Source: Bacteroidales bacterium
GTDB taxonomy: Bacteria > Bacteroidota > Bacteroidia > Bacteroidales > GCA-2711565
DNA: 64,000 nt
Assembly (NCBI GenBank): GCA_963674935.2
Contig: CAXXWZ010000007.1
Span: forward strand, 748,710-812,709
Direction of reading: 5' to 3'
The translations under genes and the position numbers were made by a program. This document shows, one piece after another, positions 1 to 64,000 of this stretch. Numbering within the stretch: position 1 is the first letter of the stretch; every line of letters begins with the position of its first letter. Below the pieces are notes generated by a model. That model searched no databases. It saw only the letters and a program-made list of their open reading frames with translations, and had not been told where the DNA came from.

Positions 1-812
1 TGACCTAGCATTTCCTGAACTGCTCTTAAATCTGCTCCTCTGTCCACTAAATGTGAGGCAAATGAATGTCTTAATGTGTGTGGGCTCACATTTTTTTTCA
101 ATCCACATTTTTCGATTTGCTTTTTGATGATTAAAAAAATCATGACCCGCGATAATTTATGGCCTCGATTATTCAGAAAAAGAATATCTCCTTCACCCGA
201 TTGAATTTTAATTTTATTTCTGTAATTGTCGACATAAAGCTGAATTTGATTCATCGCTTCTTTACCAATAGGAGTGAGGCGCTCCTTATCTCCCTTGCCA
301 ACAATTTTAATATAACCTTGTTTAAAATGCAAGTTGGATATTTTTAATTCTATCAGCTCTGTAACTCTTAAACCACAACTATAAAGCGTTTCGATGATGG
401 CCTTATTCCGCTGCCCGTTTTCTGTGCTTAAATCAAAACTATTAATGAGTAAATCAACTTCTTCAACGTTTAAAGTATCGGGTAGTTTACGACCAACTCT
501 GGGAGATTCAAGTAGTTCGGTCGGGTTTTGACTGATGATCTCCTCCATCAGAAGATATTTGTAAAAGGCTTTAATTCCGGAAATGATTCGGGTTTGTGTA
601 CTGCTACTTACACCCAACTTATTGATCCATATTAAAAAGCCTTTTAAATCATCATATTTAACTTTATCAGGAGATATTTCAATGTTTGAATCATTAAAAT
701 AAGCAGCTAATTTCTCAATATCTGCAGTATAGGCAGCAATTGAGTTTTTCGATAAAGACTTTTCGAGCGCTAAAAATGATTTAAACCCTTTGAGGTGCAT
801 GTCCCAATTCAT
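1..812 (-). CDS. xerD: site-specific tyrosine recombinase XerD-like (3' end runs off left window edge)
   Basis: Absent from the ORF track because it is open at the window edge. Own reverse-strand translation from ATG 810-812 gives MNWDMHLKGFKSFLALEKSLSKNSIAAYTADIEKL... Bases 1-90 give ...VSPHTLRHSFASHLVDRGADLRAVQEMLG, the LRHSFATHL catalytic box of Xer recombinases. Confidence 0.8.
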   Translation of the reverse strand, partial: MNWDMHLKGFKSFLALEKSLSKNSIAAYTADIEKLAAYFNDSNIEISPDKVKYDDLKGFLIWINKLGVSSSTQTRIISGIKAFYKYLLMEEIISQNPTELLESPRVGRKLPDTLNVEEVDLLINSFDLSTENGQRNKAIIETLYSCGLRVTELIELKISNLHFKQGYIKIVGKGDKERLTPIGKEAMNQIQLYVDNYRNKIKIQSGEGDILFLNNRGHKLSRVMIFLIIKKQIEKCGLKKNVSPHTLRHSFASHLVDRGADLRAVQEMLG

Positions 813-835
813 GTCTCAAAGATAAGGTTTATCGC

Positions 836-1686
836 TTAGCTGATAAATCCATTTTCAACATTCATCGCAACTTCAATTAATTCTTTGGTTGAAATTGCAG
901 GAGAATTCATATTCCTTTTGATGTCATCCAGATATTGGTGTAGTTTTTCGGTATCCTTTTCTTTAATAATATCGAGTAAATTACCTAACTGATCTTTAAT
1001 TCGCTCTAACTGATAAGCACTGTGTGGTCCAAATAAAATTTCAGAAATCAGGAAATTATCTTCCCGAAAGTAAACCTTCGGCAATTTTCATGTGCTTATT
1101 GAAAGTTGTTCCGGGCGCATCCTGTTTTCTCATGCAAAGCCGCAAAAACAATGGTGGATGAAAAAGGCACGGCCAAGGAATAAGCAATGGTTTGATCATG
1201 CCCAACAAATGTGTATTCATGAATGCTTAATCCTAGTGAAGTAAAAAAATGAATGGAAGAAATTCTTCCCTATTTCTGAGGATTCTTTAATTATAATTGC
1301 ATGCTGGTTTTTTTAAATTATTTAAGCTTGCAAATGTAGGCCCAAACATAGGGTGGGTTGAAACGAAATCAAAGCCGCTGGTTTTTGTAAAAATTTCTTA
1401 ATCCGTTTTTTAACCGAAGCAATATCCGATAAAATACATGCTTTGGGTAAAAAATGGAATTATTTCTTCAAATGCTGCAATCGTATTTTTTAAGTCGACG
1501 GAATTAATTATATAATTCAGGGCTAAACGTTGAAAATTTCTTCTAGCTTTAATCAGCCTTTGTGTATTAAAAAACATACCTTAATTTAGTCATGTCTTTA
1601 TCAAAAATGGCAACTTCATGTTGAAGGCAAAGTGCGTCGGATAACCAAATTCCCATTTTTCCCGCACCAATAATTAATATTTTCAT
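836..1686 (-). pseudogene. tyrA: prephenate dehydrogenase (TyrA), broken by several frameshifts as assembled
   Basis: Reverse translation from ATG 1684-1686 gives MKILIIGAGKMGIWLSDALCLQHEVAIFDKD (Rossmann GxGxxG). Later frames give ...VSTHPMFGPTFASLNNL..., and the 82-aa ORF 836..1084 is the C-terminal tail. The pieces lie in different frames and switch at A/T runs. Last gene of the aromatic operon. Confidence 0.65.
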
Positions 1687-1708
1687 CTGATTATATATTA
1701 TACTTTAA

Positions 1709-2818
1709 TTAGGATTTTTTATTTTTTGATTGCTTTGATTTGTTCATGATTAACTCCTGATGTTTCACAGATTCTTCATGAATTGATTTAAAAACTTTCT
1801 CGCTAAACTCACGACTTAACCCATTAATATTAGCCTGCTTAACTCTTTTTTCCATTATTTCGGTGTATCGGCTTGGTTGGAAAATAGTCACATCGTTTTC
1901 ACTTTTGTATTTCCCGATGTTTTGTGATACTTGCATCCGTTTTCCGAGAATGTCTAGCATGCTGATATCAAGTTTATCAATCTCAGCTCGTAAATCTTCC
2001 AGGTCGTAATTAATTTTTGGATTGTTATTGGTGCTTCGAATAATTAATTTGTCAAACACTTTCTTTAAATCTTTAGGGGTTAATTGCTGGCCGGCATCAC
2101 TCCATGCATTGTCAGGATCAATATGAGATTCGATCATCAATCCATCAAAGTTCAAGTCCATGGCCTGCTGCGATACCTCAAGGATTAAATCACGTCTTCC
2201 CGAAATATGACTTGGATCGGCAATAATTTGAAGTTCAGGTAAGCGTCGTTTTAAATCGATAGGAATTTCCCAATTGGGTTCATTTCTGTATTTGGCTTTA
2301 TTGTATGTTGAAAATCCGCGATGAATGGCAGCAATTTTTTTAACCCCCGCACGATTAATTCTTTCAATTGCACCTATCCATAAATCTAAATCAGGGTTAA
2401 CGGGGTTTTTAATTAAAATTGGAATATCAACTCCTGTTAATGCTTCTGCAATTTCCTGCACCGCAAACGGATTTGCTGTTGTTCTGGCACCAATCCAAAG
2501 CATATCTAATCCATACTTTAATGCTTCGTAAACATGAACTGCTGTAGCAACTTCTGTGCCGATCAGCATGCCTGTTTCGGCTTTTACTCTTTTCATCCAG
2601 GGTAATCCTTTTGTTCCAACGCCCTCGAATGAACCTGGTCGTGTTCGCGGTTTCCAAATCCCTGCTCTGAATACTTTGGTACCCATTGCTGCCAATTCAT
2701 GTGCGGTTGTGAGCACCTGTTCTTCTGTTTCGGCACTACATGGGCCATTTATAAAAAGTGGTCTTTTTAATTCCTGGTCGTTAACCTTTAATGTTTCAAT
2801 TTCAATAATTGGATTCAT
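1709..2818 (-). CDS. bifunctional 3-deoxy-7-phosphoheptulonate (DAHP) synthase / chorismate mutase type II
   Basis: 369-aa ORF. The N-terminal about 270 aa resemble a KDO8P/DAHP-synthase type I-beta TIM barrel (GPCSAE, ADPSHISGRR). The C-terminal about 90 aa resemble chorismate mutase (LRAEIDKLDISMLDILGKRMQVSQNIGKYK). 4-nt overlap with the upstream aminotransferase. Confidence 0.85.
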   Translation of the reverse strand: MNPIIEIETLKVNDQELKRPLFINGPCSAETEEQVLTTAHELAAMGTKVFRAGIWKPRTRPGSFEGVGTKGLPWMKRVKAETGMLIGTEVATAVHVYEALKYGLDMLWIGARTTANPFAVQEIAEALTGVDIPILIKNPVNPDLDLWIGAIERINRAGVKKIAAIHRGFSTYNKAKYRNEPNWEIPIDLKRRLPELQIIADPSHISGRRDLILEVSQQAMDLNFDGLMIESHIDPDNAWSDAGQQLTPKDLKKVFDKLIIRSTNNNPKINYDLEDLRAEIDKLDISMLDILGKRMQVSQNIGKYKSENDVTIFQPSRYTEIMEKRVKQANINGLSREFSEKVFKSIHEESVKHQELIMNKSKQSKNKKS

Positions 2819-3981
2819 GATAATTTAATATTAGATATGATTCGTGTTTTTGCGAGTTGTAATTTTTCTTGTGAATTGCTCAATGAAATTCGGATATACT
2901 TTTTCCCTTCTTCACCAAAAATAAACCCGGGAGTAATATATACACCAGTGTCATTTAACAGCTTTTCGGAAAAAGATTCAGAGGTCTCGAAGGCATTCGG
3001 TATGTACGCCCAAACAAACATTCCGACCTGTCTTTTTTGATAAGTGCATTTTAGAATATCCAGCATTTCATGAGCAATTTTTTGTCTTTTAGCGTATTCC
3101 GTATTTAGGTTTTTATACCAGGATTCTGGATTGTTCAGGGCAGAAACTGCTGCTTTTTGTAAGGGTTTGTAAATGCCGGAATCAGCATTGCTCTTGATTT
3201 TTAAAATGTGTTGAATAAAAGTTGAATTGGATGCCAGCATTCCCATTCTCCATCCCGCCATATTGTGCGATTTACTTAATGAGTTTAATTCAATGGCGAT
3301 ATTCTTGGCACCTGCAATTGATAAAATACTCATCGGTTTTTCATTCAGAATAAAACTGTAAGGATTGTCGTTGCATAAAACGATATCATGTGCCCGCGCA
3401 AATTTTAAGAGTTCAATAAAATCAGTTTTTTTAATTTGAGCTCCGGTTGGCATGTTTGGGTAATTAATCCACATCATTTTTACATTGCTTAAATCGCGAG
3501 TGGATAATTCTTTTAAATCAGGAAGCCAGTTTAATGATCTTTTTAGCTTATAAATCATGGGCTCAGCTCCGATCATTTTACTAACAGCTGCATAAGTTGG
3601 GTATCCGGGATCAGGAATTAGCACCTTGTCTTCTGGATTAAGAAAGGCCAAGGAAATGTGTAAAATACCTTCTTTTGATCCAATAAGTGGCAGGATCTCG
3701 CTTTCTGGATCGAGCTCAACTTTAAATTTTGATTTGTACCAATTCGCGTATGCATTTCTTAGTTCAGAAATCCCGTTGTATGGTTGATAGCCATGGACAT
3801 CTGACTTTTGGATCTCTTGTTGTAAAGTTTCGATGGTTGCGTTTGAAGGTAAAAGATCAGGATTTCCAATCCCTAAATTGATGATATCTTCACCCGCTGC
3901 ATTGCGTTTCGCAATCTCCTTTAATTTTGTAGAGAAATAGTATTCGCTAGTAATGTTTACTCTGTTTGCCGGTATTATCAT
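2815..3981 (-). CDS. class I/II PLP-dependent aminotransferase (probable aromatic/prephenate aminotransferase)
   Basis: 388-aa ORF with an aminotransferase fold and PLP-lysine motif SLSKSHNMAGWR. Sits between pheA and the DAHP synthase gene. Confidence 0.8.
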   Translation of the reverse strand: MIIPANRVNITSEYYFSTKLKEIAKRNAAGEDIINLGIGNPDLLPSNATIETLQQEIQKSDVHGYQPYNGISELRNAYANWYKSKFKVELDPESEILPLIGSKEGILHISLAFLNPEDKVLIPDPGYPTYAAVSKMIGAEPMIYKLKRSLNWLPDLKELSTRDLSNVKMMWINYPNMPTGAQIKKTDFIELLKFARAHDIVLCNDNPYSFILNEKPMSILSIAGAKNIAIELNSLSKSHNMAGWRMGMLASNSTFIQHILKIKSNADSGIYKPLQKAAVSALNNPESWYKNLNTEYAKRQKIAHEMLDILKCTYQKRQVGMFVWAYIPNAFETSESFSEKLLNDTGVYITPGFIFGEEGKKYIRISLSNSQEKLQLAKTRIISNIKLS

Positions 3982-3990
3982 TATAAAATT

Positions 3991-4864
3991 TTAATGAAGT
4001 GAACTAATTTGTTGAGATTCGATTGGTGTTACGGCTGCCGGATATTCACCCAATATTCTGAGATCTTCAACATATTTACCAATACTTTGCACCGCCCTTT
4101 CATATTGTTCATTTTTATCAAAAACCATATCGATATAAAATAGGTAAGTCCATTCCTGCCCAACCAGTGGTAGCGATTGGATTTTTGTAAGACTAATATC
4201 GAAGGCCGCTAAAACAGTAAGTAGTTGTGCCAGACTTCCTGAACGATGCGAAAGTGTTACCACCCACGAGGCTTTGTTAATTTCATTATTGTCAGCAAAT
4301 TTTTGATTCCTTTCTTCGATCGGGCTTACAATTAAAAACCTGGTAAAGTTTCGTTTGTTGGTTTCGATTCCTCTGGCCAATAGTTTTAATCCAAAACTTT
4401 TGGCGGCAATTTCATTCGAAATGGCGCCTCGACCTTTGATTTGCTTTTGGCTTATTTCATATGCACTGTATGCTGTATCATCACTGTTTATTAATTTGAT
4501 GTGAGGATATTTTTTGAAAAATTCTTTACATTGCTGCAAGGCCATTGGGTGCGAATGTACTTCGGTTATATTTTCAATCTTTTGTCCTGGTAGCGCCATC
4601 AAACTATGTTTTACTCTGAGTTTATATTCTGCTCGGATAAAAAGATTCGACTCTCTGAGTAAAGTATAATTGCCCAAAATACTACCCACAAGGGTGTTTT
4701 CAATAGCTACTATACCGTAATCTGCTTTAGAGGAGTGGATGGCATCAAACAATCCTTCGAAAGTCATACAGGGTACAATTTCAATTTCTTCGTTTTTAAA
4801 ATACTGATGGGCCACTATCTCATGAAATGAATTGTAATACCCTTGAATTCCTATTTTTTTTCAT
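3991..4864 (-). CDS. pheA: prephenate dehydratase; N-terminal 16 codons out of frame because of a T8 run (4854-4861)
   Basis: 274-aa ORF 3991..4815 has the PDT domain and a C-terminal ACT domain. Upstream, ATG 4862-4864 reads MKKIGIQGYYNSFHEIVAHQYF..., the typical PheA N-terminus, only if one T of the 8-T run is removed (874 nt = 3n+1). Confidence 0.85.
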
Positions 4865-4963
4865 CCGTAAATTAATTTTATTATAAGGTCGGATGGAACT
4901 CGCATATGAGTTTTTCATCCTTGTTTACATTTAACGAACATGCTCGTTTCATATTTGTAATGC

Positions 4964-4994
4964 AAAAAAAAATCCGCTTCTTTTAGAGCGGATT
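4964..4994 (-). terminator. attenuator terminator 2 (proximal to pheA)
   Basis: Minus-strand RNA AAUCCGCU-CUAAAAGA-AGCGGAUU followed by a U-run (plus-strand A9 at 4964-4972). Its 5' arm can alternatively pair with GAGCGGAUU (5024-5032), which overlaps the leader-2 stop codon. Confidence 0.75.
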
Positions 4995-5030
4995 GGTTAA
5001 AAATTTATTTAAATAAAACACATAATCCGC

Positions 5031-5093
5031 TCATTCCTCAGGGTAACCAAAGAAGTAAAAATAAAAGCTAAAATATGTGTTGAATGTTTGCAT
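5031..5093 (-). CDS. putative leader peptide 2, MQTFNTYFSFYFYFFGYPEE (6 Phe, 4 Tyr)
   Basis: Own translation of the reverse strand: ATG 5091-5093, TGA 5031-5033. 10 of 20 residues are Phe or Tyr. The stop codon overlaps the antiterminator segment. Confidence 0.7.
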   Translation of the reverse strand: MQTFNTYFSFYFYFFGYPEE

Positions 5094-5103
5094 GTTCTGT
5101 TTC

Positions 5104-5134
5104 AAAAAAAAAAGTCCCATCAAAATGATGGGAC
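5104..5134 (-). terminator. attenuator terminator 1 (distal)
   Basis: Minus-strand RNA GUCCCAUC-AUUUU-GAUGGGAC followed by U10 (plus-strand A10 at 5104-5113). The 5' arm can alternatively pair with GAUGGGA (5167-5173), which overlaps the leader-1 stop codon. Confidence 0.75.
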
Positions 5135-5172
5135 TTTTAAATTATATTTTTTAAGTATATACAAATTCCCAT

Positions 5173-5226
5173 CTATCCTTTTGGATAAAAATAAAAATAG
5201 AAAAAAGTATAAAAATTGTTGTTCAT
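5173..5226 (-). CDS. putative leader peptide 1, MNNNFYTFFYFYFYPKG (5 Phe, 4 Tyr)
   Basis: Own translation: ATG 5224-5226, TAG 5173-5175. 9 of 17 residues are Phe or Tyr. Confidence 0.7.
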   Translation of the reverse strand: MNNNFYTFFYFYFYPKG

Positions 5227-5244
5227 AGTTTTGTTTTATGCGCA

Positions 5245-5276
5245 CAAATGTAAGGCGTTTTTATGGGTTAATGCAA
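5245..5276 (-). promoter_or_regulatory. Bacteroidota sigma-A type promoter (TTG-N21-TACATTTG) for the aromatic operon leader
   Basis: Minus strand reads ccTTGcattaacccataaaaacgcctTACATTTGtg. The -7 box matches TAnnTTTG exactly (5245-5252) and the -33 TTG is at 5274-5276. About 18 nt separate the -7 box from the leader-1 ATG. Confidence 0.5.
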
Positions 5277-5346
5277 GGTTTTTATGCAAAAATATTATTA
5301 AAAGAAATTTCTGCTTAGATAAGTTTCAGATTCTAAAACTCTTAGC

Positions 5347-6804
5347 TTACTGTTTCCGCTGTATTTGATCCAAATAATCATTGATTGGCTTTTGAGTATT
5401 GGTGTTTTTTGAAAGAATCCAGTCAACAGTAGGCTGCATATAAGATATTGATGTATTGTAAGGATTCTGATCGTAAAGTGCAAATTTTGAGTTTTCTTGA
5501 GCGTATAGATAGTCGGTTGTAAGTACCGTGTAAACCTCATTTGTTTCAATTGGTGTTCCATCTAAAAGTTTATACCCTCCAATGGTGGTCATGCCTCCAA
5601 TAATAAGATTTCCGATACAATCAATAACCTGCGCACCTGTGAGTTCAATTTCGTACAAAGTGTTTGTGAATGGTAATAACCCAACAATAGTCGCAAGCGT
5701 AATATCCCCTGGCAGAATGTCTTGCCTGATGCCTCCAGCATTTGTCATTGAAATAACTGCTTTGGGGTATGCTTCGAGCCAGGAATCAGCGACCATGTTA
5801 TGCATGGCTGCTGAATTCTTGTCAATATTTTCATCACAATATCCAATGACCAACGATAGGTCTTCTTCAGCCTTCAACTTCCATTTATCAACAACTGCAC
5901 TTACCTGATTGCTCACAGCGTTGGTAGCCGGATTGTTTACAATCTCACTAGATATTACGTTTGTAATTTTTGTTGTTTGATTATATTCAATAACTACTTT
6001 GCAATAATTTTTTAAGCCTGAACCTGATTCGATGAGTGAGACCCCGTTCACTGATTTCGATACCACCTGATGCGTATGCCCTCCAGTTATTAAAGTAACG
6101 CCAAGCGATTTTGCAACCGGTGCCAGTTGTGTCATCTCATACTCACCAATGTGTCCGGTAACAATAATAACTTCGGCACCTAAATCTTTTACGATAGGTA
6201 TATATTCATTAATCGCATCTGCATAAGATATAAAGTCAAAATCTGCCACAAAAGCAGGGAAAGTAGTTGATGGTGTGCTCTGAGATGCAAGACCAATAAA
6301 AGCAACCTTTACCCCATCGGCTTCTTCAATGATATAGGGTTGGGCAAATGAAGGTATCTCACCTGTACTTTTGGCGCGAATGTTTGCTGCAATTAAAGGG
6401 AATTCAAGCAATCTGATATTTTTGGTCAATCCTTCAATTTTAAAATCAAATTCATGATTTCCGATGGTAGCAACATCATATTCCATTTCATTCATTACTT
6501 CAACCATCGATTCGCCCTGAAACCAGGTTGAAATGGCAGGTCCTGTCCACATGTCTCCTCCACTCACAATTAAAAATGAATCAGCTCCGTTGTACCCTTC
6601 TTTGGTTTTCCATAGTTCGAACATTCCTGCTGCTCCACCAAAAGTTTCATCAGCTTGTAGCCATCCATGTTCATCGTTGGTGTATAAAATAACTATGCTT
6701 TTTAGCTTAGATTCCTGATTCTGAGTAGGAATATTATCTCTGTTATTACAGGAGAAGAGTAAGACTACAACAAGAGCGAATGATATTTTAATGAAGTTTT
6801 TCAT
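5347..6804 (-). CDS. bifunctional metallophosphatase / 5'-nucleotidase lipoprotein (UshA-like)
   Basis: 485-aa ORF with lipobox VLLFSC. Calcineurin-like metallophosphoesterase motifs (NDEHG, GGDMW, GNHEFD, GHTH) and a C-terminal 5'-nucleotidase domain. Confidence 0.85.
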   Translation of the reverse strand: MKNFIKISFALVVVLLFSCNNRDNIPTQNQESKLKSIVILYTNDEHGWLQADETFGGAAGMFELWKTKEGYNGADSFLIVSGGDMWTGPAISTWFQGESMVEVMNEMEYDVATIGNHEFDFKIEGLTKNIRLLEFPLIAANIRAKSTGEIPSFAQPYIIEEADGVKVAFIGLASQSTPSTTFPAFVADFDFISYADAINEYIPIVKDLGAEVIIVTGHIGEYEMTQLAPVAKSLGVTLITGGHTHQVVSKSVNGVSLIESGSGLKNYCKVVIEYNQTTKITNVISSEIVNNPATNAVSNQVSAVVDKWKLKAEEDLSLVIGYCDENIDKNSAAMHNMVADSWLEAYPKAVISMTNAGGIRQDILPGDITLATIVGLLPFTNTLYEIELTGAQVIDCIGNLIIGGMTTIGGYKLLDGTPIETNEVYTVLTTDYLYAQENSKFALYDQNPYNTSISYMQPTVDWILSKNTNTQKPINDYLDQIQRKQ

Positions 6805-6839
6805 ATGTCGAATTCGTAAATTAAATTAAACACAATTTG

Positions 6840-8807
6840 TTACTTAACAAATTTAGCGGTTAGTGTTTTGCGATCTGTTTTAATGATTAGCAAATACATA
6901 CCATGAGTAATTTTGCTGGCATCGATACGAGAATTGTCAAATACTCCCTGGGTAATTATATTGCTTTGTAAATCAAGAATTTGATATTCACCTTGCTCAA
7001 CATTTCGCAAATTTATAAAATCATTAACAGGATTGGGGTAGAAAATTATTTCAGTTTCAGTATTCCCTAAACTTTCAATCCCGACATTTGAATCCCAATA
7101 TTCACCTATCTTATTCCCCCATAAATATTCAGCTAAATCTGGAAGGTCGATAAATGGGTTCCTGTTTTTTTGCCAATTGTAAATGATATTGTTCCGGTTC
7201 ATTTCAAAATCATCCGGTGGATCCTGACGATGCCATACGATTAATGAATCTAAATCACCCAATTGCCCGACAGTATAATTATCAGGATTACCTGAAACCA
7301 CATCAAGTGCATTATAGCGGATGCTCATAAAAAAAATGCTTCTGGCAACATCTCCTTTCCAGCTTCCATGATTCCCCTGAGGGCCACTGTATTCTTCACC
7401 ATAATCTTTATTCGATCGGATTGAGTTTTCTGTATAATCAGAAGCTCGAAGTGAATGAGCATCTGAATGTCCATGCTCAATATGATCAGCACTTGTATTC
7501 ATATAGAGGTCAATTCCATCAGAATAAAAGGAAGTTCCGTCAGAAAAACCTCCCCTTGATTGGGGATAAATATGTTCTCTGTTCCAGTACCCTGTTGAAG
7601 TTGTTCCCGTTTGCTGTAATGATTTGTCGCGACCTTCTTCTGAGTACAAGAGCCAAACAGATAAACTGTTGGATGGATCTTGATCAGCTTCTTTTAAGAT
7701 CGCCCAAATATCCCCGTAGTTTTGGGCTCGAACCGTGTATGGATCGGCGATAATATTTTGAATGGCATTTTTTAAATCCTGGCCTTGAAGATTGGAAAGT
7801 GAACGGTAATAATTAAGGTTAGCAGTGCTGGCGACCATACCATAGGTCGGATTAAGAGGCGTTCCCCAATCACTTCCTGTTACATCATCATCTAATATTT
7901 TAATTGAGTAGTTGTTATTTATCACCGTAACATCTGCAGGGATATTAACGATTTTTACTTTTAAAAATTCATCTCCTTCGGTTTCTGTATCATTTATTAA
8001 GATAACTCTTGTTGATATAGATGTTGTCCCATTTAATATAGTTATATTATTATCTGATGTAAAATCATTTGAATTAAAGTCTCCATTTATAAGTGTAAAG
8101 GACAATGCTAGATTTTCATCCATTGCCACATCTGAAGTAAAAACAATATCAAATTCATCCCCTTCAGTAAAACTGGTATTGGAAGCTGAGATGGTAATTC
8201 TGTATTTGGTTTCAACCGTTGATCCGTCATTAGGTTGTCCGGGCGTTGGTTCTTTAACACTATAAGTGCCGTCTCCATTATTTTGAATTGAATGTTCGTT
8301 TTTATTTCCGTTCTCGTTTTCGTTAATTTGTTGGCTTTGGCCTAAAACACTTAATAATCCGGTGTCATCAGGATCGTCTGTATCATAAACAAGTGCATCG
8401 ATTAAATTGTTCCCCGTTGCCGGTGTTCCCATCGGAAAATCTGAAGCACTGGCTTGATAAATTGCAACAGCATCCGAACCATTTTGCAAGGTATTTAAAG
8501 GGAAAATAATTGATGGTCCCGGCTCCACATCCGTGTTTCCAACAAGAAATATTCCGTTAGCATCTGTAGCATATCCATTTAAATCGATGGTATAATAACT
8601 GATGTCTCCATTGCCATTGTACAATACAATGATATAACCGTCTAAACTAAAATTGGGTGTTGCGGATTTCAATTCTATAAACTCTAAAGCATCATTTATT
8701 GGTGTACTTGGCGTATCGGCATCTATTTCATTTATTATTAAGTTTTGAGAAAAAACTGTACTTAAAAAAAGCATTGAGAATATTGCAAAAAGCAGGGGAG
8801 CCTTCAT
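6840..8807 (-). CDS. secreted endonuclease I family nuclease with lamin-tail (LTD) and Calx-beta domains and a T9SS C-terminal sorting domain
   Basis: 655-aa ORF with a signal peptide. N-terminal LTD-like segment (LIINEIDAD...EFIELK). Calx-beta-like repeat (ILNGTTSISTRVILINDTETEGDEF). Endonuclease I motifs (NREHIYPQSRGG, HSLRASD, NRNPFID). C-terminal FYPNPVNDFINL... resembles a Por secretion tail. Confidence 0.85.
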   Translation of the reverse strand: MKAPLLFAIFSMLFLSTVFSQNLIINEIDADTPSTPINDALEFIELKSATPNFSLDGYIIVLYNGNGDISYYTIDLNGYATDANGIFLVGNTDVEPGPSIIFPLNTLQNGSDAVAIYQASASDFPMGTPATGNNLIDALVYDTDDPDDTGLLSVLGQSQQINENENGNKNEHSIQNNGDGTYSVKEPTPGQPNDGSTVETKYRITISASNTSFTEGDEFDIVFTSDVAMDENLALSFTLINGDFNSNDFTSDNNITILNGTTSISTRVILINDTETEGDEFLKVKIVNIPADVTVINNNYSIKILDDDVTGSDWGTPLNPTYGMVASTANLNYYRSLSNLQGQDLKNAIQNIIADPYTVRAQNYGDIWAILKEADQDPSNSLSVWLLYSEEGRDKSLQQTGTTSTGYWNREHIYPQSRGGFSDGTSFYSDGIDLYMNTSADHIEHGHSDAHSLRASDYTENSIRSNKDYGEEYSGPQGNHGSWKGDVARSIFFMSIRYNALDVVSGNPDNYTVGQLGDLDSLIVWHRQDPPDDFEMNRNNIIYNWQKNRNPFIDLPDLAEYLWGNKIGEYWDSNVGIESLGNTETEIIFYPNPVNDFINLRNVEQGEYQILDLQSNIITQGVFDNSRIDASKITHGMYLLIIKTDRKTLTAKFVK

Positions 8808-9205
8808 TGTTTAGTTTTAGTAATTATTTGAAAATGTTTTTGTCACTTGCAAAATTAGGAAAAAAATCAGTCTCAGTTTTTTTAACTTTTGGGCTTGATA
8901 AATATTAACCATTATCAAGTCATGAAAATGACACAAATATTATCACAATTTTGATAGAATTTGTGAGGATTTACTTATAATCTGACCTCTTGACTTGCAG
9001 TTTCTTTGATTGAAAATAACAGAAATGTAATTGAAGTGTAACTGAATTGAAATGATGGTTTAAAAAATCCTAATTATCAGCTAGTTCTGTTCGTCATAAA
9101 TGGGTGGTTTTTTTATTAACATTTATTAACACTTAACATTTCTGCGATTTTATTTTTTTATCTTGTTTGCTGTAAAAGAAACAAAGAATTAATAAACTAA
9201 ATTTT

Positions 9206-11770
9206 ATGCTAAAACGATTTATTATGAAAAAAATGCTACAAAGTATTGCTGTAGCAGTTATGTTTATGCTTTTTAGTAGTAGCCTAATTGCTCAAGGCTA
9301 TGTAAAAGGTGTTGTAACTGACGCTTCGGCAAAGGAAACCCTAATTGGGGCAACTGTTCTGTTGAAAGGAACATCAACAGGAGTAACTACTGATCTTGAT
9401 GGACGCTTTACCCTTAAGATTCCAGCTGGTGAACAAACATTAATTATTCAGTTTGTTGGTTTTGTTACCCAGGAAATGGCTGTTACAGTTAGCAATGGAC
9501 AAACAGTAGACCTTGGAACTATAACATTGGATGGCGATCAATTTGGATTGGATGAAATAACCGTGTTTGCCTCTCTTGGTATTGCTCGAAAAACTCCGGT
9601 AGCCATGTCATCGATATCGGCCGATCTAATTGAAAATAAATTGGGTTCTCAGGAATTTCCAGAAATCTTAAAATCAACCCCTGGTGTATATGCTACTAAG
9701 TCGGGTGGTGGATTTGGTGACGGAAGAGTGAATCTTCGTGGTTTTAATTCAGAGAACGTGGCTGTTATGATTAATGGAGCCCCTGTTAATGATATGGAAA
9801 ACGGTAGGGTATATTGGAGTAACTGGGCAGGTTTAGCTGACGTAACTCGCACCATGCAGGTACAACGTGGATTAGGAGCTTCAAAAATTGCGGTTCCATC
9901 TATTGGTGGTACTATAAATGTTGTTACCAAAACAACTGATGTTGAAGAAGGAGGGAGTGTATTTACTTCGACCGGAAATGCTGGCTACCAAAAATATGGA
10001 TTAACACTTTCAACCGGATTATCTGATAATGGTTGGGCTATGACTGTATCCGGTTCCAGAACAAAGGGAGATGGTTATATAGATGGAACTCAATTCGATG
10101 GTTTCAATTACTTCGTTAATATCTCAAAGAACTTTGGTTCAAAGCATGTCTTATCACTTAGCTCATTTGGTGCTAAGCAAAGACACGGACAAAGACAAAA
10201 TAGTCACCTCATATCAACTTACAGGGCTGCCGAAAGTGGAACTAGGTATAATGCTGATTGGGGATTGAGAGATGGACAGGTTGTTAATGTTGAAGATAAT
10301 TTCTATTTCAAGCCTCAAACTTCACTAAACCACTATTGGACAATAAATGAAAAATCAAGCCTATCAACTGCAATTTATGCCTCTTGGGGTACCGGTGGTG
10401 GCGGTGGAAGAGGCGGTGACAACGGCCTGTTTAATATTACACTTGGTGGACCAGACCAACCTATGGATATAGGTAATATCGTGAATACAAATATAGAGAA
10501 TGGTCCTTTAGGTGCTAGTGCATGGTTAAGAGCTTCTCATAACGATCATAGCTGGTATGGTTTGCTTTCTACATTTAATAGAAAATTGAATGATAATTTA
10601 GATTTTATTGCTGGTGTTGATTTAAGAACATATGTTGGACATCACTATTACGAAGTAACAGATCTATTAGGTGCATCATATATTTATAATGATGACGATA
10701 TTAATGCACCAAATCGAGCACTAAAAGTTGGTGATAAATACAATTATTATAATGATGGACGAGTTGGATGGCAAGGATTATTCACTCAATTGGAGTATAA
10801 CAAAGATAAATTAACCACCTTTGTGTCTGCATCCCTTTCAAATACATCTTATCAAAGAGTCGATTTCTTTCAGTACTTAGATTCTGATCCCATGCAAACA
10901 ACAGACAAATACAACTTTATGGGATTTGGTGTGAAAGGTGGAGCAAATTATAACCTCAGTCAAAGAAGTAATCTCTTTGCTAATATTGGTTATATTGAAA
11001 AGGCTGCTGGTTTTGATGCGGTTTTCCAAGGTTACGATAATGAACATGTTAATCAAGATGCTGTTAATCAGAAAGTATTTAGTGTTGAATTTGGATACGG
11101 ATACAGAAGTGAAAAATTCACCGCCAACTTGAACGTCTATAACACTAAGTGGAAAGATAGAACAGTAACTCGTTTTAATGTAATTGATGGCGTTACATAT
11201 TTTGCCAACTTAGTTGGAGTAAATGCCTTGCACCAAGGGATTGAACTTGATGTTACTTATAAACCCACAACAAAATTTAGAGCTTATGGAATGCTTTCTT
11301 TAGCAGATTGGAGATGGGATAATGACATAGAGAATGTCCAAATTTATAATGAGGATCAAGTTCCTGTTGGTAATCCTTTTAACTTATTTATTAAAGATGT
11401 AAAAGTTTCAAATGCTGCCCAAACAACTGCAGCTATAGGAATGGACTATCGAATTATGGAAAGAACACATTTTACACTCGATTATAACTATTATGCTGAC
11501 TTATATGCAGATTATAACCCTGATGCAAGAACAAGTGCAGGATTACCTGCGCCATGGAAAGTTCCTGCTTATGGAATTCTTGATGCAAGTATAAGGTATA
11601 GCTTCAATTTTGGTGGTTATGATGCAACCATTATCGGACGTGTAAATAATGTTTTTGATACTGAGTATATTGCTGATGCAAGAGACGGAGCAAATAATGA
11701 TGCTTTGACATCTCTAGTATGGTATGGGTTTGGAAGAACTTATAATATCAGTGCAAAAATTAATTTTTAA
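9206..11770 (+). CDS. TonB-dependent receptor with N-terminal carboxypeptidase-regulatory-like domain
   Basis: 854-aa ORF: signal peptide, CarboxypepD_reg-like beta-sandwich (VKGVVTDASAKETLIGATVLLKGTSTGVTTDLDGRF), plug (RGFNSENVAVMINGAPVND) and a C-terminal barrel ending ...YNISAKINF. Paralogous to 13710..16319. Confidence 0.85.
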   Translation: MLKRFIMKKMLQSIAVAVMFMLFSSSLIAQGYVKGVVTDASAKETLIGATVLLKGTSTGVTTDLDGRFTLKIPAGEQTLIIQFVGFVTQEMAVTVSNGQTVDLGTITLDGDQFGLDEITVFASLGIARKTPVAMSSISADLIENKLGSQEFPEILKSTPGVYATKSGGGFGDGRVNLRGFNSENVAVMINGAPVNDMENGRVYWSNWAGLADVTRTMQVQRGLGASKIAVPSIGGTINVVTKTTDVEEGGSVFTSTGNAGYQKYGLTLSTGLSDNGWAMTVSGSRTKGDGYIDGTQFDGFNYFVNISKNFGSKHVLSLSSFGAKQRHGQRQNSHLISTYRAAESGTRYNADWGLRDGQVVNVEDNFYFKPQTSLNHYWTINEKSSLSTAIYASWGTGGGGGRGGDNGLFNITLGGPDQPMDIGNIVNTNIENGPLGASAWLRASHNDHSWYGLLSTFNRKLNDNLDFIAGVDLRTYVGHHYYEVTDLLGASYIYNDDDINAPNRALKVGDKYNYYNDGRVGWQGLFTQLEYNKDKLTTFVSASLSNTSYQRVDFFQYLDSDPMQTTDKYNFMGFGVKGGANYNLSQRSNLFANIGYIEKAAGFDAVFQGYDNEHVNQDAVNQKVFSVEFGYGYRSEKFTANLNVYNTKWKDRTVTRFNVIDGVTYFANLVGVNALHQGIELDVTYKPTTKFRAYGMLSLADWRWDNDIENVQIYNEDQVPVGNPFNLFIKDVKVSNAAQTTAAIGMDYRIMERTHFTLDYNYYADLYADYNPDARTSAGLPAPWKVPAYGILDASIRYSFNFGGYDATIIGRVNNVFDTEYIADARDGANNDALTSLVWYGFGRTYNISAKINF

Positions 11771-11776
11771 TAAAAA

Positions 11777-13630
11777 ATGATGTATAAGATGAAAAAAATT
11801 ATATACTTAGCAGCGGTACTTGGACTCTTTTTCGCGTCAGCTTGTACCCCTATGAGCGATATCAATAAAGAGATAGACGCTATGGTAACCCCAATTGTTG
11901 GGAATGCAGAGTTCACACTCACCGATGCAGATTACGATGAATTGGGCTTAAATTATGGAAGCTTTAGTAATTTGGCAGATGCTAAATCAATGCTTCCACC
12001 ATACTTAAAAAGCAAATACCCAGTTTGGGGAAAAGGCTCATCAGCTCTAATCGGGTACAAATTATATGTTGGTAATGCACCCGGCGTAAGCGATTATACT
12101 TATGCTGATGTATTCACTTTGGCTAAAGCTGATTATGCAGCAAGTGGAAGTAGCGTACAAGGTTTTTATCCTGACGTAACACCTTCAGATTATTTACCTG
12201 ATGTTCTTGCGGCAAATATTACTGCTCCTGAAACTGGACAAATAGAATTAGTAAAATATACTCAATATACTGAGGTGCCTACCATTATTAGTTCTAAAGT
12301 TTATTTTGAAGAAAATCTTGATTATGGTGCTACAGCCGGAGATTTAACAACTATTTCTGCTGGAAATTGGTCAAATCATTCTGGTGCTGCAAATGAATTA
12401 GCGTATGCTGCTACTAGTTTGTCGATGACAGGTTATCCAACAACTGCTGTAGGTGGATCTATGACGATAACAAGTGCTGGATCTGAAGATGTAAATAGCG
12501 CATTTGCCACTATATCTTCAGGAAAAGTATATGCTAGTGCTTTGGTAAATTTAAGTACAGTTGGTTCTGGAACTTATTTTTTCCACTTTATGGATGATGC
12601 ATATGGTTACTCTGCCAGAGTTGGAGCTAAAGATGATGGTTCTGGTAAAATTTTATTTGGTATTGGAGCTAGCTCAAGTACTTTAACTTTTGGTACTACA
12701 GCTTTTGATTTAAACACAACTTATCTTATTGTATCATCTTACGATATAGCAAGTGGTGAAGCAAATTTGTATGTTTTAACATCCGCTGCTGCATCTGAAC
12801 CCGGAACACCAGAAGCAACAAATACTGGAAATGCTGGTTTAATTGTACAAAGAATTGGTGTTCGTCAAGGATTTGGTGGCCCCGATGCAACAATAGATGG
12901 AATACGAGTTGCTAGTTCCTGGACATCAATTATGAGTAATGATGTACTTGAAGATATTGTAACCGGAGCAAAAACTTATAACAAGGTATTTTATTCATGG
13001 ACTGGTAGTAAATGGGACATTCCTGAAGGATCATATCTCTTAACTGCTGAGGATTTTGATGCAATGGGAACCGAATATGGACAGCCTGGATATTATAATA
13101 ATTTCGGTAGTACAATACCACCTGATGATTATGTTCCTACTTTCCTAGGTATTAAATATCCATACGCATTAGCTGGCGATGAATTATTCGTGATTTATGA
13201 TTACTACTCTAGTTCAAGTGGAGCTCAATTACGAGGAAATTTATATACTGTTGTTGATGGTGCATGGAGTGGTTTTCAATCTACAATTAATACCACATTA
13301 CAATTTGGTCATGATGGTACCAATTGGGTTCCAGATAATACCATAAAATTTGAATTTGGGGCAGCAGATTATGCCTATGTAGTTTCTACTTTTACTGGTG
13401 TTTCCGGTTTTGAAAGTGCGGTCTCTAACTTAGCAAGTTATGGTAACTTTAGTTTGTTTAATTGGACTGAAGTTCAGGTGGATGCGGCGATTGATGCTGT
13501 TTTAAAACACAATTACCCTGGAATGGCAGAAGGTCAGAAATTTGCGGTTACCATTTATGTTTATGATGGTTCATCGCATAATTTATTGATAAATTATATT
13601 CTTTCCGGAGGAACTTATGTAAGACAATAA
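11777..13630 (+). CDS. surface lipoprotein of unknown function, partner of the preceding TBDT (not SusD-like)
   Basis: 617-aa ORF with lipobox LFFASAC, starting 6 nt after the TBDT stop. Gly/Ser/Thr/Ala-rich. No SusD-type TPR signature recognised. Confidence 0.6.
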   Translation: MMYKMKKIIYLAAVLGLFFASACTPMSDINKEIDAMVTPIVGNAEFTLTDADYDELGLNYGSFSNLADAKSMLPPYLKSKYPVWGKGSSALIGYKLYVGNAPGVSDYTYADVFTLAKADYAASGSSVQGFYPDVTPSDYLPDVLAANITAPETGQIELVKYTQYTEVPTIISSKVYFEENLDYGATAGDLTTISAGNWSNHSGAANELAYAATSLSMTGYPTTAVGGSMTITSAGSEDVNSAFATISSGKVYASALVNLSTVGSGTYFFHFMDDAYGYSARVGAKDDGSGKILFGIGASSSTLTFGTTAFDLNTTYLIVSSYDIASGEANLYVLTSAAASEPGTPEATNTGNAGLIVQRIGVRQGFGGPDATIDGIRVASSWTSIMSNDVLEDIVTGAKTYNKVFYSWTGSKWDIPEGSYLLTAEDFDAMGTEYGQPGYYNNFGSTIPPDDYVPTFLGIKYPYALAGDELFVIYDYYSSSSGAQLRGNLYTVVDGAWSGFQSTINTTLQFGHDGTNWVPDNTIKFEFGAADYAYVVSTFTGVSGFESAVSNLASYGNFSLFNWTEVQVDAAIDAVLKHNYPGMAEGQKFAVTIYVYDGSSHNLLINYILSGGTYVRQ

Positions 13631-13656
13631 ATGAGATTTAATTCGATTTTTTAATA

Positions 13657-13685
13657 AAAAAGGAGGTCATCGACCTCCTTTTTTA
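13657..13685. terminator. bidirectional rho-independent terminator between convergent genes
   Basis: AGGAGGTC-atc-GACCTCCT (13661-13679) flanked by an A-run upstream and a T-run downstream. Confidence 0.7.
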
Positions 13686-13709
13686 TTTCTATTCAATATA
13701 AAATGTTTG

Positions 13710-16319
13710 TTAAAAATTAAATTTTAGATTGAAGCTAAACGTTCGTCCAAAGCCCCAATTTCCTTGAAATGTTGAGAGGTTATGATTGCTTCCATCTTCA
13801 CCCCGCATCATGTATTCTTTATCAAATAAATTGAAACAACTCAGACCTGTGAAAATATCGTAGTCAGCTAATTTAAAGTTGTAACCTAAATGGCAATCTA
13901 CAAGACTGAAAGATGGAAGTTTATAGGACTGTTCGCGATCGTTAGGATTGAAGCGTGAAGTAGGGTCAAAATCAGCATAGAGACGATCATTATAGGTGTA
14001 ATTGAAACTGAAGTCGATAAGATCAAAGATTTTGCTTTTTATAAAAATACCCAATTGTGTTTGTGGTGCATCACCAACATAAAGCCCGTTTGCATAAACT
14101 TCTGTTGTATCAACCACAGCATTGTTCTCATTAAAAAGTTCAGCTACTACATCATTTTTCCATTTCCAGTCACCAAGAGTTGCCATTATACCAACACTAA
14201 GTTTCTCGCTAATTGTTTTCTCAAATTCCATCTCAATTCCTTTATGAATTGCATCAAGTCCTCGAACCAGCGCACGGGTTTGAGATTGATCTTCTAATAA
14301 AATATATTCCTTCGAAAGAAAAGAAATGTTGTGCCAGTTTGTATAATAAGCGTTCACGCTAAAACGCTGATTGTGATTTAAAAAACCGTATCCAATTTCC
14401 ATCGAATAAATGTTTTCGTTGCTGATGTTTAGCGAAGGAACATTAGTAAAATTACCGTAAATAAATTTAAAGTATGGTGCTTTTGAGTAGAAAGCAGAGT
14501 TTAAATAAATTTTGTTTTTGGGATTAAGGTGATAACTCATTCCTCCTTTTATATCAAATCCAACTTTGCTAATGCTTTCGCTTTTGATGTCGGTGATGTA
14601 ATTATATCTGTCTTCTCTCTGGTAACTGGTGAATGAAATACTGGAAGCGATGAAACTGTTAAAATTTTTATTGGCATATTCAATCTGACTGAATAAATTG
14701 GTGAAATTGATGATGGCTCCATTATCAACTTTTGTTACATCTCCCACTTGTTTTATTTGATTTCTGCCACTCACACCATCAACGGCCCAAGCATAATCAT
14801 CAATCCAAAATTCACCGCCTAATAAATCTCTCACCTTTTCTTGAAGCTTCGATTTAAAGTATCGTTGATGGATTCCTCCAATAAATTTAAATTTATCATT
14901 GATTTGATAATCGAGGCTTGAGAGGATTCCTGTCCAAACATGACTAGCTAAAAAATCGGTTTGGATAATATTTGAATATCCATTTATATTTTCACCATTA
15001 GCCAAGTTATAGTTGGGCTGATTTCCTGTATTTAAACCATAAATTCCATCCCAATCAATCTGCTGACTGGCATTTCTGAATGAAAAAATAGATGGGCCGT
15101 AAATATAATTTGATGGATCGTAGTTAAAAGATTCAGCCCATTTTCCACCACCGTAACCGTATGAAAAATAAGCAGACGTTGCCAAAAACATTTTATCGTT
15201 AATTTTCCAATAGTGGTTAAGATTTGCTTGAGGTTTGTGGTAATAATTTTCGGAAATGTTGTTTAGTTTTCCATTGTAACTGCCCCAATCTTTATTGAAT
15301 TTTATGCCATGCTGTTTCACTTCATCATTTGAGAGTAAAAGGTTACGCTGGCCATGTTTTTCGGGAGCACCCAAAAGTGTAAAAGTCATTTTATGATTTT
15401 TATTGAATTGTTTACTAGCCGATAAAAAATATGCCCAGGCATCAACATAGGTTGCATCAACATAGCCGGGGCCAGAAGTGTGTGAGCCCAAGAACGTAAT
15501 GGCCCATCCATTATCCAAAAGGCCTGAAGACAAACTAATGGTGTTTTTTTTATTACCATAACTACTTATTGAATGAAGGAAAGATCCACCCTTTTTAGCA
15601 TTTGTAGATTTAGTAATAATGTTGATGGTTCCACCTATAGAATTTAATGCAACTTTTGATGCACCTATTCCTTTTTGTACCTGAATCATTTCAGTGGCTT
15701 CTGCAAGCCCAATCCAGTTGTTCCAATAAACCAGGCCATTTTCAACGCTACTAATTGGGATCCCGTTGAGGAGTAGTGCAACATTTTCTTGTTTAAATCC
15801 TCTTAAGCTTACTTTGGCATCGCCGCTACCGCCACCGGTTCTGGTTGCATAAATTCCCGGAATGCTTTTCATGATTTCAGGATAGGTTTGATCGCCCAAC
15901 TCTTTTTCAATCACAGCCGATCTTATGTTTGAAACTGAAACGGGTGTGTTGTTGTCTGTAACAATCGAAGAGATAATATTAACTTCAATTAAATCGATTG
16001 ATTCGGGTTCAAGAGATAAATTACCCAATTCGATTAAATGATCAGAACCACCTGCTAGCACTATCGTTTGAATCTTAAAACCCAGCGAACTCACAATTAA
16101 TTTTTGTGGTCTGGATTTAAGTTCTAAACTAAAATTTCCTGAATAATCTGTAATCGTACCGATTGATCTGTCGCTGGATAAATAAATATTTGCACCCGGA
16201 ATTCCTTCAGAGTCAATACTACTAATAATTTTCCCTGTAATCGAGAACTGTGCCCAAATGTTGGTTGTAATTAAGCTTAGGGTGAGCCCCCAAATAAGTG
16301 TAAAAATTTTTCTTTTCAT
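13710..16319 (-). CDS. TonB-dependent receptor (CarboxypepD_reg + plug + barrel), FMN-riboswitch controlled; candidate riboflavin receptor
   Basis: 869-aa ORF with the same architecture and many shared motifs as 9206..11770 (for example YYHKPQANLNHYWKINDK versus FYFKPQTSLNHYWTINEK). Ends ...FSFNLKFNF. Preceded by the riboswitch and terminator described below. Confidence 0.85.
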   Translation of the reverse strand: MKRKIFTLIWGLTLSLITTNIWAQFSITGKIISSIDSEGIPGANIYLSSDRSIGTITDYSGNFSLELKSRPQKLIVSSLGFKIQTIVLAGGSDHLIELGNLSLEPESIDLIEVNIISSIVTDNNTPVSVSNIRSAVIEKELGDQTYPEIMKSIPGIYATRTGGGSGDAKVSLRGFKQENVALLLNGIPISSVENGLVYWNNWIGLAEATEMIQVQKGIGASKVALNSIGGTINIITKSTNAKKGGSFLHSISSYGNKKNTISLSSGLLDNGWAITFLGSHTSGPGYVDATYVDAWAYFLSASKQFNKNHKMTFTLLGAPEKHGQRNLLLSNDEVKQHGIKFNKDWGSYNGKLNNISENYYHKPQANLNHYWKINDKMFLATSAYFSYGYGGGKWAESFNYDPSNYIYGPSIFSFRNASQQIDWDGIYGLNTGNQPNYNLANGENINGYSNIIQTDFLASHVWTGILSSLDYQINDKFKFIGGIHQRYFKSKLQEKVRDLLGGEFWIDDYAWAVDGVSGRNQIKQVGDVTKVDNGAIINFTNLFSQIEYANKNFNSFIASSISFTSYQREDRYNYITDIKSESISKVGFDIKGGMSYHLNPKNKIYLNSAFYSKAPYFKFIYGNFTNVPSLNISNENIYSMEIGYGFLNHNQRFSVNAYYTNWHNISFLSKEYILLEDQSQTRALVRGLDAIHKGIEMEFEKTISEKLSVGIMATLGDWKWKNDVVAELFNENNAVVDTTEVYANGLYVGDAPQTQLGIFIKSKIFDLIDFSFNYTYNDRLYADFDPTSRFNPNDREQSYKLPSFSLVDCHLGYNFKLADYDIFTGLSCFNLFDKEYMMRGEDGSNHNLSTFQGNWGFGRTFSFNLKFNF

Positions 16320-16342
16320 TCTTCAATAAATTAATAATTCAT

Positions 16343-16371
16343 AAAAAAACCCCAATATAAAAGTTCGGGGC
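16343..16371 (-). terminator. intrinsic terminator forming the FMN riboswitch expression platform
   Basis: Minus-strand RNA (U)GCCCCGAA-CUUUUAUA-UUGGGG followed by U7 (plus-strand A7 at 16343-16349), about 25 nt before the TBDT ATG. The left arm UGCCCCGAA is a perfect 9-nt complement of UUCGGGGCA at the 5' end of the aptamer. Confidence 0.7.
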
Positions 16372-16453
16372 ATTGAATTATCATTTATTGATACACATAA
16401 TATAAATCTCTGAGCGAGACATATATATGAATAAAAAGTAAATCGATAATATT

Positions 16454-16579
16454 CTTCTTTCATCCAGACTGTACTGTCGGTACCTGAGTTTCACAGGTTC
16501 AGTCTCGCCTTTGGCAAGAGTCGCGGACTTTAACCGCCGGTCGGGAATTTTTGCATTTGCAAATCACCCTGCCCCGAAG
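16454..16579 (-). promoter_or_regulatory. FMN riboswitch (RFN element) aptamer
   Basis: Minus strand reads CUUCGGGGCAGGGUGA[UUUGCAAAUGCAAA]AAUUCCCGACCGGCGGUUAAAGUCCGCGACUCUUGCCAAAGGCGAGACUGAACCUGUGAAACUCAGGUACCGACAGUACAGUCUGGAUGAAAGAAG. It contains essentially all invariant RFN blocks (CUUCGGGGCAGGGUGAAAUUCCCGACCGGCGGU..AGUCCGCGA ... ACCGACAGU..AGUCUGGAUG..AGAAG) and a closing P1 helix UUCUUC/GAAGAA. A TATTTTTG -7-like box lies at 16593-16600. Confidence 0.9.
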
Positions 16580-16668
16580 AAATTAATCAGTGCAAAAATA
16601 GTATTTTAATTAATCAAAAAAGAGCAAAATCCTAATTTAGAATGGGTATTTTTTTTGTGCGAAAAGTT

Positions 16669-17448
16669 TTAAATAATTTTTTTAATAAGTCTTAATTTAT
16701 GACTATAGGATTGTGTGTTTGAATTATAAATACCTTGATGATCAATAGAATCGATACGAACACAACCTGAAGCATGGATAATTTTTGAGTGGGGCAACAG
16801 GATCCCTACATGTGTAATTTCTCCTTCTTCATTGTCAAAAAAACATAAATCAGCAGGTGAAGCATCTGAAATTAAATTAATTGTTTCTCCTTGTGATGCT
16901 TGTTGAGAAGCATCTCTTAATAATTTAATTCCTGATAAATGATAAGCCATTTGAACAAAACCTGAACAATCAATTCCAAAGGGGGTTTTACCGCCCCATA
17001 AATATGGTGCATGATGATACATCAGGGCGTTCTCGATTATTTTTGCCTGATCATTCTTTTGTGCGGATGAAGCTACTGCACCGTTATATTGGTATTCTTG
17101 CTTATTTAAAAAGAAGGGTTTATTTTCTTCGCCATAAATATGACTTCCGAGCAAAATTGGGAATATTGAATTTGTCGTTAAGTTTGTAATTACCTGAACC
17201 AGATCAGTTGAAATAAGATATTTATTAGATGTGACGTATTTAAATTCTTGTTCTGAAATCTGATTCACTTGCTTCACTTCAATCCAACCTTCATAATTGT
17301 CGTCGGTAATTTTAATCTGAACCCAATCTTTTTTTTTAACAAGAATCGTATATGATTGCCCAAATATAAGTTGAGTTACCATCTCGGTTTTATGGCTGGC
17401 TTCTTTTCTAACCGGGATTACACTATATTCACAAACACCGTAACTCAT
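16669..17448 (-). CDS. C40 (NlpC/P60) family peptidase with N-terminal SH3b-like domain
   Basis: 259-aa ORF. Catalytic region YLWGGKTPFGIDCSGFVQMAY plus a downstream ITHVGI histidine motif. Confidence 0.8.
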   Translation of the reverse strand: MSYGVCEYSVIPVRKEASHKTEMVTQLIFGQSYTILVKKKDWVQIKITDDNYEGWIEVKQVNQISEQEFKYVTSNKYLISTDLVQVITNLTTNSIFPILLGSHIYGEENKPFFLNKQEYQYNGAVASSAQKNDQAKIIENALMYHHAPYLWGGKTPFGIDCSGFVQMAYHLSGIKLLRDASQQASQGETINLISDASPADLCFFDNEEGEITHVGILLPHSKIIHASGCVRIDSIDHQGIYNSNTQSYSHKLRLIKKII

Positions 17449-17532
17449 ATGATCTTTTATGATACTAAAATTAATGAATTATTAAATATCTCCTGCAATT
17501 TAGTTATATTTACTTCAAGCTAAATTATTACT

Positions 17533-19605
17533 ATGAAATCATTTACTCTTTTTCTGAAAACTCAGAAAGCCTATATCATTAAAGGACTTTTATTTTTAAT
17601 TTCTATTGTTTTATTGGTTTTCATCTTTCCAAAAGAAGGTAAATTTAAATACGAATTTCAACGAGGCCGACCTTGGATGCATCGAGACTTAATTGCTACC
17701 TACGATTTTGCAATTCTGAAACCCGCAGCTGAATTAGAACAAGAACGAAAGGAATTATTATCGAAAGTAAAATCTTATTTTGTTTATGATGAAATAGCTA
17801 CGGCTGCGAAACAGGAGGAATTGTATCAACGATTCGAAGCAAATTGGAATGCAAAGAATCCGGACACACCAACGGCAGAAAGACGAAAAAATTTGAACTG
17901 GGCAAGATGCAGTATCATATTCGATACGATCGTTTCGGTTGGGATCATTGAAAATTACAAGGAAATTGATGGAATTAATCAGCTGGAAGAGTTTGTATTG
18001 ATTAGAGGCAATACAGCTCAAGAAAAACGTTTTGAAGATGTATTTACAATACAGACTGCATATCAATATATACAAAATGCCATATCTCATAGTCCAAACC
18101 TGGATAAAGAACTATTATTATCAACCCTTCAAGATTTACTTTTCAGAAATATTAAATATGATCAGGCTAAGAGTGAAGAGGCAAATCTACAGGAATTAAA
18201 TAAATTATCACTTACACGTGGAATGGTTCAAACTGGAGAACGTATCATTTCAAAAGGTGACCTGGTATCAGCCGAGCGATTCCAAATTCTGGAGTCGATG
18301 CGACAGGAATATATGCAACAGTTGGGTTCTTCTGCTACCTACTACATGATCCTGCTAGGGCAATTTGTTTTGATTTCAATTTCAATGATTGTGCTGTTTT
18401 TCTTTTTACTTTATTTCCGAAGAGAAATTTTCTTTGATAATGTTAAAATTGCGCTCATTTTATTGGTTGTAATCATGATGGTTTTTATAACCAGTCTGGT
18501 TATAAAATATAATGTTGGATATCTTTATCTGGTGCCTATTTGTATTATTCCGCTCATTATCAGAGCATTTTTTGATACCCGACCGGCTTTATATGTTCAT
18601 ATCATCACCATCATTATTATTGGATTTTTGGTTCCCAATAGTTTTGAATTTGTATTTCTACAACTAATAGCCGGTATCATCTCAATAATCAGTGTTGTGC
18701 AGCTTCAGCGTAGAGCTCAGTTTTTTATTAGTTCTTTCATGATATTTTTGACTTATTCGGCTGTTTATTTTGGGCTCAGTCTTATTCAGGAAGGAAGTTT
18801 TATGGGAGTAGATTTAAAAGTCTTTTTGTTATTTGCAGGAAGTGCCATTTTAACCTTATTCTCTTATCCACTAATTTATTTATTTGAAAAAATATTCGGG
18901 CTCATTACTGACGTAACTTTAATTGAGCTTTCAAATACAAATAATAAATTGCTCCGTGAATTATCATCGGTTGCACCGGGTACGTTCCAGCATTCGATGC
19001 AGGTTGCAAATTTAGCTGAGGAAATTCTTTTTGAAATAGGAGGGAATACCTTACTTGCCAGAACCGGTGCGCTTTACCACGATATTGGAAAAATGGATTC
19101 TCCGGTTTACTTTATAGAAAATCAGCAATCAGGTGTTAATCCTCATAATAAGTTAACTCCTGATCAAAGTGTAAAAATAATTGTAAATCACATTCATCGC
19201 GGGGTAGAACTGGCAAAAAAATATATGCTACCGAAACAAGTAATTGATTTTATTGTTACGCATCAAGGGGATAGAAAGGTTGAATATTTTTATCATATGA
19301 AAATGAATAGCAGTAGTGCTGATACAATTGATGAAAAATTGTATTCTTACCCAGGTCCAATCCCGATGAGTCGTGAAACGGCTGTGGTAATGATGGCGGA
19401 CTCAGTGGAAGCTGCTTCGAGAAGCATTAAGGAACCAAACGAAGAATCTTTAAGTAATTTGGTTGAGAATATTATAGGAAAGCAGATTGATGCTGATCAA
19501 TTTATTGATTCAAATATTACTTTTAGGGAAATAACAAAAATAAAGCAGATCTTAAAAAAGAAGCTTTTGAATATTTATCATGTTAGGATTGAGTACCCTG
19601 AGTAA
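17533..19605 (+). CDS. 7TM-receptor HD/HDIG phosphohydrolase (PgpH-like)
   Basis: 690-aa ORF: extracellular N-terminal domain, about 7 TM helices (residues about 270-460), and a C-terminal HD domain (HSMQVANLAE ... LYHDIGK). Confidence 0.8.
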   Translation: MKSFTLFLKTQKAYIIKGLLFLISIVLLVFIFPKEGKFKYEFQRGRPWMHRDLIATYDFAILKPAAELEQERKELLSKVKSYFVYDEIATAAKQEELYQRFEANWNAKNPDTPTAERRKNLNWARCSIIFDTIVSVGIIENYKEIDGINQLEEFVLIRGNTAQEKRFEDVFTIQTAYQYIQNAISHSPNLDKELLLSTLQDLLFRNIKYDQAKSEEANLQELNKLSLTRGMVQTGERIISKGDLVSAERFQILESMRQEYMQQLGSSATYYMILLGQFVLISISMIVLFFFLLYFRREIFFDNVKIALILLVVIMMVFITSLVIKYNVGYLYLVPICIIPLIIRAFFDTRPALYVHIITIIIIGFLVPNSFEFVFLQLIAGIISIISVVQLQRRAQFFISSFMIFLTYSAVYFGLSLIQEGSFMGVDLKVFLLFAGSAILTLFSYPLIYLFEKIFGLITDVTLIELSNTNNKLLRELSSVAPGTFQHSMQVANLAEEILFEIGGNTLLARTGALYHDIGKMDSPVYFIENQQSGVNPHNKLTPDQSVKIIVNHIHRGVELAKKYMLPKQVIDFIVTHQGDRKVEYFYHMKMNSSSADTIDEKLYSYPGPIPMSRETAVVMMADSVEAASRSIKEPNEESLSNLVENIIGKQIDADQFIDSNITFREITKIKQILKKKLLNIYHVRIEYPE

Positions 19606-20226
19606 TTATCCAATTTTCAGTGATTGTATGTAATTTAAGGTATTAGGTCCTTCATTAAATAACAAGTCAAGGATACTTAAGTTAGAAATGAATCCGTGTT
19701 TTTGTTTATAAACTTGATAATATTCAGTGGTTTTGACAATGGGTGTTTTATATTTTGGATTGATGACCGTCCGAAGATCTTTGCTGCTTTCTAAATTTTT
19801 ATACGAATTTGTTAATATAATTGAAGTTTTTATACCGATCTCGTTCATTAAAAAAGTAAGTAAATGCAAATTGTATTCAAGTAAATTGTTCAACTCAAAT
19901 TGCATTTCTTTCCATAATTCATCTTTGTAATACATGAAAAAAGCAGATGCATTGTATGCAGTTCGCAATGATTTCCAATGTTGAAGCCTCCAATTAGTAT
20001 GCTCAGAAATTTCAATATCCTTCGTCTTGGTATGATTGCCATTAACTTTAATAATAGGGATGGTAAGTGATTGTAATCCATTTGGTGCATATATATTGCA
20101 TCGATTCCGATAGGTTTGCTTGGCATAAGTCTCATGCCCTTCAATTAATATCTTATCCGAGTGTGAAATAAAATAAAAATATTCAATAGGAGGAAAGTAA
20201 GCGGTGCTAAGTAGAATTTGATCCAT
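19606..20226 (-). CDS. WbqC-like family protein
   Basis: 206-aa ORF. N-terminus LLSTAYFPPIEYFYFI...YAKQTYRNRCNIYAPNG resembles the WbqC family pattern as I remember it. Confidence 0.6.
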   Translation of the reverse strand: MDQILLSTAYFPPIEYFYFISHSDKILIEGHETYAKQTYRNRCNIYAPNGLQSLTIPIIKVNGNHTKTKDIEISEHTNWRLQHWKSLRTAYNASAFFMYYKDELWKEMQFELNNLLEYNLHLLTFLMNEIGIKTSIILTNSYKNLESSKDLRTVINPKYKTPIVKTTEYYQVYKQKHGFISNLSILDLLFNEGPNTLNYIQSLKIG

Positions 20227-20250
20227 AAACCAGGTAAATTAACGAGATGT

Positions 20251-20290
20251 AAAAATAAAAAAAAACCGTCTCGGTTTAACGAGACGGTTT
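20251..20290 (-). terminator. rho-independent terminator after the thioredoxin genes
   Basis: ACCGTCTCG-gtttaa-CGAGACGGT (20265-20288). On the minus strand it is followed by a long U-run (plus-strand A-run 20251-20265). Confidence 0.75.
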
Positions 20291-20314
20291 TTCAAACCTA
20301 TCTTAAATATTCAA

Positions 20315-20689
20315 TTAATTCGCGTTATTCGCCGTTTTCGCTTTTAAAAGAACTTCTTCGATAGCTTGTTTCAGTGAATCTTTTGGTAAAGCTCCTTGAG
20401 CCATTTGTGGTTGACCATCTTGTGGGCAAAACAACATTGAAGGAATACTTCTAATACCAAAAGCACCTGCTAATTCTTGTTCAGCTTCGGTATCAACTTT
20501 ATAAATATTGATTTTACCTTCATATTCTTTTGATAATTCTTCAAGGATAGGAGCAACCATTTTACATGGTCCACACCAGTCTGCATAAAAATCTATCAAA
20601 CATGGAAGTTCACCTTCGAATTTCCACTCTTTATTTTTTTCGTAATTAAAAACTTTTTCTGTAAATGCTTGTTTTGTTAAATGTTCCAT
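20315..20689 (-). CDS. trxA: thioredoxin
   Basis: 124-aa ORF with the WCGPCK active site. Confidence 0.85.
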   Translation of the reverse strand: MEHLTKQAFTEKVFNYEKNKEWKFEGELPCLIDFYADWCGPCKMVAPILEELSKEYEGKINIYKVDTEAEQELAGAFGIRSIPSMLFCPQDGQPQMAQGALPKDSLKQAIEEVLLKAKTANNAN

Positions 20690-20715
20690 TTTTGTGATGT
20701 TATATGATGTTTACT

Positions 20716-21234
20716 TTATTTTTGACTTGCTGCACCACCACTTTGTGTTGATGGTAATAAAAATTCATTGATAACTTTTTCGTAATAATCTTTTGACATT
20801 GCGCCGGCTTGTTTCATCGGTTGACCATTTTTTGGTACAAACAAAATTGCAGGAATTCCCGTGATCTGGAAAATAGAAGCCAACTCTCTCTCGGTTTGAG
20901 TGTCGACTTTGTAAATTTTAATTTTTCCATCATAATCATTAGAAAGTTCTTCCATAATAGGCGCAACCATTTTACAAGGCTGACACCAGTCTGCATAAAA
21001 GTCGATGATACAGGGTTCTGTTCCTAAGTATGACCATTCTTGAGGATTTGTTTCAAAATCCCATACCTTTTCTTTAAAAGTAGCGTATGTCAAATGTTCA
21101 GGATGTGTTTTTCCATCATCACTAATTGTAGTTTCTGATTGTTGGCTTTCTTCAGATTTTTTGTCTTCGGCTGAAGCACATCCAAATATTATCATTCCGA
21201 TAAGTAGTAAAACGATTAAATTAAGTCTTTTCAT
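20716..21234 (-). CDS. thioredoxin-domain lipoprotein
   Basis: 172-aa ORF with lipobox IIFGCAS and active site WCQPCK. Its thioredoxin domain is paralogous to the downstream trx gene. Confidence 0.8.
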   Translation of the reverse strand: MKRLNLIVLLLIGMIIFGCASAEDKKSEESQQSETTISDDGKTHPEHLTYATFKEKVWDFETNPQEWSYLGTEPCIIDFYADWCQPCKMVAPIMEELSNDYDGKIKIYKVDTQTERELASIFQITGIPAILFVPKNGQPMKQAGAMSKDYYEKVINEFLLPSTQSGGAASQK

Positions 21235-21377
21235 TATTATGTTTATTAAATTTTATGCAAATATATAAATAATTATATATTAAAGCGCATTAATATCACT
21301 AATTATTTTAACTTTGTATCAATAACTATTCCAAATATTTAAGGAATAGAGATAAATACCTAGTTAACCAACATAAT

Positions 21378-21791
21378 ATGAGCGTTTTAATAAATCAACT
21401 TGATTTAAGTCAGTTTAATGACAAATTTACAGACCAAGACAGCTGTTTGCAATATTTGGCTGAACTAAAATGGTCGGATGGTTATATTTGTCGGAAATGT
21501 GGCCATACAAATTATTGTAGTGGAAAGACCAATTTTTCACGTAGATGTACAAGATGTAAATCGGAAGAATCTGCAACAGCACATACGATCTTTCATCGAT
21601 GTAAAATTGATTTGGTTGATGCTTTTGAAATTGCATTTAGTGTTTGTAAGGAGCCGGGAATTTCAACATATGATTTGGCTAAAAAATTAGATCGCCGCCA
21701 AATGACCTGCTGGAAGTTTAAAAAGAAAATTATTGAATGTATAGAGAAAGAAGGAGCGTTGATTCTTTTCGATTTTAAAAAGGATAACTAG
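21378..21791 (+). CDS. IS1595-type transposase zinc-ribbon domain protein (no DDE domain)
   Basis: 137-aa ORF. CLQYLAELKWSDGYICRKCGH...RRCTRCKSEES matches the N-terminal Zn-ribbon of IS1595-family transposases. No catalytic domain and no flanking inverted repeats seen. Followed by a hairpin at 21803-21832. Confidence 0.6.
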   Translation: MSVLINQLDLSQFNDKFTDQDSCLQYLAELKWSDGYICRKCGHTNYCSGKTNFSRRCTRCKSEESATAHTIFHRCKIDLVDAFEIAFSVCKEPGISTYDLAKKLDRRQMTCWKFKKKIIECIEKEGALILFDFKKDN

Positions 21792-21852
21792 TAAAATAAA
21801 TAGCGCAACGAGGGTTTTAAACCCTCGTCGCGTTAAATAGCTAAAGAATTAA

Positions 21853-21889
21853 GAAAAAAAAAGCTCTCAGATTTCTGAGAGCTTTTTTT
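21853..21889 (-). terminator. rho-independent terminator ending the rpoBC transcription unit
   Basis: AAGCTCTCAG-attt-CTGAGAGCTT (21861-21884) flanked by A- and T-runs, immediately after the DUF3467 gene stop. Confidence 0.75.
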
Positions 21890-21891
21890 AT

Positions 21892-22209
21892 TTAGGCTTG
21901 AGCAGTAGGACCGCCAAAATTAATTGGTGGAACACCTTCGCCAGCTATGGGTTCTTTAATTTTACCGTGAATGGCTTCAAATTTTAAAATATTATCCTGA
22001 AGTGCACGCAACAATCGTTTAGCATGTTGGGGTGTTAAAATTACCCGCGACTTAACTTTAGCCTTAGGCACACCTGGCATCATTTTAATAAAATCAACAA
22101 TAAATTCTGCATTTGAGTGAGTGATCATTGCCAGATTGGCATAAATACCTTCAGCAATTTCTTCGCTCAATTCAATGTTTATTTGTTTTTGATTATTTTG
22201 ATCATTCAT
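21892..22209 (-). CDS. DUF3467 domain protein
   Basis: 105-aa ORF 18 nt downstream of rpoC. In Bacteroidota this position is typically occupied by a DUF3467 gene (from memory). Confidence 0.6.
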   Translation of the reverse strand: MNDQNNQKQINIELSEEIAEGIYANLAMITHSNAEFIVDFIKMMPGVPKAKVKSRVILTPQHAKRLLRALQDNILKFEAIHGKIKEPIAGEGVPPINFGGPTAQA

Positions 22210-22227
22210 AAAACAAAGATTTATTTA

Positions 22228-25200
22228 TTATTCTTCACTAACTTCAGCTTTCGCTGCCATTAATGCTTCGTATTCTTCGCTAGAACCTGTAATTATTTTT
22301 TGATAATCACGAAGTCCTGTACCTGCAGGAATTTTATGTCCAACAATTACATTCTCTTTCAAGCCAAGTAAATGGTCAGCTTTGGCCATAATTGAAGCTT
22401 GAGTTAGTACTTTTGTTGTTTCCTGGAAGGATGCAGCAGAGATAAAACTATTGGTTTGTAGTGATGCACGTGTTATTCCCTGAAGCACCTGGCGAGCAGT
22501 TGCCGGAGAAGCTTCTCTTGAAACAATGAGTGCTTTATCCTTACGTTTAAGCATAGAGTTCTCATCTCTCAATTTACGAGCACTTACAATTTGTCCAGCT
22601 TTAAAATTATCAGATTCACCAGAGTCTTCAACTACTTTCTTTCCGAAAATTTCATCATTCTCGTCCATAAAAGCAATTTTGTTAACGAGTTCCCCTTCTA
22701 GGAATTTAGTGTCGCCTGGGTCTGCAACTTCCACTTTACGCATCATTTGACGTACGATGACCTCGAAATGCTTATCGTTAATTTTCACACCTTGTAATCG
22801 ATAAACTTCCTGGATTTCGTTTACGATATATTCTTGAACTTTCATAGGTCCTTTAATTGCAAGGATGTCAGCAGGTGTCATAACACCTTCTGATAATGGA
22901 GTTCCGGCTTTTACATAATCGTTTTCCTGAGCAAGGATTTGTTTACTGGTAGAAATAAGATATCTCTTTTCTTCACCTGTTTTTGAAGTGATTATAACTT
23001 CACGATTTCCACGTTTAAGTTTTTTACCAAAGCTTACTACACCATCAATTTCAGATACAACAGCTGGGTCGGAAGGATTACGAGCTTCAAATAACTCAGT
23101 TACCCTTGGAAGACCACCTGTGATATCACCAGATTTTCCAATGGCTCGAGGAATTTTAACAAGAACTTCACCAGCTTTAACTTTGGCATTTTCGCTAACA
23201 ATGATGTGAGATCCAACAGGAATATCATAAGATCTGATTTCAACTCCATCAGCATTAAGGATAGAGATGTTTGGATTTTTAGATTTAGAACGCGATTCAA
23301 TAACTACTTTGTCTTGATAACCCGTTTGCTCATCCGATTCAACACGATAAGTTAAACCTTCAATGATATTATTAAATACGGTTTTACCATTTACATCAGT
23401 TAAGATTACAGCATTGTATGGATCCCAAGAACTAATTAAAGTTCCTTTTTTGATATCTATTCCACTTTTAACCATCAATGAAGATCCGTAAGGGATGTTA
23501 CCAGAGGTTAAAACGATTTGTGTTTTCTTATCTAATATTCGCATTTCTGCTGATCGTCCAACTACGATATCGTATTTTTCTCCGGCTTCGTTTTTATATT
23601 CAACTGAGCGTAATTCATCAATTTCAAGAATACCATCAAATTTTGCTTCAATTTTTGATAAAATGGCAACATTAGATGCAGTACCCCCAACGTGGAATGT
23701 ACGAAGTGTTAACTGGGTTCCTGGTTCACCAATTGATTGAGCAGCAATTACTCCAACAGATTCTCCTCTTTGAACCATTCGGCCTGAAGCAAGGTTACGA
23801 CCATAGCATTTTGCACAAACACCATGTTTTGATTCGCAGGTAAGTACCGAACGAATTTCAACTGCTTCAATAGGAGATTCATCAATTAAACGACTTATAT
23901 CTTCAGTTAGTTCCTCACCCGATTTGATAATTAACTCTTCAGTTATTGGATGAAAAATATCATGTACTGTTGTTCTTCCTAAAATTCGGTCATATAATGA
24001 TTCAACAACCTCTTCACTTTTCTTCAGCGCAGCAGTTGTTAAACCTCTTAAAGTTCCACAATCTTCTTCGGAAATGATAACATCTTGAGCAACATCAACC
24101 AAACGTCTGGTTAAGTAACCAGCATCAGCAGTTTTAAGCGCTGTATCAGCTAAACCCTTACGAGCACCGTGAGTTGAAATAAAATACTCAAGAACTGAAA
24201 GACCTTCTTTAAAGTTTGAAAGAATTGGATTCTCAATAATTTCACCTCCGGTTGCACCTGATTTTTGAGGTTTGGCCATCAATCCCCTCATTCCTGATAA
24301 CTGACGAATCTGTTCTTTTGATCCCCTAGCTCCAGAATCCAGCATCATATATACTGAATTGAAGCCTTGTTGGTCTTTTGAAATTTGATCCATCAAAGTA
24401 TGGGTGAGTTGAGAGTTGGTATGTGTCCAAATATCAATAATCTGGTTATAACGTTCGTTATTGGTAATGAATCCCATGTTATAGTTATTCATCACTTCCT
24501 CTACTTCTAAATTAGCATCTGCAACGAGTTGAACTTTTTCTTCAGGAATTAATACATCACCTAAATTGAAAGATAAACCACCTTCGAATGCCATTGTAAA
24601 TCCAAGATGTTTAATATCATCAAGAAATTTAGTTGTAACGGCAGTGCCAGTTCTTCTAACAACATCACCAATAATATCTCGTAATGCCTTTTTAGTTAGG
24701 AGTTGGTTAATATAACCGTATTCTTCCGGAACAACCTGATTGAATAAAACCCTACCAACAGTTGTTTCTATTAGTTTATTAACCTTTACCCCATTTTCAA
24801 TATCATTCGTTTTTACACTAATAAGCGCATGGAGATCAACTTTGTTTTCGTTATAAGCAATGATTACTTCCTCGGGAGAATAAAATTTATAACCTTCGCC
24901 TTTAATAGGATACTCAGGTGTGTTTTTTCTACCTTTGGTCATATAATATAACCCCAAAACCATGTCCTGAGATGGCACTGTAATAGGTGCACCATTAGCA
25001 GGATTAAGAATATTGTGAGATGCAAGCATCAAGATTTGGGTTTCCAGAATTGCAGCATTTCCTAACGGAACGTGAACAGCCATTTGGTCACCATCAAAGT
25101 CGGCATTGAAAGCAGTACAAACCAATGGGTGTAATTGAATCGCTTTTCCCTCAATTAATTTAGGCTGAAATGCCTGAATTCCTAAACGGTGAAGGGTAGG

Positions 25201-26520
25201 AGCACGGTTTAACATGATTGGGTGACCTTTCAAAATGTTTTCAAGGATATCCCAGACAACCGGATCTTTGCGGTCAACAATTTTCTTGGCAGATTTTACA
25301 GTTTTAACAATTCCTCTTTCGAGCATTTTTCGAATGATAAACGGCTTGAATAATTCAGAAGCCATATCTTTCGGAATACCACACTCATTAAGTTTTAAAT
25401 TTGGTCCAACAACAATTACTGAACGACCTGAATAATCAACACGTTTACCAAGTAAGTTTTGACGGAAACGCCCTTGCTTACCTTTTAAACTGTCACTTAA
25501 TGATTTTAGAGCTCTGTTGGATTCTGTTTTAACAGAATTTGCTTTTCTTGAATTATCGAATAATGAATCAACTGCTTCCTGAAGCATACGTTTTTCATTA
25601 CGCATGATTACATCCGGTGCTTTGATTTCAATTAATCGTTTTAATCGGTTATTACGAATAATAACACGACGATATAAATCATTTAAATCGGAAGTTGCAA
25701 AACGACCACCATCAAGAGGTACCAAAGGACGTAATTCTGGCGGAATTACTGGTACAACTTTAACGATCATCCATTCCGGTCTGTTTTCGATTCTGGTTCG
25801 GGCATCACGGAATGCTTCATATACCTGAAGTCTTTTTAAAGCTTCTGCTTTACGTTGTTGAGATGTTTCGGTATTTGCTTTGTGACGAAGATCGAATGAC
25901 ATTTGATCAAGATCAAGTCTGGCCAAAAGATCATGAATTGCTTCAGCACCCATTTTTGCAATAAACTTGTCAGGATCAGAATCATCGAGGTATTGGTTTT
26001 CGGCTGGAAGACTTTCGATGATATCGAAATATTCTTCTTCAGTTAAAAAATCAAGATAATTGATACCTTCAGGAGCTTTAATACCTGCATTGATAACAAT
26101 GTATCGCTCGTAATAAATAATCATGTCGAGCTTCTTGGTTTGTAAACCAAGCAAAGCACCTATTTTATTAGGTAATGAACGGAAAAACCAAATATGTGCC
26201 ACAGGTACAACAAGCTGGATGTGACCAATACGTTCACGTCTTACCTTTTTCTCGGTAACTTCTACCCCACAACGATCACAAACAATACCTTTATAACGAA
26301 TTCTTTTGTATTTACCGCAATGACATTCCCAATCCTTAACAGGGCCGAAGATTCTTTCACAGAACAATCCGTCGCGTTCAGGTTTATAGGTACGATAGTT
26401 AATGGTTTCCGGTTTGAGAACTTCACCACTTGATTTTTCAAGAATTGCTTCAGGAGAAGCAAGACTAATGGTCATTTTAGAGAATGTTCCAGTTCCGGGG
26501 TTTTCTTTTCGAAAAGCCAT
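22228..26520 (-). CDS. rpoC: DNA-directed RNA polymerase subunit beta'
   Basis: 1430-aa ORF with the [12 protein letters not shown] catalytic motif and a Zn-binding [23 protein letters not shown] motif. Confidence 0.98.
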
Positions 26521-26600
26521 ATGTTGAGTTTAATTTGAATTTGTAAAGAACAAAAAGTGTATGCACAAGGATATTTTAGAATACCCTTGTGCAAATATTT

Positions 26601-29600
26601 TTAATCAAATGTTACCTTTAAGCCAAGGCCTTGCAGTTCGTGTACCAATACATTAAAAGACTCAGGCAAGCCAGGAGTTGGCATGTTTTCACCTTTAACA
26701 ATTGATTCGTAAGCTTTAGCCCTCCCGATAACATCATCCGATTTAACGGTAAGGATTTCCTGGAGAACGTTGGATGCACCAAATGCTTCAAGTGCCCAAA
26801 CCTCCATTTCACCAAATCGCTGACCACCAAACTGTGCTTTACCACCCAAAGGTTGTTGCGTAATAAGTGAATAAGGTCCGATTGAACGAGCGTGCATTTT
26901 GTCATCCACCATATGGTGAAGTTTCAGCATATAGATATAACCTACCGTTGCTGGCTGGTCAAATCGTTTTCCTGTTCCTCCATCATTTAGATATACTCTC
27001 CCATTTTCAGGTAAATTAGCATCGGTTAAATATCGGTTGATTTCATCTACACTGGCACCATCAAAAATAGGAGTTGCAAATTTAACGCCCATTTTTTTAC
27101 CAGCCCAACCAAGTACTGTTTCGTAAATCTGCCCAAGGTTCATCCTTGAAGGAACTCCCAACGGATTTAATACGATATCTACCGGTGTACCATCATCTAG
27201 GAATGGCATGTCTTCTTCACGTACAATTTTTGCAACAATACCTTTGTTACCATGACGACCAGCCATTTTATCTCCAACTTTAAGTTTACGCTTTTTAGCT
27301 ACATAAACTTTTGCCATCTGAATAATTCCATTTGGAAGGTCATCACCAACAGTTGCTACAAATCTTTTACGATTGAAAACTCCAAGTAATTCTTTATGTT
27401 TAATGTTGTAATTATTGATCAATGTTTTAATCAAATCGTTCTTATCCTTATCAGTTGTCCATTTATTTGGATTGATATTAGCATAATCAACGGCGATCAA
27501 TAATTTTTGAGTAAATTTTGATTTCTTAGGAATGATTTCCTCTTTGTAGTTGTTAAAAACTCCTTGCGAAGTTTTACCACTCACCAGTACATTAAGTTTT
27601 TCAACAAGTTTTTCTTTTAACTCAGCTGCGTCTCTTAAATGTTCATCTTCCAAGGCCTGAATAATTTCTTTTTCACGAACTTTGGATTTTCTGTCTTTAA
27701 TAACTCTTGAGAATAACTTTTTATTTACCACAACCCCCTTCATTGAAGGTGGTGCTTTAAGTGAAGCATTCTTCACATCTCCAGCTTTGTCGCCGAAAAT
27801 TGCACGTAAAAGTTTTTCCTCAGGTGTAGGATCACTTTCTCCTTTCGGAGTAATTTTTCCTATCAGGATATCTCCTTCATTAACTTCAGCACCAATTCTT
27901 ATTAAACCGTTTTCGTCTAAATCTTTGGTAGCTTCAGCACTTACGTTTGGAATATCGTTTGTTAATTCTTCAATTCCACGTTTTGTATCTCTAACTTCAA
28001 GTGTAAATTCTTCAATATGAACTGAAGTAAAGATATCTTCTTTAACAACTCGTTCAGAAATTACAATAGCATCCTCAAAATTATATCCTTTCCAAGGCAT
28101 AAAAGCAACCATTAGGTTTCTTCCCAAAGCAAGCTCACCCTTTTGGGTTGCATAACCTTCGCATAAAACCATTCCTTTGGATACTTTATCACCTTTTCGA
28201 ACAATAGGTCGTAAATTGATGCTTGTATTCTGATTGGTACGTGTAAATTTAGTTAAGGTATAAGTTTTTAGATCATCTTCGAAACTAACAAGTCGATCTG
28301 TATCTGTTCTCTCGTATCTGATTTTAATAGTATCAGAGTCAACAAATTCAACGGTACCCTCACCTTCTGCATTAATTAATACGCGTGAATCACGAACAAC
28401 CTGGCCTTCAATTCCGGTTCCAACAATAGGACTTTCAGAATTTAATAGAGGCACAGCCTGACGCATCATATTTGATCCCATCAATGCACGGTTGGCATCG
28501 TCATGCTCCAAAAATGGAATAAGTGATGCAGCTATCGATGCAATTTGATTAGGGGCGATATCAATAAGGTCAACCTTTTCTTTTTCGATAATTGGATAAT
28601 CAGCTAAAAACCTAGCTTTTACCTTATCTCTTTGAAATGTTAAACCATCTTCTCTAAGAATAGTACTTGCCTGAGCAATGATTTTTTTCTCTTCTTCTTC
28701 AGCACTTAAATAAATAGGTTCAACTCCACCTTCAATTTTCCCTTCAATTACATTTCTATAAGGAGTTTCGATGAATCCGAGTTTATTTATTTTCGCAAAT
28801 ACACAAAGTGAAGAAATTAAACCAATATTTGGTCCCTCAGGAGTTTCAATGGTACAAAGTCGTCCGTAGTGCGTATAGTGAACATCACGAACCTCAAAGC
28901 CAGCACGCTCACGAGATAAACCACCTGGACCTAAAGCAGAAACACGACGTTTGTGTGTAACTTCAGATAGGGGATTGGTTTGATCCATAAATTGTGAAAG
29001 CTGATTCGTTCCGAAGAAAGAATTAATAACAGATGATAATGTTTTTGCATTAATCAGATCGGTAGGGGTGAAAACCTCATTGTCACGAACATTCATTCTC
29101 TCTCGGATGGTACGAGCCATTCTGGCCAATCCAACACCGAATTGAGAATATAATTGCTCACCAACAGTTCTTACCCTACGATTACTTAAGTGATCAATAT
29201 CATCAACATCTGCCTTAGCATTAATCAAATTAATAAGATATTTAATGATAGAAATAATATCTTCTTTGGTTAATACCTTTGTTTCGGCAGGTGTATCGTT
29301 TTGCAACTTTTTATTAATTCGATATCGTCCAACATCTCCTAAATCATAACGTTTGTCTGAGAAAAAGAGTTTATCGATGATTCCTCTGGCAGTTTCTTCG
29401 TCAGGAGGTTCAGCATTACGTAACTGTCGATAAATAAATTCAACAGCTTCTTTTTCAGAGTTTGCGGTATCTTTTTGTAGGGTGTTGAAAATGATACTGT
29501 AATCAGAAGCATTTGCATCATCTTTGTGAATAAGAATTGTTTTAATTCCTGCATCTACAATCAAATCGATGTGCTTGTTTTCTAATTCAGTTTCTCTGTC

Positions 29601-30410
29601 GATGATAACCTCAGTTCTTTCGATAGAAACAACTTCTCCGGTATCTTCATCAACAAAATCTTCGATCCACGACCTTAAAACACGTGCTGCAAGCTTACGG
29701 CCTACAACTCTTTTTAACCCAGCTTTACTAACTTTTACAGTTTCAGCTAAATCAAATATTTCAAGGATGTCTTTATCACTTTCAAATCCAATTGCTCTTA
29801 ATAATGTAGTAACCGGTAATTTTTTCTTACGGTCGATGTATGCATACATCACATTATTAATATCAGTTGTGAATTCCATCCATGATCCCTTAAAAGGAAT
29901 AATACGGGCAGAAAACAATTGAGATCCGTTTGCGTGATAGTTGGTTCCGAAGAATACACCAGGTGAACGGTGCAATTGAGAAACAACAACTCTTTCGGCT
30001 CCATTTACCACGAAAGTACCTTTTGGGGTCATATAAGGAATCATCCCAAGGTACACATCCTGAATAATGGTTTCAAAATCTTCATGATCAGGATCAGTAC
30101 AATAAAGCTTAAGTTTTGCTTTTAGAGGTACACTATAAGTGAGACCTCTCTCAATACATTCTTCTATTGAATACCTGGGAGGATCAACAAAATAATCCAG
30201 GAATTCAAGTACAAAATTATTTCTTGCATCTGTTATCGGAAAGTTTTCTGCGAAAACTTTATACAAACCTTCATTAACACGATTTTCAGGATTTGTTTCC
30301 AACTGGAAAAAATCCTGAAAAGATTTTAATTGAATATCCAGAAAATCAGGGTATTCGGTCTGAATTCGGGTAGATGCGAAGTTTACTCTTTCAGTTTTTA
30401 GAATTGCCAA
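26601..30410 (-). CDS. rpoB: DNA-directed RNA polymerase subunit beta (TTG start as drawn in the ORF track)
   Basis: 1269-aa ORF with conserved RpoB blocks ([35 protein letters not shown]-like [15 protein letters not shown]). Confidence 0.98.
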
Positions 30411-30424
30411 GGTTTTAAAGTTTT

Positions 30425-30442
30425 AGCCCGCCGAGGCGGGCT
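30425..30442 (-). promoter_or_regulatory. GC-rich hairpin in the rplL-rpoB spacer (candidate attenuator or processing site)
   Basis: AGCCCGC-CUCG-GCGGGCU, 7 bp with a tetraloop, in an otherwise AT-rich 135-nt spacer. Followed only by a weak U-tract. Confidence 0.45.
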
Positions 30443-30545
30443 GGTTAGTAGCCTAATTTATTACCAAAATCCAGAAGCTGACTGTGATTCTACTAAATAA
30501 TTAGAAGATAGTCTTCATCTCTCCACTTAGTAAATAACAAACTAC

Positions 30546-30920
30546 TTACTTAACTTCTACCTCTGCGCCTGCTTCTTCTAACTGAGTTTTTAGAGCTTCA
30601 GCTTCATCTTTAGTAACGCCTTCTTTGATTGCTTTTGGTGCAGAATCAACTAATTCTTTAGATTCTTTTAGACCTAAGCTAGTAAGTTCTTTTACTAATT
30701 TTACAACTGCAAGTTTTGATTGTCCTGCTGCGGTAAGAATTACGTCGAATGCTGTTTGTTCTTCTGCTACTGCTTCTTCAGCTGCACCTGGTGCTGCCAC
30801 TGCAACTGCTGCTGCAGCTGGTTCAATTCCATATTCATCTTTAAGAATACCAGCTAATTCATTAACTTCTTTTACTGTTAAGTTAACCAATTGTTCTGCA
30901 AAAGCTTTTAAATCTGCCAT
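30546..30920 (-). CDS. rplL: 50S ribosomal protein L7/L12
   Basis: 124-aa ORF with a typical Ala-rich hinge and C-terminal [20 protein letters not shown]. Confidence 0.97.
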
Positions 30921-30976
30921 TTTATTTTTGTTTTTAATTGTTTTTAAAATTTAATCTTCAATATTCTAATGCCTGT

Positions 30977-31498
30977 TTATTCAGGTCTTTCTGATAATGT
31001 TTTAATTACACCGGATAAAGTTTGACCTCCAGATTGTAATGCTGAAATAACATTCTTCGCAGGAGATTGTAGTAATCCAATGATTTCGCCGATAAGTTCG
31101 TTTTTAGATTTAATATTAACTAAGAAATCTAATTGATCGTCGCCAGTATAGGTCATTTCTTCAATGTAGGCACCTTTTAAAATTGGGCGATCGCTCTTTT
31201 TTCTGAACTCTTTAATTAATTTAGCTGGTGCATTACCAGCCTCAGCAAACATTAATGAGGTAGATCCTTTTAGAACGTCGTAAAGAGGTTCTAATTCTTT
31301 GTCGGCCTTTTCCATTGCTAATTTAAGCAAGGTGTTTTTAACCATCCTCAGTTCAATGTCTCGCTTAAAACACATGCTTCGCAAAAGAGTTGTCTTTTCC
31401 GAATCTAAATCTGATATATCAGCTAAATAAATATAACTGCTGTTATTCAAATCTTGTGTTAAGGTTTCGATAAACTGATTTTTTTCTTCTCTTGTCAT
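30977..31498 (-). CDS. rplJ: 50S ribosomal protein L10
   Basis: 173-aa ORF, in the conserved position between rplA and rplL. Confidence 0.93.
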   Translation of the reverse strand: MTREEKNQFIETLTQDLNNSSYIYLADISDLDSEKTTLLRSMCFKRDIELRMVKNTLLKLAMEKADKELEPLYDVLKGSTSLMFAEAGNAPAKLIKEFRKKSDRPILKGAYIEEMTYTGDDQLDFLVNIKSKNELIGEIIGLLQSPAKNVISALQSGGQTLSGVIKTLSERPE

Positions 31499-31524
31499 AA
31501 CTAAAAATTCTATTTACCAGACAA

Positions 31525-32220
31525 TTATAAGGTTGCTGATTTGGGTTCAATTTGTACACCAGGACTCATGGTACTAGACATGAAAATGCTTTTAACATAA
31601 GTTCCTTTTGCCGATGTTGGTTTTAATTTGATAATGGTGCTAATAAATTCTTTTGAATTATCAATCAATTGCTCAGGTGAAAAAGAAACTTTTCCAATGG
31701 CGGCATGAATAATACCAAATTTATCAACTTTAAAATCAATTTTACCAGCTTTAACTTCAGTAACTGCTTTTCCAACATCCATTGTTACAGTACCAGTTTT
31801 AGGGTTTGGCATAAGTCCTCTTGGTCCTAAAATCCGACCTAGAGCACCAACCTTTGCCATTACGCTAGGCATGGTAATTACTACATCAATATCAGTCCAT
31901 CCACCTTTAATTTTGGCGACGTACTCATCAAGACCATAATAATCAGCTCCAGCAGCTTTAGCTTCTTCCTCCTTATCAGGTGTACAAAGCACCAAAACGC
32001 GAATTTCTTTACCAGTACCGTGAGGCAAGGTAACGGTTCCTCTAACCATTTGGTTTGCTTTTCTAGGATCTACTCCAAGGCGAACATCAATATCCACAGA
32101 TGCATCAAATTTTGTAAAGGTCATTTCCTTAACTAATTCGATAGCTTTATCTAAAGAATAGATTTCATCCTTTTCGTATTTCGCTAAAGCTTCTTTTTTA
32201 TTTTTTGTAAGTTTAGTCAT
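31525..32220 (-). CDS. rplA: 50S ribosomal protein L1
   Basis: 231-aa ORF with L1 signature regions ([27 protein letters not shown]). Confidence 0.96.
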
Positions 32221-32270
32221 TTGCTAATCTCTTAAATAATTATTGACTAATAATCTAAATGCAACTGCAC

Positions 32271-32717
32271 TTAGTTTTTAGCAAAAGGTGCTTGTCCTTT
32301 TATTTTAACACCCATACTACGTGCAGTACCTGCTACCATTTTCATTGCCGATTCAACTGTAAAAGCATTCATGTCAACCATTTTTCCTTCTGCAATTGCT
32401 GTTACCTGATCCCAGGTAATTGTTGCAACTTTAGTGATGTTTGATTCGGGTGAACCCTTTTTAATTTTAGCGGCCTCCATAATCTGTACTGCTACAGGAG
32501 GTGTTTTTATAATAAAATCAAAGGATTTGTCTTTATACACCGTAATAATAACAGGGATGACTTTGCCAGCCTGATCTTGAGTACGGGCATTAAACTGCTT
32601 GCAAAACTCCATAATGTTCACACCTTTCGCTCCTAATGCAGGACCTACTGGAGGTGAAGGATTTGCACTACCACCTTTAATCTGTAGTTTAATTAATCCA
32701 CTAACTTCTTTTGCCAT
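32271..32717 (-). CDS. rplK: 50S ribosomal protein L11
   Basis: 148-aa ORF containing [22 protein letters not shown]. Confidence 0.97.
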
Positions 32718-32765
32718 TTTGTTTTAAACTTATTGAGTTTATAATTGGGCTGAAATTTAATAATA

Positions 32766-33308
32766 TTATTCCTTTTCAACTTGCATAAAGCCAAGTTCTA
32801 GGGGTGTTTTTCTTCCGAAAATCTTCACCATCACTTTTAACTTTTTCTTTTCCTCATTGATCTCTTCAATGATTCCGCTAAAACTGTTGAAAGGGCCATC
32901 AATAACAGTAACCGCTTCACCAACAATATAAGGAACATTAAATTCCTCACCTTGTTCAGCTAACTCATCCACTTTTCCAAGTATTCTATTAACTTCGGAT
33001 TGGCGGATTGGGTCTGGTTCTCCTTTAGTTCCTAAAAATCCCAACACATTTGGTATACTTTTAACAATGTGAGGTACTTCTCCAACTAATACAGCTTCGA
33101 TTAGGACGTAACCAGGAAAATAGTTTCTTTCTTTGCTGATCTTTTTTCCCTTCCTAACCTGATAAACTTTTTCAGTAGGAATTAGTATTTGCGATATGTA
33201 ATCACCTAGGTTTAAACGACTAATTTCACTTTCAAGGTATTCTTTTACCTTTTTTTCTTTGCCGCTTATCGCCCGAACAACATACCATTTTTTAACTTGT
33301 TCGCTCAT
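32766..33308 (-). CDS. nusG: transcription termination/antitermination factor NusG
   Basis: 180-aa ORF with NGN and KOW domains ([14 protein letters not shown] ... [18 protein letters not shown]). Confidence 0.95.
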
Positions 33309-33366
33309 ACCAATTCTGGAATTATTATTGATTTATTATCAAATAAAATATTAGATGCAACAATGA

Positions 33367-33564
33367 TTAGAATAGACTATAAAAAGTTTCTAATATTGTT
33401 TGAAATGAGATATCCATCAAATAAATAACAAATGCTATTATAAGGGAAGCAATGGATACAACAATTGCGCTATTCTGCAATTCACTCCAAGTTGGCCAAG
33501 ATACCTTATGAATTAGTTCATCGTAGCTATCTTTAACGTAATTGAATTTTAATAATTTAGCCAT
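33367..33564 (-). CDS. secE: preprotein translocase subunit SecE
   Basis: 65-aa single-TM ORF (ELIHKVSWPTWSEL) between tRNA-Trp and nusG. Confidence 0.9.
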   Translation of the reverse strand: MAKLLKFNYVKDSYDELIHKVSWPTWSELQNSAIVVSIASLIIAFVIYLMDISFQTILETFYSLF

Positions 33565-33579
33565 TATCTAATATTTTTG

Positions 33580-33652
33580 CACGGGTGGTAGGATTTGAAC
33601 CCACAACCAATGGTTTTGGAGACCACTACTCTACCAATTGAGCTACACCCGT
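33580..33652 (-). tRNA. tRNA-Trp (CCA)
   Basis: Hand-folded cloverleaf. Acceptor ACGGGUG/CACCCGU, anticodon arm GUGGU-CUCCAAA-ACCAU, T-loop GUGGG-UUCAAAU-CCUAC. Confidence 0.9.
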
Positions 33653-33733
33653 TTATTTAAACATTGCTTATATGGCAAACAAAGGTACCCGCAAAAGCGG
33701 AATACCTTTATCGGTCATAAAGTTTTATATTTT

Positions 33734-34922
33734 TTATTCAATAATTTCAGTTACCTGACCAGCACCTACTGTTCTACCACCTTCACGGATAGCAAAACGA
33801 AGTCCTTTATCCATGGCAATTTCTGCAATTAGCTCAACAATAATCGTTAAGTTATCACCAGGCATAACCATTTCAACTCCTTCAGGAAGCATGATTTCAC
33901 CAGTAACGTCAGTGGTTCTGAAATAGAATTGTGGACGATATCTGTTATGGAATGGAGTATGACGTCCACCTTCTTCTTTCTTTAGGATATAAACCTCAGC
34001 TTTGAAATGTTTGTGAGGAGTTACAGTTCCGGTTTTGGCAATTACCATACCTCTTGTAATCTCATCTTTATCAATCCCTCTTAAAAGTAAACCGGCATTG
34101 TCACCAGCTTCACCTCTATCAAGAATTTTTCTGAACATCTCAACACCAGTAACAACTGATTTTAGTTTTTCAGCACCCATACCAATAATATCAACTGGAT
34201 CACCAGTGTTAATAACACCAGCTTCAATTCTACCAGTTGCAACTGTACCACGACCAGTAATTGAGAATACATCCTCAACAGGCATTAGGAATGGTTTGTC
34301 AACATCTCTTGGAGGCAATGGAATCCATGTATCACAAGCTTCCATTAGTTCAATAACTTTCTCAACCCATTTTTCTTCACCGTTCAATGCACCTAATGCA
34401 GAACCTTGAATAACAGGAGTATTGTCACCATCAAATTTATAAAAAGTTAATAGATCTCTGATTTCCATATCAACAAGTTCTAATAGCTCTTCATCGTCAA
34501 CCATGTCAACTTTATTCATGAAAACAACCAATTTAGGTACACCAACCTGGCGAGCTAAAAGGATATGTTCACGGGTTTGAGGCATTGGACCGTCAGTTGC
34601 GGCAACAACAAGGATAGCACCATCCATTTGGGCAGCACCAGTAACCATGTTCTTAACGTAATCCGCGTGACCAGGACAGTCAACGTGGGCATAATGTCTG
34701 TTTTCAGTAGCATACTCAACGTGAGCAGTATTGATAGTGATTCCTCTTTCTCTTTCCTCAGGGGGCATTATCAATTGAATCAAAAGATGCAAATTCTGCC
34801 AATCCTTTAGATTGTAGATTAAGTGTAATCGCAGCAGTTAACGTAGTTTTACCGTGGTCAACGTGACCAATGGTTCCAATGTTAACATGCGGTTTCGCGC
34901 GATCAAATTTTTCTTTGGCCAT
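33734..34922 (-). CDS. tuf: elongation factor Tu; N-terminal 43 codons out of frame because of a 5-nt G/C run (34761-34765)
   Basis: 352-aa ORF 33734..34792 is EF-Tu from ...[13 protein letters not shown] onward. ATG 34920-34922 reads [54 protein letters not shown] and then hits a stop. Removing one C from CCCCC restores ...[12 protein letters not shown] (1189 nt = 3n+1). Confidence 0.95.
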
Positions 34923-34983
34923 AACAAGAATGTTTAAATTATGTTTCTAATAAATGATTTAATATTTAAGTTTTCGATTGAGA

Positions 34984-35055
<72 letters not shown>

Positions 35056-35059
35056 TTGA

Positions 35060-35131
35060 GCGGGAGACGGGGCTCGAACCCGCCACCTAAAGCTTGGAAG
35101 GCTTTCGCTCTACCAAATGAGCTACTCCCGC
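35060..35131 (-). tRNA. tRNA-Gly (TCC)
   Basis: Hand-folded. Acceptor GCGGGAG/CUCCCGC, anticodon arm AAAGC-CUUCCAA-GCUUU. Confidence 0.9.
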
Positions 35132-35184
35132 ACTTTTTGAAAAGCGTTAAAACCGATTAATGCTCTTTGTCATTAAAATTGTTG

Positions 35185-35266
35185 TGGGGAGAGGAGGATT
35201 CGAACCTCCGAAGGCTGCGCCAACAGATTTACAGTCTGCCCCATTTGACCGCTCTGGAATCTCCCC
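35185..35266 (-). tRNA. tRNA-Tyr (GTA)
   Basis: Hand-folded. Acceptor GGGGAGA/UCUCCCC, anticodon loop CUGUAAA, long variable arm typical of bacterial tRNA-Tyr. Confidence 0.9.
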
Positions 35267-35284
35267 ATCAATTTCTTTGATCTG

Positions 35285-35357
35285 AGCCGATAGACGGACT
35301 CGAACCGCCGACCGGCTGATTACAAATCAGCTGCTCTACCAACTGAGCTATATCGGC
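35285..35357 (-). tRNA. tRNA-Thr (TGT)
   Basis: Hand-folded. Acceptor GCCGAUA/UAUCGGC, anticodon arm GCUGA-UUUGUAA-UCAGC. Confidence 0.9.
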
Positions 35358-35459
35358 TTTTATTTTTTAAATAAAATTATTAAGATATTCGTTTACAGGC
35401 AACTAAAAATTACTTGTTCAATTATCTCAATATTAGCATATTAATCGATGCTCATTAAA

Positions 35460-35491
35460 CAAAAAACAGACCTCTTCTCAAAAAGGTCTGC
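35460..35491 (-). terminator. rho-independent terminator after hpf
   Basis: Minus strand CAGACC-(12-nt loop)-GGUCUG followed by UUUUUUG. Confidence 0.55.
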
Positions 35492-35555
35492 AAAAATACA
35501 TATTAAAAATTAATAAACAAAGAATTTGTATAATTTTTGTACAAGTTTTTAGAAA

Positions 35556-35855
35556 TTATTTTTTGAACTTTTCTTTATGCTTATTTAATTGTTTTTTTAG
35601 TGCGTCAATTGCCATATCCGTTGCCTCCTCAAAACTTTTACTTTGCTTTTTTAGCAAACAGATCACTACCCTTGACTATCAGCCTAATTTCTATTACTTT
35701 GTTGTCAGGAATAACTCCATTTGCTAGTTTTAAAAGTAACGTCACTACCAATTAAATCATTATATACAATTGCTAGTTTTCTGAAGTTTGTCGGTTATAA
35801 ATAAATCCAACTTTGTGTCTGTCTTAAAATGTACTGAATTGATGTTAATCTTCAT
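35556..35855 (-). pseudogene. hpf: ribosome hibernation/ribosome-associated inhibitor protein (HPF/RaiA), three +1 frameshifts at A-runs as assembled
   Basis: Own translation: MKININSVHFKTDTKLDLFITDKLQK | LAIVYNDLIGSDVTFK | LANGVIPDNKVIEIRLIVKGSDLFAKK | QSKSFEEATDMAIDALKKQLNKHKEKFKK*. The four pieces join into a typical ~98-aa short HPF if one A is removed at each junction. Confidence 0.75.
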
Positions 35856-35871
35856 AATTCATCTCCTTTCA

Positions 35872-36750
35872 TTAAGCCTTTGGGTGGGCTTGGTTATAAA
35901 CTGATTTTAATTTTTCGATCGTATTGTGAGTATAAACCTGCGTAGCAGATAAGTTCGCATGACCGAGAATTTCTTTGATTGCATTTAGGTCGGCTCCACT
36001 GTTGAGCATGTGAGTAGCAAAAGTATGTCGCAAGATATGTGGACTTTTCTTATTAATAGTAGTAACCTTACTAAGGTACGATTTTTACAAGTCGATAAAC
36101 AAATTTATCATAAAGTTTATCACCCTTATTAGTAACGAAAATAAAGTTACTTTTAGTATGTTCAGAATTAATTAATTGAACAAAATTAGATATCGTTTGG
36201 CTCAAATCTGAAGTAAGCGGTACAAATCTTTCTTTATTTCTTTTGCCTAATATTTTTATAGTTTTTGTCGTGAAGTTTATATCTGAAACTTTAATGTTAA
36301 TAAGTTCATTAAGTCTTATTCCTGTTGAATAAAATAATTCGATAATTAATTTATCCCGCATTGCATTGATGCCCTCTCCAAAATCAATTTCATCAACAAT
36401 AAATCCATTGAATCTTGCTCCAATAAAAACAGGAAGATGTTTTGATGACCTTGGTGGTAGGATTTTTTGCATGGGATCCAGATTAATTAACCCTTCCCTT
36501 AATAAGAATTTGAAATAGCTCTTTAAAGTTGAAAGTTTACGGTTAACGGAACGGCTGGAAATAGATTTTTTCAATGTGATATACAATCCATGATCTGATA
36601 ATTTGATGATCAATTTTGGAAACTTCTTTAATGTCATAATACTCATCAAGGTAGAGATAAAAACTGACTTAAGTCGGTTTTATAGGCTACTATTGTATGA
36701 TCAGAGAATCGCTTCTCAACCTGTATATATTGTATAAATTTTTCTGTCAA
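35872..36750 (-). pseudogene. Xer-like tyrosine recombinase, multiple frameshifts as assembled
   Basis: 192-aa ORF 36071..36649 contains the core (...RDKLIIELFYSTGIRLNELINIKVSDI...ILGKRNKERFVPL). The C-terminal catalytic part ...[40 protein letters not shown]... is in another frame (35872-36070). The N-terminus (TTG 36748-36750) LTEKFIQYIQVEKRFSDHTIVAYKTDLSQF is in a third. Junctions fall at A/T runs. Confidence 0.75.
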
Positions 36751-36843
36751 TATCTAAAAAAAAAGAAGAAACACTTATCTCAAAGTTACAAATTAATAAC
36801 CCTGAAACAAAGATTTCTTCTTTATTTATTCTTGCTCGAAAGT

Positions 36844-37039
36844 TTAGTTTTCTTCGTTTTGCCTTAATTGCTGAATATAAATAGCTTTTAATTTCTGCTC
36901 TCTATTTACAATTGATGGCTTGGTGAATTTTTGACGTTCACGCAACTCTTTAACAACACCGGGTTTTTTCAAATTTACGTTTGTATTTTTTTAAAACCCT
37001 ATCGATGTTTTCGCCTTCTTTTACAGGAATAATAATCAT
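36844..37039 (-). pseudogene. rpsU: 30S ribosomal protein S21, single +1 frameshift as assembled
   Basis: Own translation: MIIIPVKEGENIDRVLKKYKRKFEKT then out of frame. Removing 1 nt at the AAAAAACCC run gives ...GVVKELRERQKFTKPSIVNREQKLKAIYIQQLRQNEEN* (196 nt = 3n+1). Confidence 0.8.
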
Positions 37040-37169
37040 TTTTTACCTCTTTCTTTTAAAAATTAATTTTTTTTTCGGAGTGCAAAAATAGAACTTAGTT
37101 TTATATTAAACAAATACAATGTTATAAATGATGCATTTTAACTTGTTTTTTTATATTTTTGCCACAAAT

Positions 37170-37245
37170 GGGGCTTTAGCTCAGTTGGTTTTAGAGCGCA
37201 TGCTTGACAGGCATGAGGTCAGCAGTTCGAATCTGCTAAGCCCCA
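37170..37245 (+). tRNA. tRNA-Val (GAC)
   Basis: Hand-folded. Acceptor GGGGCUU/AAGCCCC, anticodon arm CAUGC-UUGACAG-GCAUG, T-arm AGCAG-UUCGAAU-CUGCU. The D-loop is long (AGUUGGUUUUA), possibly carrying extra T from the same homopolymer problem. Confidence 0.8.
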
Positions 37246-37562
37246 CAACCCCCAATTAATAGTTTGAGATTAATTATATTGAGTTTCAGAAAGTAGGATG
37301 TCAGCACAAAGTCGAGAGAGTCAACAGCTTAAAAATATTTAATTTCCGAAAGTAACCTTTCATTCACAAAATTGAAAATAATTTTGGATTTAGCGGAATC
37401 CGAATCGCATATTCCCCCCTCTAGTTATAGGCTTTTTTTAGAGTGATAAATTTTAACAAAAAATCTTGGTCTTTAAAAGCTTTGTATGTACGTTTTACTG
37501 GTGTTAAACATAGCAAATTGGTTCCTGTTTTAGAATATCATTGAAATGTTTTTAATTTAGAC

Positions 37563-39441
37563 TTATAATACTTTCCTTAATTTAGAAACAATTGCAAGAG
37601 CTTCGATCGCTTGGTCGTAATCCGGTTTTAATTGGATTGCTTTTGTAAAGTCTGCGAATGCAAGATTGAATTTTCTTAACTTCATATAAGCAAAGCCTCT
37701 ATTGTAATATGCGCTTGCATTTTTTAGAGGTTAGTTTTAGGCACTTATTCAAATCAGAAATTGCAAGTTCGTAATTCCCAACGATTATATTGATGAATCC
37801 CATGTTTAAAAAAACATTTTCATCGCCTCCATTAATGTTAATGATTCTATAGTAGTCTTGAACGGCTAATGCATATTGTTCTATTTCTGTATATGCTTTA
37901 GCTCTGTTTTTTAGAAACTTAGGATTTTCATTAATAATGATTGCGGAATCATAGTATTTAATTGCTTTGTCAAATTCTTTTCGTTTAGAAAAGATGAGCC
38001 CTATATTGTAATAAGTTAAATCGTAATCAGGGTTAATTTTTAGAGATTTTTTGTAATCAGTTATTGCCTTTTCTTCCTCATTGTTTTCAGAATACCAAAT
38101 ACCTCTGTTGAGCAAAGCTCGGTATTCCTTTTGGGTTAGATTTAAGTGTATGGTTCCATAAGGTAAAGTTATTTTTCCAGACAGGAACTTGTTGAATTGT
38201 TAATACGGTAAGACCCGATATAATAATTGAAGAGTAAATGAGAATAAATTTTTTTCTGATTTTTACTTTTTCCAGAACAGCAGATATTGTTAGTGCAATG
38301 CCAAACATAGATACATATATATATCTATCGGCCACATTTGACCACAATTGAAAATCAAATTGGATTAAGCCAGATACTGTTATGAATCCAAATAAAAATA
38401 TAATTGCACCAACGAGAATTAATCCCAGTTTTTGTCTGTACTTTAACGGAAATACCTGTAATTCCTATTAGGAAAATCCCAGGAAGTATAAAACCACCAA
38501 GAGCTTGATATGTATTCAGTTGTGCGCCCATAAACCAGCTAGGAGTTTAACTGGTAAAACACATTTTTTTTATGTAAAATAGTATGCTGTCAGAAAATAC
38601 TAGAGGTCTGACCCAGATCGGGTAAGCTTCGTTTGACTCACCTCCCTGAGCTGAAGTCGTTAAAATTATAATTGCCAGTACTGGTATCATAAAAGGAATT
38701 ATTCTTTTTATTAGGGATAATATTGGCGGGCGGTACAAATAATATTCTAAAATGACAGCGAATAAAATAATAACTATAATTGAAGGTTTGCTTAGTATGG
38801 CTAAAACAAAGAATAATAAACCATTAAATAAAATATAGATTTGATGATTTTTTTTTGCTGTTTAACATACTTAAAATCACAACTTTTTAAGTAAAGGTAA
38901 AGTGCTATAAAACCGAAGCTAAAAGACAATAGGCCACGAAATTCAGAGACCCATGCAACAGTTTCAACTTGTATGGGATGAAGAAGAAAAAAAAAGTGTT
39001 CCAATCAACGCATACCATTTGTTTTTAATAAAATGATGTAATAAAGTAAAAAACCAATATTCCGTTAATGGAGTGTAATAAAACATTGATAAGATGAAAT
39101 ACCATGGAGTAGTTTGCTTCTAATCCCACTAATAAACATAATTCCATAATACCACCCCAAAGCGTATAACTTACCGGAATGTATAAGCCCCAAAAAATTT
39201 CTGTCCAGAAATGAGATAAGTTTTCAAGGTTATTCGGATCGAAATATTTGTTATTAATGGTATGGATAACATCATCCCAAACAAGCTCAAAGTTTGCTGT
39301 TTGCCCATAAATTAACAATGGGATAATACCCAATATCAATAAAATTACCCCATATTGATTAGTTTGGAATAATTTCGAAAATGAAAAGAAAGGTGTATTA
39401 TTTGATTCTTGGATTTTGATGGCTCTATCTTTTTCTAACAA
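37563..39441 (-). pseudogene. polytopic membrane protein with C-terminal TPR repeats (TMTC/PMT_2-like glycosyltransferase family), fragmented by >=5 frameshifts
   Basis: Consecutive same-strand fragments 39025..39441, 38801..39004, 38547..38738, 38087..38347 and 37699..38115, plus a tail to the TAA at 37563-37565. N-terminal pieces are TM-rich. C-terminal pieces are TPR (YYNIGLIFSKRKEFDKAIKYYDSAIIINENP..., ...YYNRGFAYMKLRKFNLAFADFTKAIQLKPDY in a shifted frame). Junctions checked near 39000-39030 are extra T in T-runs. Confidence 0.65.
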
Positions 39442-39829
39442 ACACTTAATTTTTTAATGAATTTTATCCAAATTTAATTTGAAGACCCCGATGTTATTAA
39501 TCTCTTATCAAAAAATCAAATATATGTAAAATGGGTGTAAGTGGGAGCAATTAGAACAAACTATTTTAATCAAATATTTATCATGAATTTAACAAGCGAT
39601 CTGAAGTCGCAATTGTTTATGTGATGCATTTTGGCTAAATATTATTTAGACTTAACTAATACAATTATGATTTGACAATTATTGAGTATAGTCTTTTTTA
39701 ATTCTACCGAAACAATTTATTTAATTAAACGTATGATACAGCTATTAAAAGGTGAATACAAATTAATGAAAAAGTTGGGTTACCTTTTGATGAAATAACA
39801 GATTAACTAGATATAAGACTAAAAATATT

Positions 39830-40951
39830 GTGAAGCTCCTCAAACTAAAATACCTATTCATTGCAATGCTTATTTTTGGAAGCCTTATGGCATGTGCGCA
39901 AGATCCAAATTACTCTCAGTTTACTCATAATCCTCTTTTTTACAACCCAGCTTACACTGGTATTTCGAGTGGAATGACCATGCGTTTTAATTATCGTAAA
40001 CAATACCCAAATCTACCTGGTGACTTTAGAACTTATAATTTTAATATCGATTTGGCTGCCCATACTGTTGCGGGGTCTGGTGGACTTGGTCTCATGCTAG
40101 ATAAGCATACTGCAGGCTCAGGTTATTATGAAAGAACCAGAGTAGGTCTTCCGTTAGCGGTGAGGGTTCCTCTGTATTCAAATATGTTAGTTCAGTTGGG
40201 TGTCATGACTTCTTTTGTTCAAAAAAGTTTGAATTGGGACAATTTAATTTTTGTAGATCAGCTTGATCCAAGGTTTGGGAATGTAAATCCGTCTGATTTT
40301 GTTTCACCTGTTAAAAATAAAGTAACCTATCCGGATTTTGATATCGGATTAGCATTCAGGCTCATTGAATCAACCTGGAGTGGTAAGCAAATGATCGCAA
40401 CTGCAGGAGTTGCAGTTCACCATGTGTTTACACCCAATGAATCTTTTTTTGATTATGAATCCCCCCTTGCCAGAAAACTTGTGGTAACCGGAGATTTTAT
40501 TCTTCAGAATGATGACTATGAACGTGTAATTACAAGTTATGCTAATAGGGGTAGTGCTGGATTTAGATTTAATCCAGGTTTTATTTTTCAAAAGCAAGCA
40601 GCATTTAAGTCTTTCGCTATGGGCATGAATGTTTACAAATCAAATATTTATGCAGGTTTCTGGTATCGAAATGAGACATTTGATTTACTGAAGTCAAATG
40701 CTTTGGTTTTAATGCTTGGTATTAATGCCAAAATTAATGAAGAAAGCCGATTAAAAGTCCTTTATAGTTATGACGTACTTCTTAATGAAAGCCTTTACAG
40801 AGCTGCTGGAGGAACACATGAAATAACTCTTATTTTTACTTTAGATTCATTTGCCGCTTTAAGCGGAAGAAGCGGCGGAACTTTTGGTAGAAATAGGCTT
40901 GGAATCAACAGGTCTAATCGTTTCAGTGAGTTGAATTGTTCTCCTTTCTAA
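39830..40951 (+). CDS. type IX secretion system membrane protein PorP/SprF family (GTG start)
   Basis: 373-aa ORF. Signal peptide followed by AQDPNYSQFTHNPLFYNPAYTG, the characteristic PorP/SprF N-terminus. Confidence 0.85.
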   Translation: MKLLKLKYLFIAMLIFGSLMACAQDPNYSQFTHNPLFYNPAYTGISSGMTMRFNYRKQYPNLPGDFRTYNFNIDLAAHTVAGSGGLGLMLDKHTAGSGYYERTRVGLPLAVRVPLYSNMLVQLGVMTSFVQKSLNWDNLIFVDQLDPRFGNVNPSDFVSPVKNKVTYPDFDIGLAFRLIESTWSGKQMIATAGVAVHHVFTPNESFFDYESPLARKLVVTGDFILQNDDYERVITSYANRGSAGFRFNPGFIFQKQAAFKSFAMGMNVYKSNIYAGFWYRNETFDLLKSNALVLMLGINAKINEESRLKVLYSYDVLLNESLYRAAGGTHEITLIFTLDSFAALSGRSGGTFGRNRLGINRSNRFSELNCSPF

Positions 40952-41405
40952 AAAATAATATAAAAGCTATTTTAAAATATTGAATACTTGAGAGCATCAG
41001 TGCGAGCCCAATTCCGGTATATATTATCGATAAATAATTTTTAGGAATAGGGGAGAGTCTGAGAGAAATTCCAAACCCAATCATGATTATAACAAGGACA
41101 TAGCTTTTCCACGACATAAACGAAAAAATGCAGGGGCGACTCGGCATCAGATCTATCCTTTTTAAATTCTTATTTGCGACTCTACTAAACCCAAATCGGT
41201 GAATTATTAGAGAAAGTGCAATTCCTGAGCCAATTAATATAAAATGTTTAACTTGAAAATCTGGACTCAACCAAGAATAAACATAGGTGTTTAGGAAAAT
41301 ACCCACGCCAAACCACATGAGCCCGGATATGGCCAGCAAAATATACTTAGGAGCTGCGGGTTTTAAGGTTTGCTTTAACGGTCTGGTTTTAGGCTTCTGC
41401 TTCAT
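40923..41405 (-). CDS. small integral membrane protein, last gene of the hemN/PPO operon
   Basis: 160-aa ORF with about 4 predicted TM helices. Starts 2 nt after the PPO stop. Its 3' end overlaps the convergent porP/sprF gene by 29 nt. Confidence 0.5.
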   Translation of the reverse strand: MKQKPKTRPLKQTLKPAAPKYILLAISGLMWFGVGIFLNTYVYSWLSPDFQVKHFILIGSGIALSLIIHRFGFSRVANKNLKRIDLMPSRPCIFSFMSWKSYVLVIIMIGFGISLRLSPIPKNYLSIIYTGIGLALMLSSIQYFKIAFILFFRKENNSTH

Positions 41406-41407
41406 AT

Positions 41408-42778
41408 TTAATCTTGTATTGAGGCAATTTGTGAAGCCAGATCCTTACCTTGTTTAACTCTGTCGGCGATACCAACACCGTTTCCTATACTTCCAGCAAG
41501 GTGAAGTCCTTTATGCAACGATTCTATTTTGTCAATCGCTTTGAATCGGGCTTCAGAATCAGCACCATATTGTGCAATGGCATGCTGATAATGAGTTGTT
41601 CTAAATAAACTGGGATTAAAATCAGATACACCCATCATTATTTTAAACTCATTAGCCATTAGTTTTTTTAGTTCTCCCTCGTTAAGTGCTGCTAATTCTT
41701 CTCTTCTGATTCCTCCCACAAAAATAGTGAACAGCGCTCCATCTTTTGGTGCGCGGTTTTTAAATAAGGTTGACATGTAAAGAACGCCAAGTATATTCCT
41801 GTGCTCTCTGAATGGAACCAACCCGCCAAAAGCATTCAATTTCGATCCATTCCAATTCTCAAAACCAATCGTAATTTCTGTTACTTTGGCGTACTTAAGA
41901 TCGCTAATTGGCTTTAGATTTTGGGCATCAATAAATGGCAGTAAGGTACTCAATTCTTTAGCATTAGTTGTTGTGATCACTTCAGTAAAATTATTTTCAA
42001 TGGTATCATTCACCTTGATTTTATATTTCTCACCTGATTGATGAATACTAATGTTATCACAGTTTAAAGCCATATTTTCTATCCCGATTTTTTTAACAAT
42101 GGCATCTGTAAGATTTTGTAAACCTCCCTCGACTGAGAATATTTCACGGGTGGCTTTTTTGTCATCTTCTGATTTTGGTTCTTTTCTCTTTTTCAGTGCG
42201 CCTCCGATAAAACTACCATATTTCTGTTCCAAATTATATAGTTTTGGAAGTGCATATTTAGGCACAATATAACCTGGATCGCCTGCATAAATCCCTAAAA
42301 TGAATGGGTCGATGGCATAGTTTAAAAAGCTTTTTCCCATGCGGCGCTTCACCAGGTCTGCCAATGTTTCGTTGGGATTGCTCCCTTTTTTACGGAATGG
42401 TTCTCCTAAAATTCTGAATTTGTCGTATAAACTAAATAATGGCGTGAATACAGCTGAAACAGGCCCTGAAGGCAGGGCGTGCCACTTGTTCTTTTTCCAG
42501 ATTAATCGGCGTGCTGAGGAGTGATCAGCCACTTCAAGTTTGCAGTCATTTTTTAATTCTTTAAATAAATTGGCGATTTCTACATTTCCAATTACACCGC
42601 TGTTTGGTCCAATTTCATATAGAAATTTGTCTGTTTTTTCTGTTCGGATTACACCGCCAATATGATTTGTTTTTTCAAATATTTTAAATTTAATTCCTGC
42701 TTTTTTTAAATAAAAAGCAGTGGTTAGTCCTGTGATACCTGCGCCTATAATGGCAACATATTTTTTGTTCTGATTCAT
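41408..42778 (-). CDS. hemY: FAD-dependent protoporphyrinogen/coproporphyrinogen oxidase (HemY/PPOX family)
   Basis: 456-aa ORF with an N-terminal dinucleotide fold (YVAIIGAGITGLTTAFYLKKAG) and a C-terminal amine-oxidase/PPOX-like region (LHLAGSIGNGVGIADRV). Confidence 0.75.
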   Translation of the reverse strand: MNQNKKYVAIIGAGITGLTTAFYLKKAGIKFKIFEKTNHIGGVIRTEKTDKFLYEIGPNSGVIGNVEIANLFKELKNDCKLEVADHSSARRLIWKKNKWHALPSGPVSAVFTPLFSLYDKFRILGEPFRKKGSNPNETLADLVKRRMGKSFLNYAIDPFILGIYAGDPGYIVPKYALPKLYNLEQKYGSFIGGALKKRKEPKSEDDKKATREIFSVEGGLQNLTDAIVKKIGIENMALNCDNISIHQSGEKYKIKVNDTIENNFTEVITTTNAKELSTLLPFIDAQNLKPISDLKYAKVTEITIGFENWNGSKLNAFGGLVPFREHRNILGVLYMSTLFKNRAPKDGALFTIFVGGIRREELAALNEGELKKLMANEFKIMMGVSDFNPSLFRTTHYQHAIAQYGADSEARFKAIDKIESLHKGLHLAGSIGNGVGIADRVKQGKDLASQIASIQD

Positions 42779-42781
42779 TAT

Positions 42782-44155
42782 TTATAGTGCTTTTGAAAAG
42801 TTTCTTGTGGTGTTTTGCATTTTAGGATCGAAAGTTGCGGCAATATTCCGGATAAAGAATTTCCCGATTTCGGTAATATGAATTTCATGTGTGCTATATG
42901 TTATAAGTCCCTCAGATGCGAATTCTTCGAGTTGTTTAACTTGTTCCTCTGAAAAACTTTTTAACCGATTGAGCGGGATGTCAAAACGCTTAGATAAGTT
43001 ATTCCATGAGAGGTACAAATTACACATTAATTCATTAATTATTTCACGGGTAATTTTTTCTTCTATTGATAAAAAATAGGCCTTTTCGATAGCAAATTTT
43101 CCTGCATTAATACTTTGTATATATTCTGTAACATCTTTAGTGCTTTGGAGATATGCGCTTTCAAGTTGGCTAATTCCACTCACGCCAAGTGCATAAACCT
43201 GACCGGTGGTTTCGCGGGTGCAATATCCCTGGAAATTTCGATGTAGACTTTTGTCAGCCAGTGCGGTGTAAAGTTCATCGGTTTCTTTGGCAAAATGATC
43301 AAGGCCAATTGCTTTGTAACCATTGCTTGTTAATAAGTCGTGAGCTGCTTCAAATAATTTTACTTTCTCATCAGCATCCGGCAGATCGTATTTTTCTAAT
43401 TTTTTCTGTGTTTTTTTAACCCAAGGTACGTGCGCATAAGAAAAAGTTACCAGTCGATTTGGTGAAATATCAATGGCCTTTTTAATCGTTTCTGAAAACG
43501 ATTTTACACTTTGAAACGGGAGTCCATAAATGAAATCAAGGTTTACATCAACCCCTGCTTTTCTGATGTATTCAACAAGCTCGGAAATTGGAATCACTGA
43601 ATGATTTCTGTTAATGCTTTTCATCACTTTATCATTGAAATCCTGAACCCCAAGGCTTAATCTGTTAAATCCAATTTCTATGAGTTGATCAACATAACTA
43701 TAGGTTAAATGCCAGGGATGACATTCCATGGCTATTTCTGCTTGTGGTATGAAATCAAAATTTTCTGACAATTCAGCCATAATTGATTCAATATCTTCTA
43801 TGGGGAGGTAATTCGGTGTTCCACCACCCCAATGAACCTGAGAAACCTTCCGGGCTGCATCAAGCTTTGATTTTAAAAGAACAATCTCTTTTTTTAAAGT
43901 TGCAATGTAGGCATCCATGTTATCCTTATCCTTACTAATAATAGTGTTGCATCCACAATAAAAACAAAGTTTATTGCAAAATGGGATATGAATATACAGT
44001 GAGATATTTTGAGGTTGTTCAGTATTTGATAATGAAATGGCATTGATTACTTCATCGTGAGTAAAATTCTCATGAAAATAGTTTGCCGGTGGATAACTGG
44101 TATACCGTGGTGTTGGTACATTATATTTTTCAAGTAATTCTGTTGGGATATTCAT
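42782..44155 (-). CDS. hemN: oxygen-independent coproporphyrinogen III oxidase (radical SAM, HemN)
   Basis: 457-aa ORF with the YIHIPFCNKLCFYCGCN radical-SAM cluster motif, GGGTPNYL and a HemN_C-like tail. Same length as E. coli HemN. Confidence 0.85.
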   Translation of the reverse strand: MNIPTELLEKYNVPTPRYTSYPPANYFHENFTHDEVINAISLSNTEQPQNISLYIHIPFCNKLCFYCGCNTIISKDKDNMDAYIATLKKEIVLLKSKLDAARKVSQVHWGGGTPNYLPIEDIESIMAELSENFDFIPQAEIAMECHPWHLTYSYVDQLIEIGFNRLSLGVQDFNDKVMKSINRNHSVIPISELVEYIRKAGVDVNLDFIYGLPFQSVKSFSETIKKAIDISPNRLVTFSYAHVPWVKKTQKKLEKYDLPDADEKVKLFEAAHDLLTSNGYKAIGLDHFAKETDELYTALADKSLHRNFQGYCTRETTGQVYALGVSGISQLESAYLQSTKDVTEYIQSINAGKFAIEKAYFLSIEEKITREIINELMCNLYLSWNNLSKRFDIPLNRLKSFSEEQVKQLEEFASEGLITYSTHEIHITEIGKFFIRNIAATFDPKMQNTTRNFSKAL

Positions 44156-44156
44156 C

Positions 44157-45377
44157 TTATACTTTCTTTAATAAATTTTCTTCATAATAGCGTTCGTCAA
44201 ATAAAAAGGAAATAGATGCCAGCACGACTAAGCTAATAATAAATTCAATTCTAAATAGGCCTTTATAACCGATCATTTGGGCTACTTTCCCGCTGGCTAC
44301 TGCAATAATTAAACTGCTTAAATGAGTTATAGCTATTTGAATTGTAAAATCTGTTCCTTCTCTTCCTGCCCTGACATTATCCATAGAGATGGTATAGATT
44401 ATAACTGTTGCCATTCCGTAGGCTGCCCAAATTAAGGCGATACCGAAAATAATTTGTGATTTCGAAGGAACGATGTATGTCATCCAACAAAAATAGGATG
44501 CCGCCAGAAAAGCAATGGTTGAGAAAAGTTGTACGCTTTTTCTTTTTCCAATTTTTTTAATCAAAAAACCAGCACCAAAAGAAAAAGCGGCTCCAAACGC
44601 AGCGCCATGAATTCCTGAAAGAATCCCGATATCCTTGATGCTAAATCCCAAATCAACCATCCAAGGTTTAATCATGCTTAGTACACCAATAATTCCTGAA
44701 TAGAATATGGCGAGTAGAATAATACGTTTGTAGGCTTTTTTTTGTTTGAAAAATAAACCGATATCTTTCATGGTAATCGGCTTTGAAATTTTTGGTTTAT
44801 GTTCTTGCTTACCCTTGTAAAAAGATAAGGGAACAAGCACCAAAAGCACAAAGGTTGCTAAAGCGATCAGCAAATATTGCCAACCCCAATTATGATAAAT
44901 GATTAAAAGTAGGCCGCTTCCAGTAAGGGTTCCTAAAAAACTTCCGGCAGATTGCATGCTATTCCCCAAACTTCTTTCTTCTTTTTTTAATATTAAAATT
45001 GCAAAAGCATCGGTGGCAATGTCTTGTGTTGCCGATGCTGTAAATGCAATTAGCATTAAAACAATAATGATTTCAAAATTTACATCAAAATCGAGAAAAG
45101 CAACTGCTAAAATAATTATGGCATAAAAAATTTCTGACATAAAAATCCAGCTCTTGTATTTTTGGATGGTTCCACCGGTTCTGTCAACAAGTGGTGCCCA
45201 AAGAAATTTAAGAATCCATGGTAATTTAATCAGCAGAACTAAACCTATTGTTGTTAACGAATAGTTTTTTGTTCGCATAATTACCGGGATAACCGTTGAG
45301 AAAAAACTCATTGGAATGGTTTGAGCCAAATATAAGCTTAGCAGTGTAAAGTATTTACTGCCGGAAGTGTTAGGCAT
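44157..45377 (-). CDS. MFS transporter, AmpG/PAT family-like
   Basis: 406-aa ORF with about 12 TM helices. KFLWAPLVDR matches the AmpG signature KFLWSPLMDR. Confidence 0.7.
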   Translation of the reverse strand: MPNTSGSKYFTLLSLYLAQTIPMSFFSTVIPVIMRTKNYSLTTIGLVLLIKLPWILKFLWAPLVDRTGGTIQKYKSWIFMSEIFYAIIILAVAFLDFDVNFEIIIVLMLIAFTASATQDIATDAFAILILKKEERSLGNSMQSAGSFLGTLTGSGLLLIIYHNWGWQYLLIALATFVLLVLVPLSFYKGKQEHKPKISKPITMKDIGLFFKQKKAYKRIILLAIFYSGIIGVLSMIKPWMVDLGFSIKDIGILSGIHGAAFGAAFSFGAGFLIKKIGKRKSVQLFSTIAFLAASYFCWMTYIVPSKSQIIFGIALIWAAYGMATVIIYTISMDNVRAGREGTDFTIQIAITHLSSLIIAVASGKVAQMIGYKGLFRIEFIISLVVLASISFLFDERYYEENLLKKV

Positions 45378-45380
45378 AGT

Positions 45381-47534
45381 TTAAAATTTTAGTTTTGCGA
45401 AGAACCCAAATTGAGCTGGTTTACCAAGTTGTACATAAGCTTTTCCGAGAGATGTGAAATAAAACGCATTATAATCTGCTCCAAAAATATTTTTACCCCA
45501 GCACCCAAAATCAACGGCAGAAGTTACAAAAGTGATTTTTGTATTTGTGATGCCATAATTTTTTTGAAAATCAATATTTTCTTCATCCCAATACATTTTA
45601 CCCATGTGCTGGTAGCTAAGGTTAAGATGCGCTTTGTTGATAAACGAATCGATAAAATCGATACTGTAATCTGTACCAATTCCAAAAGTGTATTTTGGTA
45701 CATTAGGGATAAGTTTACCACTTAAGTCGATATTACTTGTATTTGTGTATTCAGAAAATTTTGCTTCGGTGAAACCAACACTAGCCCAAAGATGCCAATC
45801 GTTGGTGATGACCATATTTGCTTCAAATTCAATTCCCTTACTTTGTGATACTCCGGCATTCTTTGTCATCGATCCTTGTCCGCTTGGAACAGGTTGAGCT
45901 ACTTGCTGGTTATCAATATCAATAAGAAATAAACTGAGGTTGGTAGTAAGCTGTTTGTTAAGCCACGATGATTTAATTCCAAACTCATAATTCCAACTGG
46001 TTTCTGGTCCATAAATTCTGTCATTGTCAGATTCAAAGGTAAAGTTGAACCCTCCGGCTTTAAAGCCTTTGGTGGTTGTAAAGTAGGCAGTAAAATCATC
46101 AGAGGCCACATATGCTACTGAAACTTTCGGTGTAATTTGATCAAAATTTAAATCACTTTCAAAACCCGGTTTAATATCATCCACGCCATCTTTTGTGATG
46201 GTATAGGTATAATCAAGATCGGCCGATTCAATATCCAAACGTAAACCACCTGTAAAATTGAATTTCCCAAACGGTACGGTTGATTGTCCGTATAATGCAA
46301 ATCCAGAAGTTGGTAAATCATAAGTTTTTAGATAGGAATAAGTGTCGTAAGGCCAACCTCTGGCATTAATAAAGTCATCACCATAAGTAACATTTACACC
46401 TTTATCGGTAAGTTGTTTAAAAAACATGGTACCTAATAACCAGGTAATTTTTGCGTCGGTTTTTGAATGAATATTTAATTCCTGATATATGGTGTGATGA
46501 ACTCTGTCCTGATCAATGAAGTACAAATTGGCAGGTGAAAAATCCTGATCAATAAAAAACACATCATCCATATTTTGATAACCGGTTGCTGAATTAATAA
46601 CAAACCAGCCGCCAATATGTTCAAGATTTAACCCAATTGATAATTGGTCTCTATCGTAAGCACTTTCTTTATTGTAGTTAATGTCATCTGCTGTTTGGGT
46701 ATCCGTATTGTAAACTGCATATGCGTAGCCTAATTGGTTGTTCCTTTCAAAGTCGACCGAAAAAGTGGCTTTAAAATCGTTATTGGGCCGGTATGCAAGC
46801 TTTAATCTGCCTGAGTATGTGTTATATGCGTCTGCTTTTTTGTTGGTGAACTTATTGGTAAAAAAACCATCACCATGCGCGTAGGCAACATTTAATACCG
46901 TATAAAATTTTGAACTTAACGGTTGATTGATGTGTAAGCTGGTTTTCGACTGATTATAATTACCATAGTCTGTTTTAATGTATCCATTGAACAACCCTTT
47001 TGGATCTTGCGTGTAAACTTTGATTAATCCTCCCATGGTATTTCTACCATATAGGGTTCCTTGAGGCCCTCGAAGGATTTCTATTTTGTCAACGTCTAAA
47101 AATTCAAAATTAAAGGATCCTTTTTCGAAATACGGAATATTATCAACATAAAGACCGACAGAAGGTTGGACATCTCGGCGTAAGCCCATTCCACGAGAGT
47201 AAACAGGAGGAGACATTTTTGAACCATAATCCAATACAAAGAAATTTGGGATTCTTGCACTTAAGTCGGCCATAGTATTGATGTTTTCCTGTTCAATTTT
47301 TTTAGCCGGAATATAAGAAACTGAGATAGGTGTTTCCTGTATTTTTGTAGTTACCTTCTCCGCTTGAACGGTGATTTGTTCGAGGGTAATAATATTCGGA
47401 ATTGGTTTATAAACAGTGTCTATTTTTTGCGAAAAAACAAAAAATGGCAAAATTAAAGTGAGAATAAGTAGTATATATTTTGTTTTCATCTTCATAGATA
47501 TAAATAAGTAAATTATGAGCCAATAACGCTGCAC
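45381..47534 (-). CDS. TonB-dependent receptor (siderophore/haem-type, no CarboxypepD_reg domain); true start probably MKMKTKY at about 47495
   Basis: 717-aa ORF: signal peptide, plug (ILRGPQGTLYGRNTMGG), barrel ending ...FGFFAKLKF. The gap to the MFS gene is 3 nt. Confidence 0.85.
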   Translation of the reverse strand: MQRYWLIIYLFISMKMKTKYILLILTLILPFFVFSQKIDTVYKPIPNIITLEQITVQAEKVTTKIQETPISVSYIPAKKIEQENINTMADLSARIPNFFVLDYGSKMSPPVYSRGMGLRRDVQPSVGLYVDNIPYFEKGSFNFEFLDVDKIEILRGPQGTLYGRNTMGGLIKVYTQDPKGLFNGYIKTDYGNYNQSKTSLHINQPLSSKFYTVLNVAYAHGDGFFTNKFTNKKADAYNTYSGRLKLAYRPNNDFKATFSVDFERNNQLGYAYAVYNTDTQTADDINYNKESAYDRDQLSIGLNLEHIGGWFVINSATGYQNMDDVFFIDQDFSPANLYFIDQDRVHHTIYQELNIHSKTDAKITWLLGTMFFKQLTDKGVNVTYGDDFINARGWPYDTYSYLKTYDLPTSGFALYGQSTVPFGKFNFTGGLRLDIESADLDYTYTITKDGVDDIKPGFESDLNFDQITPKVSVAYVASDDFTAYFTTTKGFKAGGFNFTFESDNDRIYGPETSWNYEFGIKSSWLNKQLTTNLSLFLIDIDNQQVAQPVPSGQGSMTKNAGVSQSKGIEFEANMVITNDWHLWASVGFTEAKFSEYTNTSNIDLSGKLIPNVPKYTFGIGTDYSIDFIDSFINKAHLNLSYQHMGKMYWDEENIDFQKNYGITNTKITFVTSAVDFGCWGKNIFGADYNAFYFTSLGKAYVQLGKPAQFGFFAKLKF

Positions 47535-47619
47535 ATATAAAAGCTGTAAAGCGAAAAATAGCCTTAGAGGTTTAATAAATGGTTAAGAAATAAGGAAATA
47601 AGGTGGAATTAAATTCAGA

Positions 47620-47976
47620 TTAACAAGTTGGGGGAGGTCGGCAAAAACTTGCCTGAGCAAAATGAAAGGAATAAGCGCGCTGAAAACTACGACATTTTAT
47701 CGGCTTATTTTCTTTTACTTGAAGCTCTAAATTATTATTAATTTTTTTAGTCCCAATTATTAATTGATTGTAATAATCTTGAAATGAAATTTCGTAATCT
47801 TGATTATGTGTATCTGAAGAAACCTCAAGTGTAAAGGCATCTGAATTTATCTTTGATTCAATTTGCTCAGTAGGTTGACCAATGTTAAAGAACAAAAAAA
47901 GCAGGTACAAGCCTGATGATATTCCGGAGGATATCAGGATAAAAGGCAATTGTAACTGTATAAGTCCTTCAAACAT
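47620..47976 (-). CDS. hypothetical single-TM protein
   Basis: 118-aa ORF. Its start is 1 nt from the stop of 47978..48289, a coupled arrangement. No recognisable domain. Confidence 0.35.
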   Translation of the reverse strand: MFEGLIQLQLPFILISSGISSGLYLLFLFFNIGQPTEQIESKINSDAFTLEVSSDTHNQDYEISFQDYYNQLIIGTKKINNNLELQVKENKPIKCRSFQRAYSFHFAQASFCRPPPTC

Positions 47977-47977
47977 A

Positions 47978-48289
47978 CTATTTTCTTTTTGGGTTTTTAG
48001 GAAACCATCCTTTATTTACCCTTTGTTCTTGTTCAATTATTTCATTAATGCCCCAAAGGTAATTAAAACCAATGATAGCAACGATGGTTGAAAGTATGAT
48101 ATTTGTCAGTAAAAAAGAGACAAATACTGCCAGAATACCAACAATTAAAAATCCAATCCATAATTTTTTGGTGAAATAATATTCGCCTGCAATGCACGAA
48201 TATCTTGCAAATACAATGATAAGAAATGATGCCAAACCGACAATAATTCCAATTAGATTAATGCTATGTCCTAATATTTCTACGGTCAT
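47978..48289 (-). CDS. small 3-TM membrane protein (DUF4491-like), paralog A
   Basis: 103-aa ORF. Its C-terminal ...EQEQRVNKGWFPKNPKRK parallels ...KQHERVLKGSAKRNPKRKYE of 48437..48733. Confidence 0.55.
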   Translation of the reverse strand: MTVEILGHSINLIGIIVGLASFLIIVFARYSCIAGEYYFTKKLWIGFLIVGILAVFVSFLLTNIILSTIVAIIGFNYLWGINEIIEQEQRVNKGWFPKNPKRK

Positions 48290-48436
48290 TTATAATATTG
48301 TTAAACCAGTTAAAATTCATTTTAATCGGTCAATTATCTTGACTTCCTAACGACTTTGTTCAAAGTATAACTTGTTATGATTGTTCAATTTTTGATTTTT
48401 TCCAATTTTCATTATTCAATCATCATTAGTCATTAA

Positions 48437-48733
48437 TCACTCATACTTTCTCTTCGGATTTCTTTTTGCACTTCCTTTTAAAACCCTCTCGTGTTGTTTG
48501 AAAATTTCAACGGTACTCCACAAACATGCAAAACCAAATACACCAAATACAACCGACCAAATATCTTTAAAAAACAAAGAGAGTACAATAAAAACTATAC
48601 CCGGGAATAATAATACCCACCAACTTTTTTTACCCCAATGATATTCCATTTTAATAACGATGGGATGAAATATGCCAATTGCAAAAAATGCGAAGAGTCC
48701 AAGTAAAGGTCCAATATAATTTATGTTATCCAT
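48437..48733 (-). CDS. small 3-TM membrane protein (DUF4491-like), paralog B
   Basis: 98-aa ORF with the same topology and C-terminal basic tail as paralog A. Confidence 0.55.
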   Translation of the reverse strand: MDNINYIGPLLGLFAFFAIGIFHPIVIKMEYHWGKKSWWVLLFPGIVFIVLSLFFKDIWSVVFGVFGFACLWSTVEIFKQHERVLKGSAKRNPKRKYE

Positions 48734-48857
48734 TCAGGTACGTGTTTGCTGGATTGCAAATTTAGTTGTTTTTTTATTATGAATTGAGGATGTTTGAAAT
48801 TACTTCTATAATATATATCATATAAAATGAATGTTGTTTTTACATATTATAATACAT

Positions 48858-48890
48858 AAAAAAAACCGCCATCAGAAACTGATGGCGGTT
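48858..48890 (-). terminator. rho-independent terminator after the beta-barrel gene
   Basis: AACCGCCATCAG-aaa-CTGATGGCGGTT (48864-48890), a 12-bp perfect stem. On the minus strand it is followed by U8. Confidence 0.8.
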
Positions 48891-48914
48891 TTAAATGTTA
48901 CGTATATTCTATTT

Positions 48915-49763
48915 CTAGAACGCGATACCTAATTTAAGCATAGGTCGTGTTAAGAAAGAAAACGTGCTTTGATCCGCTCTGGCCAATTCCATACCTTCAA
49001 CAGCAGAAATTTGAGTCATTGCATAGAAATAATTTAATGCATGGATAGAAGCTCCAATAAATAAACCATCTGCTACGTAATATTCAAACCCAACTGGCAA
49101 CGCAAATCCCCAAGAAAGAATCTCACCTTTTTGCATTCCTGTAAAATCAACTACAGGGTTAGTACCTAAATCATAATCAGAGAAAGGAACTTCGAATCTG
49201 TCTGATCCGTGTGCATAAAGGAAACTAAAACCAACATAAGGCAATAGTTTTTTGTTAGGAAGATCAAAATAACGACTTACACCAATTTCCATATTCCAGT
49301 CGAAATCTGCTTCGAAAGCAGTTGCCTCGATAGTTGGAATAATAAACGGAGAGGTTGTTACATTAGGATCTTGTTGCAAGCCCATAATTTTATCTCGGGC
49401 TGGAGTTGCTCTTAGAATCCCCAAACCAGTTAGGTTTAAACTCCAGTTGGGTTTAAACATCCAACGGAATTCTACACCAATCATGTTGGTAGAAGGGTTA
49501 TCATTTTGGTTAACGCCAAAAACGTATGGTACTACAGGTTGTACACTAGATCTGTACTGAGAATAAGTTGAACCATCCAGGATTACGTAATCTGATGACG
49601 AGAAGCCCCTGCCAAAGTTCATGCTAAACTTGAACTTATGGCATGTTGCTCCATCGTTAAATTCTCCTGATTGATTCTCCTGAGCACCTACTAATGTTAC
49701 AACCCCTAATATTAAAATTAAGATTATAAATAATTTTTTCATATATAAAGGTTTTATAAACAT
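48915..49763 (-). CDS. outer-membrane beta-barrel protein (probable start MKKLFII at 49742)
   Basis: 282-aa ORF with a signal peptide, alternating hydrophobic beta-strand pattern, and C-terminal ...MLKLGIAF with the typical terminal aromatic residue. Lies 14 nt downstream of the Ala-rich lipoprotein gene. Confidence 0.7.
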   Translation of the reverse strand: MFIKPLYMKKLFIILILILGVVTLVGAQENQSGEFNDGATCHKFKFSMNFGRGFSSSDYVILDGSTYSQYRSSVQPVVPYVFGVNQNDNPSTNMIGVEFRWMFKPNWSLNLTGLGILRATPARDKIMGLQQDPNVTTSPFIIPTIEATAFEADFDWNMEIGVSRYFDLPNKKLLPYVGFSFLYAHGSDRFEVPFSDYDLGTNPVVDFTGMQKGEILSWGFALPVGFEYYVADGLFIGASIHALNYFYAMTQISAVEGMELARADQSTFSFLTRPMLKLGIAF

Positions 49764-49777
49764 TTTGTAGTTGCTTC

Positions 49778-51853
49778 TTAGTTATTTGCTGCTAGTGCTT
49801 CGTCAAGTAATGCTTTCCAGAAAGCAACCTGAGCTTGTGCAGCAACTAGACGTGCATTAAGCTCTACTAAGTCAGACTGGAATTTATCATAATTAACTAA
49901 ACCGGTAGCGTAAGTCCATTCAGCAACACCTACAGTAGTTTCAGCAGCTGTTACAGCACCTTCAGCTGCAGTTATAGCAGCTTCAAAAGCAGCTAAGAAT
50001 GCATCTTCACCAGTTTCAAGTGTAGCATATAATCCTCTTAATGCAATTAAAAGAGTTTTTTCAACACCTCTTTGTGCAACTACACTGTCTAATAATCTGG
50101 TTGGTTCAAATACAATAGCTAATGCAGCTTTTTTAGCATCCCAAGTAGCTTTTTTAGCATCTTTGGTTGCTAATTTTGAAGCAACAGTAGCATTTAATGC
50201 AGCTACGAAATCATCATAATATGCATCTTTCCATGTGTTATAATCTGCACGAACTGCTTCTTTAGCCGCAGCAGCAGCAACAGAGTCAGCAACTAGATCA
50301 TCAACAAATGTTTGGTGATATAGATAATCTGAAATTAAATCAGGTAATGCAGCAGTTGCATTATCTATAGCAGTTTGTTGAGTTGCGATTGCAGCAAAAG
50401 CAACATTTCTACGTCCGTATAATACAGCAGGGTTTACAGTAGTTGATGGTGTACCTAAGAATGCAACTAAACTTGCACCAGTTGTAGTCCAAGCAGTTGA
50501 AGCAGCTCTCCAAATTGGACCAGTAACGGCTGTGTCAGCTAATGCTGCAGTAACAGCTAAGTTGTCAAGGAATTCACCTGCACTTACATAATAAACACTG
50601 TCAGCATAACCATCCCAATATACGGTTGAATCTCCAGTACGAGCAGGACCATAAGGTAGTGCATTATATGCAGCATAATGACTAGCCATGCTTGCTACTA
50701 ATAAGGCTTGTGCAGCATCGGCAGCAACGGTATCTGCAATTGCAGCATTAAGTTGAGCTGTGTCTAAAACCCATGCAGCATAAGCTACAGCAGAGTCATT
50801 TTGAATGCTATCGATATCATAAACATAAGCAATTACTGAATCACGTAATACATTGTAAGCAGCAGTTACTGCAGTAAGTCCAGTAGCAATCGTAGTTTGT
50901 GCAGCTGTCATTGCAGTATAAGATGCTAATGTATCAGCAGCTTTAGCTGTAAGAAGGCTGTCAGCAACAAATAAATTTCTTAATGCATCTTTCCAGAATT
51001 CTGGAATGTTACCATTCATAACTGTATCTGCAAGAAATGCAGTTTCAGCAGAATCTGGTTTTGCAGCAAGAACCGCATTGTTATAAGCAAGGTTAGCAGC
51101 AGAGTATGCAGCAGAGGCAGCAGCTTCAGCAGCAGCTTCAGTAGCGTAATCAGCTTCCATGTTTTTACGGTCAATAGCTAATTGCTTAAGCTCTTGTTCT
51201 AATAAAACAGAGTCTTGATACCTTTGTGCGATATTAGCTTTAGTTGCAGCAGGGTCACCTAATAATGCTTTAGCAGTAACTAATTCAGCTTCTAAACCAG
51301 CTAAAGTAGCTTGTGCAGCAGCTAAAGTAGCTTTTGCAGCTGTAAGCGCAGAGTCAGTACCATTAACAAGGTCAAGGTTAAGCATAACAATTTGTCTTTG
51401 CTTATCCAAGATGTTTGCTTCAATACCATTAACAACTAAAATTGCAGCGGTATAATTACCAAAGTATAATGTTACAGCAGCATCTTTAGCAGTTTGAACA
51501 GCTAATTCATATGCATCCTGTAATACTTGGTCAGCACGTTGTGCAGCAACAAGTGCAATTTCGTTTGTTTTAATTAATTGAGCTAAATTTTCAAGAGCTA
51601 AAGCAGTTGCAGCGTCAGTTCCAGCAGCAGTTGCAAGGTTCATTTGAGCTATGGCATCTTGTACGCCAGCTTGTGCAATTGTTAATTGAGCATCAGCATT
51701 AGCTTTAATAAGCTCAGCTTGTGCTTTAGCATTTAAAAATGCAGCGTAAGCAGTACGTATCTGTTCGATACTTGGGCTCACTTCATTTTTCATACAGCTT
51801 GTAAGTAACAAAGCTGAAGCGAAAAATGCGATCAGTGTAATTTTGATTTTCAT
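49778..51853 (-). CDS. Ala-rich, predicted all-helical surface/periplasmic lipoprotein of unknown function
   Basis: ORF 49778..51877. The likely start is MKIKITLIAFFASALLLTSC (ATG 51851-51853, lipobox LLTSC). The remainder is dominated by Ala/Thr/Leu/Asp (for example AAAEAAASAAYSAANLAYNNAVLAAK). A perfect TATATTTG -7 box lies at 51951-51958. Confidence 0.6.
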   Translation of the reverse strand: MKIKITLIAFFASALLLTSCMKNEVSPSIEQIRTAYAAFLNAKAQAELIKANADAQLTIAQAGVQDAIAQMNLATAAGTDAATALALENLAQLIKTNEIALVAAQRADQVLQDAYELAVQTAKDAAVTLYFGNYTAAILVVNGIEANILDKQRQIVMLNLDLVNGTDSALTAAKATLAAAQATLAGLEAELVTAKALLGDPAATKANIAQRYQDSVLLEQELKQLAIDRKNMEADYATEAAAEAAASAAYSAANLAYNNAVLAAKPDSAETAFLADTVMNGNIPEFWKDALRNLFVADSLLTAKAADTLASYTAMTAAQTTIATGLTAVTAAYNVLRDSVIAYVYDIDSIQNDSAVAYAAWVLDTAQLNAAIADTVAADAAQALLVASMASHYAAYNALPYGPARTGDSTVYWDGYADSVYYVSAGEFLDNLAVTAALADTAVTGPIWRAASTAWTTTGASLVAFLGTPSTTVNPAVLYGRRNVAFAAIATQQTAIDNATAALPDLISDYLYHQTFVDDLVADSVAAAAAKEAVRADYNTWKDAYYDDFVAALNATVASKLATKDAKKATWDAKKAALAIVFEPTRLLDSVVAQRGVEKTLLIALRGLYATLETGEDAFLAAFEAAITAAEGAVTAAETTVGVAEWTYATGLVNYDKFQSDLVELNARLVAAQAQVAFWKALLDEALAANN

Positions 51854-52311
51854 GAGTTTTTTTTTTTGATTAAACAAATGATTAATAAATAATATGAATT
51901 GATTAAAAGAAATTCCCTTTTTGTTTCTCGGCGAATTTCACGAATTAGTACAAATATACCATTTTCAATCCGCTATAAAAAAAAAGATCTAATACTAATA
52001 GGAGAACATAGAAATCCCCTATTCTAAAAAGCCATATAATGTGCACAAATACAGGAAGTTAAAATACTATATTAATTTTGATAATAATTTATAAAAAATA
52101 CGTATATTTGCTCAAAATCACATGGTTTTGCCATACGGGAATATTTTCTTCCCTTATTATCTAACCTTGATTATTTATTCTTTGATGGATTTTTGAAACT
52201 GTTGTTATTATTATGTATTCGGAGCGCGTAAAAAGAAATTTAGGACAAATTATTGCAGTCAGAATTTACGAAATCAGAAAAAGATTAGAAGTTATTTTTC
52301 TTAACATTTTT

Positions 52312-53772
52312 ATGAACAATGCGATGTTAAAAACGATGGTGGTATTATTGTTTGTGCTAATACCTTATGTTGCTATAAGCCAGGTAGAAACGCCATATGG
52401 TACAGATGAGATTGCCAATACTTTTACTGAGGATACCTTTATATTGGGATATATTGAATCTAAATACACCTTCTATATATTGACTAAAACAGAGTATTGG
52501 GAATTGAAAATGATTAGTGAACGAAATTTGGTGAGAAATTATTACCAAAGAAATGACATGGCAATTGAGGCAGAGATAAAAGACTTGACCTGGGTTACAA
52601 CTGATAGTGCTGCCTATCTTGTTGCAGAAGGTAGTGGGTATATGTATGAATTTACAGGCAACTCAATCATTAGATTAGAAAACACTTTCGATCAACGGTC
52701 TAACACTGCTTCTACTTATTTTGTGCATCAAAATTGTATCTTTAATTATAGTGGATACGGATATTTTCAATATCCGTCATTCTTTTCAAAATATGATTTT
52801 AAAACACGAAAACAATCGGCCTACCTTACCACAGATGGTGTGTTAGTTCCTCCCTCACAAATAAATTTATTGTCACTTTACAATAGCGAAAATAATTCGC
52901 TTTATGTTTGGGGAGGTGCAAAAGTTGCTTATACAAATTCAGTTTCAAGTATGATAAATAACACAAATGTACTTTGGCGGCTGGATTTAGACAAAAAAAT
53001 GTGGGAGCAAATTGGGGTGGTAAATATGCCTGCAGTTTTTACCGATAATAAAAACACGGATTCATTTATAACATTTAAATCAAACAAAGAATTGTTTTCA
53101 ATACTTGGAAATAAACTTTATGAATTTAATATACTCGAAAATAAAATTTCAACTTATAAGAATATTGAGGATTTTGATTTAATTGTTGATGCAAAAATCC
53201 AGCCAGCTTATAGCCCTTCTCACAAAGCATTATTATTATCTAGCATTCCTTTTCCCAATCAAAATATAAGAAGAATTCGATTTGTGAAATTGTCGAATTA
53301 TAAATCTGAGCTAGAATCAGAAACAAAGTTGTTGAAGACACACCTTAAAACAATTGTTACCTATAGTATATTGATAGTATTGTTATTGGGTTTAATTTAT
53401 TTGACTTATTATATATATAAAAACTATTATGTTTTTAGAAATAAACTTATCATTCTTCGAAATGCCAAGACGATTAAATTCAACAATAAACTGATTAAAG
53501 TGTTAGATACAGAAGAATCGGAATTGGTATTTTGGATTGCTCAGAGCGAGGATTATGTGAGTACTACATATATTATGGATCGCCCTTCTGATGGTTCTCA
53601 GTCGTATGAAAGTATGAAAAAAAGGAAACTCAGCACCATGAAATCCATAGAAGTAAAATTGGGTGCATTTTCGCAAGTTAAAAAACCTGTTTTTAAAGAA
53701 AAGAAATCAACTGAAGATTTACGACTTAAGGAATACAAGCTTAATAATGACTGGATTATCGTTCAGGATTAA
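52312..53772 (+). CDS. membrane-anchored protein: N-terminal exported domain, one TM, about 115-aa cytoplasmic tail (possible DNA-binding tail)
   Basis: ORF 52213..53772, with a likely start at MNNAMLKTMVVLLFVLIPYVAISQ (ATG 52312). TM helix IVTYSILIVLLLGLIYLTYYIY sits about 350 residues in. The tail is ...LIKVLDTEESELVFWIAQSEDYVSTTYIM...KKRKLSTMKSIEVKL... Confidence 0.5.
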   Translation: MNNAMLKTMVVLLFVLIPYVAISQVETPYGTDEIANTFTEDTFILGYIESKYTFYILTKTEYWELKMISERNLVRNYYQRNDMAIEAEIKDLTWVTTDSAAYLVAEGSGYMYEFTGNSIIRLENTFDQRSNTASTYFVHQNCIFNYSGYGYFQYPSFFSKYDFKTRKQSAYLTTDGVLVPPSQINLLSLYNSENNSLYVWGGAKVAYTNSVSSMINNTNVLWRLDLDKKMWEQIGVVNMPAVFTDNKNTDSFITFKSNKELFSILGNKLYEFNILENKISTYKNIEDFDLIVDAKIQPAYSPSHKALLLSSIPFPNQNIRRIRFVKLSNYKSELESETKLLKTHLKTIVTYSILIVLLLGLIYLTYYIYKNYYVFRNKLIILRNAKTIKFNNKLIKVLDTEESELVFWIAQSEDYVSTTYIMDRPSDGSQSYESMKKRKLSTMKSIEVKLGAFSQVKKPVFKEKKSTEDLRLKEYKLNNDWIIVQD

Positions 53773-53785
53773 GTTTAAAGCCCTC

Positions 53786-54301
53786 CTAATCAACAATCTC
53801 TTTCTTAAGTAGCTTTCCGGTTTTGAAGGAATAAAATCGCTGAATAAAGTAGCTGTAAGTTACAACTATAACCGTGGTTAAAATTTTTGATAATGTCGCA
53901 TCAATTCCAAAATTTTCAACAAATAACTTTAATAAAACATAGTTCATCAAAATGGCTCCACCAACCGTTACACCATATCTGAATAATTGAACACGCCCTT
54001 TCATCGATGAGCTGGTGAATGTGATATATTTGGCCAATAAAAATCCGGTTGTAAATGTGAAAGGGAAAACAAAAAGAAATGCAGCAATGTGAGGGCTAAT
54101 GGCAATAAATTCAAATTCAATAATTTGCTTGTCAATAACATAGCTATAACAAATAAAATACAGAAAAATATCGAGAATTGTATTCGCTCCACCGGTGGCT
54201 GCATAACGAAAGGTTTCGATTGGTAAAATTTTTGAAAATGGGGGGTAAATAAAGTCAATTAAATTTATTATAGTTTTTTGAAGGACAGGAAGTGGATTCA
54301 T
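53786..54301 (-). CDS. GtrA-family membrane protein
   Basis: 171-aa ORF with 4 TM helices. N-terminal FRYAATGGANTILDIFLYF is GtrA-like. Confidence 0.7.
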   Translation of the reverse strand: MNPLPVLQKTIINLIDFIYPPFSKILPIETFRYAATGGANTILDIFLYFICYSYVIDKQIIEFEFIAISPHIAAFLFVFPFTFTTGFLLAKYITFTSSSMKGRVQLFRYGVTVGGAILMNYVLLKLFVENFGIDATLSKILTTVIVVTYSYFIQRFYSFKTGKLLKKEIVD

Positions 54302-54471
54302 TCAAAAGTAAAGTTTAGTTAAAACGGGAACACGAAAATACAATTTTTATCTAAATAGGATCAAATATATTTTTCGATCTTTAAATTGCCTTTAAATAAA
54401 GAAGCCGAAGAGTTTTTCTCTTCGGCTTCTGGAATTATTGTTCAATTTAGAACAAAACTCATGAAACGATT

Positions 54472-55962
54472 TTATAAATCATTTTGAACCATTAATGGGT
54501 TAGCATCCAACTCATATTGAGGGATTAACCATGCCCATTTGTTGTCACCTGCAGGAACTTGCATAATTGCAGCAAGAGATAGCTGGTGAGTAGAATTGGT
54601 TCTGTCTAATGGTAAGTTTAATCGTTTAAGATCTAACCAACGGAATCCTTCACCCCAAAGTTCAACACGTCGCTGAGTCATGATTTCCTCGATGAGTGCA
54701 GCACCTGTATTTGTTGATTTGGTGTATGCAGGATCTCTGGTAATTACCATATCATATAATACCTGAGCAGCAGCAGCATCTTGTCCTTGACGGGCTTTTG
54801 CTTCAGCTTCAATCAGGTACATTTCAGCGGCACGCATCATGGGTACATCAACCCGACTATCAGCATTATCAACCGCAATAAATTTTTGGTTGGTATAAGG
54901 ATGTCGTGAATGAGAAGATAATAGGTTTACACCTGGTTGTAAATCAGCATGTAATCCATCTTCACTCCATAATGTTTTTCTAACATCAGTAGCTGAAATC
55001 ATGTCGTATAAAGGACCTGATATTGATCTTGGGTTACTCCTGATAGCAGAAGAACTCATGTTTCTTGACATATAGGCTCCGTAAGCTGCCCATTTATCAT
55101 TTTGATCAACTGATGTTATTTGGCTAGCCCACATAAACTCATCAATGTCCTGACTTTTGATTCTGAAACCTTCGCGATAGGTATCCATATCCATTAAGGT
55201 ATAATTAGCCTTAGCTTCAGCAGCTAATTGTGCAGCAACTGCGTAATTACCCATTGTTAGAGCAACACGTGCTTTTACACCTTTTGCAACATCAGCAGTC
55301 ATATTTGATTTATTAGGTGCATTGTAACCAGCTAATAAAGTTATTGCCTGATCTAAATCGGCAAGAATATTTGTATACACTTCAGCAACGGTATTTCTAG
55401 CCATACCTTCAGATAATGCTTCAACCATATAAGGAACACCTAAATGTGAATTGGCTCCTCCTGGCTCGTAACGCTTCGCATATTGTCTTACCAAATTAAA
55501 GTGGCTCCATGCACGATAAAGCAATGATTGCCCCACAATTGCATTTTTCTCACTCTGAGGTCCGACAGCTTCTTCGGCACCATTGATTAAAATATTTACG
55601 TTTGAAATAATTTGGTAATGTGTACGCCAGCCAAAGTAATTATAATAATGAGTAGGATCTACCATTGATTCCCATCTATAAACCTGACGATACCATTGAG
55701 ATGCATTTTGAGGCTGATCTTCACCGGCAACATCCATTTGAATAAACCATGATCCTATTCCACCAAGGCCTTGCTGTTCAAATCGATAATATATTCTTCT
55801 GTGAACCCCATTTAACGAAGCCCACATATTTGAAGTGGTTGCCGTAACTGCAGCTGCAGAAATAGCATCTGTAGGATAGGTTTCCAGAAACTCTTTCTCA
55901 CAGGAAGTAAGAATAATACTTGCTGCGAAAATAACAATGAAACTATAAATTATTTTTTTCAT
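54472..55962 (-). CDS. susD: SusD/RagB family nutrient-binding outer-membrane lipoprotein
   Basis: 496-aa ORF with lipobox ILTSC. Lies immediately downstream (10 nt) of the SusC-like gene. C-terminal RRVELWGEGFRWLDLKR is the SusD family motif. Confidence 0.9.
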   Translation of the reverse strand: MKKIIYSFIVIFAASIILTSCEKEFLETYPTDAISAAAVTATTSNMWASLNGVHRRIYYRFEQQGLGGIGSWFIQMDVAGEDQPQNASQWYRQVYRWESMVDPTHYYNYFGWRTHYQIISNVNILINGAEEAVGPQSEKNAIVGQSLLYRAWSHFNLVRQYAKRYEPGGANSHLGVPYMVEALSEGMARNTVAEVYTNILADLDQAITLLAGYNAPNKSNMTADVAKGVKARVALTMGNYAVAAQLAAEAKANYTLMDMDTYREGFRIKSQDIDEFMWASQITSVDQNDKWAAYGAYMSRNMSSSAIRSNPRSISGPLYDMISATDVRKTLWSEDGLHADLQPGVNLLSSHSRHPYTNQKFIAVDNADSRVDVPMMRAAEMYLIEAEAKARQGQDAAAAQVLYDMVITRDPAYTKSTNTGAALIEEIMTQRRVELWGEGFRWLDLKRLNLPLDRTNSTHQLSLAAIMQVPAGDNKWAWLIPQYELDANPLMVQNDL

Positions 55963-55972
55963 ATCTCTCTAA

Positions 55973-58900
55973 TTAAAATTTAACATTAAGACCCAAAGTG
56001 ATTACTCTTGAAGGAGTAAAAGCATTTGAAGTATTTCCTGAGAATGCTTGTTGCATATTCATTCCTTTACGTGCGTTGATATAGAACAAGTTTTCTCCAC
56101 TACAATAAGCTCTGGCTTCACTTATTCCCCATTTATCAATAAAACTTTTTGGTAAATTGTAAGAAAGAGTGAATTGTTTAAACGCTAAAAATGATGCATC
56201 TGTAAAATACCTATCAGAACTTCCACCTTCAAGATCCGTTGCTTGGGTATCGTCAATTCTAGGAATATCAGTTACATCACCAGGGTTTTGCCATCTGTTA
56301 AGCATATCAGTTGATAAACCACTACCGTAAGAATCTACTTGTAGGGTACTTTGATAGTTGCCATCGTTGATTATACCACCAATTTGGTAAGTAAACATGA
56401 ATCTAAATTCAAAATCTTTATAGTTAAAAGTATTTGTAATTGCACCCCAAACATCTGGTCGGGCACTACCTGCGTAATAATATCGGGCATTGTTGTTATG
56501 AGGAGTAATTGTATCATTACCCAAAATATACACATCAGGTCCTGTAACATCATCAGCGCGATACATGGCATCACCATTGTCAGGGTTAACACCTAACCAT
56601 TCTTTTCTCCAAAAATCATGTAAGCCGTAACCAACAGAGTATTTTTTAGTTCCGTCAATAATTTCTTCCTGAGGTAATCTGGTAAATTCATTCACGTTAG
56701 TTGAAGCGTTAAAATTCACATTCCATGCGAAGTCTTTATTTCTTAAAACTTCGTAGTTAAGTGAGATTTCAAAACCCTTATTCAATAAACGGCCAATGTT
56801 GGCATTTCTATCATCTAATCCTAAAGAGTAAGGTAATGGAACCTGGAAGATTAGATCTTCGGATGCTTTATTGTAATATTCAATGGTTCCGAATAGTTTA
56901 TTGAATAGACCAAATTCAACAGCCACATCAAATGCATTATTAGATTCCCAAACAAGATCATAAGCAGGTAAACTTGACTGATATACACCGGCAGCACTTT
57001 GATTATTCCATCCTAGTTCATATAATGCCTGATAAGCATATAGTCCGATTCCTCTATCGGTACCTGTTTGTCCGTAAGAAGCTCTGAATTTCAACATTTG
57101 AACCCAGTCTAAATCCTGGATAAATGCTTCCTGATCAAGTCTCCAGCTACCACCAATTGACCAAAAATCTCCCCAACGGTTCTCTTCGTAAAATCGAGAA
57201 GATCCATCTCTACGATAAGATGCAGATAGAAAATATTTTCCATCATAATCATAGTTAACGCGACTTAAATAACTCTCTAAAGTTCGTTCATCAACACGTC
57301 CTCCAACGCCATTGATGTTAACATAGTTATCAAGTTGAACATTTCCTTCCAAAACTTGGGCAGTCATTGATCCTGTTAATCGTTCATAATGCCAATCGTA
57401 TGACTCATGACCTGCTAAAACACTAAAATTGTGTTTGTCAATTGTTTTTGTGTAAGTAAGTAATTGGTTAAAGTTAACAGTAGTTGTATTTGTATATGTT
57501 CGATAAGAACGTCCACCTGGCGCACCATCTCCTACAAATGCGTTATTGGAAAATGCATTGAAGTATTGTCGTTGATCCCAACTTACATTGGTATTGAAAG
57601 TAAGATCTTTCATCAACTTAACTTCAAAATAAGTTTTTCCATTAATTGCAGTAACTTCATCTTGATCTGAATCCCAAAGGATTTCTGCTAAGATGTGCCT
57701 TCCTGTACTAGCTCCTGAAGGACGACCATCTTGAATATCCATAATCTTGTCACCATTATCATCTAAAATATAGGCTCCTGTTACTGGATCATGCTGATGT
57801 ATTGCATAAATAGGTCCCATTTGTCTGGTGAACCTAATTGGGTTTACATAAGTAGTTGAACTTGATACCTGAGCAAAATTTGTTTTGGTATTTGAAGCAG
57901 AGATATTAAAACCTGTTTTAAGCCATTTTGTAGCTTGGAAATTTACATTGGCTCTACCTGAGAATCGTTTAAAATCTGATTCCAGAATCCATCCGTCTTC
58001 GCTGAGGTAACCTAAAGAAACATAATAATCTGCTTTTTTAGTTCCACCTGAATATGATAAATCATAATTATCACGTTTGCCAGGTTTTTCAATTGCACCT
58101 AACCAGTCTAAATCATCAGGCCATAGTAAGCGAGCACTTGAGTTTAATTTACCGTCTATACCAACAACTTGGTCAGAAGCTACATTATAAGGGTTTATTC
58201 TGAGGTGTGAACCATCAAAAAGGTTAGCACTTGCTTCAGCGTTAGCATCTGCTAAAGAAAAACCGTTTGATAATAGTCCATTTCTGTATCCTTCCCACAT
58301 TGTTTCAACATAATCGCCAGGGCCCATCATATCATATTCAGGTTGAGCACGGCTCACAAATCCGTGAGAAACATCTAGTGTTAAACGTCCGCCACCTTCG
58401 CGTCCTTTTTTTGTAGTTACCATAACAACACCATTTGCAGCTCTGTTACCATAAAGTGCTGTAGAAGCAGCATCTTTAAGGATAGTAATGCTTTCCATGT
58501 CATTTGGATTGATGGTATTGAGATCTCCCTCGAAAGGAACACCGTCAACAACATAAAGAGGTGCGTTTTCGGCAGAATAAGATCCAAAACCACGTACTCT
58601 AATTTCCTGACTGGCACCTGGTTGTCCGCTACCTGCTGTAACTTCAACTCCGGCTGCTAAACCTTCAATGGCTCTTGAGATATTTGAAATTGGACGTGAT
58701 TCAATTTTGTCTGCGTTGATTTGTACAGCCGAACCTGTGAAAGCACTTTTTTTGGCTGAACCATAAGCAACAACAATCACCTCATCCAGTTGCAGAAGAT
58801 CTTCTTCCATTGCAAGGTTTATAACTGTTTGATTTCCAATCTCAACTTCAACAGTTTTCATCCCAATAAATGAGAATTCAAGAATTTGAGCATTGGCTGG

Positions 58901-59092
58901 AACAGATAAAGTATAATTTCCGTCCATGTCTGTGGTTATTCCAGTGGTTGTACCTTTTACTACAACCTGTACACCTGGAATTGTTGTTCCATCAGCTGCA
59001 TTGGTTACCTTACCACTAATTACTTTCCCTTGTGCAAATGAAATTTGCATTCCAAGAAAGAGCAAGAATAAAATTGTTAATGTTCGTTTCAT
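55973..59092 (-). CDS. susC: SusC/RagA family TonB-linked outer-membrane protein
   Basis: 1039-aa ORF with CarboxypepD_reg, a TonB-box region (DEVIVVAYG), plug (ITILKDAASTALYGNRAANGVVMVTTKKG) and a barrel ending ...LGLNVKF. Confidence 0.93.
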   Translation of the reverse strand: MKRTLTILFLLFLGMQISFAQGKVISGKVTNAADGTTIPGVQVVVKGTTTGITTDMDGNYTLSVPANAQILEFSFIGMKTVEVEIGNQTVINLAMEEDLLQLDEVIVVAYGSAKKSAFTGSAVQINADKIESRPISNISRAIEGLAAGVEVTAGSGQPGASQEIRVRGFGSYSAENAPLYVVDGVPFEGDLNTINPNDMESITILKDAASTALYGNRAANGVVMVTTKKGREGGGRLTLDVSHGFVSRAQPEYDMMGPGDYVETMWEGYRNGLLSNGFSLADANAEASANLFDGSHLRINPYNVASDQVVGIDGKLNSSARLLWPDDLDWLGAIEKPGKRDNYDLSYSGGTKKADYYVSLGYLSEDGWILESDFKRFSGRANVNFQATKWLKTGFNISASNTKTNFAQVSSSTTYVNPIRFTRQMGPIYAIHQHDPVTGAYILDDNGDKIMDIQDGRPSGASTGRHILAEILWDSDQDEVTAINGKTYFEVKLMKDLTFNTNVSWDQRQYFNAFSNNAFVGDGAPGGRSYRTYTNTTTVNFNQLLTYTKTIDKHNFSVLAGHESYDWHYERLTGSMTAQVLEGNVQLDNYVNINGVGGRVDERTLESYLSRVNYDYDGKYFLSASYRRDGSSRFYEENRWGDFWSIGGSWRLDQEAFIQDLDWVQMLKFRASYGQTGTDRGIGLYAYQALYELGWNNQSAAGVYQSSLPAYDLVWESNNAFDVAVEFGLFNKLFGTIEYYNKASEDLIFQVPLPYSLGLDDRNANIGRLLNKGFEISLNYEVLRNKDFAWNVNFNASTNVNEFTRLPQEEIIDGTKKYSVGYGLHDFWRKEWLGVNPDNGDAMYRADDVTGPDVYILGNDTITPHNNNARYYYAGSARPDVWGAITNTFNYKDFEFRFMFTYQIGGIINDGNYQSTLQVDSYGSGLSTDMLNRWQNPGDVTDIPRIDDTQATDLEGGSSDRYFTDASFLAFKQFTLSYNLPKSFIDKWGISEARAYCSGENLFYINARKGMNMQQAFSGNTSNAFTPSRVITLGLNVKF

Positions 59093-59908
59093 AAATAATA
59101 ATTTTGGTTAGATTATATTTAAATAATTAATGTGAAATATTTATACCTTCTTTATTATAAAAGCATGTATTTAGTATAAAAAGTATAAATAGGGTAAGTA
59201 GTTAATGTTTTTTCATAGGCAATACGTTTTGTTCTTAAATAGGGGTTAGTGATTCGATTTATTAATTTGAGTTTATGAAAATAAGAAAAAATCATAAAAA
59301 ATCATAAAAAAATATTGAAAGACTGACAGCATGTATAAGTTAACTTACTAATTCTCATAGAAAATGTAATGCTTTTTACTTTTTAAATTATTAATAATAA
59401 TGACAGCTTTTGAAATCTTCTACTATCCTATAAAACAGTTAAGTAATAATGATAATTTACTTTTAAATTAAATGTTACTTTTTTTAGTCAAAGGAATGCA
59501 TCCATAATTATAATGAGCTGATTATCTTATTTTTATTTTTTTAAAAAATGTTAGAAAATTAACATAAAATGTTAGGAATCCTAAAGAAAAGGAGTAAAAT
59601 GCTAATAAATAGTTACCAAAAAATATCTCTGTTTTTATAAAAAATGGCGTATAATTTTAATAAATGTGCAGAAAATCGACAAATATGTAGTTTTCATTGA
59701 CACAAATGCATTAATAATACATCTAATAATGGATGGATGTTATTAACAGACTTAATAATTATTTAAATCTTCAGACACTTCAATTTTTATATATAATAAG
59801 TTTAAAGGTTGGTGATTTTTTAGCACATTTTATTTCAAAACTAGAGATATAAAAAATAACATTGAAATAGTTTGGTAACAATACCTATTAACAATTGAAT
59901 TTTTATAC

Positions 59909-59944
59909 AAAAAAGTGCAGCTAATCCATCTAATTAACTGCACT
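59909..59944 (-). terminator. rho-independent terminator after the SHOCT-domain gene
   Basis: AGTGCAG-(17-nt loop)-CTGCACT (59914-59944). On the minus strand it is followed by U6. Confidence 0.55.
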
Positions 59945-59967
59945 TTAAAAAGTAAGATTAAAATAAT

Positions 59968-60660
59968 CTAATTACTCAGAATTATAGGTGTAAGTTTAGC
60001 TTTTAGTTTTTCATATTCGGCTTCGCTAATAATTCCTAAATCAAGTAATTCTTTTGACTCTTTTAGTTTTGCAATAGCTTCTTCTCTGGTCATTGGGGCG
60101 TTGGCACTTTTAATTTCACCAGCAATAACAGCTTTTTCATAATCGGTTACCGACATATATTTATTTATTCCAAAAGCTCTTCCATTGGGTTCTCCTAATA
60201 AAATAACTAAGGCAAGAGGTTTCTTCTTGCTTCCTTTATGTCGAACTTTCATTTCATTAATTACAACTATTTCACCTTGCATTTCACCACTTGCATTGTC
60301 TTTTGACTCACCAGCCATTGCGTTCATAATGTTTCCAACTCCACCAGGTCTTCCCATGATAATTGTTGAAAAACTGCTTTTGGTTTTTGATTTGGCTTTA
60401 CCAACTCCAACCGTATTTCCAGCACCAACTCCAGTGGTTGTAGTTATACTTCCCTCTGGTACTCCAATTATTAAAGTATCACCTAAAGCTAAAACAGAAC
60501 CATCAGCTGCAATGTATCTAAGAATTCGGGTATTGTTTTTAATGTTTTGAAATACGGCAGAATTCTGAGAATCGTCAAAGCTTAATTCTTCAAGAAAGTC
60601 CTGAGCATTAGTTAAGGTAGATATGATAAGTGTAGCAATTATTAACAATTTAATTTTCAT
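59968..60660 (-). CDS. exported protein with C-terminal SHOCT domain
   Basis: ORF 59968..60714, with a likely start at MKIKLLIIATLIISTLTNAQ (ATG 60658-60660). C-terminal MTREEAIAKLKESKELLDLGIISEAEYEKLKAKL matches the SHOCT short C-terminal domain pattern. Confidence 0.65.
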   Translation of the reverse strand: MKIKLLIIATLIISTLTNAQDFLEELSFDDSQNSAVFQNIKNNTRILRYIAADGSVLALGDTLIIGVPEGSITTTTGVGAGNTVGVGKAKSKTKSSFSTIIMGRPGGVGNIMNAMAGESKDNASGEMQGEIVVINEMKVRHKGSKKKPLALVILLGEPNGRAFGINKYMSVTDYEKAVIAGEIKSANAPMTREEAIAKLKESKELLDLGIISEAEYEKLKAKLTPIILSN

Positions 60661-60832
60661 GGTATTTGTATTTATTGATTCAAAATGAAGTGTTGAAATT
60701 AAGTTAAAAGTCAAATGGTTTTAATCTGATTCAGTTTTTTCATAAAGCATTTGCCCAAATTCATCAGTTTATAATAAATATGAGCCAGTTACTTAAAAAA
60801 AACATTTAACATATTTTTTTATTATACCGTGC

Positions 60833-61954
60833 CTAAAAATCTCTAAGGTCATACGAAACCTTTTTGTTACTGTTTTTAAAAATAGCAGTATCATCATCAG
60901 ACGAAGCTTGCACATATGTGTTAATTGGACGTATGCTCCAAGTTGTACTGGTAACATCCATCTCAAATACCCTCCAGGTGTTTCCTGTTCCGGTAAATGC
61001 AGGAGCTGCAAAAGTTTGTCTTAATCCAGTTTCATCATAAACACTCACAGATGCAGGAGATTGGTTTATCCCATTGCCGCCTGAAGTTGATTGGTCTGAA
61101 TAATTATGAACAGAGTATCGGTACATTCCTACATAGAAGTTTTTGATGGTTGTAGTTTCAGGCCCATAACTGGTAACATCGTCAGTATCAAGATTTACAT
61201 CAGACTCGTGATTTTTATTCGACCAGTAAATATGAAAACGGTCAGTTGATGAAGTTGGACCTGTTAAATGTGAATCTAAATCTGTTGGGCTTAATCCCCA
61301 GGTTAAAACAACCCTTAGTTCTCCACTTGCTACCTCTTCAACAATGGTTTGGTCTCCAATTGTATTGTTACCGGTTGAAATTGTAAAAGTATTAAGATTT
61401 GCTGCAAAGAATCCATCAGCCTCAATGATACAAATAAAAATTCCTGTGGGTGCATTTGAAATTGTAAACTGGCCGGAGCTATTAGTGGTTGTTTGTAATT
61501 CGGCATCTTCGCTTGAGGTTGCACTCAGGTTTCTGCTAAAACTAACTGTGGCATTAGCTAGTCCATTGCCTGTTTGCGAATTAATGATGGTGCCAGTAAT
61601 GGTTGCGCCACCCAATAGATTTGTGTTCTGTGATTTATTACCTGAAACGTTGATGGTAATTTCAATTTGATTATAGCCTGTTGCATTAATTCTGAGGGTA
61701 TAGGTTCCTTCTTCAACTCCGGATATGGTATATTCACCATCCCCATTTGAGGTTGCTGAATATGATGCAGTTGTTTCATCATCTTTAATGAGTTGAATAC
61801 TTGCAGACACAACCGGAATGTTCGAAACATTTATAATTACACCTGATACATCGTAGGTTGATACTGCGGATTCTTTATCTTCACATGATGTAAATTCTAA
61901 AACCGATATCATTAGCATTATGACGGTTAAATAATAAAATAAGTTTTTTTTCAT
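60833..61954 (-). CDS. lipoprotein with two carboxypeptidase-regulatory-like repeats and a C-terminal DUF2135/YfaP-like domain
   Basis: 373-aa ORF with lipobox EFTSC. Two repeats (SGVIINVSN...GEYTISGVEEGTYTLRINATGY; ITGTIINSQTGNGLANATVSF...SGQFTISNAPTGIFICIIEADGF). The C-terminal LRVVLTWGLSPTDLDSHL...NLDTDDVTSYGPE resembles DUF2135 (assignment from memory). Confidence 0.55.
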   Translation of the reverse strand: MKKNLFYYLTVIMLMISVLEFTSCEDKESAVSTYDVSGVIINVSNIPVVSASIQLIKDDETTASYSATSNGDGEYTISGVEEGTYTLRINATGYNQIEITINVSGNKSQNTNLLGGATITGTIINSQTGNGLANATVSFSRNLSATSSEDAELQTTTNSSGQFTISNAPTGIFICIIEADGFFAANLNTFTISTGNNTIGDQTIVEEVASGELRVVLTWGLSPTDLDSHLTGPTSSTDRFHIYWSNKNHESDVNLDTDDVTSYGPETTTIKNFYVGMYRYSVHNYSDQSTSGGNGINQSPASVSVYDETGLRQTFAAPAFTGTGNTWRVFEMDVTSTTWSIRPINTYVQASSDDDTAIFKNSNKKVSYDLRDF

Positions 61955-62541
61955 AGTATAAATTGTTTAATTAGACTACTCTTAGGTTTTTCGTCATTCA
62001 CCTTCTTACTAATTGAAGCCATAGGATTGCTTTTATCTGATTGGCAACAAAATACAGTTTATTGATATAAATTTATTAACAAACTAAAAATAACATAAAG
62101 CCCATTTTCAGTATAGTGTATAAATCTATTATATATTTAATTATGTTTTTACTTTAACTAAATTTCAATTAGTCTGAAGAGTGGAAATTCTTTAATCTTC
62201 AATCATCAACCTAGCGGGAAAGAATTTCAATATAAATTTAGGAAATATTTTGCATAATGCAAAATATATAAATAATTAAATTGTAGGTTTTTATGATAAT
62301 TTCTAAAAGCCTTGACTACCTTAAATGACGTTTTATTTGGAGGATGAAAGAATCCTGATCGTATTTTACAACGAAAATTTCAGCCAACATTTTTAGTATC
62401 AGTAATTTTTTTTGAATTGAATTTAGGTTGAATTGAGATGTACAATACAAAGGTTCAACCTTGAGTTCAATGAAGGGAAGATTTTATTAAAAACAAAAAG
62501 CATAATCAAACCAATATTGAGTATGCTTTTATATGTTTTAA

Positions 62542-62997
62542 TTACTTGACAAGTCTTACTTTAATAGCCGTTGGTCCTTTATGCCCCATTTCAACTTCAA
62601 AGCTAACAAGGTTACCTTCTTTTATTTCGTCAACAACATTATTTATATGAACGAAAACGCCTTCTTTCGTTTCCATATCTTTTATAAAACCATAACCTTT
62701 TGAATCGTTAAAAAATGAAACGATACCTTTACGGATGGGATCCAATTTTTGAGAATCATCTCGGGTTGGAACTCCTATTTCAATGTCTTCTAATTTAAGC
62801 TCTTCTTTTTTCTTGGTAGGATCTGGTGCTTCAGAAGTGATATTTCCATCTTCATCAACATAAGCAATCATATCATCAAGGCTGCCTTTTTTTTCAGTAT
62901 CTTTTCTTGCTAATCTTTTCTTTTCTTTCTCTTTACGCTTTTTCTCTTTTTTGTTTCGTACTTCTTTTTTATTGAAGGTGTCTTGTGATCTTCCCAT
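62542..62997 (-). CDS. cold-shock domain protein with Lys/Glu-rich N-terminal extension
   Basis: 151-aa ORF. The C-terminal about 65 aa form a cold-shock domain (GIVSFFNDSKGYGFIKDMETKEGVFVH). The N-terminal about 80 aa are highly basic and low-complexity. Confidence 0.85.
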   Translation of the reverse strand: MGRSQDTFNKKEVRNKKEKKRKEKEKKRLARKDTEKKGSLDDMIAYVDEDGNITSEAPDPTKKKEELKLEDIEIGVPTRDDSQKLDPIRKGIVSFFNDSKGYGFIKDMETKEGVFVHINNVVDEIKEGNLVSFEVEMGHKGPTAIKVRLVK

Positions 62998-63247
62998 AAA
63001 TTTTGATGCTTTCGTTAATGATTTTTAGTTTATAAAAAATTAAATTATTTGATTGATAATATGTTTTAGATAAGGAATGATGAACAAAATATCATTGAAT
63101 AATTGTGAACGTGAGCACAAATACCCGTACCTGAATCTTTTGCAAAGTTACGTTTTTATTCTAACTTAAATTAGTTATGAATGTTTATTTATTGTAAATG
63201 CCTGTTTTAGAAATCTCTTATTGTTGTTTATACAATGGAATTTAGGC

Positions 63248-63296
63248 AAAAATAAAAATCTCCGATTGAGATTATAAAATGATCTCAATCGGAGAT
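63248..63296 (-). terminator. rho-independent terminator after the 63324.. gene
   Basis: Perfect 15-bp inverted repeat ATCTCCGATTGAGAT-(9 nt)-ATCTCAATCGGAGAT (63258-63296). On the minus strand it is followed by UUUUUAUUUUU. Confidence 0.8.
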
Positions 63297-63323
63297 TGGG
63301 GATAAATTATTTTTATTCACTGA

Positions 63324-64000
63324 TTATTTGAATACTGAATCGTCAATTCCCTTATTCACGTCAATGGTTTTAACAATTACATCAAAGGATTGTGGTCCGA
63401 CAGATTGAGTCATCATAAACGGAAATAAAACACCTTCTATTTCTCGATAATCAGAATATAGAATGGAGATACTCATTTGCCCTTGCTGAGTAACCGATTT
63501 TAATTTTAAACCGTTTTTTTGATCATAAAAATCAACAGATTTTTTTCCAGTCGGAGTAGTTACTTCTACTTTCCAAGCAGCCTTACCATCAACTTCTTCC
63601 GCACCTTTCAACTCAACTGTTACACCCATATCTTCTAAAAATAATTCAGCATGCATGGTTGATTGAACTTTCATATCGTCAAGTTCTGCACCGGTTAATT
63701 CCTGCTCTCCCATTGGGCTTTTTACTTTGGCAGTTATACCATCAAAAACTTGCTTCGACATTACATTGCCACCCATCAGCGTTTCAACAAGCATTTTGTT
63801 AGGCATTTTTTGACTTATATTAATGTCAAGATTCATCCCTTGCATAGTCATTCCTGATTTTGTTGAAATGTCTTTAATCAACAAAAGTTTTTCTTTACCT
63901 CCAATGGCTTCTACATAATTATTAATTACATCCATGCCGCTTAAGTCACTTGGGGCTTCCATTTCTTTAACAGGGTTTCCATAAAAATCGAATAGCTCAA
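63324..64000 (-). CDS. hypothetical exported protein, 5' end probably beyond the right window edge
   Basis: 212-aa ORF 63324..63962. The reading frame stays open upstream to position 64000 (ELFDFYGNPVKEMEAP...), so the listed Met may be internal. No domain recognised with confidence. Confidence 0.45.
   Translation of the reverse strand, partial: ELFDFYGNPVKEMEAPSDLSGMDVINNYVEAIGGKEKLLLIKDISTKSGMTMQGMNLDINISQKMPNKMLVETLMGGNVMSKQVFDGITAKVKSPMGEQELTGAELDDMKVQSTMHAELFLEDMGVTVELKGAEEVDGKAAWKVEVTTPTGKKSVDFYDQKNGLKLKSVTQQGQMSISILYSDYREIEGVLFPFMMTQSVGPQSFDVIVKTIDVNKGIDDSVFK

Follow-up and report, generated by a model that had tools for sequence, protein, structure and literature searches.

Two serial Phe/Tyr-rich leader-peptide attenuators predicted upstream of an aromatic amino-acid operon in Bacteroidales

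Attenuators have reportedly been predicted in Bacteroidetes/Chlorobi by Vitreschak et al. in 2004 and by Lopatovskaya et al. in 2010. A Phe/Tyr (F/Y) leader attenuator of Flavobacterium psychrophilum pheA-aspC3 was annotated with transcriptome support (Guerin et al. 2021, ISME Commun, PMC9723704, Table S7 / SI D9), where this pheA leader produced a separate 5′ transcript and its read-through varied with conditions (PMC9723704). The Bacteroid-trp leader was described by Weinberg et al. 2010 (PMC2864571) and called a tryptophan peptide leader RNA by Guerin et al. (PMC9723704).

In a 64,000-nt stretch of Bacteroidales DNA (the window), two F/Y-rich leaders were found in series 5′ of an operon beginning with pheA (Table 1). 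The F. psychrophilum leader is from the same phylum and precedes the same operon head (pheA, then an aminotransferase gene). It has an F/Y-rich leader peptide MNTNNTFYSNNSFYFYWNIGRDCYMVI, then a hairpin and a U-run, and an antiterminator segment GGGAUUGU near the ORF end whose complement is the terminator 5′ arm ACAAUCCC. However, it belongs to the class Flavobacteriia and is a single unit, and it is of the “long form”, with the antiterminator strand within the ORF, whereas those of the window overlap stop codons; its likeness to the window units is drawn from layout, not from a sequence model. Bacteroid-trp is also a Bacteroidetes cis-regulatory leader 5′ of an amino-acid biosynthesis operon, but of another amino acid and operon. 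E. coli pheL-pheA and the classical trp, his, leu, thr and ilv leaders resemble the window in having a short ORF with many codons for the amino acid under control, whose stop codon lies directly ahead of segment 2 or overlaps it, and in that the 2:3 antiterminator and 3:4 terminator helices exclude each other. Unlike them, the window has mixed F/Y codons, two units in series, no more than a candidate 1:2 helix and no Shine-Dalgarno sequence at either leader. Leaders with mixed codons are known from thr (Thr/Ile) and ilvGMEDA (Leu/Val/Ile). Tandem riboswitches and T-boxes resemble the window in placing sensors in series in one leader, each controlling transcription elongation. The two leader ORFs of Salmonella mgtCBR sense different signals, reportedly ATP and proline, and are not duplicates. 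They are short ORFs in series, each with a transcription-elongation decision (Lee and Groisman 2012, PMC3641672), as in the window; the window units differ in sharing mixed F/Y content and in each having its own canonical intrinsic terminator. The initial annotation had called a duplicated three-segment design noteworthy for Bacteroidota; as a claim that such attenuation is unusual in the phylum, this was overstated in view of Bacteroid-trp (PMC2864571) and the F. psychrophilum pheA leader (PMC9723704).

Table 1. Features of the leader region and the operon, in order of transcription (positions are those of the window).
Feature	Position	Strand	Details
Bacteroidota sigma-A type promoter	5245..5276	(-)	TTG 5276-5274, 21 nt, -7 motif TACATTTG 5252-5245
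Leader ORF 1, MNNNFYTFFYFYFYPKG, stop	5173..5226	(-)	ATG 5226, TAG 5175-5173; 5 Phe + 4 Tyr codons
Small hairpin AUCCAAAAGGAU, end of ORF 1	5175..5186	(-)	in MFE folds; stacks on antiterminator
Unit 1 antiterminator 5′ strand GAUGGGA	5167..5173	(-)	overlaps UAG; pairs with UCCCAUC 5133-5127
Unit 1 intrinsic terminator	5104..5138	(-)	stem 5138-5110, U10 at 5113-5104
Leader ORF 2, MQTFNTYFSFYFYFFGYPEE, stop	5031..5093	(-)	ATG 5093, TGA 5033-5031; 6 Phe + 4 Tyr codons
Candidate segment 1 of unit 2	5065..5081	(-)	inside ORF 2; can pair with 5032-5017 (segment 2 + 3′ flank)
Unit 2 antiterminator 5′ strand GAGCGGAUU	5024..5032	(-)	overlaps UGA; pairs with AAUCCGCUC 4994-4986
Unit 2 intrinsic terminator AAUCCGCU/AGCGGAUU	4964..4994	(-)	U-run to 4964
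pheA (prephenate dehydratase)	3991..4864	(-)	Pfam PDT 1.1e-50; ATG 4864-4862
Class I/II aminotransferase	2815..3981	(-)	Pfam Aminotran_1_2 3.8e-60
Bifunctional DAHP synthase / chorismate mutase	1709..2818	(-)	Pfam DAHP_synth_1 + CM_2
tyrA (prephenate dehydrogenase) homologue	835..1685	(-)	frame broken by 10 single-base insertions

The initial annotation had described a promoter (TTG, 21 nt, -7 motif) followed by two mini-ORFs (5226 to 5173 and 5093 to 5031), each with a hairpin and U-run, and a third segment at each stop codon complementary to the terminator 5′ arm. The promoter was present on the minus strand, exact to the base. The mini-ORFs with their hairpins and U-runs were confirmed in the sequence, and both hairpins were called as terminators by a terminator scan. 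The complementarity at the stop codons also held against shuffled sequences (p = 0.005 for unit 1 and p = 0.0 for unit 2). The whole 291-nt leader folded more stably than shuffled sequences (z = -5.08).

From the promoter motif, transcription probably starts ca. 12–15 nt 5′ of the first leader ATG. Of 64 related loci, 59 had a TAnnTTTG motif ending 5–60 nt (mostly 17–35 nt) 5′ of their first leader ATG, where 0.04 per locus was expected by chance, and the promoter motif was kept in the related loci L001, L002, L081 and L082. None of nine tandem loci contained TAnnTTTG between stop 1 and ATG 2, and a separate promoter for unit 2 was therefore rejected. The 5′ UTR of unit 1 is very short; together with the missing Shine-Dalgarno sequences, this makes prompt ribosome loading an assumption. 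The gene 5′ of leader 1 encodes a 5′-nucleotidase and ends at 5347, and the terminator scan found no terminator between this gene end and leader 1.

The genes 3′ of the leaders make Phe and Tyr, and the mixed codons of the leaders fit an operon holding both pheA and tyrA. As for the gene order pheA-aminotransferase-DAHP synthase/chorismate mutase-tyrA given in the initial annotation, the first three genes were verified by Pfam, whereas tyrA was recognizable but frame-interrupted. The longest clean ORF of pheA covered 3991-4815, as its ATG was put out of frame by an A8 run (4861-4854); relatives have A7 at this position. Removing one A gave a protein that aligned along its full length with eight homologues of 290 aa, at 78–91% identity. 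The window also has an 88-nt insertion before pheA. All 10 tyrA indels were +1 relative to the intact L001 gene and mostly lay in homopolymer runs. An error of the same type (C5 where C4 was expected) was seen in the essential tuf gene. Judged from these sequences, the frameshifts in tyrA and pheA probably arose from assembly errors in homopolymers. That tyrA is a true pseudogene, which would leave a Tyr-sensing leader without Tyr synthesis, is unlikely, given 10 of 10 indels of +1, the pheA A8 and the tuf C5.

In unit 1, nine of the 17 leader codons are Phe or Tyr. The terminator arms GTCCCATC (5134-5127) and GATGGGAC (5121-5114), in RNA letters GUCCCAUC/GAUGGGAC for the stem core, can be extended to 12–13 bp over 5138-5110. 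The terminator (-17.3 kcal/mol) was far more stable than the 7-bp antiterminator (-8.9 kcal/mol), and its equilibrium probability was 0.999 whichever segment was masked. Thus unit 1 can regulate only through a kinetic decision, and from the folding model it might terminate almost constitutively. As for a 1:2 helix, unit 1 showed only the small adjacent hairpin at the end of ORF 1. This hairpin may act as a pause or auxiliary helix, and it was retained as AUCUGAAAGGAU in L002 and L003, where a one-sided C-to-U change gives a G-U pair.

Leader ORF 2 starts 10 nt past the U-run of terminator 1, and 10 of its 20 codons are Phe or Tyr. The segment overlapping its stop codon (GAGCGGATT in DNA letters, 5032-5024) forms an antiterminator of -12.5 kcal/mol, and the terminator arms AATCCGCT (4994-4987) and AGCGGATT (4978-4971), with nine T at 4972-4964, form a weaker helix of -10.5 kcal/mol. 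The equilibrium probability of this terminator was <0.15 with segment 2 free and rose to 0.38–0.63 once it was masked. In the proposed comparison of terminator and antiterminator folds, the antiterminator wins in unit 2 and the terminator in unit 1. When the untranslated leader was folded, its MFE structure contained a helix between 5081-5065 and 5032-5017. In the close clade this helix was patchily conserved: L001 and L083 have its AACACAT/ATGTGTT pairing, L081 and L082 a weaker form, and L002 and L003 lack it; RNAalifold proposed a weak G-U-rich 1:2 helix in relatives. The strict three-segment design suggested earlier is uncertain, since unit 2 can add a 1:2 helix.

The comparison set was the best 80 pheA loci of one genome-collection scan (Bacteroidales). 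Conserved F/Y mini-ORFs with covarying hairpins, which the initial annotation proposed to look for at pheA orthologues, were indeed found: an F/Y-rich mini-ORF lay 5′ of pheA in ca. 72 of these 80 best-matching loci. By strict criteria, 63 of 75 units had a hairpin and U-run after the leader ORF, the other units having visibly imperfect hairpins. A complement of the terminator arm was located at +1 to +5 from the stop codon or in the last ~8 codons in 92% of 73 units (p ≤ 0.05). The match of a unit to its own terminator arm exceeded that to arms taken from other units, with none of 10,000 permutations as good. In a MAFFT alignment, 95.8% of terminator cells were paired (30–55% in slid controls) and eight of 10 pairs were compensatory. 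For the antiterminator, a MAFFT alignment of 15 sequences gave 89.6% paired (27–44% when slid) with four compensatory pairs, and a covariance-model alignment of 72 units, itself fitted to the structure, gave 89.4% paired with nine of nine pairs compensatory. When run over 669 kb, the covariance model matched solely pheA-upstream regions on the sense strand, including both window units (5103-5205, 33.2 bits, for unit 1; 4961-5066, 35.2 bits, for unit 2).

Models of known families were also compared. Rfam Phe_leader (RF01859) matched unit 1 with 21.4 bits (E = 2.6), below its gathering score of 55, and Trp_leader (RF00513) matched unit 2, mainly its terminator, with 29.5 bits (E = 0.0034), below its gathering score of 41. 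Bacteroid-trp (RF01692) gave no match at E ≤ 10 in 3500-7000, and at gathering score none in the window or the six other related loci scanned. A scan of Bacteroides loci showed no curated BTnc sRNA family matching an attenuated leader, and prephenate dehydratase does not appear in the transcriptome supplements for B. thetaiotaomicron.

Two serial ribosome-mediated attenuators very probably control the operon. Transcription would run from one promoter ca. 12–15 nt 5′ of leader ORF 1, and a ribosome would translate the F/Y-rich leader ORF. With charged Phe-tRNA and Tyr-tRNA plentiful, the ribosome at the stop codon would cover GAUGGGA (unit 1) or GAGCGGAUU (unit 2), the terminator hairpin would form and RNA polymerase would halt at the U-run. 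If either charged tRNA were scarce, the ribosome would stall in the F/Y run, at least 13–14 nt 5′ of segment 2, which would be free to pair with the terminator 5′ arm as antiterminator, and the polymerase would read through. Expression data of the F. psychrophilum leader lend indirect support to such a response of read-through. Transcripts past terminator 1 would face the identical test at unit 2; with two tests in series, operon expression would be roughly the product of two read-through probabilities. A ribosome covers ca. 12 nt 3′ of its A site. In both window units segment 2 begins at +2 from the first stop-codon base, the last F/Y codon lies 13–14 nt 5′ of segment 2 and the main run lies at least 17 nt 5′ of it. 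Assuming the ~12-nt footprint, a ribosome at the stop codon would mask segment 2 and one on an F/Y codon would not; for a ribosome on the last Tyr codon, 13–14 nt away, leaving the segment free would be borderline. That one unit serves Phe and the other Tyr was unsupported by the F:Y codon ratios (5:4 and 6:4). The initial reading as two serial F/Y-sensing attenuators was thus supported, across ca. 80 loci, by conserved and covarying elements, coding constraint and a single promoter.

Other readings leave out either the ribosome or the terminator choice. The mini-ORFs might be chance ORFs in T/A-rich DNA and the hairpins ordinary terminators or a structured 5′ UTR, regulation being by a protein, a tRNA (T-box-like) or a small-molecule riboswitch without a translating ribosome. 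The AT-richness of the region fits this. So does a third F/Y mini-ORF at 59332: three mini-ORFs with at least eight F/Y codons at a content of at least 40% were found on both strands of the window, two being the leaders. The third (59332-59273, 5′ of a SusC/SusD pair) was rejected as an attenuator and taken as a chance ORF, as it has no terminator and lies within a T-rich direct repeat. However, first-order Markov simulations gave an expectation of 0.18 such ORFs per 64-kb window, and the F/Y peptides are conserved in ca. 72 loci with start codon and kept frame. In the F/Y cores (TTT 315, TTC 71, TAT 164, TAC 116), two C were counted at first codon positions and 212 at third; this near restriction of C to synonymous third positions indicates coding constraint on the leader ORFs. 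The stop codon also keeps its place relative to the antiterminator, and no T-box or riboswitch aptamer model was among the matches at E ≤ 10, making a chance origin most improbable. It is also very unlikely that leader translation acts post-transcriptionally, through coupling/reinitiation, mRNA stability or Rho, and not through terminator choice. Leader-gene reinitiation has been proposed for Bacteroidetes (PMC4833913), and pheA starts 13–50 nt after the terminator in most relatives. Against this, the units end in a canonical GC-rich hairpin and U-run, both this hairpin and the mutually exclusive helix covary, and the leader stop is 60–130 nt from the pheA ATG in relatives, with unit 1 of the window 246 nt 5′ of it.

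Whether the doubling itself matters is a separate point. The attenuators could be genuine and their tandem layout functionless, a neutral transient state in which one unit does essentially all the regulating; we regard this as possible, if doubtful. Unit 1 might then be mainly a terminator or insulator against read-through from the upstream 5′-nucleotidase gene, which fits the lack of a terminator after that gene and a unit 1 terminator that forms at equilibrium whatever is masked. Close relatives live with either unit alone: L084 and L085 are limited to the unit-1 type, their sole leader being a GTG-started ORF, and L083 and L003 have only a working unit-2 type, L003 having kept the unit-1 hairpins and lost the ORF and promoter motif. 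Orthologues of leader ORF 1 were found in L001, L002, L081 and L082, and those of leader ORF 2 in these four plus L003 and L083. On the other hand, both ORFs, antiterminators and terminators are intact in five genomes (the window, L001, L002, L081 and L082) with PheA identity of 86% to 97%; tandem F/Y units have arisen or persisted independently in Paludibacteraceae-like loci and L063; and a published F. psychrophilum ilvE leader sequence has three serial units. The occurrence of both units or of either alone in close relatives suggests that each unit is a working module. Single units of Marinilabiliaceae combine a unit 2-like peptide with a unit 1-like terminator arm. More speculatively, serial leader-peptide attenuators may be a recurrent, selected Bacteroidota design that would make the response to Phe/Tyr starvation multiplicative, steeper and less leaky. 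If so, unit 1 of the window, with its very strong terminator, would act as a kinetic gate and unit 2 as a near-equilibrium switch, and the abundance of such elements in Bacteroidales would point to tight coupling of transcription and translation on Shine-Dalgarno-less, nearly leaderless mini-ORFs.

The attenuation mechanism proposed here is classical and already described in the phylum; the doubling alone is somewhat unusual. The 72 units gathered make up a large, covarying family of pheA F/Y leaders in Bacteroidales, which could be curated since Rfam has no model for it. For many Bacteroidales from the gut and the environment, the element shows where the regulatory 5′ end of the aromatic amino-acid operon truly lies. 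Leader-peptide attenuation requires quick ribosome loading and a ribosome close behind RNA polymerase. The near-universal presence of attenuators in the best 80 loci, in a phylum without Shine-Dalgarno-led initiation, thus argues that transcription-translation coupling works there. With the leader ATG ca. 17–35 nt from the -7 motif, these leaders offer a simple natural reporter for studying such coupling, and relatives with two units, either one or a decaying first unit form a natural series on what attenuator doubling buys.

On the minus strand between 4700 and 5500, two putative serial attenuators were located upstream of pheA (units 1 and 2), each comprising a leader ORF rich in Phe and Tyr codons (F/Y-rich) and a terminator. 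The promoter, mini-ORFs, hairpins with T-runs and stop-overlapping segments described in the initial annotation were all reproduced (Table). The ORF 2 ATG was ten bases 3′ of the unit 1 T-run. Both hairpins were recovered by a terminator scan, and the fold of the whole leader had a z-score of -5.08 against dinucleotide shuffles. Three comparably F/Y-codon-rich mini-ORFs were observed in the 64-kb window versus 0.18 expected. The third (MLSVFQYFFMIFYDFFLFS), upstream of a SusC/SusD-like pair, lay in a T-rich direct repeat and had no terminator hairpin, and was therefore judged a chance ORF. F:Y codon ratios of 5:4 (unit 1) and 6:4 (unit 2) gave no support for a division of labour between the window units for Phe and Tyr.

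Table. Coordinates of window features and of variant leaders in related pheA loci
Feature	Position	Strand	Basis
Bacteroidota-type promoter, TTG, 21 nt, TACATTTG	5276-5274, 5252-5245	minus	sequence reading of 4700-5500
Leader ORF 1, MNNNFYTFFYFYFYPKG	ATG 5226 to TAG 5175-5173	minus	sequence
Unit 1 antiterminator strand GATGGGA, overlapping ORF 1 stop	5173-5167	minus	sequence
Unit 1 hairpin GTCCCATC/GATGGGAC, extendable to 12-13 bp	5138-5110	minus	sequence
Unit 1 T-run, ten T	5113-5104	minus	sequence
Leader ORF 2, MQTFNTYFSFYFYFFGYPEE	ATG 5093 to TGA 5033-5031	minus	sequence
Predicted pairing of a stretch within ORF 2	5081-5065 with 5032-5017
Unit 2 antiterminator strand GAGCGGATT, overlapping ORF 2 stop	5032-5024	minus	sequence
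Unit 2 hairpin AATCCGCT/AGCGGATT	4994-4971	minus	sequence
Unit 2 nine-T tract, entered directly from hairpin	ends 4964	minus	sequence
Insertion of ~88 nt	4865-4952	minus
pheA ATG (4864) followed by A8	4854-4864	minus
tyrA, frame broken	835-1685	minus
TonB-dependent receptor ORF, 869 aa	13710-16319	minus
FMN riboswitch, 95.7 bits	16448-16585	minus
tuf, interrupted at GCCCCCTGA	~34760	minus
Third F/Y-rich mini-ORF	59332-59273	minus
Variant leader in L003	3700-3860
Variant leader in L083	1-240
Variant leader in L084 and L085	1250-1500

The best 80 pheA loci were retrieved from GTDB species genomes by PheA alignment, all Bacteroidales or Marinilabiliales-like, and five further close relatives were added from assemblies. 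An F/Y-rich mini-ORF (e.g. MTHVAYFYSFYFYFFGFSNQKEVGL, MTRFFTYFYFYFYFSR and MKSLYNTYFFFFYYFYFSNKVKREFVCIR) preceded pheA by no more than a few hundred bases in ~72 of the best 80. By strict criteria, a GC-rich hairpin and then a U-run stood 3′ of 63/75 units, and most of the units failing had visibly imperfect hairpins. A complement of the terminator 5′ arm (the antiterminator segment) was present in 92% of 73 units (p <= 0.05 vs shuffles). Its "short form", as in the window, began at +1 to +5 relative to the stop codon's first base; its "long form" lay within the last ~8 codons of the leader ORF, accounting for G-rich C-terminal leader tails (...KEVGL, ...KSGS). The mean pairing score of these segments was 11.8 with their own arms versus 8.9 with the arms of other units, and 0/10,000 permutations scored as high.

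In MAFFT alignments, 95.8% of cells were paired for the terminator (29 sequences, 8/10 pairs compensatory, slid controls 30-55%) and 89.6% for the antiterminator (15 sequences, four compensatory pairs, slid controls 27-44%). A covariance-model alignment of 72 units, fitted to the structure and so biased in its favour, gave 89.4% for the antiterminator (9/9 compensatory, slid controls 30-56%). The antiterminator-built model had 72 matches in 669 kb, all on the sense strand directly upstream of pheA, the window units scoring 35.2 and 33.2 bits.

Codon statistics covered 69 distinct ORFs and were restricted to their F/Y cores (TTT 315, TTC 71, TAT 164 and TAC 116). T occupied codon position 1 in 679/762 codons, and C occurred twice at position 1 and 212 times at position 3, indicating that T-to-C changes were tolerated only where synonymous. 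On these counts, such a pattern is the mark of a reading frame under selection. The leaders had no Shine-Dalgarno sequence. The -7 motif TAnnTTTG ended 5-60 nt (mostly 17-35 nt) 5′ of the first leader ATG in 59/64 loci (chance expectation, 0.04 per locus), and its spacing suggests a first-leader 5′ UTR of only ~12-15 nt. No TAnnTTTG was found between stop 1 and ATG 2 in 9/9 tandem loci, indicating that the units were in series on one transcript.

A ribosome with the stop codon in its A site would cover ~12 nt downstream, i.e. the entire antiterminator 5′ strand (segment 2) of either unit. The main F/Y runs were at least 17 nt, and the last Tyr codon 13-14 nt, 5′ of segment 2. For unit 2 (terminator -10.5 kcal/mol, antiterminator -12.5 kcal/mol), terminator probability was at most 0.15 with segment 2 free and 0.38-0.63 with it masked, and in this model the unit behaves as an equilibrium switch. 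The unit 1 terminator (-17.3 kcal/mol; antiterminator -8.9 kcal/mol, -10.2 in context) had an equilibrium probability of 0.999 regardless of masking; thus antitermination there must be kinetic. A 7-bp helix would tie up the half of the 5′ arm next to the loop while the 3′ arm was still to be transcribed. The E. coli trp leader presents the same kinetic situation. In unit 2, a stretch within the ORF is predicted to pair with segment 2 (Table); in relatives RNAalifold proposed a weak helix between segments 1 and 2, conservation in the close clade was patchy, and the modelled design may be three-segment or four-segment. The tandem elements are real, and the ribosome-mediated mechanism proposed from the sequence is very probable, being well supported by this comparative evidence.

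Both units were intact in the window and in L001, L002, L081 and L082 (PheA identity to the window 86-97%). In L003 (84%), the unit 1 hairpins were kept, ORF 1 had in-frame stops and no ATG, and the promoter motif was lost. L083 (87%) showed unit 2 alone, its contig ending 239 nt 5′ of pheA, and L084 and L085 (78-80%) had only a unit-1-type attenuator with a GTG start, (M)NNTLFTYFYFYWYLSQKMGI. These single, double and decaying arrangements in a close clade indicated that each unit was sufficient alone and the double state evolutionarily labile. The likeliest benefit of doubling would be that the read-through probabilities of the two units multiply, so that leak falls and the response steepens; a serious rival to such multiplicative control is that unit 1 is neutral or acts as an insulator. 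Tandem F/Y units also occurred in L063 and in Paludibacteraceae-like L032, L040, L054, L056, L064 and L068. L032 ("Flexilinea sp.") and L064 ("Clostridiales bacterium") had Bacteroidales-type PheA and leaders near-identical to those of Paludibacteraceae loci, so their taxonomic labels are probably wrong or the contigs mis-binned.

Downstream of the leader, Pfam confirmed prephenate dehydratase, a class I/II aminotransferase and a DAHP synthase-chorismate mutase fusion, followed by tyrA. Versus the intact L001 gene, tyrA had ten single-base insertions, mostly in A/T runs, and no deletions; the pheA ATG was followed by A8 (A7 in relatives), and the essential tuf gene had C5 instead of C4. Most other window genes were intact. 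These frame breaks are probably +1 homopolymer errors of assembly or polishing and not pseudogenes, and thus the operon content given in the initial annotation was right in substance. The ~88-nt insertion between terminator 2 and the pheA ATG, with ATGAAA repeats on both sides, was absent from L001, L002, L003 and L081-L085. Its sequence was unique in the window and held a 23-codon ORF (MKRACSLNVNKDEKLICEFHPTL); it placed pheA 107 nt from the terminator versus 13-50 nt in most relatives. Elsewhere in the window, an FMN riboswitch stood immediately 5′ of an ORF for a TonB-dependent receptor with Plug and CarboxypepD_reg domains, suggesting that outer-membrane import of riboflavin or a related compound is under riboswitch control.

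The mechanism proposed for the window element is the classical leader-peptide attenuation known from the trp, phe, his, leu, thr and ilv operons of enterobacteria. It scored below membership of Rfam Phe_leader (21.4 bits vs 55 required) and Trp_leader (29.5 vs 41), and did not match Bacteroid-trp. Attenuators were reportedly predicted in Bacteroidetes/Chlorobi by Vitreschak (2004) and Lopatovskaya (2010). For this phylum, the Bacteroid-trp leader is already in Rfam (PMC2864571), and sORFs "reminiscent of leader peptides" were mentioned in the B. thetaiotaomicron transcriptome (PMC7366714). Condition-dependent read-through was reported for a pheA leader attenuator of F. psychrophilum (PMC9723704 supplement); as checked here, it shares the window's logic of segment 2 and terminator arms (segments 3 and 4), GGGAUUGU pairing with ACAAUCCC. 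The 437-nt ilvE 5′ region of F. psychrophilum (PMC9723704 Table S7, whose entry gives a single peptide, the first, of 25 aa) held three Ile-rich mini-ORFs in succession (MRKFNIIPSIIIAIVIITTAKGML, MTTNTIIIISIIIRSFE and MTTNTIIIIISIIIRSFE), each followed by a hairpin and U-run. Thus, serial units were not limited to the pheA operon, and arranging leader-peptide attenuators in series may be more general in Bacteroidota. Salmonella mgtCBR is another documented case of tandem attenuators with two short ORFs (PMC3641672).

The mechanism is therefore of a kind already known for the phylum, and the window element is a further case. Its interest lies in a large, uncurated RNA family and in a natural series of single, double and decaying units. 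A third point is what widespread leader-peptide attenuation would imply for the coupling of transcription to translation in a phylum whose initiation is not Shine-Dalgarno-led.

Follow-up and report, generated by a model that had tools for sequence, protein, structure and literature searches.

An FMN aptamer and a transporter gene on the minus strand

[quoted passage not shown] The features of this unit, from upstream to downstream, are the following:

16593-16600, minus strand: putative Bacteroidetes-type -7 promoter box TATTTTTG (TAnnTTTG), from sequence
16448-16585, minus strand: FMN riboswitch aptamer (RF00050), full length with canonical core, from cmscan
16570-16578, minus strand: antiterminator 5' strand UUCGGGGCA, within aptamer P1/J1-2, exact complement of 16364-16372
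16343-16372, minus strand: intrinsic terminator with 5' arm UGCCCCGA(A) and U7 tract, from the MFE fold
13710-16319, minus strand: TBDT of 869 aa, from Pfam PF13715 and PF07715
13653-13687, both directions: intrinsic terminator separating the stop of the TBDT gene from its convergent neighbour, from folding

The aptamer was identified with cmscan at 95.7 bits (gathering score 66.2, E = 8.2e-21), in an alignment that spans model positions 1-138 of 138 and matches all strongly conserved consensus positions of RF00050. An earlier sequence-only reading had described an RFN element at 16454-16579 and proposed an Infernal search with RF00050 as its check; the element falls within the significant match obtained here. 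Alignment of 31 orthologous aptamers revealed invariant core blocks, together with double compensatory changes in 10 of the 30 predicted pairs of the six-helix junction, including P1 (AU/UA at 14:14) and the P4 and P5 stems. The element is a canonical FMN aptamer and belongs to no variant class. Judging from its sequence, it probably binds FMN and controls termination in vivo.

The 869-aa protein has a signal-peptide-like N-terminus, an N-terminal CarbopepD_reg_2/CarboxypepD_reg-like domain (PF13715), a plug at residues 123-231 (PF07715, 52.5 bits against a cutoff of 23.9) and a C-terminal Phe. Between the N-terminal domain and the plug lies LIEVNIISS (residues 110-118), conserved as LxEVNIISS at 90% or more, which by eye suggests a TonB-box-like motif. 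The PF00593 barrel domain was not detected in the window TBDT at E <= 0.001; it is precomputed for several orthologs. With the SusC/RagA type the protein shares only the CarboxypepD_reg-like N-terminal domain: it has no TIGR04056 match and no SusD-like partner gene adjacent to it. An AF2 model of moderate quality only (pLDDT 66, pTM 0.64) predicts a generic TBDT barrel enclosing a plug, with Foldseek probability 1.0 to FecA, Fiu, PqqU, FhuA and BtuB at 10-15% identity and TM scores of 0.6-0.76 normalised by target length. The model was also considered as a source of clues to the substrate and set aside, as it matches all TBDTs about equally.

Downstream, the ORF at 11777-13630 on the plus strand is convergent with the TBDT gene and set apart from it by the terminator at 13653-13687, a 16-bp G+C-rich hairpin with an A-run on one side and a U-run on the other (a 101-nt segment that includes it folds at z = -4.6 relative to shuffles). 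Since the TBDT has this strong terminator of its own, the riboswitch unit is monocistronic, in agreement with the earlier claim that only one gene, 13710-16319, lies downstream of the riboswitch.

Promoter and expression platform

The TAnnTTTG box, which we take to be a promoter element from the published Bacteroides consensus, would place the transcription start a few nt ahead of the aptamer. Of 84 distinct leaders of related loci, 79 have one such -7 box in the 70 nt preceding the aptamer, compared with 3.4% of background 70-nt windows.

RNA folding of 16300-16600 (minus strand) gives a minimum free energy structure made of the aptamer and a terminator hairpin. More specifically, the terminator pairs GCCCCGA (16371-16365) with UUGGGGU (16355-16349) across a 9-nt loop and is followed by the U7 tract at 16349-16343; by itself the hairpin has an energy of -9.0 kcal/mol. 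The terminator placed at 16343-16371 by the sequence-only reading was thus reproduced. A simple terminator scan had skipped it because its loop limit was 8 nt. The 5' arm of this terminator serves also as the 3' strand of an antiterminator: TGCCCCGAA (16372-16364) matches the reverse complement of TTCGGGGCA (16578-16570) at every position, where the chance expectation of a given 9-mer in the 130-nt linker is about 5e-4. The antiterminator duplex has an energy of -17.5 kcal/mol, and a fold in which it is forced lies no more than 0.7 kcal/mol from the minimum (-68.2 versus -68.9 kcal/mol). Terminator and antiterminator are mutually exclusive and almost isoenergetic, and before the 3' arm of the terminator is transcribed the antiterminator is the minimum free energy structure.

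The same architecture recurs in related leaders. A run of complementarity of at least 7 nt between aptamer and terminator arm is found in 81% of them versus 18% of shuffles. Among the 84 distinct leaders, the variable aptamer base pairs with its partner in the terminator arm in 55 of 56 scorable cases (G:C 30, A:T 21, G:T 4 and one A:C mismatch); the loci are phylogenetically related, so this count and the locus counts given below overstate the number of independent events. A strict, energy-based detector scored a hairpin with a T-run in 70 of the 84 leaders, typically ending 15-35 nt ahead of the start codon. Of the 14 leaders that fail it, at least four (L089, L091, L095 and L101) have a hairpin without a subsequent T-run, and the read-out may therefore differ in some lineages. 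Both the complementarity between terminator arm and aptamer 5' segment and the OFF switch by transcription termination had been proposed from the letters alone; the exact 9-nt match and its recurrence bear out the former, and the near-isoenergetic folds, the antiterminator preceding the 3' arm and the covariation speak for the latter. Together these data support an expression platform of terminator/antiterminator OFF design in which the alternative pairing takes in part of the aptamer.

For RFN elements with such a platform, the archetype is Bacillus subtilis ribD (ribDEAHT), which has the same RF00050 aptamer family and the same OFF logic. There too the terminator 5' arm, GCCCCGAA, is presumably open to pairing with UUCGGGGC, the conserved 5' segment. 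The B. subtilis leader, however, precedes cytoplasmic biosynthesis genes in a Firmicute, whereas the leader described here has a TAnnTTTG promoter box and precedes a single outer-membrane TBDT.

Linkage to the transporter and a candidate flavin importer

The sequence-only reading had suggested asking whether orthologs of the TBDT are consistently preceded by RF00050. Among related loci for which upstream sequence was available, with TBDT identities of 40-82%, the aptamer lies directly upstream on the same strand in 106 of 107 (33/33 genome loci and 73/74 metagenome loci). Of the 33 genome loci, 31 score above the Rfam gathering score, one is partly N-masked and one is split by an insertion. 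The lone ortholog without an aptamer is L090, at 45% identity. The paralogous TBDT2 and Oar-like TBDTs of these loci (29-38% identity) are never riboswitch-linked. Two apparent deviations were dismissed: the tandem FMN aptamers of L010 and L044 are, in model alignments, halves of one aptamer whose P4 loop contains an insertion of some 200 nt, and the seemingly degenerate aptamer of L032 has its 5' part N-masked in the stored record.

The linkage found here, a riboswitch conserved directly upstream, is the one that marks riboswitch-controlled vitamin TBDTs, which are established for thiamine (PMC5613172) and B12 (PMC5317091). OMthi (BT2390) of Bacteroides thetaiotaomicron was predicted to be a thiamine TBDT from its link to a TPP riboswitch and then genetically supported (PMC5613172), and a comparable case has been described in Caldithrix (PMC5317091). 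Like OMthi, our locus is a Bacteroidota TBDT gene immediately preceded by a cofactor riboswitch; the riboswitch class is different (FMN instead of TPP), and so is the presumed vitamin. The OMthi gene commonly shares an operon with, or lies close to, those for its inner-membrane partner PnuT and a kinase, whereas no inner-membrane partner lies nearby here. BtuB (E. coli; BtuB-BtuG in Bacteroides) is likewise a vitamin TBDT under a coenzyme-sensing riboswitch and has a similar fold (1nqe), but the similarity is generic (11% identity; TIGR01779 38.6 bits against a cutoff of 599.7) and, unlike in BtuB-BtuG, no BtuG-like lipoprotein is adjacent to the window TBDT. E. coli btuB is reported to be controlled mainly at translation initiation (PMC11162775). 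PqqU (PDB 9c4o), a TBDT dedicated to the small redox cofactor PQQ, is among the top structural matches, but at 14% identity it is no nearer than siderophore receptors and, as far as we know, has no riboswitch control.

Because the riboswitch-TBDT pairing recurs in about 100 related Bacteroidales loci, the window TBDT is the best available candidate for an outer-membrane flavin importer. We infer that its cargo is a flavin, and we put the probability of an FMN-dependent, transcription-terminating OFF switch acting on an outer-membrane importer of riboflavin, FMN or FAD at about two in three. In a regulon survey, FMN regulons consisted of flavin biosynthesis and flavin transport genes only (PMC3766115). 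Under this reading, transcription would initiate at the Bacteroidetes-type promoter just upstream of the aptamer. At high FMN, the aptamer, P1 and UUCGGGGCA included, would fold around FMN; the free UGCCCCGA would then form the terminator hairpin and polymerase would halt in the U-tract, some 25 nt short of the start codon. At low FMN, UUCGGGGCA and UGCCCCGAA would pair into the antiterminator, the terminator would be blocked and the 869-aa TBDT would be made. Energised by TonB/ExbBD, the TBDT would carry external flavin (riboflavin, FMN or FAD) over the outer membrane, and a permease encoded elsewhere would provide the inner-membrane crossing.

No inner-membrane flavin permease or rib gene was found in the window, nor in the 6 kb flanking any locus. 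For riboflavin-biosynthesis genes, the negative result across the window and the flanks of 115 loci is weak, because the E. coli queries were approximate and the search reached only some 6 kb on each side. The statement of the earlier reading that the inner-membrane partner is absent from the window is consistent with a screen of polytopic proteins, in which the only candidates were a 7TM-HD protein and an RhtX/FptX/AmpG-type MFS permease. The latter (44157-45377) was considered as an RfnT/RibZ-type riboflavin carrier and rejected, being RhtX/FptX/AmpG-like and located in a siderophore/haem cluster. RibU, PnuX/RibM, ImpX, RibN, RfnT, RibZ and RibXY share with our locus the FMN-riboswitch signal and a presumed role in flavin salvage at low FMN (PMC3766115; PMC4418817; PMC6593275). 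They are, however, cytoplasmic-membrane permeases or ECF/ABC components, none of them outer-membrane, and the window TBDT is unrelated to these inner-membrane transporters in fold and location.

Full-text literature searches, with subscription-only papers outside their scope, returned no earlier report of a flavin TBDT or of a link between an FMN riboswitch and a TBDT, and the sequence-only reading had likewise known of no experimentally characterised riboflavin-specific TBDT. Catalogued riboflavin transporters are all cytoplasmic-membrane systems (PMC4418817; PMC6593275), a dedicated riboflavin-transporter survey mentions neither TonB nor the outer membrane, and the passage of riboflavin and its nucleotides over the Gram-negative outer membrane has no assigned protein. 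A flavin-importing TBDT would add vitamin B2 to B12 and B1 as vitamins with riboswitch-gated TonB-dependent importers, and the FMN regulon would then reach the outer membrane. Several hundred proteins that now go by "TonB-dependent receptor", or by mistaken iron or cobalamin receptor names, would gain a functional name. FMN riboswitches occur in Bacteroidales, whose best-studied family, Bacteroidaceae, was reported without any FMN regulon (PMC3766115). The combination of aptamer and TBDT could serve as a sequence marker for flavin salvage and cross-feeding in metagenomes, the leader offers Bacteroidota genetics a compact, well-defined transcription-termination riboswitch, and the transporter is a possible entry route for flavin-analogue antibiotics such as roseoflavin.

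Alternative cargoes

In size, FAD (785 Da) is closer than riboflavin to the usual TBDT substrate. With the same riboswitch logic, the cargo could be FAD or FMN, trimmed to riboflavin by neighbouring phosphoesterases (an NPP-type nucleotide pyrophosphatase, a UshA-like 5'-nucleotidase and a PhoD-like phosphatase) before inner-membrane riboflavin uptake, the TBDT itself having been duplicated from the nucleotide-scavenging TBDT2; we regard this as unlikely. The paralogy of the FMN-riboswitch TBDT and the adjacent TBDT2 (29-38% identity) is in line with such a duplication. At no fewer than 39 loci the FMN-riboswitch TBDT is followed on the same strand by a TBDT2/Oar-like TBDT and then by a PF01663 nucleotide pyrophosphatase/phosphodiesterase lipoprotein; a PhoD-like phosphatase comes next in L009 and L032 and a 5'-nucleotidase in L002. 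In the window, TBDT2 (9206-11770) adjoins a 5'-nucleotidase (5347-6804) and a secreted endonuclease I (6840-8807). However, the TBDT2/NPP unit seems to be separately regulated: the spacer before it carries its own enriched direct repeat, TTAA[CT]A-N4-6-TTAA[CT] (31 matches versus 1.06 expected, in 17 of 23 loci, and also at position 9116 of the window), and several of these spacers have a -7 box of their own. The unrelated upstream NlpC/P60, 7TM-HD and WbqC genes are equally syntenic, so adjacency alone tells little in this clade, and in the window and in L001 the TBDT2/NPP unit does not lie downstream of the FMN-riboswitch TBDT. A single FMN-controlled operon of the TBDT, a second TBDT and an NPP acting as "FAD pyrophosphatase" was rejected as the main reading, and kept only as a less probable one, on account of the spacer elements, this general synteny, and the terminator and convergent neighbour of the window TBDT. 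The full version, in which environmental Bacteroidales possess the first B2 TBDT, duplicated from an adjacent nucleotide/DNA-scavenging TBDT and importing FAD/FMN from lysed cells, to be trimmed to riboflavin after import by the neighbouring NPP, 5'-nucleotidase and PhoD, is in our judgement quite doubtful; if true, the communities of anoxic sediment, groundwater and digesters would trade riboflavin as a public good, with riboswitch-gated uptake. Separately, the idea that a 617-aa lipoprotein of the window partners a DNA-uptake TBDT in the manner of DdbD/DUF5689 proteins (PMC12478041) was discarded, as this lipoprotein has no Pfam match even at E = 10.

Two further readings part with nutrient flavin as the cargo. 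The TBDT might import a non-flavin nutrient in greater demand when flavins are scarce, for instance iron or haem, so that iron-dependent enzymes could replace flavodoxin-type ones, with FMN as an indirect signal. Iron and riboflavin metabolism do cross-regulate in several bacteria (PMC6041382), some orthologs carry automated names as iron-complex or cobalamin receptors, and the nearest matches are siderophore receptors (the PirA plug in sequence, 4e-6; Fiu and FecA in fold). Such names and matches are generic, though. Sequence matches among solved structures are limited to PirA at the plug and, at the N-terminal domain, a fragment of a SusC homolog (1.4e-4); no NCBIfam equivalog cutoff is reached, siderophore, haem and B12 models all falling far short of theirs, and all NCBIfam matches are plug-only with TIGR01779 the best; and the source names of 806 homologs are generic only. 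The window, moreover, already has a typical siderophore-type TBDT with an RhtX/FptX-type permease and haem genes (45381-47495 and neighbours), and the content of the surveyed FMN regulons, noted above, tells against iron or haem. Near-universal retention of the aptamer over a protein divergence spanning 40-82% identity argues for a direct ligand-to-cargo relation, and we give an iron or haem cargo only a slim chance. Still slighter is the probability that the riboswitch is real and the TBDT imports a flavin analogue or breakdown product (roseoflavin-like, lumichrome or a lumazine precursor) or is an Oar-type receptor or secretion channel. Some TBDT-like proteins do export, such as Oar of Myxococcus, and rare FMN-riboswitch variants of altered specificity are associated with transporters. 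Against this stand the canonical, invariant core of the aptamer, the logic of a switch that turns off at high FMN, which suits acquisition better than export, and the ordinary plug and TonB-box-like motif of the TBDT.

The FMN riboswitch and its transcription unit

Scanned in full against Rfam, the window returned a single riboswitch, an FMN (RF00050) match at 16448-16585 (-) with 95.7 bits and E = 8.2e-21 (gathering score 66.2 bits), the remaining matches being six tRNAs elsewhere. The match spans model positions 1-138 of 138 and agrees at all strongly conserved consensus positions; this RNA is a member of RF00050. Folding of 16300-16600 made the multi-helix aptamer visible, with z = -4.4 relative to shuffled sequences. 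The elements of the leader and of the unit encoding the TonB-dependent transporter (TBDT) behind it, FMN-TBDT, are:

16593-16600 (-): Bacteroidetes-type TAnnTTTG -7 promoter box, TATTTTTG, directly upstream of the aptamer (sequence)
16371-16343 (-): intrinsic terminator hairpin, GCCCCGA 16371-16365 / UUGGGGU 16355-16349, 9-nt loop, U7 16349-16343 (RNA fold)
13710-16319 (-): FMN-TBDT, 869 aa (ORF call)
13653-13687 (both strands): bidirectional, G+C-rich terminator of 16 bp between the stop codons of convergent genes (hairpin)
11777-13630 (+): neighbouring ORF, convergent with FMN-TBDT (ORF call)

The FMN-TBDT start codon lies 23 nt downstream of the terminator U-tract. A consensus terminator scan accepts loops of at most 8 nt and so missed the riboswitch hairpin. 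The segment TGCCCCGAA (16372-16364) is exactly reverse-complementary to TTCGGGGCA (16578-16570) in the aptamer 5' strand. Thus the RF00050 match, the fold and the exact complement agree with the sequence-only reading, which had located and described aptamer, terminator and complementarity accurately. That reading had also assigned a single gene to the switch; since the next gene is convergent and a bidirectional terminator separates the two stop codons, the riboswitch controls exactly one gene.

The minimum free energy (MFE) fold of the leader (16588-16338) contains aptamer and terminator at -68.9 kcal/mol, and a fold constrained to contain the 9-bp duplex between 16570-16578 and 16364-16372 reached -68.2 kcal/mol. 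When the transcript was ended ahead of the terminator 3' arm, the antiterminator fold became the MFE structure. These predicted bistable folds are the arrangement expected for a kinetic transcription-termination OFF switch, a terminator/antiterminator design that we take to be identical to that of the B. subtilis ribD leader. FMN binding would stabilise P1 and the core and thereby free the terminator 5' arm, leading to termination.

Conservation of the riboswitch-transporter pairing

Homologs of FMN-TBDT with E < 1e-20 numbered 806. The best 120 of these 806 were full length with 50-83% identity, and their sources give them generic names or, as judged by NCBIfam scores, wrong ones ("iron complex receptor", "cobalamin receptor"). 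Scanning species-representative genomes identified 35 loci, nearly all from Bacteroidales or Lentimicrobiaceae metagenome-assembled genomes (MAGs); one locus binned as an archaeon (L034) and one as a Clostridia MAG (L027) are probably mis-binned. In 31/35 loci a match at or above the RF00050 gathering score lies directly upstream on the same strand. Two further records (L018, L021) begin within the transporter gene and have no upstream sequence, a third (L032) has a partial match of 56 bits because the aptamer 5' part is masked by Ns, and the fourth (L010) has two half-matches that represent one aptamer split by an insertion.

A profile-based metagenome scan added 80 loci (41-81% TBDT identity), in 73 of which a covariance model built from 31 aptamers matched directly upstream of the transporter. 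Six of the seven unmatched loci have essentially no upstream sequence. The seventh, L090 (45% identity), is the sole related locus with upstream sequence that, by this model, truly lacks the FMN aptamer. The sequence-only reading had proposed asking whether orthologs are consistently preceded by RF00050, and across genomes and metagenomes the aptamer was present in 106/107 related loci having upstream sequence. The two sets overlap in part; we analysed 84 distinct leader sequences.

A 31-sequence alignment showed invariant aptamer core blocks and stems varying with compensation. Double compensatory changes occurred in 10/30 pairs (e.g., AU/UA at 14:14 in P1), and CG, UA and GC pairs interchange in P4 and P5. 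A TAnnTTTG box was found at most 70 nt upstream in 79/84 distinct leaders (background, 3.4% of windows), and a strict energy-based detector found a hairpin followed by a T-run in 70/84. The terminator arm was complementary to the aptamer 5' segment over at least 7 nt in 81% of the 84 leaders versus 18% of shuffles. Furthermore, the variable base of the aptamer motif TTC[G/A]GGGC pairs with the facing terminator-arm base (GCCC[C/T]G) in 55/56 scorable cases (G:C 30, A:T 21, G:T 4, A:C 1), the leaders being phylogenetically related and the covarying pairs therefore not independent events. Such covariation is what the antiterminator model predicts for these sequences and, together with the near-equal competing folds, it supports the OFF switch by transcription termination that had been proposed from the window alone. 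In at least four leaders (L089, L091, L095, L101) no T-run follows the hairpin; their read-out may differ.

Several loci show individual peculiarities. The ~200-nt insertion lies within the P4 loop of the aptamer (L044 3942-4274, the same sequence as L010 1052-1464, where it is partly N-masked); it may be a mobile element or a structured extension. The aptamer halves on either side remain intact, as does the downstream terminator, so covariance models give two half-matches. Intact riboswitches in L030 (5673-9782; 96 bits) and L034 (5762-7998; 110 bits) precede a transporter frame that is broken into short ORFs, which could reflect pseudogenisation or assembly error; the L030 fragments measure 190 and 88 aa, and after them come an intact paralogous second transporter (TBDT2) and a nucleotide pyrophosphatase/phosphodiesterase (NPP) gene. 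In L090 the transporter gene (1685-4698) begins 65 nt after a hydrophobic 125-aa ORF that by eye resembles the fluoride channel CrcB. Tandem GTGAAG[CG]G-type octamers lie directly 3' of the transporter stop codon in L018 (2468-2580).

A neighbouring, probable scavenging unit

In many loci a second TBDT gene lies just downstream, encoding either TBDT2 (a 29-38% identity paralog) or an Oar-like barrel of ~1090 aa; a PF01663 NPP lipoprotein gene comes next, and sometimes one for a PhoD-like phosphatase or 5'-nucleotidase. The spacers upstream of this second-TBDT and phosphoesterase unit contain a direct repeat, TTAA[CT]A-N4-6-TTAA[CT] (e.g., TGTTAATAAAATGTTAACA; period roughly 11 bp), with 31 matches in 6.4 kb versus 1.06 in shuffles and 17/23 loci positive (including L002, L004-L006, L008, L009, L011, L013-L015, L018, L024, L025, L030 and L032). 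It looks like a putative response-regulator binding site, perhaps of Pho type. In the window the unit is rearranged, with TBDT2 and a 617-aa lipoprotein converging on FMN-TBDT:

5347-6804 (-): UshA-like 5'-nucleotidase lipoprotein
6840-8807 (-): endonuclease I with T9SS C-terminal sorting domain
9116-9130 (+): direct repeat, same motif as in the spacers, ~90 nt upstream of ORF 9206-11770
9206-11770 (+): TBDT2, FMN-TBDT paralog
11777-13630 (+): 617-aa lipoprotein, without Pfam match up to E = 10

We considered a single flavin-salvage operon in which the NPP would act as FAD pyrophosphatase. This was rejected as the main reading, since the spacer has a repeat of its own, several loci add a separate -7 box there, and the unrelated upstream genes (NlpC/P60, 7TM-HD, WbqC) are as syntenic as the downstream unit. 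No aptamer was found at the TBDT2, Oar-like TBDT, PF01663, phosphatase or 5'-nucleotidase genes of related loci. We read 5347-13630 as a neighbourhood for scavenging nucleic acids, nucleotides or phosphate, with its own regulator and outside the FMN regulon. Its organisation loosely recalls the published ddb DNA-utilisation loci (PMC12478041), a likeness of gene layout; a DdbD/DUF5689-like identity was considered for the 617-aa lipoprotein and set aside for want of any Pfam match.

In 24 loci (L022-L025, L029, L031, L035 and about 17 from metagenomes) two genes lie between NlpC/P60 and the riboswitch promoter, encoding a thioredoxin-reductase-like flavoprotein of ~320 aa (TIGR01292, 330.7 bits against a cutoff of 343.45) and a 115-aa protein without family match. 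The location of a flavoenzyme beside a flavin-controlled gene may be coincidence.

The transporter and its probable cargo

Behind a signal-peptide-like N-terminus, FMN-TBDT has a CarboxypepD_reg-like domain (residues 27-113), then a Plug domain (123-231) and a long C-terminal region with Phe as its last residue. Modelled with AlphaFold2 from 33 orthologs (pLDDT 66, pTM 0.64), the protein has a plug-plus-barrel fold with Foldseek probability 1.0 to FecA, Fiu, PqqU, FhuA, OprC, BtuB and others, at just 10-15% identity. By sequence, the plug matched PirA (E = 4e-6) and the N-terminal domain a short fragment of a SusC homolog (E = 1.4e-4), with no other match among solved structures, and an NCBIfam search gave no equivalog near its cutoff. 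The fold and sequence matches therefore mark the protein as a genuine TonB-dependent transporter whose family is uncharacterised; it belongs to the TBDT superfamily, outside SusC/RagA and outside every named equivalog.

In the most likely mechanism, to which we assign a probability of roughly two in three, the riboswitch senses FMN and turns off a monocistronic outer-membrane flavin importer by terminating transcription. Comparative genomics, as far as it reaches, supports the importer interpretation. The cargo would be riboflavin or FMN/FAD; because FMN-TBDT and TBDT2 are paralogs, we keep the idea of a flavin-nucleotide carrier. A minor alternative to flavin import is an indirect role in which FMN-TBDT would, for example, take up iron or haem when flavin is limiting. 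Known riboflavin permease families were absent from the window and locus flanks, as were rib genes in a weak search (E. coli queries, flanks of about 6 kb per side).

Functionally, the closest systems are the cobalamin-riboswitch BtuB (PMC5317091) and OMthi (BT2390, Bacteroides), a thiamine TBDT predicted from its TPP riboswitch and then genetically supported (PMC5613172). In a comparative riboswitch-regulon survey, FMN regulons comprise inner-membrane transporters and biosynthesis genes only, and Bacteroidaceae are stated to lack one (PMC3766115). The words "TonB", "outer membrane" and "Bacteroid" do not occur in a dedicated survey of riboflavin transporters (PMC4418817). Our full-text search, covering open texts and not RegPrecise, SEED or TCDB, found no link of flavin, FMN or riboflavin to TonB, TBDT or the outer membrane. 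A flavin importer would be unsurprising to a specialist given the B12 and B1 precedents; if true, it would extend riboswitch-gated vitamin TBDTs to a third vitamin, provide an outer-membrane flavin transporter where none is known and give a name to a sizeable orphan family.

Elsewhere in the window, a separate iron/haem cluster occupies 41408-47495 (-), followed by a pair of small membrane proteins:

41408-42778 (-): protoporphyrinogen oxidase
42782-44155 (-): HemN, oxygen-independent coproporphyrinogen III oxidase
44157-45377 (-): RhtX/FptX/AmpG-like MFS permease
45381-47495 (-): siderophore-type TBDT
47978-48733 (-): two adjacent small DUF4491 membrane proteins, 103 and 98 aa

The six tRNA genes from the Rfam scan fall within 22228-37245, at 33580-35357 (-) and 37170-37245 (+), beside large ORFs that by eye resemble an rpoC/rpoB, ribosomal protein, nusG and tuf cluster.
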